Below, one piece after another: positions 1 to 64,000 of a stretch of DNA of 64,000 bases (its first letter is position 1; every line of letters begins with the position of its first letter). This DNA is from Eledone cirrhosa. Taxonomy: Eukaryota. Made by a program: the position numbers and the translations under genes. The notes beneath the pieces were generated by a model, which worked only from the letters and a program-made list of their open reading frames with translations, was not told the origin of the DNA and searched no databases. The stretch is taken from positions 280,612,001 to 280,676,000 of the forward strand of contig OZ024742.1 of assembly GCA_964016885.1 (NCBI GenBank), written 5' to 3'.

Positions 1-806
1 TGCAATAGCTCCAACTTCCGCAGTAGTGGCTCGAGAGTCAGTACGTACAGAAGGGAGGAGAGAGGGCATCTCTGTCGGATGGATCGCGTGATATGGAACG
101 GCTCCGAGAGGTAGCCGTTCACCTTGACCCTTGAGCAGATGTTGCTGCTGTGCATTGCAGCAATCCAGCCCCTCAACATGGGTCCGAAGCCTGCCGCCTC
201 GAGCACCACATCCAGGTAACGATGGTCAACCCTATCGAAAGCCTTAGACTGATCCAAGTTGATCAGGGCCCCACCGAAGCCGGGTTTACACCCTACCCTC
301 TCTATGATGTATCGCATTAGGTGGAGATTGTCGTGTATGGACCTGGTCGCGATTGCGCAAGTCTGCGCTTCTCCCACCAGGTTGCACACGACAAGAGCCA
401 GCCTCTTTGCCAACACCTTGGCCCAAATCTGTAACTCTGTGTTGAGCAGAGTTATGGGCCGGAATTTGCCTATGTCATCCCTCTTGTTCTCGTTCTTCCT
501 GACTAACGTGATTACGCCCTTGGCCATAGAACTGGGAATTCTCCCGTTCTGCTGCCAGTTGCAGTAGACCGATTTCAGGAGACCGGAGAACAAGTCCGCC
601 ATTGCTACGTAAAATTCGTAGGGTAGACCGTCGAGACCTGTAGATTTGCATTTGCCGCATAGGCTCAGCGCGTCCTCTATCTCAGCGGCCGAAATCGGCC
701 TTTCGCAGAACTTCGCCTCGCTGTCCGAGTGTCGCGGTAGGCCGCCGAGGTGTGGACCGATATCCATATACCCTCCCGGCGCGCCGCCCTGCGCGAGCAG
801 TTGAGC
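1..806 (-). mobile_element. Tx1/L1-clade non-LTR retrotransposon ORF2 RT fragment, 5'-truncated, runs off the window edge
   Basis: Manual minus-strand translation is open: KSTGLDGLPYEFY...KFRPITLLNTELQIWAKVLAKRL...DQSKAFDRVDHRYL...RQRCPLSSLLYVLTLEPLLRKL. Absent from the ORF track, presumably because no stop lies in the window. Confidence 0.9.
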
Positions 807-1210
807 ATAGATAAATAGATAGATAGATTTCTTTATTAGCCACAAGGGCGCAACAAGAAAGGGGACAATACAAAGACATGCCGGGGATTTTACATACAGT
901 CGTGTAAAAAATATAAAAACAAACAATTTCAACAATCGAAATCCCCAATAGGGGGGAGGCGCCACAAATGGGTTGTTTAATACCCCGTCGATAGAACAAC
1001 CCTCAACTCAAGGAGCGTGTTGTGCAAGTGCTCCTTTCTTCCTTTTGCTCTCTTCCTCAACCTACAGGCTTATAAACAGAGAAGGCCCAATCACTCGGGC
1101 CATTTTCGCTTCATTCACCCACCTTTCAGTAAATTTACTGGGGTGCAGTGCCTCTCTCTCCACCCTGATTCTCCTTCTAAAGTGATACTTAAAGAATGGA
1201 ATCAATTGTT

Positions 1211-1246
<36 letters not shown>

Positions 1247-1275
1247 CTAGATAGATAGATAGATGATAGATAGAT
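807..1275 (-). mobile_element. 3' end of a Tx1-like LINE (ORF2 C-terminus, 3' UTR, (TATC)n tail) bounded by (GATA)n on both sides
   Basis: Minus strand FFKYHFRRRIRVEREALHPSKFTERWVNEAKM...SL* (stop 1062-1064), then AATAAAGAAATCTATCTATC; (GATA)n at 807-828 and 1211-1275. Confidence 0.7.
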
Positions 1276-2356
1276 ATGGGGTGGAATTTGTGCGTGCGTA
1301 TGTGTGTTTATAAAGTCGGGTGTATGTATTCATGAATATATAGGGACTGCGTAGTAAATAACTAGTGCAAACTAATAAATTCAAAAATCCCAGCTGACAG
1401 CGGAATATCTATCTTGCTTGTTAATAAAATATGTACATTTCCGGTACAATGTGACGATGGGTGTCATTCCTGAACGTTACTTCCGTTCTTCCGTTCTACA
1501 TAACTTTGTTGGTACAGATAAGAGAAAAACTGCAATGCTTCAAGGGAAAGATTAAGGGGTTCTTTTGTATGTTACGTTACATATGTCAAGGGAGTTTTAA
1601 GGACTTTTTACCTTATTTATTTAGTTTCTTTTTGAATTTTTGTATTATTTCACTTTACTATATTTTATCAGCTTATGTCTCGCGTTTTCTTTCCTTTTAC
1701 TTTTGATTAAATGATTTCATGGTTTTTAATATTCCATATGGATTGTTGATTTGATAGAAGCGTTTCAGCGTTTATAGTTTCTACTGGATTCCTGGTCACC
1801 ATGTTTAAGTCATAGTGTTACCCATTTGCATTCCATTCTTTCCGATATCGCACAAATGGTGAAAATAAAGAAAATTTTTATCGGTTCCATATACATTATT
1901 TCTGGAAGGAAAGGTAAAGATAATGACTGGAACTGCTTTGATCATGAGCTTGCTTGATTATAGATCACCTGAAGAAAAGAAAAACAACAGGGAGCGTGCA
2001 AAAACATACAGAAAACGTTGTCTTAGTACAGCGTATTCAACCTGAAGTAGTCACAATATATATGATTCCTTTTATTAAGTATGTTCATCCCGTGTCTATA
2101 TTTCAAACCACTTACCATAAGTAACGTAATAAGATTGGAAGAGAAAATGTTCACTATTCACTCATGCACACATTACTTTTTTTCTTCCACAACACTGGTC
2201 AGTCCTCAATAGGTACAATTGTGGACTGTGGTCAAATATTGCTGCTAACGACAATTTTCATGACATGAGGAATGAAATGTAGAGTAATTGATTTATCAAA
2301 TTCAATTTTTTCATCTCTCTCTCTCTCTCTCTCTCTCTTTATATATATATATATAT

Positions 2357-2430
2357 AACGAAGGAAATGTGGTAAGGAACCAAATGGACCATAACGCAGC
2401 AAAGTACTCAATACTTAGGGTAGTAGAGTG

Positions 2431-2433
<3 letters not shown>
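2357..2433 (-). repeat. Isolated 3' tail of the family also at 11518, 13724 and 37079, between (TA)n tracts
   Basis: Shares gtggtaag...ccataacgca...tactc(a/g)atacttagggtagtag with those copies. Confidence 0.75.
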
Positions 2434-2494
<61 letters not shown>

Positions 2495-2497
<3 letters not shown>

Positions 2498-2712
2498 ATA
2501 ATAATAAATTTGAAGACTAAAATCCAAAGAGGGCTCTATAAGGATAAATATATATCAAATATATAAGAACCGTAGAGCAAATATTTATTAAAATAACAGA
2601 TTAAGGTTTAAGCAAAGAAAAGCTGCTTTCACCCTTAACGGGATCTTCTGAGTTTCAGAAGATCCCGTTAAGGGTGAAAGCAGCGATTCTTTGCTTAAAC
2701 TTTAATCTGTTA

Positions 2713-2719
<7 letters not shown>
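2495..2719. mobile_element. Short fold-back PLE-type end in (TA)n, with hammerhead
   Basis: Inverted arms 2587-2651 and 2655-2719 plus about 90 nt unpaired extension 2495-2586; same family at 23265, 27455, 50755. Confidence 0.8.
2651..2701 (+). ncRNA. Minimal type I hammerhead-like ribozyme, U4A core variant
   Basis: AGTTT CAGAAGA TCCC-GTTAA-GGGT GAAA GCA-9nt-TGC TT AAACT; stems I, II and III pair. Confidence 0.65.
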
Positions 2720-2809
<90 letters not shown>

Positions 2810-2884
2810 GTATATATATAACCAAACTTCGGACCATCATACGTGTCTGTCCCTAATTGACACTTTTCATATATATATACAATT

Positions 2885-4935
2885 AGACATAGCGAATTAC
2901 TACGCGTCAGTATCACCTGTAATAGTGAACAAGGCACTCATGAGCGCCATGGCCAAGTCCAACCTCATTAGGGAGGAGGCAAGCCCCATAATAGCAGCTA
3001 GAAAGACGCTACTTAGCTTCGAAGACAAGTTATGGGAGAGCAGGGACAGACCCGACAGTTTCGATATTACTATGGGGTCGAGCCACTCTGCGCAGGTGAC
3101 CGACCTGGTGGGGATCTATCTCCTCCAAAGATTAGCGGAGGAGATCCCAGGGGTCGGCGGAGGAATATACAGAGACGGCGCACTTTTTACTTTCAGTTCC
3201 CTAAACCCCAGCCAGATGGAGCGTATGAGGAAGCACATATCGCACATTTTTAAGCAACACGGCTTATCCGTGACAATAGATCCTAGCACTAAGACGGTGA
3301 ATTTCCCGGACGCTACCCTGGAAATGAATACGGGCATCCACCGACATTATCACAAGCTTAATGAGAACCTGCAATATGAACAGGCAATCGAACCACCCCA
3401 AGTCAGTCATCGAAGCAATAGTTAAAGGGATATCTAAATGCGTATCCACCCTGTCGGCCAACGCAGACGTGTTCAACCAGCACGCCGACTATTATAATGA
3501 GGCACTGCGCAGGGCCGATTACACAGATAGCATAGTGTACACCACAGGCAGGGAAGAGCCTAGCGCCGGGTCATGCGGATACGGCATTAGCAGGGCACTC
3601 ACATAGATAGAAGAAACGACCCGGAACTAAACCCATAGAACACGAGTAGCAGCATAGATCACCATAAGACACAGGACCGACAATAGGACAGACGAAGACA
3701 CATACGGGTGACAGACCACCCATAACACATAGTCAAGAGCCCGGCACGCGCACCACATGCGTCGGGGAAACTAGAACTAGGGACAGAGTAAGGACAAGTA
3801 CGGCTCTAGAACCCGGTAGAGGGAACACCCGGCCCGGTAGCTATGGTATAGCCCCGACAACAGCACCACTTAGCATTAACCAGTCTAACAGTACAGCCGA
3901 CAATATGGAATACCTTAGTAAGCGAAAGGCGTAACCCTGACGCCCACAGTAGACATATAGATAGAGGCAACATAGGAGACGAAATTTTGGGCGGGCAAAT
4001 CCCGAGACGGACTCCAGACCCAAAACACATTCACTGCTGCTACAAACACACAGGAAAGAACAAAACTAGATCTAAGGCCGTTACATGGGTTAACGCGCCG
4101 TATTCTAAGCATGTATGCAGCAATATACCAGGCCTCTTTCTCCGAGCGTTAAACGAGTGCTTCCCGCCGTCGAACAGATACTACAAGATTTTCAACCGCC
4201 ACACGGTGAAGTTTTCCTTCTCCACAGCGCCTAACATGGCCAACTACATGGCCATATCCAACGCGGCGAAGATGGGAAACCTCGACCGTGAACCCCGGCG
4301 GCAGAATGACCGTCCATCGGAGCACGGAGGGCCCCTCGCAGACCAGTCTTCCAACCACAACCGGCTTTCGCGGCGGCCGCCACCCCCGCGGAAGTCCATA
4401 CAATCCAACGCCGGGTGGGAATGGATGGCGGAGGAGAGACCACCCTGTCGGCGGAACAACACCCTGAGAATCGGCAGAGGACCCTAGAAGATCAAGGGCC
4501 AGGCACCCGAAATGAACAACATAACGACAGAATATGCAACTGCAGAGCGGGCACGTAGTGCCTCCTGCGGGGAAGATGCTTGACAAAGGGCCTGCTATAT
4601 AAATGTGTGGTTAGCACACACAATACAGAGCGCACAGACATCGGCGCAACAACCACGACCTTTAAATCGCGGATGTATAACCACACGATCACTTTCAAGA
4701 ACCGGAGTAAGAGGCATTCTACTAGGCTGGCAGACCTGGTGTGGGACTTGAAGGACAAAGGTACCCCGTATGCCCTTGAGTGGAGTATCTTTCGGCACGT
4801 GAATGCATACTCGGCTGGAAGCAGAAAGTGTAGACTATGCCTATAGGGGGGGCCATGGAGCTAGTCAGACTGAAGGATGGTGCGGTCAACCTGAAATCGG
4901 AAATAATCATGACGTGCAGACACCAGAGAAGGTGC
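2885..4935 (+). pseudogene. Degenerate GC-rich Penelope-like element, YRDD-type RT plus GIY-YIG
   Basis: DIANYYASVS, FDITMGSSHSAQVTDLVGIYLL, GIYRDG, SNHPKS, WVNAPYS...KIFNRHTVKFSFST, LYKC...IGATTTTFKSRMYNH...CRLCL across frameshifted ORFs 2925-3425, 3361-3606, 3987-4487, 4580-4846. Confidence 0.9.
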
Positions 4936-6423
4936 ACACTCTCTGCATGGAATCCACCGGGAAGCCCAGGCTAAAGGAATGCGGCGGAGCGTGCGCCGAC
5001 CAAGGCGGTGAAACGGGTTGAAGGGATCAGACACCATACCCTGATGACTTTATATGCCCCGTGCGGCAAACGGAAATAACCCGGGATCTATACCAGACAC
5101 TGCACGTCATCCTAGGCAAGAACATCACCTGAGCCGGGGCAGGCTGACCCAGATTCCACTGACTTTCAGTGAAATGCATTACCCCTATAGGACAATATAC
5201 CTCAACCACAGTGACATACTCCAGTATGGCCTGTCCAAGCACCCCCATCCATGTGTATCTTTTCAATAGAGAGTCCATACTCCACACGTATTCTATCTTG
5301 TAACACATATTATATGTTCTGTATATCTTATGTGTACCTCTCCTGTGCATCTCATACGCATACACTTTCCTCATTCTTCTTTTTTATATATCTCTATGTG
5401 ACGTTATATCTATACTTTTAATATATTGCACGATTATTTTATATATATGTATATACGTATGTGTATATATAGATGTATATATATATATATATATATGTGT
5501 AGATATATATGTGTGTGTATATATGTATGTCTATGGTTATATTGTTTATATATGTGCATGCTTATAACAGGATGCATCATTTCATGTATGACCCATTCTA
5601 TGACCCATTGTGTATCTTTATATGACTTTGTGTATATATCCTATTTGTGTATATATATATATATATATGTGTGTATATATCTTTGTAGGCGTGCGTGGGC
5701 CTGTATGTAAATATGCGCATATGTGTAAGAGTGTATATGAGCTAGTGTGTGTGTGTGTGTGTACAAGCACCCAATGTAGCGAAAGGGCTTGTGTTTGTGT
5801 GTGTATATATATATGTAGGTGTATATATGTGTATGTATGTATATATGTATGTGTGCGTGTATGTGTGTGTATATATATGTGTGTGTATTTGTGAGCGAGT
5901 CTGTATGTGTGCCTGTATATGGGCATGTAGGCAGGTGTCTGTGTATGCATATGTCTATGGTTTTTTTATTTGTTCTCCTTAAGTGTGTGTGTATAGCTGG
6001 AGTATATGCGTAAGGATGTTGTTATCTATGTGATTGTGCGTGTGTGTGTGTGTGTGTGCGTGTGTGTGTATATGTGTGTGTGAGAGCGCGCGTGGGCGCG
6101 TAATATACCAAACCCAGTAGTAATTCATCGAACGGTGGCAGAAAGAAAAACTGATGGTCAGTGGAATCCACACCTGTTGGTCAGATTCACGATGACGTAG
6201 AAAAGCAGCAGCCAATAACATAACAGGACGCGCGAAGAGGATGTTTTTGACGCTAACACCCCAGTGAAGTAATTTGCTCGGAAATGATTAGACGTGTCCG
6301 GCGAACCTGCAGGTCCATAATCAGACATATCAACACAATGATCGTGTCTCGAGCTGTCCGCCGGCGAAACAGTTGTAACACAACCAATAAATTGAATTCA
6401 GATGCATCATTGATTTTTCGTTT

Positions 6424-6488
<65 letters not shown>

Positions 6489-7280
6489 TCAGTATGTGTG
6501 CGTGAGTGTCTTTAAGAATGATTTTTCTCCGAAAAAAAACACCTTTAATCATTGTCAGCTTCATTTCTTGGAGCTGTTCCAGACCCGTATCATATTTCAG
6601 ATTGCTAAAGTATATGACAGATTGCTAAAGTATATGCCCGCCATGCATCTCATGTTTCAGGCTGGAATACACAACGTACTAATAAGCGAAAGTGATATGT
6701 TCTTATCTGTTCACTATTCTATAAATTAGATGATATAATTCTATATATATTTGTCTAAATAAAAGATTTATATAATATGATGCGCACCAGGATTTCTATT
6801 TCAAGATCGTGCGTTCCATAGCTTTTGAGGCTTCTTCTTAAGGATGTCGTGTACAATCCCTTGACAGACGGAGTTAACATTCTCTCATCTTCCCTCTTAC
6901 ATTTGGGATGTTACCGTACATGCATTCATTTGGGATGTGCTTCTGTTGCCACTGCATATCAAGGGCCACGCATAGCCTTTTTAATTAAGTATGCTGATGA
7001 GTTCTTTTATTGGGAAGATGTATTTATGAGGGATCATTAAAATGAAAGAGAAGTCGAGTGGAATGATTTGCATTGTTTTATTTACTGTATCTGTTTAATG
7101 CTATGACATAGCAGATATAGTTACATGTTATATTATTATAACTGTATAACTACTCCGAAAAATATGCATAAATAAAGCATTCATTATTCATAATTGTATG
7201 TACATGTAATTATTACAGAAAGAGGGGAGTGAAAATGGTACACAGGACATGCAAAAGTAGATATAGATAGAGAGAACAAG

Positions 7281-7334
<54 letters not shown>

Positions 7335-7560
7335 TATATATTATGTCCTTAGAATCATTTGATAAAATATATACTCAATTTCCTCTCCCAATTAGCATAG
7401 TCAACCACACAAAAAAACAATTAAACCAGGCTATTAGATTAAAAGGCACCTGTGAAGAAATAATACATAAATAAACGATAGCCATCTATTCGCTGTCAAC
7501 AGCCATAGAATCTTTACCCAGTATGAGAATTTCTTTAGAAATGCTGTGCTAGCAACCTAG
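7335..7560. repeat. Diverged relative of the 12825/13481 repeat
   Basis: ttagaatcat..gataaaatatatact...aattagcata...caatta shared; follows (TA)n. Confidence 0.6.
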
Positions 7561-7963
7561 CAGCAACCCAAGCACTGATGGTGATTATCGCTAAATATTG
7601 ATGTTGATTTTATTATCAATATTAATATTATTGGGAACCCACTGAAGAATTATAAGAGCCCACTTAAATAAGTATTTGTTGATCTTATACCAGCTTCTAC
7701 ATAAATTGGTATAATTTCACCCAACTTGTAGGAATCTTATAATGAAACGAGACGTTCATCTGGGAAGAGATATATTCGATATATCTCATATGAAATAATA
7801 CAGCCAATTTTTCACACAATACAATTAGTTAGCTCCCCGAAAGTTTAATTAGGATTATACTCACTTATTTCCTAATGTTTGTTGAGTGAATTGCGATTTG
7901 GCCGGTGTATCGCTATTAGCTTTCTCCGTTGATGTATTTATATATATATATATATATATATAA

Positions 7964-8145
7964 AGGAACGATCGACTTTCGTCAAATCGGACCGAGGGAA
8001 CAAGGTTTCCGTTGGTCTTTCCAATTGCTAATACTATCTATCGGTCGCAACTCCAGGTAGAAGGAGCAACGTGAAATAAAGTGTCTTGCTCAAGGACATA
8101 ACGTATCGCCTGGTCCAGGAATCGAACTCACAACCTTACGATTGC

Positions 8146-8148
<3 letters not shown>
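7964..8148 (-). mobile_element. tRNA-derived SINE, second family
   Basis: Minus strand B box GAGTTCGATTCC followed by gtccttgagcaagacactttatttcacgttgctcc; 3' part recurs on + at 61436-61540; degenerate copy near 53575-53680 (-). Confidence 0.75.
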
Positions 8149-8219
<71 letters not shown>

Positions 8220-8244
8220 TTATTTATTTATATATATATATATA

Positions 8245-9756
8245 TTGTTATACTTGGGGAGGCTCATATTTGTGTAATATTGCCAGAATTAATAACAGAA
8301 CACACTCATTGTTTGGTTGGTTTTCGCTTCTCGCTTCTGTGTTTTTTATATCAGTAATCTAACTTACTCGGTCCTCAATGTTGCCATTGACTGACCGACG
8401 GTCAAAAATAATACAGATACAATATAGACACAAACACATATATATAGTTTATCATAAATCTTTCGTTGCACATCTGCAACATCGTCAGTGGTGTTATTGT
8501 TTCCTCCTGTTGTATTGAATATATACGCCATATTTATTCAGTCTGTCTATATATTTATTTATTTATTTGCTTGTTTGTTTATTTTATTTTGTCTTCATTG
8601 CGCATGCGTTTGCGTGTGTGTATAGTGTTTTGTTTGCTGTGTGATGGGTGACTAGTGTGTGTTTATGTGCTTGTTGTTATTGTGCTTGAGTATGTATTTA
8701 TTTATTTATTTATTTATTTTATTTTATTTACTTATTTATACTTCTCTTAGGTCAGTGTTGTTTGTTTGGGTATTGTTGTTATTCCATTCATTCTTTCTGT
8801 TTAGTCTTGGCCTTCTAATTTCTACTTCACTGGCCTCTCTGATTTGCTTATCTGCTGGGTCATTTCTATGTTTAGATATTATTCTAATTTCTATGTTGTC
8901 TATGTTAACGTCATGTTGTTGTCTAGCATGTTCGTATAGTACTGACCCGTTTTTTCCTCCTTTTAGTTCGACCCAGTGTTGGTCTCTCCTTTCACCTATG
9001 CTACGAGCTGTCTCACCTATGTATTTTGTTGTCATGTTTCTGCAAGTACCCTCTGTACATCTTATGCTATAGACTACATTTCTAGTTTTACAGTTTATCC
9101 GGGGGTTTACCTTACATATGATACATTTCCTATTAGTACAGTGGGTTTTCTTAAAAGGGTAGGTTTTGCTGATCAGGGATTTTATGGTGGTTCCTGGCTT
9201 TTCTACCACCTTAATTTTTAAGTGGGTCTTTCTCAGGGCCTTTCTACACTGGTTAGCTAATTTCCCTCCAGGGGTAGCGTCCACAAACATGACACTCTGG
9301 TATCTCTGGTTGTCGTGTACCATGAGCTGGCTTTCCCTATCTTATGTCTAGCCCTATCTAAGCTATTCCATGATTTGCTCCTGTATAATGGGCAAATTCC
9401 TTTCATGTCCAGTTCTATGAGGGTCTTATACTTCTCCATGGCTCCTTCGTATACTTTGACTCTGTCTCTTTGGTTGTAGCCAGAGAACTGCATGCGGTTG
9501 ATGAAGTGTTGGATGTGTCTTTCCATTTCTGTTGGGTCGCACATGCGGGACACATTCTTCATCACTCGTACCAAATCTGCGATCAGAATAATAAACTTAG
9601 CACTCCCGGACATTACTGAGTTTTTGAGTATCAGGTATTTGGAGGCCATGGCTTTAGCATAGTGTGAGTGGAGAATTTGGGCTCTCTCGTCTGTAGTGTT
9701 AATCAATAAACAATATTTGTTTCGACACACCATTTCATATAAAAAACCTCGCAAAA

Positions 9757-9757
<1 letters not shown>
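8245..9757 (-). mobile_element. 5'-truncated PLE (same family as 30982-33933) with only the terminal tail inverted
   Basis: ORFs 9257-9754 and 8736-9323 (frameshift near 9320) encode thumb and GIY-YIG (VVYSIRC...YIGETARS); 9709-9757 matches the + strand tail 34449-34497; (TA)n both sides. Confidence 0.95.
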
Positions 9758-9789
<32 letters not shown>

Positions 9790-9794
<5 letters not shown>

Positions 9795-10013
9795 TAGATA
9801 GATAGATAGATAGATATATTTCTTTATTAGCCACAGGGGCACAAAAGAAGGGGACAAATACAAAGGGGGAAGTTTACATACAATAAAAACGTGTAAAATG
9901 TTATCACAGATGGAATTTAAAAGTTAGTCGATTTTCCCCAATAGAGGGAGACAGTTTATATGGGTAACACATACCCCCGAAAAAAATGTGCAACCCTCAT
10001 CTCCAGGAGTACG

Positions 10014-10096
<83 letters not shown>

Positions 10097-10098
10097 AT
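9790..10098 (-). mobile_element. Short 3' UTR fragment of the Tx1-like LINE in (GATA)n
   Basis: tttctttattagccaca..gggc...gaaggggacaa matches 829-870; (GATA)n at both ends. Confidence 0.75.
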
Positions 10099-11398
10099 AG
10101 AGCTGCGTTATTCCGTATAGTCAATCGTAATGTAATAATATAGAGAGTACTCAACGTAAAGCAGTTCAAGCGTCTTTGTTTTTGTAGTTGGTGGTGCTCT
10201 TACGGAGTTAAATATTATAATGAAATGACAGGAGGCTGGATTTGTGTAAATCCTTGAAAGGTTTATTATACTATGATCATTTCAATGAGCGGGTTCCGTA
10301 TGAATCTGGTGATATCATCAGGTATTCGAAATATAATACGTGAATGTAATAGATAAAATCCATGGGGCTGAAAATCGAGGACCCGAGGGCAATCGCTATC
10401 CTGTACTCGGAGTGGCTTAATTCGCCCCGGGGGCCCGGAGCGCTGCCTGTGTTTTAACCGCCACATAGTACCTTTAAATTACAGATCAAATCAGAACTAT
10501 TCGATATATCAACCTTAAAATGTTAAACTGCTTAACATTAAATTTTCTAATTTCTTTAATATTAAATATTAATTATTAATTTTTAACTTCATCCTATAAG
10601 TCTTAACAAAAACGTAACGTTCCAATATTCTGCTCACACATTATAACACACTGACCCCCAATATATTCACCTCTGCTAAGATACGGGTCCCTGTGAAAAT
10701 TTTCTCGCGCCATTCCTGGCCTGACTGTAGTCTGACATTAATATCGACCTTTATTCCTCTTTCTTTCTATCTTCCTTCTTGTAGCCACCAACCCTTACTT
10801 TTCTACTTCTTCATTCTCTTCCTTCTCTTCTCCCCTCTTTCTGTCTTCCTCCCGCAGACTTATCTTCCTTCCCCCTTTTTGTTTGCCTATATCTGACCGG
10901 TAGTAGTTGTTTAGATACGGGTCCCGTAGAATAAAAAACATTTCTTCGCGACAATCCTGGCCTGACTGTAATACCGACTTTCCCTCCTCTTTCTTTCTGT
11001 CTTTCTTCTTATAGCTGACATTAACCCTGGCTTCTCTTCTTCTTCCTTCCCCCTTCTTCTCTCCCCCTCCTTTCTTTCTTTCTTTTGTCTTGTGGCATGA
11101 GATTAACGCTACCTTATGTTCCCATCCCTTTCTGTTTTCCTTTATCTGACCGGTAGTAGCACAATGTAAGCTTTAGCCACGTCACTCGAGGACGACCAGC
11201 TAAGGTAGAAGGTACAGGATAGCGATCGCCCTCAGGTCCTCGATTTTCAGCCCCATGGATTTTATCTATTACATTTACGTATTATATTTCAAATAACTGA
11301 TGATATTACCGGATTCATACGGAACCCGGTCATTGAAATGATCATAGTATAATAAACATTTCAAGGATTTACACAAATCCAGCCTCCTGTCATTTCAT

Positions 11399-11402
<4 letters not shown>
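10099..11402. mobile_element. Non-coding fold-back PLE-type insertion with hammerheads and an internal direct repeat
   Basis: Inverted arms about 10214-10406 and 11211-11402; unpaired tail 10099-10213; direct repeats about 10679-10908 and 10913-11159. Confidence 0.8.
10268..10325 (-). ncRNA. Type I hammerhead, palindromic stem III (mirror copy 11293-11350 +)
   Basis: ATAC CTGATGA [stem II; ACCGG..CCGGT in the + copy] GAAA TGATCA TA GTAT. Confidence 0.65.
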
Positions 11403-11449
<47 letters not shown>

Positions 11450-11517
11450 TATTTTCTTACAAAAAACAATGTCTGAAACGCAGCAAGGCGCGGGTAATTC
11501 CGCTAGTATATATATAT

Positions 11518-11733
11518 AAGAAATAAAGTGTGGTAAGCTACCGGGTGCACCATAACGCACCAGATAACTCGATACTTAGGGTAGTAGTGTGGATAATAGG
11601 AAAAGCGTTAGGACACTGAGGGCTGAATACCGGTCGTCTCGACAGTTAGATCCAAACTATGACCTGCTGGCTTAGTTCGGATCTATCTGTCGAAACGGCC
11701 GTAGCTCGGCCGTCGGAGGCCTGACGTTTTTCC
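11518..11733. mobile_element. Old diverged fold-back insertion in (TA)n; duplicated in inverted orientation at 13724-13940
   Basis: Central hairpin tcgacagttagatccaaacta / tagttcggatctatctgtcga; arms align loosely out to ttttcc(t/g)at; about 75 nt unpaired tail. Confidence 0.7.
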
Positions 11734-11765
<32 letters not shown>

Positions 11766-11766
11766 G

Positions 11767-11811
<45 letters not shown>

Positions 11812-11816
<5 letters not shown>

Positions 11817-12511
11817 AATTAGTATATCTACCAACATATATATACAGATGCATACCTATATATAGGTTTTGTCTTAGTAACTTTGTGGTTTAATGCAAGG
11901 GGATGCAGAACAATTATATGAAAGACGTAAAATAAGAAAATTATAAAAATTAACTTACTTTTTATAATTTTCTTATTTTACGTCTTTCATATAATTGTTC
12001 GGCATCCCCTTGCATTGAACCACAAACTTACTAAGACAAAACCTATATATTTGCTGGCATAGGTATGCATCTGTATATATATGTTGGTAGATATACTAAT
12101 TCTTTATAATTATCTCCAAATTATTTTGTTGAGCAAAAATTTGCCAAAACTGCTGCTATAGTTCATAGTAATAGTTCGGCTACTGTCTTCTTACACCCCA
12201 CTCCTCACTGATTAACCTCAATGTCATGTGATTGATTCTTTTGAATTTGCCACCGACCAAGTAGGCAGTGATTTTTTCAATGTCTTGGAATTTAGTCCAC
12301 ACTTGCTTTTTTCCATCCACTGAATTATTTTTGTATAAGTTCCCTGTGTCCACGCATTGCCTGGGAACTTAGCTGAGAATAGACTTCCTGATGACGAAAG
12401 GCCTTCTCCATGTTCCATTCGGAAACCATGTTTATTCCCTATCAGAAACTAATTAGTTGGAGTGAAATTTTAGTAAGTAAGTTAATTTTTATAATTTTCT
12501 TATTTTACGTC

Positions 12512-12520
<9 letters not shown>
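11812..12520. mobile_element. Fold-back insertion whose + arm is a terminally redundant unit of about 527 bp
   Basis: Palindrome 11812-12108; tttataattttcttattttacgtctttcat at 11961-11990 and 12488-12517; same family at 40916-41452. Confidence 0.85.
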
Positions 12521-12564
<44 letters not shown>

Positions 12565-12568
<4 letters not shown>

Positions 12569-12739
12569 ATATAGAGAAACACACAGATACATGCGGACAC
12601 ATACATATACATGAATATACCCACATCTATCCTTGAGTTAATGGTGCCAACCTTAACCGATGTTGCTCTATGAATAACTGGGACAAACCAAATATATCTG
12701 ATTATTAATTATATCTAATGTTTCTTCTCTCTTCATAAT

Positions 12740-12743
<4 letters not shown>
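12565..12743. mobile_element. Two-piece inverted insertion of the family seen colinear at 42535-42815
   Basis: 12573-12690 matches 42541-42657 in the same orientation; about 12700-12742 is the reverse complement of about 42697-42740. Confidence 0.7.
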
Positions 12744-12824
<81 letters not shown>

Positions 12825-12828
<4 letters not shown>

Positions 12829-13715
12829 TAAATCATGTCTTTAGAATCATCAGATAAAATATATACTATTTCTTCTTCTAATTAGCATAATTAATCATAT
12901 AAAAAAATCAATTAGATCAAGCTATAAGAAGAAAGGCTTCTACGGAGAAATCTCCGACAAATAACCGAACGTAGCCTCTTCGCGTTGGCCCCAATCGAGT
13001 ATTTATCCAACATTTCGACAGCATGTAGAAACTGACTAAATATATCATCAACCATACACAATTAGGTGTAAAATTAAACTTAGAAGAAATGCGTACATAC
13101 CGTAATTATATCTCTACCATGGTTTCATTCGTATTTAGACATCCAAATAATAGGAATGTCCTGAGTTAGGATTCATCAGGAGACAAACTCAAAATCAGAC
13201 ATCTAGTTTTTCAATCCGATCCCGCCAAAAATAGATTTAAAATGGCTAAGAATCGCTATGTGGCTGTGGTCAAGCCAGAAAGAATGTGATTGGTTGCTTA
13301 CGGCGAGTAGGCTTGCTGCTAAAAAGCGCAGCCAAATATCGCCAAATTTAATCTCAACCTATCGGGAGATTATTAAATATAAAGGTTAACATATACATAA
13401 AGTTATATATATATATATGTTGCAACTGGTCACTTTTAAGCTCTATGAAGAATTAATAAATTAAAAAATCAGAGCAATATATCATAAATCATGTCTTTAG
13501 AATCATCAGATAAAATATATACTATTTCTTCTTCTAATTAGCATAATTAACCATATAAAAAATCAATTAGATCAAGCTATAAGAAGAAAGGCTCTTATGG
13601 AGAAATCTCCGACAAATAACCGAACGTAGCCTCTTCGCGGTGGCCCCAATCGAGTATTTATCCAACATTTCGACAGCATGTAGAAACTGACTAAATATAT
13701 CATCAACCATGCACA
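12825..13715 (-). mobile_element. Non-coding 656-bp unit with about 230-bp terminal direct repeats (pLTR/retrozyme-like)
   Basis: 12825-13055 repeats at 13481-13710 near-identically; TA runs on both sides; hammerhead inside. Confidence 0.8.
13111..13183 (-). ncRNA. Type I hammerhead, canonical core, palindromic stem III
   Basis: TCTC CTGATGA [long stem II containing GACATTCC..GGATGTC] GAAA CCATGG TA GAGA. Confidence 0.7.
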
Positions 13716-13950
13716 TATATATATCGGAAAAACGTCAGGCCTCCGATGGCTGAGCTACGGCCGTTTCGACAGATAGATCCGAACTAAGCCAGCAGGGCAT
13801 AGTTCGGATCTAGCTGTCGAGACGACCGGTATTCAGCCCTCAGTGTCCTGACTCTTTTCCTATTATCCACACTACTACCCTAAGTATCGAGTTATCTGGT
13901 GCGTTATGGTCCTCCAGGTAGCTTACCACACTTTATTTCTTATATATATA

Positions 13951-14810
13951 TACTAGCGGAATTACCCGCGCCTGGCTGCGTTTCACACGTTTTTTGTAAG
14001 AAAATGATGATTGATTTTAAATCAGTAATATCATTTATGAAGAATAAATAAAGGGAAAATTTTAAAAAAGTGGAGGCATTAACTAATCATTTGTGTTGTC
14101 ATATGTGTAGTGATGTTTGCCATAGATAAAATGTCTATATTAGCCACATTTTACTATAAAAGGGAGGTGCTTTTTTTGTTGATTTACGTTCAATCAATAG
14201 AAAAATCCCCTGATAATAGAGTTTCCATTACTGAAGTTATGGGCTTCCAAAATGTTTACTATAGAGAGTTTAACCTTCATTAGGGTGTCTTAATATTATT
14301 TAAATTTGCTGAAATGTTGTGAATAGGCATCATATCTTGTCATTTACCTATCGAAGGGAAAACATTTTCAGCGGGGTTTGCGCCCCCGGAGAACCCTTTG
14401 ATTATAACGAAATAAGGTACTCTGCTATTTTACTATAAAAGAGAGGTGCTTTTTTTGATTATTTACGTTTAATTAAAAGAAAAGCCCGGTGGTAATAGAG
14501 GTTCTAATACTCAAGATATGGGTTTCCAAAATGTTCACTATAGGTGATGTAACCCCATTACGATGTCTTAATATTATTTAAAGTTGCTGAAATTTTGTGA
14601 ATAGGCATCATGTCTTATCATTTACCTATGGTCTAAATTTCATATAAATCGGAGGGAAACAATTTTCAGCAGAGGTCTGTGCCCGCGCAGGCCCCCGGGA
14701 ACCCTTTGATTAAAATTTACTTTTCCAAGTACCTTGGGCAATGTAGTTTCAGAATATATATGGTTATGGGGTCTATCTCCAAAAGGATAGGAGGAGTTCG
14801 TGAACAAACG
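13951..14810 (-). mobile_element. Non-autonomous Helitron/Helentron-like element with about 280-bp internal tandem duplication
   Basis: Terminus GCGCGGGTAATTCCG-CTAGT on the minus strand; repeats 14148-14403 and 14427-14712; same terminus on + at 11470-11507. Confidence 0.5.
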
Positions 14811-15205
14811 TAAGGTTTCCCTGTTAGTACCGGTTGCATCTCCTGGTACTCAATAGGTAAGGTTATGTAAAATCCCAAGTAGACACAAAGTTAATTCCCT
14901 CAATAAAAGACACGTAAATGCGTACCATAAATCTATACCCATAACTTTCTTGTAATGAAATGCCAACAGGCAATTAGAGAGCGATATAGAATTAGCGCGC
15001 TGGTCAGAATTCGAATTCGGGATATTTCGACCAACCACGTGCGTAACACTGGTCAACTTCACAACTTAAATGAGTCAATACGTGAGTGAGAGAGAAAGAC
15101 AGAACAGGTACTAGAGCATATGTTAAACAAAACAATAAAACATTTGGAAAATTGGTCAACTTACTCTCATTGTGAATCTGCGAATCTTCCCTCAATACAA
15201 CACAC

Positions 15206-15275
<70 letters not shown>

Positions 15276-15278
<3 letters not shown>

Positions 15279-15902
15279 AAAGAATAGAGGTGTAACACAC
15301 GAGTTATGATATATTGGTAAAAGGAAAAGAAAATGCTGACAAATTGTTCCCAGTGAAAAATAGTTTAATTAGGAATAAGTAAAAATTAGTAATAAGTATT
15401 GGTTAGTATACAGTTTTAGTTTTAAGTTTTTACCGGTTGCGCATTTCTAATGCTTTTCAAAAATAATTTTGAGATAGAGCGCCCGTGATGTTTGCTCTAA
15501 TCTGATTAGTTTTGGAAATTCTACCTGTTTTATGTGAAAAAAGTTGCTCCAAAGGTATTAAAATATGTTTCGCGCCAATTCGTGTTGCAAAAATTCTTGT
15601 AGTCAAAACAATTTTGATTGGTCGGTAGAGGTCACGTGAATGTTAAAAATTGATTTTGCGCCAAATGTAGGTTTGTCGAAGAGTGTCCTTTTTCGCCTGA
15701 TTGAGAAGTCCCTGAAAAATAAGTCTTTTCAGACAAATATGTGTGTGTGTGTGTATGTGTGTAGTAAAGAGGTTAATTGTTGTGATAATGGTCAGTAGGG
15801 ATGTGTGTGTGAATTGCAGTCATGTTGTAAGGTCAACAGTTCAGGTGGCTACTAAGACAAATATGTGTGTGTGTGTATGTGTGTGTGTGAGTGTGTGTGT
15901 GT

Positions 15903-15947
<45 letters not shown>

Positions 15948-15950
15948 TGT

Positions 15951-15986
<36 letters not shown>

Positions 15987-16520
15987 CAGAGTAATTCGTG
16001 GTAGAGGGATCAGCCAGTAGGAATGTGTCTGTATGTGGGGGATATTTTAACATTTTCAAAGATATATTTCAGCTCTTGTCTTATACAGAGAAGTGTATAT
16101 GTCTCTTTGTATGTCAGTGTACGCATGTGTATGTGTGTATGTATATATGTGTGTGTATATGTGTGTATGTGGGTGTGTATGTGTGTGTGTGGGTGGACCA
16201 GTATTTTTGTGATACTGGTAAACATGGTGGACATTATTCGATATTTTCAGCTGAAAATATCTTATAATGTACACCATTTTTACCAGTATCACAAAAATAC
16301 TGTTCTACCTACACACACACACACACACATATATATATACACATATATACACACACACACATATATATATACACACACGCGTACACTAACATACAAAGAG
16401 ACATATACACACACACTTCTCCGTATAAGACAAGAGCTGAAATTTATCTCTCAACATGTTAATATATACCCCACACACGTACACACGCATTCCTACTGAC
16501 CGATCCCTCTGCTACACACA

Positions 16521-16574
<54 letters not shown>

Positions 16575-16578
16575 CACA

Positions 16579-16621
<43 letters not shown>

Positions 16622-17167
16622 ATATTTGTCTTAATAGGCACCTGAACTGTTGACCTTTCAACATGACTGCAATTCACACACACATCCCTACTGACCATTA
16701 TCACAACAATTAACCTCTTTACTACACACACACACACACATATTTGTCTTAAAAGACTTATTTTTCAGGGTCTTCTCAATCAGGCGAAAAAGGACACTCT
16801 TCGACAAAACTACATTTGGCGCAAAATCAATTTTTAACATTCACGTGACCTCTACCGACCAATCAAAATTGTTTTGGCCACAAGAATTTTTGCAACACGA
16901 ATTGGCCCGAAACATATTTTAATACCTTTGGAGCAACTTTTTTCACATAAAACAGGTAGAATTTCCAAAACTGATCAGATCAGAGCAAACATCAAGGGCG
17001 CTCTATCTCAAAATTATTTTTGAAAAGCATTAGAAATGCGCAAACGGTAAAAATTTAAAACTAAAACTGAATACTAACCAATACTTATTACTAATTTTTA
17101 CTTATACCTAATTAAACTATTTTTCACTGGGAACAATTTGTCAGCATTTTCTTTTCCTTTTACCAAT
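15276..17167. mobile_element. 1.9-kb spacerless non-coding palindrome in (TA)n with internal (CA)n tracts
   Basis: Arms 15313-16250 and 16251-17167 centred on CAGCTG; about 37-nt unpaired tail 15276-15312; same family at 37362-37762. Confidence 0.9.
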
Positions 17168-18189
17168 ATATATATATATATATATATATATGTTACAAAT
17201 CCCCCTCCGATTTACAACTTCAAATCATATGAATATATGTATACATACATTATGTAAAAGGTGTAACAAGACTTGGCTATAATAAAGTATATCATAAGTG
17301 TTCTTCGATCAAATTCACACCCACAAACCCACGCACACATATATGCACACACCGGATATATGTATGTATATATATATATAACCTCAATTTTAAAATAAAT
17401 AAATTAATATTTAAATATATCAGAATTACGACATTTGTAATGAATCATATTCTCCTAGTTATAAGTGACAAAGATAAAACTAGTTGACCCTTTTGTGTTC
17501 AGCAAGTCCACTAACTCTCAGCCATTTAAGATAATAATAAACGAAATACATTTTTCCAAACACTGTAGCGAAAATCATTTTTGAAAAGGCTATAAACGCT
17601 GCTGAAACTCGTTAAAATAAATAAAAATATATAAATTATCGTCGAATTACTTGGCATATTAATACAGAAACCTAACTATCTAACACGTCAGTCATTGCAT
17701 TTTCCAAATGATATTATGCCTCTAACACGTGATTTGTAAAGAAACTCCAAATATAATTTGTTCACTAAATAAATATTTACAAACTTTATCATGTAACTTT
17801 AACAACTCATTGGTGTGTTTTTGTTCTCGTAAACTTTTTATTACTAGCAGCAGTTTCTATTTAGATTGGCAGTATTGGTAGAGTATCGGACAGCATGTTT
17901 TAAGTTACGTTCTCTGTAAGAAATGTCAACATGAATGGACCTGTTATTTTTATCTAAAGACTTTTTTTCCAATCCCCCCCCCCCCCCCCCCCAGTCCCCT
18001 CAATCTATCTTATTTCTCATTCTTTCTTCATTGAAGGTCTAGTGTCCGAAACGTTAAGATCCTCTTCCTGATATATCAAGCGTTAACCTAATACAACCCT
18101 TCCATATACTGTACCGATTGTGTTGTTATTTCTGTTTACCTTTTACATACATATATTTATATAAATATATATATACATATATGTGTGTG

Positions 18190-18259
<70 letters not shown>

Positions 18260-18266
<7 letters not shown>

Positions 18267-19040
18267 TCCATCGGTAAAATTTCTTACTTATTTTATGTTC
18301 CCTGAGAAATAATGACGTTGCGAAGACAAACATATGTTAAGTGAAGCCCATGCATGGCTCTTTGACGTTTTCAGTTAAAGTGTCAATCACTGTCAGGCTG
18401 GGAGACTCTGAAGTGCTGAACTTACTCGTCGTAAATACCTATCGTCTGATTTTACTTATATGATTCTGCGTTCTCATGTTTATTGTAGATGAAATATAAA
18501 CTTAGGGATAATACCCGGAAACTAAAGATCAGATCAAGCTGTGCGTTTCTAAAATCCCAAAGACATTAAATTGTACATCACGTGAGGAAATCCATAATAG
18601 TGATGCTGACAGTTTCCTTAAATACCGAAGCGTTATACATGAGGAATACAGGTAATGACGGCAAACAATTACAAAGGAGTATTATCAAGAATATCCCTAA
18701 TGTTTCAGAAACATTTCGACGCACAAGTCTGGAATTATAGGCCTTGCATATGTGACAGCTGCATCATGACAACGCCATGCCTCATTTCCCGCTGCTCAGC
18801 AACGCTTTTCGAAAATAAAAGTATTTTGGTTTATTCACTAGTCTCCCTGCTCTCCAAATAGGGCAATTGAATTCAGATTGATCTGCAAAATGAAGATGTC
18901 ATTAAACGTACTCTTTTTGAAAGCCGGGAGAACGTAAAAACATAATGTAGATAGGCTTCAAAACAGTGGATTGATCGATGGGCTGTGTGGAGTCACGCGG
19001 CGATTACTTCCAAGTGGTATAGAAATTGAACTCTACCAAG
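18260..19040 (+). pseudogene. Highly degenerate mariner transposase relic
   Basis: ctgcatcatgacaacgccatgcctcat = LHHDNAMPH near 18760, followed by an HPPYSPDLA-like remnant near 18836-18866; boundaries approximate. Confidence 0.55.
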
Positions 19041-19144
19041 TAAGCAATTATATAAGTACAAGTGTGGGTTGTGTATATAAATACGTATACATACAAGCAT
19101 GTGCATATTTGTGTATCTCACTCCTCCTCTATCTCTTTCACTAT

Positions 19145-19202
<58 letters not shown>

Positions 19203-19206
<4 letters not shown>

Positions 19207-19432
19207 TTAAGTCGTTTGGAAGCCTCGACAATGCAAATGGGTAAATCTCCGGGTAACAAGATCCGGTGGTTGAGAGAGAGATGTAAGTGGGTGTACGTTG
19301 AGATGCGTGGCGTCCTCCGCTGTTTGTTGTTTTGAATATTCAAAACAACATTTGCATTGTCGAGGCTTCCAAACGACTTAAAGATATTTACCTATTATTC
19401 CACAATGCTTCAAGCAAACTTCAATACTCTCT
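19203..19432. mobile_element. Short fold-back insertion in (TA)n
   Basis: 19203-19239 is the reverse complement of 19349-19386; tail 19388-19432; related to 61863-61960. Confidence 0.8.
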
Positions 19433-19437
19433 TATAT

Positions 19438-19806
<369 letters not shown>

Positions 19807-21282
19807 TATATATATATATATATATATAAAGTTGAAAACAATCAAAACTATGTTCAATGCATTTTATTGTTGACAATCGTTTCTTCTAAACAACCGTTTG
19901 GAATCATCGGATGATTCCACCGTTAGACCTGTGCGAAATTCCTTCCTTGCTCACATTTCAACCAGGTTTGATGGTCTTTATTCTCTCGTTCACGATTTCA
20001 CCGAACTTAAATTCATAGAAATCTGGGACTTGTCTCCTTCTTCCTCACTTTCTGTTGCCTCACCATTTTGTTTGTTTACCCTCGCAATCCCCTTTATTTA
20101 CGTGTCCCAACGACTTTTTTTAGCCGTTGCTCGCACCAACCGGAGGTATATGGTCTTTAAAGCAATGAAATGCCTATGATAGTTGGAAGATCACTGATGA
20201 AGGACAAACTTTTTTCATATGTAACCCATTTGCAACTCCGCAGCGCCCTTATTATCATATTTATACATATATATGTATATTTATAAATATGTTTGTTTGT
20301 ATATGGTAGGTGGGGCTGTGTTTATGTGAAGAAGGAGAGATTGAATTTAAAGTCATTAATGATTGAATTTCACTTCACTCATAAACATCTTCACAATTAT
20401 ATGTAGGCTAAATTATTTCAAATATTTCAATTACATGAGAAGGATATTCTGTGTTAGTCTCTGAAAAAATAAAATAAAAATGATATAAATATCAATAACC
20501 AAGGAAAACATAGCAACAAAGAAAACAATACATCCTAAACAATTTTGACCAAATTCCTGGTTAAGTCAGCAGATTATGTATAAACGGCAAAGATTATTGC
20601 ATGTGATTAACCTCAATGTTTAAAATTAGAAAGAATTTTTTCACACTGATGTGTTATCTTGGTATGTTACTTTTAAAAATATGTCTCACTTGTAATGGCG
20701 GTTGTATAAAATAAAATTAAAATAACTCGTCTACCATATATTGTTAGTACAAATATATTATATAACAAAATTAGAAATTGTTTTTTCGCCTTAACATAGC
20801 GAATATGTAAATGTGTTCGTGAGTTTTATATCGAATAATAATAATATTGGATTCCTTTGCAAGCCACATTATGATATGTTTTCTCTCTGTCACTGGTAGA
20901 AGAAAAGGATGACGATTGTCACCTAAAAGCTATCCGTATTGAGGCCGTTTGCTTGCAAACGAATCCTCGAATATATATATATATATTTTAAAGTTGAGAC
21001 AGTAAACAGAAAAAAAAAAAAAAAACAACGTGGAAGCGAAGAGGCCGTACCAATGTTAAAATTAGTTTCACGCTTGAGAGTGTGTGTGGGGGGGGGGGAC
21101 ATTTCTGGTAGAAGCCCTTCATCAGGAGAAAAGTGGGCAGGAAGAGAGTTCCAAGGGTGTGTGGGGGAGTGGTGAAAAAACATTAAAATATATATATATA
21201 TATATATATAATATATATATATAATAATTGGATCTAGCTGTCGAAGGGGCTAGAGCTCAGCCGTCGGGGTCCCGACTATTTT

Positions 21283-21348
<66 letters not shown>

Positions 21349-21411
21349 TACACATGTGCGTATGTGCAGGGAAAGTAATATAATGGTATTTCGTCTTCCA
21401 CTTCTTGTTTG

Positions 21412-21443
<32 letters not shown>

Positions 21444-21736
21444 GATCATTGTAATCGTGTGTTTCAGTGGTTCGTGTGATCGCTTAACGGTCTTATAGAT
21501 GTGATTTCTAATTTCGGAGGTACAATTTTTCCAGGCTCCGCTGCTGCTAGAAAATAGGCTATACAGGTTATTCACAGTGTGTTGGACTGAATCACCATGA
21601 CAAATATGTTATGCGTTTATGTATCTGTGCAACGTTTAACCACTTAACTATAATGCAAAATGTTCTATATAAAATATAAAGATCCAGAGTGTCACACATT
21701 GGGTCCCACAGAATTTCTCTTATTATTAGATAAAGA

Positions 21737-21930
21737 GCGGTGGGCTGGCAGTATCGATAGAGGGTCGTACGCCATGCTTTGCAGCATGGAGTTGTGGTCC
21801 TCTACGTTCTGAGTTCAAATCCCGCCGATGTTAACTTAGCCTTTCATTCTTACGGGTCGACAAAATAAAGCACGAGTAATGCAGTGGGGTAATTGCTGGC
21901 CTTGTGCTAAAAGGAGAAACACTTATTACA
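21737..21930 (+). mobile_element. tRNA-derived SINE (octopod-type)
   Basis: A box-like TGGCAGTATCGATAG, B box GAGTTCAAATCC, conserved body gcctttcat.cttacggg(g)tcga.aaaataaag, end ggccttgtgc..aa..agaaac. Confidence 0.85.
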
Positions 21931-22905
21931 TAAAGAGCACACGTGTCTGTAGAATACCCAGCAACTTGAAATGTAATAAGTCGACCAGGAATTTACGTTG
22001 TTCGGCTAAGTGGATCAGTCATGATCGGAACCGACGGAGGTCTAACAGCTTATGTGTAGTTATTTAATTTTATTTTACGTTATTTATTTATTAGCCCTTG
22101 TGCACAAATTATTTAACGTTAACTGCGGAATTCCCAAATTACTAGAACAGCGGTGGGCAAACTTTTTTGATCGGGGGCCACATTGATCGTATAACGGAAA
22201 TAAAAGACCATGTGACCTCTGAGGCCCTGGAAATACTCTACTTCACAGACCATATCTTAAACAAAATATATGAAGCAATTTCGGCTTGTAAACATAAATT
22301 ACATAAAATTTTTCTGTATTACAGCCACGCTTTATACCCTAACGGATAGTACGATATTTTACGTTTTCTTGTGGTATCTAAGTTTATGTTATATTTATAC
22401 CATTACTTATTTGTATAGGTAAGTATATATTACCTGTCTTTTTTGTGAGGGTAGGTATACTTTCTCGTACGTATATTTGATTGTATATGTTATGACGTAT
22501 ATTTTATATATTCTAGTACATATGCTTTTGGTTATATGTATACGTGAGTTTTGCGTCTGTGTGATTATGCGGTTTCGTACGTATGTAGGGTTTGTGTATA
22601 TGTGTACTTGGTGTTTTCGTTGACGTACGTCTCCGAACATATGTGTATTTACATGTAGGTATGATTGTGCGCTTGTTATACACATATTTATTTATTTATA
22701 TACGTTTATTTAATTGTCTGTATACACGCGCACACACACACACATATTTATAGGTGCGTGTATTTGTATAGCTATGGCTAGTTTTTCGCGTATGCTTGTG
22801 TATGTACGTATATGGATGCGTGTATGTATTTATTTAATTTCAATTACCTCTGTATTTATTTACTTTATTCTTACCCTCAAGCCGAGAATCATTCGGTTTC
22901 CTAGT

Positions 22906-23334
22906 TAGAATTTTAGTCTACGACTTCAGTTATTCCATTTACCTGGTTTTGTCTTTGCGTGCAATTGTTCTCCACGCTCCACATATGATGTATTATCTTC
23001 GTTTTTTCCGTTCATTGCCAGAGAACGTCTCTATGAACCACCTAATAGAATATTAGTCTACGATTTTTTTAATACTATAAACGTGGTTTTGTCATTTTTG
23101 AGTGTATTTGTTTTTCACCGCTCCAAATAATGACGTATTATATTTGTTTTTTCCAGTTATTTGGCAGGGAACGTTTCCACGAACCAAAGTATCGTCTTTT
23201 TGTCTTCCTCCGGTTGCAACGTTTTTTGAAATATTTACTTCTGCGTTTACAGATTGACTTTGTTAGTTTCAGAAGATGCCGTTAAGTGTGAAAGCAGCCA
23301 TTCTTTGCTTAAACTTTAATCTGTTATTTTATAA

Positions 23335-23335
<1 letters not shown>
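22906..23335 (+). mobile_element. PLE-type 3' region with about 140-bp tandem repeat and CAGAAGA hammerhead variant (23265-23315)
   Basis: Repeats 22906-23040 and 23046-23186; AGTTT CAGAAGA..GAAA GCA..TGC TT AAACT; upstream flank shared with 50707-50760. Confidence 0.65.
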
Positions 23336-23367
<32 letters not shown>

Positions 23368-23499
23368 GAAGAGGTCACAGAGTGTGTGACGAAAGGACTA
23401 TGACTATATATAAACAACTATCTGGTTGTGGAACCAACCAACGAACCAGAAATTTATAATTTTGTAAATTTGTAAATTTATAAATTTATAAATATATAA

Positions 23500-23628
23500 T
23501 AAATTGAAGTGAAAGCAACTGGTGCGTGTGTTTCTTATTGGCAACATGACCCTCCCAAAGTATAACAATATCGGTTTCAACACACGATTTCAGATAAAGA
23601 ATCTTGCTAAACAAATTCAGAAACGAAA
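23500..23628 (+). mobile_element. Diverged 3' end of the 30982 PLE family
   Basis: atgaccctcccaaagtataacaatatcggtttcaacacacgatttca resembles 34431-34478; followed by (TA)n. Confidence 0.65.
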
Positions 23629-23800
23629 TATATATATATATATATATATATACTTAATAAAGAATATGAAAAAGACTGCAATTTGTATTTATTTAATGTT
23701 ATTTAATGTGTGGGCATATGCATGCACATAGTAACAGAGATAAAATACATATGTAAATACAAATTATCCAAATACACATGTTTGTATGTATGTATGTATG

Positions 23801-23832
<32 letters not shown>

Positions 23833-23880
23833 TGTATGTATGTATGTATGTATGTACATGTATGTATGTATGTATGTATG

Positions 23881-23986
<106 letters not shown>

Positions 23987-24257
23987 ACACATCTATATGA
24001 GTGGCGATACCATAACACTTACAGAACAATCGGAAGATAATAATCTGCTGTGGCAAGAAAAGTATCGTTTGGTATCTCAGAAGTACTTACTCCTTATCTT
24101 CGATCAACATACTTTTGAATTAAACGCTTTTGACTTGGGCTATTTGAGGAACGCGGGAGTTTGAGCTCGCGAGTTGGTGTGCGTAGTGAGTGTGTGAGAG
24201 TATTCATATATATATACGCACATAAAACACACACACACACACACACACACCGACACA

Positions 24258-24390
<133 letters not shown>

Positions 24391-24393
24391 ATA

Positions 24394-24472
24394 TATAGGG
24401 TGAACCTCAAAAATGTATGCACACTTTGAATAGAATGATATTGAAGTGAGTATATATTTTTTGGGACACCTG

Positions 24473-24476
<4 letters not shown>
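24394..24476. mobile_element. Small degenerate Tc1/mariner-type MITE
   Basis: Imperfect TIRs tatagggtgaacctcaaaaatgtatgcacact / agtgagtatatattttttgggacacctgtata, TA-flanked. Confidence 0.5.
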
Positions 24477-24504
<28 letters not shown>

Positions 24505-25784
24505 AGTGTGTATGTACGTGTATATATACACATATATACACTTATATATAATCGTATTGTGATGTGTGAGTAAATTAGAATATTTTTAGAATGCTTTCCA
24601 GTATTATACTTTTCAGAGTGACTTGATTATTATCAGTACCACTGCCATAATGTTGAAAATTTGTTCTCTTGGATTTCATTCTAAAATATTGCTGCATAGT
24701 CTCTGACTTTTCTTTGGTTTTATTTACGGTAACAAAAATAATTTAAATCTTTATATATCAAATTACTTGAAACTGCATCAAATTATATGAGTGTTGTTTT
24801 AAAAGTGTGTGTGTTTATCTAAACAACGTCATAATTCTATGTAGAAAAAAGAAAATTAAATTGTGCACCAAGCGTTAGCTTAATTATGAGAAACTAAATT
24901 CAAAATCCATTCAAATACTTGAAAATTTCAAACAGTATAGCATGAAAATAGTTAATATATATATATATTCATTTTAAATGTTTCTAAGTATCCGTCTAAA
25001 TTATGTAAGTACCAACTTAATATGAAAAAAGGATATTTTTACTACCTCAAATAATTTTATTATCTTTGAAATTATTTGCAAACAATAGACAGTGTCTTTC
25101 TTTAAAAGTATAGCAAGGAATGATTTTATGTAAAAATGATGTTTGATTTGTTCTTGAAATAGCAAGACAGTATTACACAGAGATATGTCAGAAATCTTAG
25201 ACGAACAATCTATAGATAAAATACAATTTTAAAAGTATTAGTGTCGACATCGAAGACGTATCATCTGAAACGTGACCCAATTACAGTTCAACTGTGTAAC
25301 ATTTATTTTCACCTAAATTACTCAACATATTGCCATCAAATTAACCAGCGAAAACTGATTGGTTCTGAAATCTTTAATTTAAGAGGTGTAGGAAACATGT
25401 TACAGATATAGAGATGGAGATGAACGAGGGACAGAACCATGGGGTATGTGTGGCATGTGTCACATCTGTATTTAGTTACCCCAGAGTTACCATATGCATT
25501 CTGATTTCAAATACCGTTGTGTTCTTGACGTTGTCTATATTTTCATACATGCACACATACATACACACAGATTCGTACATACATACATACATGCATGCAT
25601 ATATATGTGTGTGTGTGTGTGCTCGTGTGCGTGTACGCGCGTATATGTGTGTGTATGCGTGTGTGTGTGTGTTACTGTGTGTGTGGGTGAGTGTGTTGTG
25701 TGTGTGTGTGTATGCGTATGTGTGTGTGTGTTGTGTGTGTGTATGTGTGTGTGGGGGTGGGGGTGTATGTGTGTGTGCGTGCGT

Positions 25785-25844
<60 letters not shown>

Positions 25845-26330
25845 CAGAACGAGACGTACGGATACAAATGTTCCATTTAATCTAGCAACACGTACAGTTA
25901 TCTCAAATAATGAAGCTCGGAATAAAAGCTTCCAAGAACTAAAATATATTCTACTCGAAAGAGAGTATCCATCATTGTTTATACACAATGAAGGGCGGTA
26001 GATGATCAATATCGGTTGAGGGTCAGACGCCATGCTTTCCAGCATAGAGTTATGTCTCTATACGATGTGAGTTCAAATCCCGCGGATGTTAACTTTGCCT
26101 TTCATCTTTACGGAATCGATAATTGCTGGCCTTGTGCCAATAGTAGAAACAATTACTAATATACAATGACATTCAGGTATTATGAAAAACAATAACAGTT
26201 TCAGATACATCCAATACTTTATTCTATATCTCAAAACTGAATTCAAGAAATACAGAGGCATACAACATAATCGACAAAACCTAAGAATTGAGACAAAATC
26301 TAAGAATGAAAATAGCACTTGAAACCTAAG
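25845..26330 (+). pseudogene. Old PLE relic of a third lineage (thumb region) interrupted by a SINE at about 25993-26155
   Basis: [40 protein letters not shown] resembles PLE post-RT IPFxLAxR...L...YP segments; SINE B box at 26069. Confidence 0.55.
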
Positions 26331-26827
26331 TTAATCAAAAACAAAACACGACAAATTTTTTTTAAACAACTACTCACCAGCGCCAAATTACAACACCAAC
26401 ACTCAAAAAGTATGGTCGCCATAAGCTAAATGAGGACAAACATTTTTTTTGTAAAAAATCATTTCATTTGTTAAAAAATAACCTCCCCGAAAAAATCCTG
26501 ATATATGCCTTTAACTATAAAGAGTGTAACGACGATTATAAATGGTAAAAAAACATTACCCCATTGAACGCAAAGAATTGTGATACCCGACCACGATACA
26601 ATTACCACTTAGTGAGTATTTAGATTTCTGTGCAACGAACAAATGATCCCTAAATTCCAGGTTGTTACCTAATATCATTGTCCACATTATGCCACAAATC
26701 AAACACTGATAAATAAATAAAATATATTTATTCAAGGATACAAACGGCATCTGAATAGACTCTAACTTTTTTCCGCCACATTCACCTTGCTAATAGAATT
26801 ATTATCATTATTATTGCTATTGTATAG

Positions 26828-27005
26828 AGGGCGGTGAATTGGCATTATCGGCAAAGGGTTGGACGCCATGCTTTCTAGCATAGTTACGTCCCTTTACAGT
26901 CTGAGTTCAAATCTCGCCGAGGTTAACTTTGTCTTTCATCCTTACGCGGTCGATAAAATAAAGTAGGTAATTGCTGACCTTGTGTCTAAAGTAGAAACAA
27001 TTATT
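26828..27005 (+). mobile_element. tRNA-derived SINE (same family as 21737)
   Basis: ggcggtgaattggca...GAGTTCAAATC...ctttcatccttacgcggtcgataaaataaagta...gtagaaacaattatta. Confidence 0.85.
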
Positions 27006-27404
27006 ATTGCTATTGTCGTTGCTATTATTATTAGGTTACACCATGGCACTCAGTAGCTTTGACACAATGGCATACATTGTTATTGCTAGCAGGCACACAC
27101 ACGTACACACACGTGCACACACACACACACACAAGCACACACAGAGATACACACACATACGGAACATACAGGAATAAATAAAAGAGAATATATATATTCA
27201 AATTAAAATAAATATATATGTGTCGCACAGGCTACGTTTTGAATTATAACAGCCCATCCCACATACGCGCACACACACACACTTATAAAACTACGGTGAA
27301 AGATGATCTTAAAGATGACATTATGCAGGAAGCAAAGGGAATACTATTGGGGTTGAGCTGTAGGAGTATCCTTTAGATGGCACCTGTAACAGATGTATAG
27401 AAGA

Positions 27405-27454
<50 letters not shown>

Positions 27455-27458
<4 letters not shown>

Positions 27459-27612
27459 TAAAATAACAGATTAAAGTTTGAGCAAAGAATCGCTACTTTC
27501 ACCCTTAACGGGATCTTCTGAAACTCTTTGATCTACGGTTCTCATATATTTGATGTTTATTTGTCCTTATCGAGCCCTCTTTGGATTTTAGTCTTCAAAT
27601 TTATTATTATTA
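27455..27612. mobile_element. Inverted two-piece insertion of the CAGAAGA-hammerhead family (hammerhead 27475-27525 -)
   Basis: Minus piece 27455-27525 ends at ttttaataaata; plus piece 27528-27612 is the tail that follows that site in the 2495 copy. Confidence 0.8.
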
Positions 27613-27635
27613 CTATATATATATATATATATATA

Positions 27636-27762
27636 TACAAGTTTATCCCGGGTTCAATCGGGGGTAACAACAGTAAGTAAAGTAAAGAACTCAATACAAA
27701 GTAGAGTATAAATATTTAATACAGTAAGGCTTCTACAGAACTGTTTCACTCGGTAGAAATCA
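27636..27762 (-). mobile_element. PLE-type 3' end truncated within its hammerhead; related to 58197-58331
   Basis: Minus strand tgatttctaccgagtGAAACagttctGTAgaagcc...ttgagt..ttacttactgt.gttacc.ccgatt.aacccgg.ataa. Confidence 0.65.
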
Positions 27763-27771
27763 TATATATAT

Positions 27772-27845
<74 letters not shown>

Positions 27846-28798
27846 GCGGTGAATATGGCATGTCTTTGATGAATTTTTTTTTTTTGTATTACTATCATAA
27901 TAGGATCTAATGAATGACCGAGAGAATTTTGACTTCTGCAGGTTGTCGATTGTCAGAGTTGTTAGAACATTAGATAAAATGTCTTGTGGCACGCGTTTCA
28001 CCTCTTGGAGCTCTGTGTTGAAATTCTGCCGAGGTCAAATTTGTCTTACATTTCGATATCGATAACTAAATTACCGGTCTCGTACGTGGATTGATACTTC
28101 TTCTCTTTGTCACTTTCGCTCTCAGTCTCGCTCACATTTATTTTTTAAGGAAATCGGCTATATTCTGACCTGGCGTGGTTAAAAGCCATTGTCAAGGTAG
28201 CGAATTTACGACTCAGTCATGAGTTGAGGACACATACATAGAACGGCGCAAAAGACGGACATGAAAAAATTTGACTTTTATTTGTCCGGGGGTTGGGGAG
28301 TTTAATGAAAATAAACGTCCGTTAAAGAGAGTGTTCTATCTCATCAACTATAATCTCCCCACAAAATATATTCGACTAACGACTAGTGTTCCAGCATGGC
28401 TAAACTGTAATCATGAAAACCAGCAGAAGAGTAAACTTTTGTCATTTTAATCGTATAATTTGATAAAGCATTTAGAAGGATATATATTAAAAAAGAGTTT
28501 AGCAAGTAGATATGGTATGTTCAAACGTTTCTATGAAATTCTCTGACTGTTGAGTGTTTCATTATTTTGAATTAATCATTAGATACGCAATAGTTTCACA
28601 AATATACACACATGCTCGAACGAGTCAGACATATAAGCTTACATGCATAATTGAAAAATAGAAGATAGACTCGTAATATCAACACGTACATACATTTACA
28701 CACAGACATAACTTCATATATTTCATATATATGTACACACTCACGGACAGACACAGACACAGACACACACATACACATATAAATATGAATATATATAT

Positions 28799-28852
<54 letters not shown>

Positions 28853-29367
28853 ATATTTGGGGAGGGTCATATTTGCGTAATATTGCCAGAATTAATAACA
28901 GAACACACTCACTGTTTGGTTGGTTTTCGCTTCTCGCTGTCTTTTATATATATATATCTGCGATCTAACTTACTCGGTCCTCAAAGTTGCCATTGACTGA
29001 CCGGCGGTCAAAAATAATACAGATACAATATAGACAAACACATATATATATAGTTTACATAAATCTTTCGTTGCACATCTGCAACATCGTCAGTGGTGTT
29101 ATATTCATTGCTCCTCCTGTTGTGTTGTATGTCTACGCCATTTTTTTTTGTTCAGTCTGTCTATATATTTATTTATTTATTTGCTTGTTTGTTTATCTTA
29201 TTTTATTTTGTCTTCTTTGCGCATGCGTTTGCGTGTGTGTATAGTGTTATGTGTGATGTGTGACTAGTGTGTATAGTGTTGTGTCTGCTGGGTGACTAGT
29301 GTGTGTTTATGTGCTTGTGTATGTATTTATTTATCTTATTTTATTTTAATTTAATTTACTTATTTAT

Positions 29368-30951
29368 TTATACTTCTCTTAGGTCAGTGTTGTTTGTTTG
29401 GGTGTTGTTGTTGTTCCACTCATTCTTTCTGTTTAGCTTTGGTCTTCTAATTTCTATTTCACTGGCCTCTCTGATTTGCCTATCTGCTGGGTCATTCCTA
29501 TGTTTAGATATTATTCTAATTTCTATGTTGTCTATGTTACCGTCATGATGTTGTCTAGCATGTTCGTATAGTACTGACCCGTTTTTTCGTCCTTTTAGTT
29601 CCCCCCAGTGTTGGTCTATCCTTTCACCTATGCTACGAGCTGTCTCACCTATGTATGTTGTTGTCGTGTTTCTGCAAGTACCCTCTGTACATCTTATGCT
29701 ATAGACTATGTTTCTAGTTTTACAGTTTATCCGGGGGTTCACCTTACATATGATACATTTCCTATTGGTACAGTGGGTTTTCTTAAAAGGGTAGGTTTTG
29801 CTGATCAGGGATTTTATGGTGGTTCCTGGCTTTTCTACCACCTTTATTTTTAAGTGGGTCTTTCTCAGGGCCTTTCTACACTGGTTAGCTAATTTCCCTC
29901 CAGGGGTGGCGTCCACAAACATGACACTCTGATATCTCTGGTTGTCGTACCATGATGTGGCCTTCCCTATCTTATGTCTAGCCCTATCTAAGCTATTCCA
30001 TGATTTGCTCCTGTATAGTGGGCAAATTCCTTTCATGTCCAGTTCTATGAGGGTCTTATACTTTTCCATGGCTCCTTCGTATACTCTGACTCTGTCTCTT
30101 TGGTTGTAGCCAGAGAACTGCATGCGGTTGATGAAGTGTTGGATGTGTCCTTCCATTTCTGTTGGGTCGCACATGCTGGACACATTCTTCATCACTCGTA
30201 CCAAATCTGCGATCAGAATATTAAACTTAGCACTACTGGACATTGCTGAGTTTTTGAGTATCAGGTATTTGGAGGCCATGGGTTTAGCATAGTGTGAGTG
30301 GAGAATTTGGGCTCTCTCGTCTATAGTGTTAATCCAGAGTTCTGTGTCTAATACAGGTAGTCTATTGTTAGGGTGTTTGGAAGGGAAGTCTATAGTTACA
30401 GTTATACTCTGGTGTATGGAATTAGCTATCTGCTGGATGCTTTCCATCGTGCTACGTTCTAAATCAAACTTGTTAGTGCTCTCTAGTGGGGGTGTTCTTA
30501 TAACTATATTGATATCGTCTACATAACGAGAGTACATGATGAGGTCTATGGAGCTTTCATTAAGGAGATCTTTAAGTCTCCTTTCCCACCATACCATGAA
30601 AAGGTTGGCAACATCGCCAGCTATGCTGACGCCGATGGCTGCTCCCTCATTTTGGGTGTAGATTTTCTCATTGAACTTAAATATGTGGCCCTTTAGGGTA
30701 GTTTTGATACTAGCCCCTATTGCATGTGCGACCATTTTTCTTACCTGATCAGTGTTTTGGGGGGTCCGTATAGCTTTGGTCCACCCAATCCACCTTCCTA
30801 TGGGAGTCTTTTTAGCCATTGAGGTTATGGTGGGGGGTCTACCTCTTATAGGTCTACTAGGGCAGAAACATCTAAGGTCATGGCTGTCTAGGTAGTCAGT
30901 GTCGTAGGTAAGTCTAAGTAGGAGGCCCAGTTCGTCTGTGTCGACGTCGCA
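29368..30951 (-). CDS. Inverted 5'-truncated duplicate of the PLE ORF (RT core to GIY-YIG)
   Basis: Protein identical to the 983-aa ORF from FCDVDTDEL to the stop. Confidence 0.9.
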   Translation of the reverse strand, partial: CDVDTDELGLLLRLTYDTDYLDSHDLRCFCPSRPIRGRPPTITSMAKKTPIGRWIGWTKAIRTPQNTDQVRKMVAHAIGASIKTTLKGHIFKFNEKIYTQNEGAAIGVSIAGDVANLFMVWWERRLKDLLNESSIDLIMYSRYVDDINIVIRTPPLESTNKFDLERSTMESIQQIANSIHQSITVTIDFPSKHPNNRLPVLDTELWINTIDERAQILHSHYAKPMASKYLILKNSAMSSSAKFNILIADLVRVMKNVSSMCDPTEMEGHIQHFINRMQFSGYNQRDRVRVYEGAMEKYKTLIELDMKGICPLYRSKSWNSLDRARHKIGKATSWYDNQRYQSVMFVDATPGGKLANQCRKALRKTHLKIKVVEKPGTTIKSLISKTYPFKKTHCTNRKCIICKVNPRINCKTRNIVYSIRCTEGTCRNTTTTYIGETARSIGERIDQHWGELKGRKNGSVLYEHARQHHDGNIDNIEIRIISKHRNDPADRQIREASEIEIRRPKLNRKNEWNNNNTQTNNTDLREV

Positions 30952-30981
30952 AAATTTGCCATCTACAAAAAGATTAATCCT

Positions 30982-33933
30982 ATGGAATGCAAAACGGAGC
31001 TGGAAAAGTGTTTCACAAAAATACGTTGGAATGCAAAGGTAAACAACAACAACAATAATAACGGTAGTAGTAATATAAACAATAACTCTGGGTATAGAAA
31101 TAACAGCCATAACCATAACAATGGCAGGAAAGTGAGAAATAGTGATAATGGTAATAATACTAGCGATAGACAGAACAACAACAACCACAATAATAATAAT
31201 AATAGAAACGTTAACCACAGACACAGCAACAGTGACCACAGTAGTAATAACGGTAACAATACGAACAACAACAACAACAATAACCACAGTGGTAATAATG
31301 GAAATAGTACATGTAGCAACATCAACAAAAACAAGAAACATAATAATAGTAACAACCACAATGGTAGAAATAGCAGTAACAACAACAACAATAACGGTGA
31401 AGTAAACAACAATACATCTAGCAATCATAACAATAGTAATATTAATGCTAAGGATAGAAACAACAACAACCACCATGATAACAATAATAGCAACACACAC
31501 AACTATGACGATAGAAATAACGACAACCCCTTAGAGAAACTATTTTTCAACCCAGCTGACAAAACATATAAGATGGGTAATATCTATCCTACGAGGTTAC
31601 CCTTTAATAAAAGAGTTTGCATACCACAACAAATAGATGACGAGACGGAGGCACAGTTCACCATAGCTAGAAATAAGATTAGACAAGTAGTAGACAGGTA
31701 CACTATGAGACAGAGCAGACCAGAGGCCCAACAACTTGGGATAAAACCTGTAGAAGGCTTGGTTAGCCTCAAGCAGCGCACAAGGGATGGTGAGGTAGTG
31801 TGTCTACCCACAGATAAGTCTGGTAGGATGTCAATAGATAGCATGCCGAACTACATCGAGGCAATGCAACCCCACATCACCAACACGAGCGAAGTTGCAC
31901 AACTAACACACGATGGGAGAGAAAAAATCCTCAACGCTCACATGATGATGTGGACTGACATCCTAAAGCCAAGCAGACGCACTGCCAACAACTTCCAGGC
32001 GTCTAACAATGGCATACCACCCTTGTATGGGCTCCGCAAAGACCACAAGACAGTCGACGACCCGACAATAGGACCACCAACAAGACCTGTATGCGGAGCT
32101 AATATAGCTAGCAACTACAGGATCTCCTACTTCCTCTCAATGGTTATGCGCCCCATAATCAAGATGTCCCCAGATGTATGTGAAAGTACAGAGGAACTCC
32201 TCAGCAGAATCAGTGAGTGCAACAAAAACAGGAGCCTATCCAACTGCATAATAGGCAGCATGGATGTGGTGTCACTGTACCCATCCATTAACATTGATTT
32301 TGCTGTGAAAAGATGTGTGGAGATGATCATTGAGAGTGAGGTGGAGTTCTGCGACGTCGACACAGACGAACTGGGCCTCCTACTTAGACTTACCTACGAC
32401 ACTGACTACCTAGACAGCCATGACCTTAGATGTTTCTGCCCTAGTAGACCTATAAGAGGTAGACCCCCCACCATAACCTCAATGGCTAAAAAGACTCCCA
32501 TAGGAAGGTGGATTGGGTGGACCAAAGCTATACGGACCCCCCAAAACACTGATCAGGTAAGAAAAATGGTCGCACATGCAATAGGGGCTAGTATCAAAAC
32601 TACCCTAAAGGGCCACATATTTAAGTTCAATGAGAAAATCTACACCCAAAATGAGGGAGCAGCCATCGGCGTCAGCATAGCTGGCGATGTTGCCAACCTT
32701 TTCATGGTATGGTGGGAAAGGAGACTTAAAGATCTCCTTAATGAAAGCTCCATAGACCTCATCATGTACTCTCGTTATGTAGACGATATCAATATAGTTA
32801 TAAGAACACCCCCACTAGAGAGCACTAACAAGTTTGATTTAGAACGTAGCACGATGGAAAGCATCCAGCAGATAGCTAATTCCATACACCAGAGTATAAC
32901 TGTAACTATAGACTTCCCTTCCAAACACCCTAACAATAGACTACCTGTATTAGACACAGAACTCTGGATTAACACTATAGACGAGAGAGCCCAAATTCTC
33001 CACTCACACTATGCTAAACCCATGGCCTCCAAATACCTGATACTCAAAAACTCAGCAATGTCCAGTAGTGCTAAGTTTAATATTCTGATCGCAGATTTGG
33101 TACGAGTGATGAAGAATGTGTCCAGCATGTGCGACCCAACAGAAATGGAAGGACACATCCAACACTTCATCAACCGCATGCAGTTCTCTGGCTACAACCA
33201 AAGAGACAGAGTCAGAGTATACGAAGGAGCCATGGAAAAGTATAAGACCCTCATAGAACTGGACATGAAAGGAATTTGCCCACTATACAGGAGCAAATCA
33301 TGGAATAGCTTAGATAGGGCTAGACATAAGATAGGGAAGGCCACATCATGGTACGACAACCAGAGATATCAGAGTGTCATGTTTGTGGACGCCACCCCTG
33401 GAGGGAAATTAGCTAACCAGTGTAGAAAGGCCCTGAGAAAGACCCACTTAAAAATAAAGGTGGTAGAAAAGCCAGGAACCACCATAAAATCCCTGATCAG
33501 CAAAACCTACCCTTTTAAGAAAACCCACTGTACCAATAGGAAATGTATCATATGTAAGGTGAACCCCCGGATAAACTGTAAAACTAGAAACATAGTCTAT
33601 AGCATAAGATGTACAGAGGGTACTTGCAGAAACACGACAACAACATACATAGGTGAGACAGCTCGTAGCATAGGTGAAAGGATAGACCAACACTGGGGGG
33701 AACTAAAAGGACGAAAAAACGGGTCAGTACTATACGAACATGCTAGACAACATCATGACGGTAACATAGACAACATAGAAATTAGAATAATATCTAAACA
33801 TAGGAATGACCCAGCAGATAGGCAAATCAGAGAGGCCAGTGAAATAGAAATTAGAAGACCAAAGCTAAACAGAAAGAATGAGTGGAACAACAACAACACC
33901 CAAACAAACAACACTGACCTAAGAGAAGTATAA
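30982..33933 (+). CDS. PLE polyprotein: Asn-rich N-terminal insert, reverse transcriptase, C-terminal GIY-YIG endonuclease; probably N-truncated at the inversion junction
   Basis: 983 aa uninterrupted: TDKSG, LYGLRKDHK, PTRPV, DVVSLYPSI, QNEGAAIG, RYVDD, LPVLD, CxxxxCxxC, IVYSIRC..YIGETARS..R..H; frame stays open upstream to the junction (KFAIYKKINP). Confidence 0.95.
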   Translation: MECKTELEKCFTKIRWNAKVNNNNNNNGSSNINNNSGYRNNSHNHNNGRKVRNSDNGNNTSDRQNNNNHNNNNNRNVNHRHSNSDHSSNNGNNTNNNNNNNHSGNNGNSTCSNINKNKKHNNSNNHNGRNSSNNNNNNGEVNNNTSSNHNNSNINAKDRNNNNHHDNNNSNTHNYDDRNNDNPLEKLFFNPADKTYKMGNIYPTRLPFNKRVCIPQQIDDETEAQFTIARNKIRQVVDRYTMRQSRPEAQQLGIKPVEGLVSLKQRTRDGEVVCLPTDKSGRMSIDSMPNYIEAMQPHITNTSEVAQLTHDGREKILNAHMMMWTDILKPSRRTANNFQASNNGIPPLYGLRKDHKTVDDPTIGPPTRPVCGANIASNYRISYFLSMVMRPIIKMSPDVCESTEELLSRISECNKNRSLSNCIIGSMDVVSLYPSINIDFAVKRCVEMIIESEVEFCDVDTDELGLLLRLTYDTDYLDSHDLRCFCPSRPIRGRPPTITSMAKKTPIGRWIGWTKAIRTPQNTDQVRKMVAHAIGASIKTTLKGHIFKFNEKIYTQNEGAAIGVSIAGDVANLFMVWWERRLKDLLNESSIDLIMYSRYVDDINIVIRTPPLESTNKFDLERSTMESIQQIANSIHQSITVTIDFPSKHPNNRLPVLDTELWINTIDERAQILHSHYAKPMASKYLILKNSAMSSSAKFNILIADLVRVMKNVSSMCDPTEMEGHIQHFINRMQFSGYNQRDRVRVYEGAMEKYKTLIELDMKGICPLYRSKSWNSLDRARHKIGKATSWYDNQRYQSVMFVDATPGGKLANQCRKALRKTHLKIKVVEKPGTTIKSLISKTYPFKKTHCTNRKCIICKVNPRINCKTRNIVYSIRCTEGTCRNTTTTYIGETARSIGERIDQHWGELKGRKNGSVLYEHARQHHDGNIDNIEIRIISKHRNDPADRQIREASEIEIRRPKLNRKNEWNNNNTQTNNTDLREV

Positions 33934-34494
33934 ATAAATAAGTAAATTAAATTAAAATAAAATAAGATAAATAAATACATACACAAGCACATAAACACAC
34001 ACTAGTCACCCAGCAGACACAACACTATACACACTAGTCACACATCACACATAACACTATACACACACGCAAACGCATGCGCAAAGAAGACAAAATAAAA
34101 TAAGATAAACAAACAAGCAAATAAATAAATAAATATATAGACAGACTGAACAAAAAAAAATGGCGTAGACATACAACACAACAGGAGGAGCAATGAATAT
34201 AACACCACTGACGATGTTGCAGATGTGCAACGAAAGATTTATGTAAACTATATATATATGTGTTTGTCTATATTGTATCTGTATTATTTTTGACCGCCGG
34301 TCAGTCAATGGCAACATTGAGGACCGAGTAAGTTAGATCGCAGATATATATATATAAAAGACAGCGAGAAGCGAAAACCAACCAAACAGTGAGTGTGTTC
34401 TGTTATTAATTCTGGCAATATTACGCAAATATGACCCTCCCCAAATATAACAATATCTGTTTCGACACACGATTTCATATAAAAAACCTCGCAA

Positions 34495-34530
<36 letters not shown>

Positions 34531-34535
<5 letters not shown>

Positions 34536-35150
34536 TTGGAGCTCTGAAATAGCAATATATATATGGATGTATATATAATGTATTTTTCAATACACTTTAT
34601 GCTTAATTAAAAGCATTTTGAAGACCGTATGCTATTGTTTTAGAGTAGTGACAAATTCACTTACTTTAATCTCAGCAAACAGGGGAGATAAGCCGACAAG
34701 GGCCTAGTTTCGCTTTTGTTGAAGCTTATCAAGGCTAACTACCCTCCTGTCTACTGGGATTACTGATGTTATATTCTTATAGAATTCTAGTAAATAATCA
34801 GGAGCTGATTATACATTATATATACATCCATATATATATATTGCTATTTCAGAGCTCCAATTCTAATTTTTAATTTCTGCCTGACCAACAATCGCTCTGT
34901 ATAATCAGCTCCTGATTATTTACTAGAATTCTATAAGAATATAACATCAGTAATCTCAGTAGACAGGAGGGGTAGTTAACCTTGATAAGCTTCAACAAAA
35001 GCGAAACCAGGCCCTTGTCGGCTTTTCTCCCCTGTTTGCTGAGATTAAAGTAAGTGAATTTGTCACTACTCTAAAACAATTGCATACGGTCTTCAAAATG
35101 CTTTTAATTAAGCATAAAGTGTATTGCAAAATACATTATATATACATCCA
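34531..35150. mobile_element. Fold-back insertion whose + arm is a complete 320-bp terminally redundant non-coding unit
   Basis: atacattatatatacatcca at 34811-34830 and 35131-35150; left arm 34531-34815 is an inverted, permuted copy. Confidence 0.88.
34978..35023 (+). ncRNA. Type I hammerhead, C3U/G8A variant (mirror copy 34691-34736 -)
   Basis: A(A/G)CC TTGATAA GCTT-CAACAA-AAGC GAAA C..GGCCCTTG TC GGCT. Confidence 0.7.
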
Positions 35151-35208
35151 TATATATATATGTATACATAAATATATAAATATGTATAAATATGTATATA
35201 TATATATG

Positions 35209-37066
<1,858 letters not shown>

Positions 37067-37078
37067 ATATATATATAT

Positions 37079-37200
37079 AACGGAGGAAATGTAGTAAGGC
37101 ACCAGATGGACCATCACGCACCAAAGTACTCAATACTTAGGGTAGTAGAGTGGGTAATAGGAACAAGTATGACTCCGACAGCAGAGATACCTGTTCCTAT
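37079..37200. mobile_element. Very short fold-back of the 11518 family
   Basis: Tail on minus, then ataggaacaagtat ... atacctgttcctat inverted pair, then (TA)n. Confidence 0.7.
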
Positions 37201-37328
37201 ATATATATATATATACAAAATACATTTTTTCTAATATTGTGTATTTACTCCACTAAACTGTTGAGTGCATTTTATCATTTATAAAAGTTTTTAAGCTTGT
37301 TGTATCCCAACAAATTAAATATAACTTC

Positions 37329-37878
<550 letters not shown>

Positions 37879-37892
37879 AATATATATATATA

Positions 37893-37924
<32 letters not shown>

Positions 37925-38015
37925 AATATATTAGTTTATTATTAATTCTGGCAATATTACACAAATATGACCCTACCCAAGTATATATATACATATTTAT
38001 ATATATTTATATTTT

Positions 38016-38060
<45 letters not shown>

Positions 38061-38066
<6 letters not shown>

Positions 38067-40562
38067 TCAGGTTATCAATAATGTAGTGATAATATATCGT
38101 TACGTTAGAGATGAACAGCGTACGTGCAGGTTTGCTCAACGAGTATAAATTATATTCCGGAGAAATGTAGAAAGGATGAATATAAAATGAAAGTGCTTTT
38201 GTTAAAAAAGGAATTTATTAGGTATTGACATATGTTTCTGTAACAGACCGAATACCTATGTATCGCTGCTTGCGTAATCATATAATGTTAGCAAGTATTC
38301 GATAGCAAATGTATAATCAGTTGTCACTTCTTCAGAGATTTTGGATAAACTGGATAAAATCAGAAAAATTGAAGTATTTATATTAGTAAAAGAGGAAGGA
38401 ACAGAGGGGATAGAATATGACAGATGGTAAAATAATTTACTGCTAAACAAGTATATAATGGGTTTTTAATGAGAATACCATGAGTAAATCTAAATAAGAA
38501 TTTTGGGGGTGCCGATTTTAATCTCTACTTGACCAACTGGACAGTGGACAGGGCTGGTCATTTGGTGCAGTAGTATTAATCATAAAGTGTCAATTGGGGA
38601 AGGGGGAGATTTCGATTGCTACTAAATAACATCAATGCTAGTGGTCAGCTGGTATTTGCTCTAGGGAATTGAATCAAAAAATCAGAAATCTCATTTTATC
38701 TATAGCAGTTTGTATTAAAAGGTAAATAATAGAAGAGTTGATAGAATTAAGACTAATAAAGAATGTTCATATCTATTTTGACAATCAAACGGGGATAGAG
38801 ACAGGCGTTCAATCCTGGTAGTATTTATAATATGAAAATGTAGATTTTAAGCGATGGTTACAGTATAACGATCGCTCTATTCTGTTATTTAATAAAATGT
38901 TTTTGGATTTCATAATACAAAATAATTCTACATTACATAATCTACAAAATTCCTGTCCATTGGAATATGGGGGGGGCAGTCGCTATTATATCCCATTTTA
39001 GGTGAAATTGTTGGTTATTTTCACGCAGCTGCCAAGCCTTGTCTGCGAGTGTTATTACATAACGCTGGTTTTCATGTTTTATCGAATAACGATGTCTATA
39101 AAGGCGTGATTTAAAGGAGGTGGCTGTAGATCCCACATAGTACCACTTCTGTCTATCCGATTCGATAGTACATTTGTATACGATGTTGCGTTCAAGACAC
39201 TGGTTGTTCAACGGACACATTCCTGGTTGGACACAGTTGCAATTACAATTTTGCGTTGTTGTATTGCCATGGATGGGTTGATGAGGTTGCTTATGTAGCA
39301 CAGGATGTTGTTTGTTGTTTTGTGATGTTATAGCTAATGTTTTACGTGTATTGTACAACCCGGTCTATAACAAATCTATTAAAACCAATCTACCCTCAAA
39401 ATTCTTTCGATTAGTTAGAAAACACTTTCCAACATCACATAAATATAATAAAATCTTAAACCCTAACACCATCCGACTTTCATATTCAACCGCCCCTAAT
39501 ATTGAACAACATATAAAAATGCTTAACGCAAAACGGTTGTATAAACGCCTTCCAACACATAACAATACACGTAAAACATTAGCTATAAGTGGTACTATGT
39601 GGGATCTACAGCCACCTCCTTTAAATCACGCCTTTATAGACATCGTTATTCGATAAAACATGAAAACCAGCGTTATGTAACAACACTCGCAGACAAGGCT
39701 TGGCAGCTGCGTGAAAATAACCAACAATTTCACCTAAAATGGGATATAATAGCGACTGCCCCCCCCATATTCCAATGGACAGGAATTTTGTAGATTATGT
39801 AATGTAGAATTATTTTGTATTATGAAATCCAAAAACATTTTATTAAATAACAGAATAGAGCGATCGTTATACTGTAACCATCGCTTAAAATCTACATTTT
39901 CATATTATAAATACTACCAGGATTGAACGCCTGTCTCTATCCCCGTTTGATTGTCAAAATAGATATGAACATTCTTTATTAGTCTTAATTCTATCAACTC
40001 TTCTATTATTTACCTTTTAATACAAACTGCTATAGATAAAATGAGATTTCTGATTTTTTGATTCAATTCCCTAGAGCAAATACCAGCTGACCACTAGCAT
40101 TGATGTTATTTAGTAGCAATCGAAATCTCCCCCTTCCCCAATTGACACTTTATGATTAATACTACTGCACCAAATGACCAGCCCTGTCCACTGTCCAGTT
40201 GGTCAAGTAGAGATTAAAATCGGCACCCCCAAAATTCTTATTTAGATTTACTCATGGTATTCTCATTAAAAACCCATTATATACTTGTTTAGCAGTAAAT
40301 TATTTTACCATCTGTCATATTCTATCCCCTCTGTTCCTTCCTCTTTTACTAATATAAATACTTCAATTTTTCTGATTTTATCCAGTTTATCCAAAATCTC
40401 TGAAGAAGTGACAACTGATTATACATTTGCTATCGAATACTTGCTAACATTATATGATTACGCAAGCAGCGATACATAGGTATTCGGTCTGTTACAGAAA
40501 CATATGTCAATACCTAATAAATTCCTTTTTTAACAAAAGCACTTTCATTTTATATTCATCCT

Positions 40563-40567
<5 letters not shown>
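38061..40567. mobile_element. 2.5-kb fold-back PLE (YRDD lineage, GIY-YIG region plus 3' UTR) in (TA)n
   Basis: 38168-39147 mirrors 39588-40567; CNC..CPL..CLERNIVYKC..YYVGSTATSFKSRLYRH; about 107-nt tail 38061-38167; junction TTGTACAA 39351-39358; related to 59540-60871. Confidence 0.93.
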
Positions 40568-40610
<43 letters not shown>

Positions 40611-40736
40611 ATATTTATATATATATTTATATATATATATATAAATATATATATATTTGTATATATATTTATATATATATATATATTTATATATATATTT
40701 ATATATATATATATATAAATATATATATATTTATAC

Positions 40737-40768
<32 letters not shown>

Positions 40769-40788
40769 ATATAAATATATATATATTT

Positions 40789-41542
<754 letters not shown>

Positions 41543-41554
41543 TATATATATATA

Positions 41555-41683
<129 letters not shown>

Positions 41684-41733
41684 CAAATAACGAAACGAAA
41701 TTAAGTTTCGTTTCGTTTGTAACTCACTTAATT

Positions 41734-41788
<55 letters not shown>

Positions 41789-41884
41789 AAAATATAAATA
41801 TATATAAATATGTATATATATACTTGGGGAGGGCCGTATTTGTGTAATATTGCCAGAATTAATAATAAACTAATTCATCGCCGC

Positions 41885-42046
<162 letters not shown>

Positions 42047-42483
42047 CGTATATATATATGCGTATTTGTATATACATATAAATATATATGCATATATAAA
42101 GGTGTATATATCTATATATGTATGTATATGTAAGTTTATATGTATGTATGTATGTATGATTGTATGTATGCATCTGAGCGTGTGTACGTATGTATGTATG
42201 CATGTGTGTATGTATGAAAGTATTTATCCAATCATCTATGGACGAGTAATGAAAGTTATGTATAAGAACATATAAACATAGTTAGTTTTAGGTTGTAAAG
42301 CCATTAGAATAAAGTGTAGCAGGTGAAAATTTAATTGAAGACATGCTCTGTATGTCTGCTGATGTATTTTCATTGCAACCTCTTATCTAATGTAGGTATA
42401 TCTATGTTATTATCTTATATATGTATATATATATGTGTATATGTATGTAATTATATATGTATGTATATATATATATATGTGTG

Positions 42484-42537
<54 letters not shown>

Positions 42538-42811
42538 TCAGAAACACACAGATACATGCGGACACACACATATATACATGAATGCATCCGCACCCAACTG
42601 TCTGTTAAGGGTGCCAACTTCACCGATGTTGCTCAATGAATGACTGGGACAGACCAATTCAGTTGAACTAGACTGAACCAGTATCAGAGTTAAAAATACA
42701 TTATGAAGAGAGAAGAAACATTTAGATATAATTAGTAATAAAATGTATCATACCTAAACTGCTCCTAAATTCCTCAACTACGTAGTTTCGTGGCATAAAC
42801 AAAAACAATAT

Positions 42812-42919
<108 letters not shown>

Positions 42920-43126
42920 TATATATACATACATATATAATTACATACATATACACATATATATATACAAATATTAGACAACATAGATATACATACATTA
43001 GATAAGAGGGTGCAATGAAATATATATATATATATATATATAAACGTTTGTATATGTATAATAAAGCCAAAACAATGCAGATATGGACATAGAATAAAGA
43101 ATGCAAATATACTTATATATATATAA

Positions 43127-43208
<82 letters not shown>

Positions 43209-45404
43209 GATGCTGACGATAGCTAATAAGCTTGAACCTAGTACATCGTTCCTCTGTCAGTGTTCAACAAAATGTGACGTGGTTGTCTCAACGCTGTACG
43301 GCGTAATTCGGGCTGTTTGTTTGTTTAGAAACAAACACACCGAGCATTATAATAAATGTTCGGTAAACCGATACGTGCATATATATATATGTGTGCATAT
43401 GTATATATATATATACTACTGTACGTCTGTATACATATATGTATGTACGTATACATACATACTTACATATAAGTAAGTGCCGTTCTAAGAGTGAGAAATG
43501 AAATTTCGTTTCATTATATATATATATATATATATATGGCGGCTGCCAACTCGTTTTCGAGTACGGCCACTACTTTATATCCATGTAGGAGAACCCCTAC
43601 CGATGCGCTGAATGAGTGTGACTTTTTAGTACAGCCAGCGGCTGTATATATACATATATATACACGTATGTATGTGTATGTATGCTTGCAAGTATGTGTG
43701 TATTTATGTATCTTTGTTCATATATATGTATGTGTGCATCAATGTGTAGGTGTATATTTGTATAAAGGTATATACAAATGTCTCTCTCTATGTAAGTATA
43801 TTTAATGAATGTTCCATATTGTATGTCAAAGCTCTGCACCTAGCTAGCTAAAATTTAACATAGTAGCACAAGATTTTACAGGAATATCATAAGCTATGCA
43901 AATATGTTCTGATACTTTCTATATTCTTAGAAAAGACTAAACATATATCCCCAGGCACAGCAAAAGAGATTGGAAAAAATTCCTGATTAGAAAATAATTC
44001 ATTTAGAATAATTATATAAATTAGAGAATTTCGAAAAAACAACCAAACATTTTTCCAGAAATTTCAATAAATGTGCGAGCAAAAATGTGCGAGCAAAATT
44101 GTTTTATTTTTTTATAAGTATTTCTTTATTAAACTTTCTGGATAAAGGCTGGGTGATTATTTTCATCAAATCCAACTTGAACCATGTTCTGAATAGCTTG
44201 GAATAAAACAAAATTGCGAAAACTAATGTTTCCCAACCAATTTAAGGTTGTCAACATGCTTTTAAAGGAATCCAACTAAAATATAGCGATTTCCTGTAAA
44301 TGGACCTTCTTCAGTTTCGACGACGACAGTTCTAGATGTTTAATCAATAGTACGGCATGTCCATGAATTTATCGTGTAAATGCGTATGCTTTCATCAGAC
44401 ATGGGTAATGTTAAAATCCTTTTCAGGAATACTCAGCACGGCACAATATGCGGCAAAGCCAGTCCTTTGAATTACAAATGTAGTCCATCCACATAATTTC
44501 TACCTAACATAAATGCAGTCGCACGGCATGCATCGATACGAATCTATAGGAAATGGCACTTGCCCAAAATATGATTATATCCATGTGTGTACTGTGATAC
44601 GCTGGCACATGACATAGCTGTTCGACGAGGAAGATCGATGCAATAATTTCTAGAACTGACATATACGTACTGGTTTGATATAATTGGCGGAATCCGTTCT
44701 AGTTTAGGCCTCATTTCATAGTCACAGTGTAATTGCTTAAACAAATAAATGAATGAGTCATCGAAATATGTCATACATGACTTCATATACAACACTATTA
44801 TAAACAACACAGTGTTAGTCAACAGGTTTACAATGGAATGTAAATAGAACTTTTTCTATAATTCAATTCCCTCTGTATTTCTTTGTTTTTTTGTTTTGTG
44901 TTTTTAGTGGTTAAGAGTTATTTTCTATGAATTAAGTATTTGAACTTCTCGCCAAACACGTTCGCTAGCAACAGTTGGCTATTCTTCTCTGAGGTCACAT
45001 GATGCTACTGGTATGTGACTACTACATTCCAGTGGTACTAGTTGAACATTGAAGCAAGTATACGAGAGCGTCCTGATGTTCGGAAGAATATTCCCGCCGA
45101 GGCAGAGATGTGGAATTGGCTGCCAAATATATGCACCGTGTAAGTACTGTGAATGACACATGAAGCTGCACATGTCTGATAAGTCCATACTGGCAGAAAC
45201 TAAATTTAATTCGGGGTATTTGGTATGCAATTTCTCATAAACCACGCGCAGTCGTCACCATTAAAAATAATGTATTGTGTGCACTCTGAGGAACTGTTCT
45301 GTGAGTTCTCAAGTTCAAATTTTAAGTCTCATTGAACGAGTAATGAACCGAGCGGAGGTATACGGTTCCCTATTCCGCTGGTTTGGTAACACATATGTAT
45401 ATAT

Positions 45405-46138
45405 AGGAAAATGTTGAAGACGGCAGAGCTCAAGCCGTTTGGACGGCTATTTCTGGACTAAATTAGATTTTTAGCGCGGTAATAAATAGCCGAACTTGTC
45501 AATGGGTAATTCCATATATGGGCATGCGCGATAATCATGCATTTCTGAAGATTGTAGTTGTCAAAAGGATTGGTCAAAATTTCTTGCAAACACAATTAAA
45601 TCTTTCATGGCAGTGGGTGGATGTACTTGCCTGTAGAACAAAGAGGGAATGGGTTAAGCCGGTCAAGCGTTGAAAGTGAATTCTATACAGTAAATTATAA
45701 GGAGTGCGGTTGAATTAGGCTAGCTAGAAAGCAGGCAAAAAATGAATTCTAGAGGAATCTGAGAGTGGGAAGTTATAAAATTAAAAAAATTAAAAAGTTA
45801 ATAAATTAAAATTAAAAGAACCATAAAAATAATGAAAAAAATAACCCCACACTCCTTAGAATTTGCTGTATAGAATTCACTTTCAATGCTTGACCGGCTT
45901 AACCCACTCCCTCTTTGTTCTACAGACAAGTACATCCACCTGCTGCTATGAAAGATTTAATTGTGTTTGCAAGCAATGTTGACCAACCCTTTTGACAACT
46001 ACAATCTTCAGAAATGCATGATTATCGCACGCCGATATAGGGAATTACCTCTTGAAAAGTTCCGCTATCTATTACCACGCTAAAAATCTAATTTAGTCAA
46101 GAAATAGCCTAGCCATCCAACGGGTTCAACTGTACCGT
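45405..46138. mobile_element. Older fold-back insertion with about 290-bp diverged arms
   Basis: 45420-45710 mirrors 45845-46138; short extra tail at left; TA runs outside. Confidence 0.8.
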
Positions 46139-46157
46139 GTATATATATATATATATA

Positions 46158-46499
46158 TAAAGAAAAAGAGATGAAATCGAAAATGCAACTGAAGTCTTAT
46201 TTTTTTTTTAAATATATATATTTATTTGGTTCCTTTACCGGTTTCGCAGTTCTTCTGCTTTTCAAAAGGTGAGTTGAGATTGAGGGTCTGTGGTAAAAAC
46301 CACAGACCCTCCATCTCAACTCACCTTTTGAAAAGCAGAAGAACTGCGAAACCGGTAAAGGAACCAAATAAATATATATATTTAAAAAAAAAATAAGACT
46401 TCAGTTGCATTTTCGATTTCATCTCTTTTTCTTTATACTTCCACTCGTGTAGGACACCTCGGTTATTTTTCATTTTGTAAAAAAAAACTCACTTTCTAA
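46158..46499. mobile_element. Near-perfect fold-back insertion with C3U/G8A hammerheads
   Basis: Arms 46157-46294 and 46299-46437, 4-nt loop, about 62-nt tail to 46499. Confidence 0.9.
46324..46361 (+). ncRNA. Minimal type I hammerhead, C3U/G8A variant, palindromic stem III (mirror 46232-46269 -)
   Basis: CCTT TTGAAAA GCAG-AAGAA-CTGC GAAA CCGG TA AAGG. Confidence 0.75.
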
Positions 46500-46706
46500 T
46501 ATATATATATATATATATATTTCCATGGGCGTATGCATGCGAACTCAATCAATGCCGAAATAAAGTTTAATATCTTTCGATATTGTGATGAATCTAGTTA
46601 CCCTGGTGTTTTACCTGATGAAACTGTGAATACACAGGTGAAATTCCAGAGTAATACGACTCGTCACTAAATCTATCACAGCCGCTTAATTTTAGGCTGT
46701 TGAGCG

Positions 46707-47120
46707 ATGGTAACAAAACAACGAACAAACCTGAAGATTCGGGTCCAGCTGGGTAAAACTCCATCAGAAGCACGCGGAATATTGCAGCCAGTCTACGGAG
46801 AAGAGGCGATTTCGCGCACAACGGATTTCGAATACCACAAAAGATTTAAAGAGGGACGCGAGGGCATAGAAGACGACCACAAGCGCGGAAGATCTTCAGC
46901 CTACAGGAATGAGGCTAATGTTGAATACGTGATGATCGTTGGCTGATCGATGGACTGATCGATAGTGAGCTGGGTATGAACCCAACAGTGTTTGGAAGAA
47001 TTACTCATTACTGCTTCGCCACGAAAACGCGCCGGCTTGCAGCGCCCTGAGCATCCAGCACAGCAGTTCCTGGCCGAGATCATTGCCATGCTGAATCAAC
47101 CTTACTTTTCACCTGAACAA
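46707..47120 (+). pseudogene. Mariner (Mos1-like) transposase relic
   Basis: QRTNLKIRVQLGKTPSEA..VYGEEAISRTTDFEYHKRFKEGREGIEDDHKRGR (HTH), then HENAPA and QPYFSPE remnants of HDNAP and HPPYSPD. Confidence 0.8.
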
Positions 47121-47589
47121 GGTCTACATATCATTGATATTATTCTCCTTTGTGTGTGTGTGCGCGCGTTCTATGAATCGGTGATGGACGCGTGTGTATA
47201 TACGTGTGTCTGAGAATTTTTTCATGTATTTTTGTGTGCCTGTGTAAGTATACTTATGTATAAGTCTGTGTGTATGGATGTATTTATACCTGCTATCATT
47301 GTGTGTTGAATGAGTGAGTTCATGCGGTTATTAGTGAGTGTATCTGAGTGCGTTTATGCGCGCGGGTGTGTGTATAAGCTTGTATGATTAACTCTATCAG
47401 TGTGTTTGTGTACCAAATAAGAAGTAGCGGATTGTTGTCTGGCGTTTTCAGGAAGAGGAGTCGGTGTAGCATATTAAGTAAGAACGCTGAGAATGTGTGT
47501 GTTGGGTGGGGTATATCACAGAGAGGGGGAACCAAGGCGTGATGACACTGAACGCAGAGCTTAGCATAGTATCAGAGCATCACTGTGAG

Positions 47590-47873
47590 CTGATCCGGTT
47601 TTAATGGGAGGCAAAAGCCGGTTTTTCCCCCGGGCCCCCACCGGTAATGGCCGTAGCAATTTATTTGTGTCCTCAGCTGGGATTTTTAGTTTTAGGATGT
47701 TTAGAATATTTGACTTTAAAACCTACGTGTATAACCATTAAATTCCCATTACCTGTGCCAAGTCAACTTTGATATGTAAAATTAAGGTGTTTGCTCTATA
47801 TTCTAAATGTTTGTGTATGGGGGCCGCCCAAATCTGAAATGCTCCGGAACCATAAGGTCTAAAACTGACCCTG
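47590..47873. mobile_element. Degenerate hAT-like MITE
   Basis: Imperfect ends ccggttttaa...taaaactgaccctg with GC-rich subterminal motifs; no TSD resolved. Confidence 0.35.
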
Positions 47874-47981
47874 ATTGTGAGGACCTGTTGTTTGTGGTGT
47901 TTGTGCAAGTGGTTGTGGCGATGTGCGTGTGTGTGATCTTGTTAGTTTAATTAATGAATTGTGTTGGTTTACATTAATTGG

Positions 47982-48166
47982 AGGATTGGCAGTATCAGTA
48001 GAAGGTCGGACGCCATGCTTTGCATCATAGAGTTACGCCCCTTTATGTTGTGAGTTCAAATCCCGCCGAGGTTCACTTTGCCTTTCATCCTTACGGGGTC
48101 GATAAAATAAAGTACCAGTAATGTACTGGAGTAATTGCTGGCCTTGTGCCAATAGTAGAAACAATT
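47982..48166 (+). mobile_element. tRNA-derived SINE (same family as 21737)
   Basis: ttggcagtatcagtag...GAGTTCAAATCC...gcctttcatccttacggggtcgataaaataaagtaccag. Confidence 0.85.
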
Positions 48167-48779
48167 AATTAGGCAACTGTGTTTGTATTGTGTTTTTTTA
48201 GTCACGTTTATTTACTTAATTGACTGTGTTAGTATTGTTAGTTAGTCATGTCATTATATTTAATGAATTAATTACTCGAGGTAGTATAGCTAATTTGTGT
48301 TAATGCATCTATAGTCATATTGGTATAACTAATTGATTATTTATGTTGGAGTGCGCAAGTGGATGTGTTGGTTAAAATATTTTTATAGTACAGGGAGTTG
48401 TGCATGTGAGTTGGTGTGTGAGGAAACTGGAGGAAGAGCGGCGATGCATTTAGGAAGTTTCCAGTAAAGGTCGGAAGTGAAAACATAATATGCTGCATTC
48501 TTATGAGGCAATATAAAGTCATATGAACGGCAACGCCTTGGATAATTTCGGAAACGATCATATAAAGTTTTTCAAAGTTTTCGGCATGAGCTACACAATT
48601 CCTACAACTATGACAACAGCAATTTGGAACCTTGTAAACAGGACTAGCAGAGAAATATCTCAGTTATCATAGGACAAACAGTTCTTCGATAGGGCTACAC
48701 CTCATCATAGGGAATCATTAGCAAGAAACAAATAGTATAATTGATAATACACTACCCACAATTAAGACATTTAGAAGGA

Positions 48780-49020
48780 GAAAAAACAAAATGCCTCAAC
48801 CTTACCTCCATTCAATCTAGTGTTATTCACAAATATAGCTAAGAACTTCCTGTCCATAATCAGGAAATATTTACCATATAGCCATATGTACGATAATATT
48901 ATATTAGTTACTCCTGTTTAGATAGCATCGCTACACATATCGCACGCTGTAACATAAAAAAGCACGCAATCAAACAAACTCCAACAAACAGCAGTGTGTA
49001 ATTGCAAAAAGGCTACAAAT
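48780..49020 (+). pseudogene. Old YRDD-lineage PLE relic
   Basis: PPFNLVLFTNIAKNFLSIIRKYLP...SYSCLDSIATHIARCN resembles PxxN..TN...F...KHFP...LSYS of the other copies. Confidence 0.55.
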
Positions 49021-50387
49021 TATCTTAAAATAATCACATTCACATCACCAGATGGCTTCCTGAGCAACTATACTGTCCTAAATAGGTAGATTCCCCTCAT
49101 ATTAACGTCGTTATGAGCATCCTATACCTCCATGATGAAAACTGAACTATCTATTATTTTGCTTCCACAGGTTAAGTCCACTGATACTAGACATCTCACA
49201 TAGACTAGATTAATTCCACGAGGCCCACATATATACGTAGAACAGAGAGCTCCTACTTTCGAATTAACATACATACCCTGAAACCACCACTACATACCAC
49301 GAAAACATCAGCACACATACCAAGTTAACATTCAGCCCGTTAGCGAATGTTTGGGTATCTGCCACTGCAAGGGCTTTCTTCAATTAAAAAAGCTTCAAAA
49401 ACTGCCTCCACTTGATGAAAACGACTTTCGCCTGTGTTGCGTGGTCATAGCCTTTTCGTTTTTCTCACGCTGTAGCATACGCAGAAAGGAATCTTAGGTT
49501 TTTGCCGAGACCAAAATGTCTTGTTCATCATGCCTTTCATGTATCAAAAACAAAATCAAGAGATGGCAATGCTCGATACTGAGATGCAGCCAATGCATGC
49601 ATGTATGGATAGATGGATGGATGTATGCATGTATGTGTGTATACATGCATGTGTATGTATGTATGTATGTATGCATGCATGCATGTATGTATATTTATGC
49701 GTGTATGGGTATGCACATATTCGTATATTTCTTACAATGTTTAATACATACTTACATACTTAAAGCATGAACATATAGATATATAACAATACATAGCATA
49801 AATACATGCGTACGTATGTGGTATACATGATGGAGTAGCATGAGATGAAAACGACTTCCGTTACAAGATCTTTCATAAATTATAACTTCAGATTTTTCAA
49901 TCCGTTGTCATTCTAACAATCCAGAATACCCATGCACGAGCGCGAACAAATAATACAAAATTACAAAGCAAGGAAATCAGCATATGCTATTTATTCATAT
50001 ACAATTAGATCCCAAAATAGAATGTTCTAAGTATCTCATTCCGATGATGGAGACTTTTTATAGTAATTCTCGTACTAGATATATCAGCCAAATTTCAGCA
50101 TCAAGTTAGCGCTGCTTCATTGTAGTAAAAATAGCTTATTAAGCTAGCATATTTGCCATATATTTAATAAGAGGCACACTCCCTTTAATTCACAAATCAG
50201 TTTGAAATTAATTAAAATTGTGTAGAGATAGAATTAATGTTTCACTATTAATATGGTGTTAGGATAATAAATTTACAAGGTTCTGGCAAACAATTATGAT
50301 AGACTGAAGGCTTTTGATAAATATAAACATTTTAACCCTTTCAGTGACATATTTCTAATGAAAGAGACTATATAGGTATTGTTATAA

Positions 50388-50545
50388 TTGTATAGGATCA
50401 TGTTGTTCTAATATTGCCAGAAAAATATTGTAAAACACACGCACTGGTTGGTTTACTATATTTGTTTGGCAATATTAGAAAAAAACATGACCCTTCCCCA
50501 TTATAACGGTATCTGTTTCAGCACACGATTTCATATATCTAAAAC
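50388..50545. mobile_element. Old short fold-back of the 30982 PLE family 3' end
   Basis: attgttata..atcatgttgttctaatattgcca mirrors tggcaatattagaa..catgac..tataac; tail tatctgtttcagcacacgatttcatat on the right only. Confidence 0.65.
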
Positions 50546-50754
50546 AGAGAATGTCTTCCTTTATAGATAGATACATAGATATAACATTGTGCCCTTATAA
50601 TGTATGTCTGTATGTCTGACTGTCTGCATTACGATATTATGACGTCGCTATATATGTGTGTGTGTATATATGTATATATAGTGTGTGTGTGTATATATAC
50701 AGTGTGTAACGTTTTTCGAAATATTTACTTCTGCGTTCACAGATTGATTTTTTT

Positions 50755-50805
50755 AGTTTCAGAAGATCCCGTTAATGGTGAAAGCAGCGATTCTTTGCTA
50801 AAACT
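50755..50805 (+). ncRNA. CAGAAGA hammerhead variant copy
   Basis: AGTTT CAGAAGA TCCC-GTTAA-TGGT GAAA GCA..TGC TA AAACT. Confidence 0.6.
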
Positions 50806-52328
50806 TTAATCTGTTATTTTAATATATATATATAATTATATATTCGTGTATAGATATTTTTGCATACACAATAACAAAATATAAACAAAGCGAGGCTCGA
50901 TAAGGATAATTATATATCAAATACATAAGAACCCTAGAGCAAATCCCGGGAAAATGCCGGGCCATTCTGCTAGCAACTTATATAATTCTCATATAAAATA
51001 ATACTTTTTTTTTTTAACTAAACACAAACATTTTACAAAAACAGTTTTTTTTTTATCGGAGAGCCAGGCAAGTTGTTATGTACGAGGGTCAACCATTTTT
51101 GCCACCCCCCTGTAACACAACTTCTATCAGAGCTAACATTAATAAATAATTCTCATCATTACTCAGATATGAATTCATGAGGATGAGCGATGGATCCCTA
51201 TAACCTTGGTTACGACGCAGTTTCTGTATTCAGCCAGCCATCCCCACCGCCAACATCACCAGCTCCTGCATATTTAATTAGCATAAGTCATATATGAATT
51301 TATTATCTCCCTTCAACTTTCACCCTCTCTCACATTTCTTTTTCTCCCTCGAATGCAAAGTCCCTCATAAACAATATGGACCCCCCCCCCCCCAACACAC
51401 AAACACATATGTAGGTATGGATGGATGGATATACGTATGTGTGCGTATGTATGCATGAATGTATGTATGTATTATGTATGTATTTATGGATGGATGTACG
51501 GGTGGATGTATGTATGTACGAATGTATGTATGCATGAATGTATGTATGTATTTATGGATGAATGTGTGTATGTATGCATGTATGAATGGATGGATGGATA
51601 TATGTACAAATCTCTGTATGTCCCCTCCACCTCCTTCGTGCGTGCATATTTAAGAATCAGTCATATATGAATTTATTATCTACCCTTAAACCTCCACACT
51701 CTTCTCTCTCTCTCTCTCTCTTTCTCACTCTTTCTTTCTCTCACGCTTTCTTTCCCCTCTCTCTCTTCCTCGCTCTTCCCCTTCTTTTGCTCCTCTCTCT
51801 CTGTAGCAAATTCCTGTATACACTTTTCTATTTCTCCACCTTGACAAAGTTCAGTCCATACATCTTGGGTCCAAGCAAGCAAAGAAAGTAAGCCTAGCTC
51901 AGCCCCTATACATTAACACATTCCAGCAATTCTGAATTGCCGGTGTCGGTAAAAGCAAAAAGGGATCACGGGTATCAACCTCGTATGACACTATGCCTTT
52001 TATAAATTGCTGGCCCCTATTTCGTGTCAGTAAGAATGTCACTCAAAGACCTTTAAATCTCCAATCCTCTTTCCACATTTATTTCAATTTCATATTTCAT
52101 TTATTGTACTTAAGTGGCTCATCTAGATTAACACCTTTCCTTCTCTCATTACCTCGCTCCCCATCTTCATTGCCGCTTTCATTCTAACATTCGTTCTGTT
52201 TATCATTCACTTTATTTTCTTTTCTTCTTTTGCCCTGTCTTCCTTTCTTTCGTTTTATTTCTTTATTTCTTCCATTCTTTCTATATTTCTTTTTCTCATT
52301 CTGTCTATCGATTTTCCTATCTATCTAT

Positions 52329-52797
<469 letters not shown>

Positions 52798-52811
52798 TAT
52801 ATACACACATA

Positions 52812-52853
<42 letters not shown>

Positions 52854-53068
52854 CATATATATCGACTATTCAGTACCAAATTCAACAACATCTAAAAACC
52901 AGAACAATAGCAAAGAATCCAACAAGGGAATCTTTACACGAATGCTGGAACTGTTAAAAATAATTGCTAAATAACTCTTAAGACATTCCCTCTCATAATA
53001 GTAAGTGAATTATACATTGCATAGTACTAGGTACACTATGCCAGAAAGTATATGCAGGAAGGTGAGGT

Positions 53069-53335
53069 CTTCTTCTTCTTCTTCTTCTTCTTCTTCTTCT
53101 TCTTCTTCTTCTTCTTCTTCTTCTTCTTCTTCTTCTTCTTCTTCTTCTTCTTCTTCTTCCAGACGGTCCTGTCAGAAGCTACCATTTGCAATTGATCCAG
53201 CTGGAACCCCAAGCGAGAGCAACCGAATTCAAGGATGTTATGCAACGTTCTTGCTTTTGCTCTAAGGCTGTGTCTCCGGCCTTTTGGCATTGCTTGTAAA
53301 ATATGTCCAGTGATTCTTTCATACGATATTCTCAT
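53069..53335 (-). mobile_element. RTE-like LINE 3' end with (AAG)n tail
   Basis: Minus ORF ends MPKGRR...LQMVASDRTVWK then (AAG)n 53069-53159; AxDRxxW is typical of RTE-clade C-termini. Confidence 0.6.
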
Positions 53336-54182
53336 TATATGGGAGTTCTGATTGGAGTTGTAATCTCTCGATTCGGAGTAGCTCCACTATATAGAGCGAC
53401 TCCCTGATTTCCTAACTACGCACTCTACTGAGTAACATTAATACAAAGTCACTTCGGAGGACAACGAAGTCTATTTGGTTTATGTTTATATTTACATACA
53501 TACATTTTGAAATATAAGTATGTATTGGCGAACGTATTATTACGGTAGTTACGTAAATGCTGGCAGACGTAGCAAAGTGAAATAAAGTATTTTGCTGAAG
53601 AATAAAATATGTCACTCGAACAGAACCTACTTCCCTGTGTTACTGAGACCAACATCTTAACCACTAGGCCATGAAACCTTTCTTTATAAACTTTTTCAAA
53701 GCTTGGAAGAGAAAGTAAGTGAATGAATATCATGCATAGCTTGTGATTGTACCAATATGTTTTTGTGTTTGTATGTATATGTATGTGTCTGTATGTGTAT
53801 GTATGTATTTGTGTGTGTATATATATATATGTGAGTATAAATGTGTGTATTTATTCGTGTATATATGAATATGCGTGTGTACGTGTGTATGTGTTTTGTG
53901 TGTTTGTGTCTCATTGACTATGTATTTGAAGGTATGTTGGGTAAATAACCTCCTCATTGAACTTAGTTGGCATGATTTCCGCTCTTTTCCTTTGATATTG
54001 TGCGTCGGTAAAATTTTGCAAACTTACCTTGTCAGTTTATATTTCATATAAATATATATTTATATATACATACATATATCACTTCACCTTACAAAGCTCA
54101 AACATCTTAATACATATGTCATAAGTATACATCATGTAAATCACATATAAATATGTGTGTTTGTATGTGAGTGTGTGTGTGT

Positions 54183-54227
<45 letters not shown>

Positions 54228-54435
54228 ACCTGTATACTTCAAAAAAACACCCATCATAATCTAGCATTTCCCTGCAATTTACGGTCGTAAAAATCTCAGA
54301 CGGGATACTCTGTCACTTTGTGAAGATATGAAAGAATGGAATTATACATAGGATAAAGGAGGCATATGAACTTTTAGAATGAGAATCACGTGACATATAT
54401 ACATGTATATACACTCCCATTACACACGCACCCAC

Positions 54436-54470
<35 letters not shown>

Positions 54471-54548
54471 ATACTATATATATACATACACATACACACA
54501 CATATGCATATATACATATAAATATATACATATACATATATATGTATA

Positions 54549-54623
<75 letters not shown>

Positions 54624-54918
54624 AGAGTGAGAGAGAGGGGGCTGGAGGGAGAGAGAAAGTGAGAGGCAGAGAGAGAAATGAAAAATCCCAGACAGGGTAT
54701 GGTCATGTTGCTAATATTGGCAATAGAAAGTAATAAATCTTGTTCGATGTTCATTCGTTTATCAAAGTTCTTTTGTCTCACATTCTGTTACTTCCTCGAT
54801 GACTATCTCTTTTGTGCCCCTTTTATTTCTGGGCCTTTTATTTGAATCGACCTTGAAAACACACAGCACAGTACAATGGTGGAATATATTAGGTTAATGC
54901 TTGATATAGTAGGAAAAG

Positions 54919-54994
<76 letters not shown>

Positions 54995-55118
54995 TATATA
55001 TATATATACAAAAGTACAGCATATGCGAAGTTGGAGTAGCAGCTAAGCCAATATATATCGATATATATATATATTAAATATCAACGACGAATTTTCTTAT
55101 CTCATTACATAGCATTTG

Positions 55119-55651
55119 GATTGGTAGTATCGGTAGAGGGTCGGACGCCATGCTTTCTAGCATAGTTACGTCCCTTTACGATCTGAGTTCAAATCCCGCC
55201 GAGGTTGACTTTGCCTTTCATCCTTACGGGGTCGATAAAATAAAGTACCAGTGAGGCACTGGGTAGTTGCTGGCCTTGTGCCTAAAGTAGAAACAATTAT
55301 ATTAGGGTCGGACACCATACTTTGACGCATAGAGTTACAGCCCCTTCCATTCTGAGTTCAAATACCTCCGAGGTTAACTTTATCTTTCATCCTTACGGGG
55401 TCGATAAAATAAAGTACCAGTGCTGTATGGGATGATTGCTGGCCTTGTGCCAAAAGTAGAAACAATTATATTATGGGTGGTAGAGGGTCAGACGCCATGC
55501 TTTGACGCATAGAATTACGGCCTTTTCCATTCTGAGTTCAAACCCCGCCGAGATTAACTTTGCCTTTTATCCTTACGGGGTCGATAAAATAAAGTACGAG
55601 TAATGCACTTGCTAATTGGTGGCATTGTGCCAAAAGTAGAAACAATTATAT
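55119..55651 (+). mobile_element. Three head-to-tail SINE copies
   Basis: Units about 55119-55300, 55304-55470, 55478-55651, each with GAGTTCAAA and ending gtagaaacaattata; further partial copy 56434-56533. Confidence 0.9.
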
Positions 55652-56838
55652 TATAACACTAGCAGTACTACTGGCATCTTCCAATACCAGTAACCGGAAT
55701 GAAACTCGCCATGATCCCAATATAATGAAAGCACCAATCCCCAAACCCTAGTTGAGCAGGAGAACATTATGGTTGTTTTAGATCAGTATTTACATACAAT
55801 ATATCGTAAAATACTTAGAGGGTCTTCATGGCAAATATTTACTTCATCTTTAGTATATAGACATGTATACATGTCGATTACGTATTTCTCTGTACATTGA
55901 AAATATGATGATTATCTTTAACTGGATTCCAAGACTAAGTCAGCTGTCATGAGAAATTGCGTATATTTTCTAACCAAGCTCAATGAAATAAGTAATCGAG
56001 GGGCTTATATCATTCCTTTTCAATTCACAGGTAAATAGGATTTTGACATGTTTACAATTCTATATACGTAAATTGCGTAAATTTATATACACATTTGCAC
56101 GGTCTTGTTTAATTCTATTCTGTATCTATACAAATATAGCTTTGTCATGTTCTTCGCCTATTTAGCGCATACATTAATATATATCATAATGAAATAAATA
56201 CATGTGGGCTACAGATAAGCAAATTAGCACTACGTTTCCGGTTAACACTATAACTTAGAGGATATATGAGTCACGCGATTACATAATTCCTTATGTTTGT
56301 TTAGCTTATATGTATGCCTTCTGAAACATGTGAAAGGTATTTATCATTTATTCAAATTACAGGGACATATTTATTTGGCATAATTACATGTGGTTATATT
56401 AATATCTTATATATTAATACCCCCCCCCCCCGCCTAGGTTAACTTTGCCTTTCAGCCTTACGGGGTCGATAAAATAAAGTACCAGTAATGTACTGGATAA
56501 TTGTTGGCCTTGTGCCAAAAGTAGAAACAGTTATATTAATATCTGAGATTTTTTCATAGTATCGTTTACTTCTATTCTATATACAAACTAATATAACTCT
56601 ACTGTATATATATATTAAACTTACATATGTATAAATATAGGTAGTTATATTTATATATGCAAGAAGAAGAAGAAGAAGAAGAAGAAGAAGAAGAAGAAGA
56701 AGAATATATGTATATATATATATATATATAGTTTTGTTGACAAATATATAAATATGTCCAGACACGCAGATATATTGCCCTTGGTATGACAGTGTGGGTT
56801 TAGCTCCAAGTAGGATAACTAGTATACTACAGAGTCGT

Positions 56839-56980
<142 letters not shown>

Positions 56981-57290
56981 TATATTATTGGAACTTAGGA
57001 AGTATATAAGAAAGTTATATAACTTGTTTTAAATTATATACTATATATAATATACTATTAAATGATATAATTCATAAATTATATACATTTCTACTTGATA
57101 TCAAAATATAATTCGACCTATCTATACTTAGATCATATTTGAGAGAAATGAGTTGGAGACAGGCTTCCGTTCTCAACCACACACGTCATACCTTGAGGCT
57201 TTAACTGACATGTTTAAGTGAACATCCGCTGTTGATAGGTTAGATCGTGCTCTCTCTCCCTCTATCGCCCGCATCCTCTCTTTCTGTATG

Positions 57291-57347
<57 letters not shown>

Positions 57348-57348
57348 G

Positions 57349-57419
<71 letters not shown>

Positions 57420-57441
57420 GTATGTATACATATATATATAT

Positions 57442-57527
<86 letters not shown>

Positions 57528-57941
57528 GTGTACCTATGGATTATATCGAACATTAATAATAATATTCGATTCTTTTGCAATGGAACGGCTCGACAAACTC
57601 ATGGTTTGTCAAACTTAATTTTAAGTATTAAATTAAGAAAAGTGTGGGCTTCACTTAATAAGATGTTGCTAAACAGTTTCCAAAACTGTCTAGTTCTTAT
57701 CAAGCGATTCCCCAATATAGGTCTGTTATTTTTCTTAATTTAATACTTAAAACTAAGTCTGACAAACCATATTGCTGTAGTTAGTTTGTTTTCACCCTAG
57801 CAAACTTGGTCCTTACGATTCGAACACAGGTATGTTTATATCAGTGTTCATCTCTCTTGTTTATTCAATCATATTACACGCCTCGGAAAACTAGTTTCTT
57901 AGAGCTATTTAATTGTAAGAGACTACTCTGACTCTCTAACA

Positions 57942-57982
<41 letters not shown>

Positions 57983-58196
57983 TTGGTATGCCATCCGGAA
58001 CCTGTTTATAGAATTCTGTCTGCCCTTGTTACTCTAAAAACATAAATAAATAAAAATAAAAATAAACTATAGCTTTGTAGAATTAGCTTTTAATGAATTC
58101 CCTTTTCTATCAACCAATGACCTGCACCCATCCCACTCCCCACCCTCTCATACCACTTGTAGAGACCTATAAATACCATTTTTATTTTTGATACCC

Positions 58197-58247
58197 AGAT
58201 TCCTGATGATTTCTAATGAATGAAACAGTTCTAGTCCTGTAGAATCT
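58197..58247 (+). ncRNA. Minimal type I hammerhead, canonical core, in a PLE-type 3' end (about 57978-58331)
   Basis: AGATTC CTGATGA tTTC-TAAT-GAAt GAAA CAG-8nt-CTG TA GAATCT. Confidence 0.75.
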
Positions 58248-58329
58248 CATCTATATTAAAACTTTTATACTCTGCTATGTATTGAGTACCTTACTTACTG
58301 TGGTTACCTCCGATTCAACCCGGAATAAC

Positions 58330-58397
<68 letters not shown>

Positions 58398-59098
58398 ATT
58401 TGAATGGATACAGTTTACTTGAAAGGAGTTTATTGACACGTGTTTCTATAACAGTTACATAACCTGAAAACAGCTGCTATCTACAAAGTATTAGTTATGT
58501 AGACATTCAATATTTCAATGTTATTATTTACTGTCATTTCATCAGAATAATATTACTGAGGACCTATTTGGTTTTTATAGAGAATATTAGGAGAGAGGGG
58601 TGAAGTTGTTAGAAGAATAGTTGAGGGAGTGGTTTTTTGATAGCAGTGAGAATTTTTGGTGGCAGTGAGTAATTAGATTCCCATCTGTTGTTTTGACATT
58701 TTTATAGAATATATTATTGGTTATTTTTCTAAATCTATAGAGGGATTAGAGATAGTAAAGATATGCGTGGTTGGTTTTGTGTTTGCACTTAATTAACATT
58801 CAGACTTAAATTTTTCTTTCAAGTGTACGTATCCTTTCACCCACGCATTCACACACAAACATATTTGCACACCTCTACAAAATACATATACTCACATTCA
58901 CATAGTAACATGTTCATACTTACATACATATACACATGCATACATATATATATACACACATGTATTCATGTACATACATACGCGTTCATGTGTATACATT
59001 TTCATACTCAACTTCTCTTTATATACACACGTATAGACACACATATATACATACATACTCAAGTCTATGTGTATATATATACATATACATATATATCT

Positions 59099-59129
<31 letters not shown>

Positions 59130-59399
59130 TATATATAAGCACTTTAATACATGAATACACTTACATCTAACTATACATATCAAACATATATATATATTTA
59201 CATATTTATATACATTTTCACATATATATACATACTTATGGTCGCTTTTAGACACATTCATTATCGCATTTTTCCACCTATTCTCATCAGCATATCTTTC
59301 CATTATTAGTGTGGTAATTTGAGGTTATTAATATACATATATATGTTGAGAAGAAATTGTTTTTATATTTTTCTAACTAGATTGAGGTTTATATAGTTG

Positions 59400-61330
59400 G
59401 GGGGATGTCCCTCTTTTATGTAATATTCGGCTTGTAGTGGGAAAAAAGGGTTTTAGTTCGGTGACGGCAGAATAATGTTCGTTCAATTCTGTTATTCAGC
59501 AATTTCTTCTTGTGTGTGATTATGTAATAAATCTCAAGATTACACAATTTGAAGAAATTTTGGCTCGCTATCCCTGAGCGTCCAAGCTTTTTCTGCTAAA
59601 GTTGTTACATTTCTTTGGCTCTGGTGTTTTATTGAGTAAGAATGCCTATATAATCGAGATTTAAACGATGTTGCCGTTGATCCCACGTAATACCACTCGT
59701 TGCCTCCGGATTTAATGGTACACTTATAAATAATATTTTTTTCCAGGCAGTTATTGCCGAGGGGGCAGTTGTCAGGATAGGTGCAGTTACAGTTGTGTAC
59801 GTTGGGTTTTCTCTGGAGTAGTATTGCGGACGAACTTAGGTGTGGTTTATTTATGTTCTGTAGTGTATTGTCTACTGTTTTTTTTGTGTTCTTTGTACTT
59901 AAGTTTTTAGTGTTTTCGTTTAACCTTCTAGTATTGATCTTTTTTATGTGTTGTTCAAGGTTTAACGCTGTAGAGTATGACAGTCTTATAGTGGTAGGGT
60001 TTAGGATTTTGTGGTATTTGTGTGATGTAGGAAAATGTCTCTTAACTATTTTAAAGAAGAGTACTGGTAAATTTGTACTAATGGAACTATTGTATTCGGG
60101 GTTATACCATAAGTACTCTTTGCATCGCTTTCTATTAGTTTTGTTTGTTGGTTTACTGGTGTGCATACTATGGTAGTAAGTGTGGTTTGGTGTTGTGTTA
60201 TTATATCTACCTATGTGGGATTTATTTTGGGTGTTTTGATTGTTCCCATCTATATACTCTATTTTGTGGAGGGGGCCTGCTTTACTAAGGGCGTTATCGT
60301 AGTATTCGGCGTGTTCCTTAAATACTTGTATGTTAGAAGATAGACCCGAGATTCTAAGGGAAATATTTTTAGGGATAGATTTAATTATAGAGATGGGGTG
60401 GTTAGACCCAACATTTACGTATTTGATATTTTCATTCAATTTATGAAACGGTTTAATCAGACCAGAGTTTAAATTGAGTGTGACATCCAGGAAGTTAACT
60501 ACTTTAAGGTTGTATTCATATGTTATCGTTAGTCCTATTTCGAGTAGTAGTTTTCTTATATCTTTGCGTAGTTTTTCTAGTTTTTGGTTATTTAGGTTTT
60601 TAACTAGGAGGAGAACATCGTCGCGGTATATTCCGTCGTGGAGATTGCTGAATTTTTCCTGGATTCTAAAGGCGATAAATAACCCCACAATATCAGTTAT
60701 TTCCGCCGAATCGTTAGAGCCCATTGTTATGTCAAAGTTAGAGGGTCTATCTTTACGTACCCAATAACTGTTCTCAAATTTGACTATAGTTTTCCTAGCT
60801 TCTAATATAATCTTAATTTCATCGTTTGTAAGGTCAGAGTTATCCTTAGCAAACTTAATGGCTCTATTCAAAGTTTCAGGTGATATCGATGAGTAATATT
60901 CATCGATATCAAACTGGATAAACTTAGATTTATTCTTATTGCTAATGCTATTAAACCACTTATTGCTTCTTGGGTCTTACCCCAGAGTTTAATGTTAACC
61001 TTAGCCTTAATTTGGGGGATGATTCTATCTAAGATATATTTGCTTATTTTACCTATATCTGATTTAGAGGGGCAGATTAATCTAATTTTAGGGTCATTAT
61101 CAAAGTTTACCTTATGGTCCTTAAGATTGAAGTTGGGTACCGCCGGTAAGAGTGGTCCTGTCCTATCTTCGATTCCGAGATTTTTCACTATTTCGCATGC
61201 CTCATCATTGATGTGTTTAAGAGTTACTTCATTCGTTTTTCTATATTTTTTATGTAATTATTTTCGAATGAAGTTGTTGTATATAGTGCAATCCATAGTA
61301 TACATGTTTGATGTTTTGTCCGCTTTTACT
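59400..61330 (-). pseudogene. AT-rich YRDD-lineage PLE, frameshifted (RT plus GIY-YIG)
   Basis: ADKTSNMY, LKDHKVNF..RLICPSKSDIGKISK, FDITMGSNDSAEI, GIYRDD, VNFLDVTL, SNHP, CNC..CPL..CL..IIYKC..YVGST in ORFs 60868-61188 and 59540-60871. Confidence 0.92.
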
Positions 61331-61862
61331 ACAATTCCGGAAAATTTGACGTTGCTTTTACTACAATTGCTTTTACAGTTGCTTTTACTACAATTGCTTT
61401 TACAGTTGCTTGTACTACAATTCCGGAAAATTTGATGTTGCTCCTTCTACCTGGAGTTGCGACCGATAGATAGTATTAGCAATTGGAAAGTCCAACGGAA
61501 ACATTGTTTCTTTTGTCCGATTTGACGAAAGTCGATCGACAATTTTTTCTTTTTTTCTGGTAATGAGTTCAAAATCTGCCAAGGTGAGCTTTACCTTTCA
61601 TCTTCTTTGTTCCGATAAATTACATACAAATAAATATGAGGTTCAATATAATCAACTCCTCCCTGTTCCAAAATGTCTAGCCCTGTGCCTAAACTAAAGA
61701 CCATTTCAATAACTGTAAGTGAATGGTAAATATTATCTTCTTGTTTCTCCATCTACAGGTTGTATTATAAAGATAACACCTTAAATATATATCTATATCT
61801 ATCTCTCTATCTATTTATCTCTCTCTCTCTCTCTCTCTCTCCCTATATATATATATATATAT

Positions 61863-61957
61863 ATACGTAGTTTAGAAAGCCACAACAATGCATTGTTGTG
61901 GCTTTCTAAACTACGTATTTTACACATTTCACAATGCTTCAAGCAAACTTTAACACC

Positions 61958-61960
<3 letters not shown>
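61863..61960. mobile_element. Spacerless 56-bp palindrome plus 42-nt tail in (TA)n
   Basis: Centre ATGCAT 61888-61893; tail cacaatgcttcaagcaaactt shared with 19401-19421. Confidence 0.85.
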
Positions 61961-61995
<35 letters not shown>

Positions 61996-62799
61996 TGTAT
62001 GTTTGTATCTATATATTCTGTTAAATATAGCCCCTATGGCTAAGTCTTTAGAATATGAAGTCAAAAGGGGCACACGAAAATACAACGAAGAAATGGAAAG
62101 TCGCATCTCCCGAGTGAAACTCTGAAAATCACTATGGTTCCGGTAGTAGCAGTTGATACCGTTTATTCCACTTCACATTGGGACTTCACAAAACAGGAAG
62201 AAACCAAGATAGGATTGGTAATGTTTTTCGGCGAATTACACAAATAAGCTGAAAATGTAACCCAAGTGATGCGCTTGTAATTCCAGAAAAACATTTGTTC
62301 CCAAAGATCGGGAGGCCAGTATTTGCTTAGAATAAAAATAAAATGACAACGTTCGATAGGAATAAATTAGTAAATGGTAACGCTAAATATACTTCACACA
62401 TTCTCTATATATACACATACATTTACATCATGCGATGATGGAAAATGATCTACACATGAATGTGTTGTAGGTGGTGGTGTTGAATTGGATAGCCAAACCA
62501 CTAGCTGACAATAAATAATAGTAAATAGTGATAAAACGGAAATGGTGTTGCTATAACATGGTACGATAGGCCGTTTGTCTGTCTATATGAATGTCTGTAT
62601 GTAGTAAATGACTGTGCATGTTGTAGTGGGGGTAATGAAGAAGGATGGAAATATGTTGACTACAGGCAATGTGTGTGTTCTGATAACATTTCGATGTCGT
62701 CTACAAGCACAAGCAGACACAAACACACATACACACGCACACACACGCACACACACACGTATTCATAGATCACTATATAAACATTACATTCATATACAC

Positions 62800-63270
62800 C
62801 CATAACCACAACGCTATCCACAACCACCAGAAAAACCATCACCACCAACACCACCAACACCACAATTAGCATCACATACACACATCAACCATGTGATCGT
62901 AATAAACAAACATGCACGAATATGAACAAATATATCGAGTAATCAATCCACCATTATCATCATCAACATTATCATAATTATCATCACTATCAATATCAAC
63001 ATCAGAAGTGCCAATATGAGCTCCACTCCAACGAAAACCATCAACTTCACCACCAACATCATTATCGTTATCATCATAATCGTCATGATCAGGATCAGGA
63101 TCATCATCATCATTATCATCTCCATAACTATCACAACCACGTTAACTTAATTAATTTCATCATTGCCATTTCAAGCATCATCATCATGGTTATTATCACC
63201 ACCACCACTGCCATTATTATTTTCGTCACCACCATCACTATCACACTCCCCGACCCGGCAACACCACCAC
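62800..63270. repeat. Degenerate (CAT)n/(CAC)n low-complexity tract
   Basis: Visible trinucleotide periodicity; no credible ORF. Confidence 0.8.
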
Positions 63271-63738
63271 CAAGTTCATCATACATATCACCTGTATTAC
63301 CTTTATGTATCTACATAAAAAGAGATAGACACATAATGGCTGCCGGCAAAATCACACACAACCATAGACAGCCATAAACAGGCAACAGTTGAAAGGCAAG
63401 AAAGAATATTTGTTTATAAGTCTATGCAAGAAGTCTAACAATCATTAGGGAAACGGAATAGAGAAAGGAACAGATAAATAGTATAAATGAAGGATGGCTG
63501 AAAGCTTCATAGGCTGACTATGAAGCAGTGATGCTACAACTGTAGAATCTTGCATACATTAATTTCAACTTGTTCTTATTAATAACTGCACTTATTCTTT
63601 CGAGATTAATTAATTGAGTTACAAACAACGGAAGATCACTTATATGAGTACGTTGCAGATATGTGTGTGTATAGCTCCCAATATTTATATACATACATAC
63701 CCGTATATACATACAAACACACACACATACACACACAC

Positions 63739-64000
<262 letters not shown>

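Follow-up and report, generated by a model that had tools for sequence, protein, structure and literature searches.

The 64,000-nt stretch of Eledone cirrhosa DNA analyzed here (the window) is AT-rich animal DNA with many (TA)n runs. At positions 8245-9759, within one such TA repeat, lies a truncated, dead insertion of a Penelope-like retrotransposon (PLE). Two positions of the element recur throughout: X, base 34456 of the long copy in the window that served as reference, and T, at 34497-34499, where the tail ends. The features of the insertion are as follows.

8148..8244: left side of the (TA)n target, including a short TTTA stretch (read from the sequence)
8245..9704, minus strand: X-ended arm, reverse complement of reference 32967-34456 (ORF C-terminus and 3' pLTR), 5'-truncated at 9704
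8461..8488, minus strand: hammerhead-ribozyme core motif (CTGACGA-stem-GAAA), by pattern, with no Rfam match
8743..9704, minus strand: remnant of the ORF C-terminus, disrupted by a 2-nt insertion (frameshift)
9705..9708: 4-nt filler AATA at the inversion junction
9709..9759, plus strand: T-ended arm, consisting of a 51-nt tail only and reading NNICFDTPFHIKNLAKL
9715..9733, plus strand: candidate weak bulged hairpin beginning at X, without covariation support
9760..9792: right side of the (TA)n target

The reference copy comprises the following.

28845..30954, minus strand: X-ended arm, mirroring 32347-34456; the two arms show 2 differences over 2110 nt
30955..34499, plus strand: T-ended arm, running through X (34456) to T (34497-34499)
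30922..33933, plus strand: open frame of 1003 aa with an N-rich stretch, RT, a CX4CX2C linker and, at the C terminus, an endonuclease of GIY-YIG type; 5'-truncated
34208..34235, plus strand: hammerhead core motif in the pLTR, by pattern
34431..34499, plus strand: likely first 23 codons of the ORF, MTLPKYNNICFDTRFHIKNLAKL, with X at codon 9 (frame reading)

BLAST against the long copy placed both arms of the insertion. Positions 9704 to 8242 correspond to 32967-34456 on the minus strand, and 9705-9757 to 34444-34497 on the plus strand, in agreement with the initial annotation, which had claimed a 1.46-kb minus-strand piece ending at X and a plus-strand piece made of the tail only. The first arm, 8245-9704, is the last 1.49 kb of the element up to X, reverse-complemented, and meets (AT)n at X; it carries 76 substitutions in 1457 bases aligned to reference 32967-34456, a divergence of 5.2%. 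The second, 9709-9759, is identical to reference 34449-34499 at 49 of 51 positions and meets (TA)n at T. At the inversion junction (9704/9709) the sequence reads GTGTTAATC, then AATA, then AACAATAT; microhomology is absent at this 4-nt filler. The arms overlap cleanly by 8 nt, or by 13 nt if one gap is allowed, and to within this overlap the locus is, as had been proposed, an inversion without duplication. The final 4 nt of the 8-nt overlap (ATAT) could be target-derived.

The X arm contains 1.45 kb that is absent from the T arm, and the T arm contains the tail, which is absent from the X arm. A simple snap-back of the cDNA cannot make this shape, as was claimed at the outset, since the inverted arm holds sequence that the other arm does not. 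Fold-back would need a later deletion at this locus, because a copied arm must lie within the span of the arm it was copied from. The tail pattern occurs four times in the 64-kb window, where 0.01 occurrences are expected, and a search found it at no locus in viral_contigs and at none in metagenome_contigs.

The best protein match of the element is a predicted Octopus vulgaris protein with 68% identity. The 1003-aa frame contains the motifs DKS, DVVSLY and YVDD, followed by IVYSIRC..C..YIGET and HARQHH (a pattern reading against the description in the available text of PMC8557442), and a CCHH motif in its C-terminal endonuclease region. Its Pfam RVT_1 match (E 2e-4) is below the cut-off, and the Pfam search returned no GIY-YIG match. 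A linker of the CX2-5CxxC form between RT and EN is present (CTNRKCIIC at residue 870); CxCX5C, the linker of the Hydra clade, is absent from the frame and CCHH is present, which places the element outside the Hydra definition. Judged by these motifs and by the definitions in the available part of PMC8557442, the element is an EN+ PLE of predicted Neptune or Nematis type, not Hydra. Inversion of a truncated copy together with a one-sided tail, a trait of EN+ PLEs, is likewise seen in the window element. None of the named PLE reference proteins was among the 120 matches listed for the element protein. The open frame also includes an asparagine-rich stretch of ~170 codons (30990-31530), which resembles the N-rich inserts of rotifer Penelope elements (PMC3846280, in the part available).

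The core pattern CTGACGA-stem-GAAA was found at 34208, 29066 and 8461, and had 16 matches where 2.1 are expected by chance. It is a candidate core of a hammerhead ribozyme. An Rfam scan gave 143 matches, all below the gathering score and none of them to a hammerhead. Relatives of the element's C-terminal protein were absent from viral_contigs. Nine metagenome loci of relatives were without usable insertion ends, and a long inverted element arm occurred in 0 of the 7 scanned for repeats. Three metagenome relatives (L001:1-3441, L002:1-6055 and L007:1-3920; 29-50% identity) have terminal direct repeats of 123, at least 300 and ~130 nt, respectively, which may be pLTRs or assembly overlaps.

The window contains further repeats. 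By eye, the degraded stretch 2821-5040 resembles a second PLE ORF with RT and GIY-YIG-like motifs, and a hammerhead pattern lies at 5041-5076. A short interspersed repeat, 93% identical over 109 nt, is found at 7963-8147 and 61430-61538 and adjoins the left TA run; it resembles, we presume, a cephalopod SINE. An RT fragment of another non-LTR type lies on the minus strand at 1-800, beside (GATA)n; 9818-9898 repeats an 83-nt stretch found at 827-909; and a unit of ~175 nt is present in dispersed and tandem copies (47983-48173, 55118-55654, 56428-56538, 21724-21928 and 25992-27006). Inverted duplicates facing a central TA run with nested insertions were seen at 11451-11744 and 13715-14005, at 37930-38019 and 41785-41874, and at 42369-42480 and 42911-43019. 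Their layout is the opposite of the usual one, and they are possibly inverted copies of flanking DNA made during insertion.

Other units of the window, belonging to other families, are also split or carry tails.

27455..27526, minus strand: family B, inverted arm ending at X, oriented by means of a hammerhead-like fold
27527..27613, plus strand: family B, 87-nt arm of tail only, whose first base directly follows X
2495..2717, minus strand: family B palindrome (3-nt loop at 2652-2654) with tail, defining X for B
2358..2432, minus strand: family D lone 75-nt tail between (TA)n runs, without inverted arm, its inner border ~2 nt or less from X
37080..37197, minus strand: family D short palindrome with an 80-nt tail, defining X for D together with 11519-11746
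12568..12742: family C, a pair of oppositely oriented pieces; relative to the colinear copy 42533-42814, 40 nt are missing between them

A second split unit had been claimed at 27455-27612; we confirmed it as 27455-27613, with zero overlap when compared with 2495-2717. The inner end of this unit is the same base as the center of the 2495 palindrome, so it may be a deletion product. For a third, claimed at 12565-12743, the opposite pieces without duplication hold up (they match 42533-42657 on the plus strand and 42748-42697 on the minus strand), but a gap of 40 nt separates them and X is defined by that one copy. Family C was left out of the count at X since its X is not independently defined; the layout at 12568-12742 is compatible with a split at X and does not test it. 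In 7 of 17 palindrome cores the center is a near-perfect stem whose loop is no longer than 9 nt, while other cores have long spacers, for example 1392 nt at 28849.

Several of these units have features of their own. The hammerhead-like fold of family B (50727-50822, 2589-2717 and 23215-23337) has the core CAGAAGA instead of CTGANGA; two family B arms end at the 5' edge of the proximal stem, and there are two variants of X 4 nt apart. In the family E unit at 11814-12515 the longer arm includes a partial tandem and continues beyond the end of the tail (from 12105), which gives template sequence downstream of T. A young palindrome of another family lies at 38062-40570; it is 99.9% identical over 979 nt, has a 108-nt tail and contains a jump of 180 nt in one arm near its center.

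Raw reads were used to examine X and T across the family. Three raw RAD runs, carrying the same species label as the best-matching dataset (82% of words), and one contig set were aligned to 34398-34499; runs with a small word share (X3-X6) were left out. All read figures count reads, not loci, and come from a single study with restriction-site bias. In the three runs, 968 of 4965, 953 of 5050 and 954 of 4650 reads stop at 34456 (X) and continue as (AT)n, and the claim that X is a fixed internal site is borne out by these numbers. Another 367, 450 and 379 reads stop at 34497 (T) and continue as (TA)n. Thus, both X and T are fixed family-wide in the raw reads.

The two sites are paired within insertions. 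We counted 15 inverted units with (TA)n on both sides, of which 14 are independent (13723-13940 is not independent of 11519-11746). All 14 consist of one flush arm and one arm 34-108 nt longer, and none is symmetric; if the ends were chosen freely, 14 lopsided units out of 14 would have a probability of 6e-5. Offsets in arm length are alike within a family (39/40, 102/106, 77/80 and 58/45). Units 10217, 45445 and 50374, which do not have clean TA on both sides, were excluded from the 14; all three are also uneven. The lopsided shape itself is the PLE tail, already described in the available text of PMC8557442 and PMC3846280. The homology of X to an (AT)n primer is limited to ATAT, whereas tracts of 11 and 13 nt are found 100-210 nt upstream. 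Because only ATAT pairs and longer AT tracts are available upstream, the choice of X is likely made by protein or RNA structure rather than, as in L1, by annealing.

Alleles were also compared between the arms. Both arms of the reference copy carry the identical minority allele at 10 of 10 tested sites that differ from the read majority, while the 8245 copy has the majority allele at nine of these sites and a gap at one. This sharing is as expected if each insertion derives from one template lineage, though fold-back or gene conversion would give the same result.

The tail corresponds to codons 9-23 of the presumed ORF start. The copy at 23546 keeps the tail frame, with 6 silent and 4 replacement changes (two copies compared), and by eye three homologue N-termini have a similar (F/Y)xTR stretch; a search with the N-terminal peptide was weak (best E 0.76 among 121 proteins). 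PMC3846280 (available part) describes a pLTR and tail that likewise extend over the first 22 codons. From this frame reading, the tail likely encodes the N-terminus of the ORF, and T is hence probably internal and not the end of the RNA. The second primer, which had been called terminal, would then be internal as well. The template is likely a tandem read-through RNA in which X and T are both internal, as in PMC11167929 (as far as its available text goes). For the 8245/reference family, the sequence after T is not in the window. A folding signal at X is absent (z -0.12 and 0.10); a bulged stem of 6 pairs at X is 92% paired in 4 copies, with no compensatory changes.

If the tail arm ended where a complex occupied X, the inner borders of tail arms could be expected to cluster there. 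In the reads, the borders spread over X-34 to X+10. Depth is gained at 42-48 reads per nt across 34438-34458, 50-59 across 34422-34434, 48-67 across 34462-34466 and 12-16 across 34410-34422. About a quarter of the tail depth is gained across 34438-34458, and the gain at X is not above that on either side (34422-34434 and 34462-34466); a sharp pile-up is absent. Among the matches listed, the largest group of loose ends that is not an artefact lies before 34446 in all three runs (338, 378 and 388 reads); its consensus gave 0 matches when placed and is treated as mixed. Loose ends before 34451 (175 reads, run X16) and 34458 (212 reads, run X15) match antisense body sequence at 33006-33031 and 33873-33890, and these reads are two apparent further tail-only junctions. 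Because of common variants at 34445 and 34457, clipping is displaced to 34446 and 34458, and further loose ends come from related subfamilies.

Opposite-strand joints gave no signal at X: among the matches listed, 0 of 9 lay there, and their 3'-most partners were at 34242-34379 in seven cases and at 33012 and 33070 in the other two. In the window, where lone tails are under-detected, the tail arm begins no more than 10 nt from X in 3 of ~20 units; a rough length null predicts 1.85 (P = 0.28). Under the same rough null, two units lie within 2 nt (P = 0.07). From the first bin of the element to the last, depth increases 37-fold, which indicates that very short cDNAs are frequent; short tail arms are common. 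Even clustering at X could not by itself separate priming from deletion, because X is the stem base of a palindrome, where stalling and deletion are expected (PMC4134008, available text).

Two other piles of loose ends were seen. The one at 34408 (812, 586 and 508 reads) was rejected as a restriction-site artefact: it sits on AATT, and more than 1180 molecules per run end there. We take this AATT to be the cut site of the restriction enzyme behind the read pile. At 34247, adjoining an AT tract, 12737 loose ends with an agreement of 0.39 are unexplained.

Herein, we describe how the 8245 insertion could have formed. We think it probable that both cut DNA strands primed RT on one RNA, at X and at T ~43 bases further on. 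The element's endonuclease would cut both strands of (TA)n, and the template would be a tandem read-through RNA in which X and T fall within the initial codons of the following ORF copy. One DNA end would prime at X, from which 1.46 kb would have been copied in the 8245 case, and the other would prime at T, from which the 51-nt tail alone would have been copied. The two cDNA ends would then be joined head to head by end joining, which may have left the 4-nt filler without microhomology. To our knowledge, PLE RTs lack RNase H. If the T-primed enzyme continued past X by strand displacement, overlapping arms would result, and a perfect palindrome would be the product if the two enzymes both reached the 5' end of the same RNA and ran off it. 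The least certain step is the stop of the T copy, which may have been caused by the second complex sitting at X or may be an ordinary early truncation; we hold the former to be possible but rather doubtful.

Two primers on one RNA are favored because they yield this shape in a single step, account for the pairing of X with T and make use of the two start sites known in vitro. Twin priming as first proposed for this locus is supported in part. Hairpin centers, present in 7 of the 17 cores and most simply made by fold-back, speak against two-site priming. Also against it, the available text of PMC11167929 reports no difference in start site between the strands in vitro, whereas the X/T pairing here is strict.

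Those hairpin centers (7/17) are one argument for fold-back with later deletion. Here, primed cDNA or self-primed antisense RNA would copy itself to X, the endonuclease or the 4-nt ATAT pairing would fix X to the target, and palindromes would later lose most of one arm by deletions ending at the stem base, which is X. The junction at 27455 matches the 2495 structure without the overlapping arm of the latter, and removal of an entire hairpin would leave a lone tail such as that at 2358-2432. The base of a hairpin makes polymerases stall and slip (PMC4134008), asymmetric deletions are frequent at inverted junctions (PMC8701086), and self-priming is the published proposal (PMC3846280), with the tail ascribed to endonuclease resolution (PMC8557442), all in the parts of these papers available. 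The 8245 junction, however, has filler and no direct repeat, unlike slippage, and many other cores have long spacers such as that at 28849. Moreover, two events would be needed for each tail-only copy, yet such junctions recur in reads, and RT initiation at an X-type site was seen directly in vitro for another PLE (PMC11167929, available text). We regard fold-back with later deletion, including its account of how X is fixed and where deletions end, as unlikely.

The two DNA ends might instead have primed on two RNAs, held in an asymmetric dimer with one side set on X and the other on T; the tail-only arm would then be the short end of ordinary 5' truncation. The 37-fold depth rise with its many very short cDNAs and the spread of tail-arm borders fit this account, and for L1, too, twin and dual priming could not be distinguished (PMC2837659, available text). 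A weak point in its favor is that the 8245 tail arm, in the one-gap reading, starts with a 34445 allele absent from its own X arm. It would, however, need a separate reason for the 14 X/T pairs in 14 units; the arms of the reference copy share all 10 minority alleles, and perfect palindrome centers would rarely arise from two independent RNAs. Priming on two RNAs is, in our judgment, quite unlikely. Finally, one arm of a long palindrome could have been lost when the assembler collapsed it. Assemblies are known to have difficulty with complex PLE insertions (PMC8557442, available text), and the junction within 8245-9759 is known from the assembly alone. Still, palindromes whose arms measure 2110 and 991 nt, at 99-100% identity, are present in the same window, tail-only junctions occur in raw reads of other samples, and the junction carries a 4-nt filler, all of which make an artefact highly improbable.

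The element type, the tail and the two start sites are already known. Published EN+ PLEs (PMC8557442 and PMC3846280, in the parts available) share with the window element a single ORF with RT and C-terminal GIY-YIG-type domains, a hammerhead motif in the pLTR (a candidate in the window element), a head-to-head inverted arm, a tail on one arm that overlaps the first ORF codons, and (TA)n targets; their inverted copy is 5'-truncated and the one-sided tail measures 30-40 bp. Hairpin centers are taken in PMC3846280 as a sign of self-priming. These accounts differ from ours in that they attribute the inversion to self-priming and the tail to resolution by the endonuclease, and their available text does not describe copies with a non-overlapping tail arm. 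The protein of Poseidon_Ac (PAc), a predicted dimer, cuts and extends both strands in vitro, on an AT-rich target as here, and RT starts at two internal, tail-bounding sites within the 5' end of the ORF (PMC11167929, available text). Poseidon_Ac belongs to the Penelope/Poseidon clade, without the linker Zn finger present in the window element, and that study, as far as available, does not tie the two sites to the two ends of an insertion or to inverted arms.

The likeness to twin or dual priming of L1 (PMC2837659, available part) is that each of the two target strands supplies a primer, that the 5' part is inverted head to head, and that the junctions show a deletion or little overlap. Little or no overlap was likewise found in the window (8 nt at 8245, 0 at 27455 and a 40-nt gap at 12568), whereas most other units overlap by at least 25 nt. 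In L1 the first primer is on the poly(A) tail and the second at a variable internal place; here, both are internal, fixed and ~43 nt apart, and in place of variable annealing the site is constant at 34456 with ATAT homology alone. Furthermore, many PLE copies here overlap by tens to thousands of bases, so strand displacement or another step is needed, and both flanks are (TA)n, in which target-site duplications are unreadable. Our literature search, to which subscription papers including older Penelope work were external, found no paper linking the two start sites to both ends of one PLE insertion and none proposing twin priming for PLEs.

The 8245 copy is a dead fossil, and its value is as a case for which fold-back alone does not account. 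Strict X/T pairing and non-overlapping arms tie the two start sites to the two ends of one insertion. This bears on a wider question, since PLE RTs are the closest relatives of telomerase and the PLE insertion cycle is unsolved (PMC11167929 and PMC3846280, available text). We tentatively suggest, at somewhat less than even confidence, that EN+ PLEs may integrate by programmed twin priming, in which a dimer with one RNA would set the cut strands on two fixed sites bounding the tail. If so, the downstream enzyme would either halt at the upstream one, leaving a tail-only arm, or displace it, leaving a palindrome. The tail, the head-to-head inversion and the joining of the second strand would then share a single mechanism, which would replace antisense self-priming.
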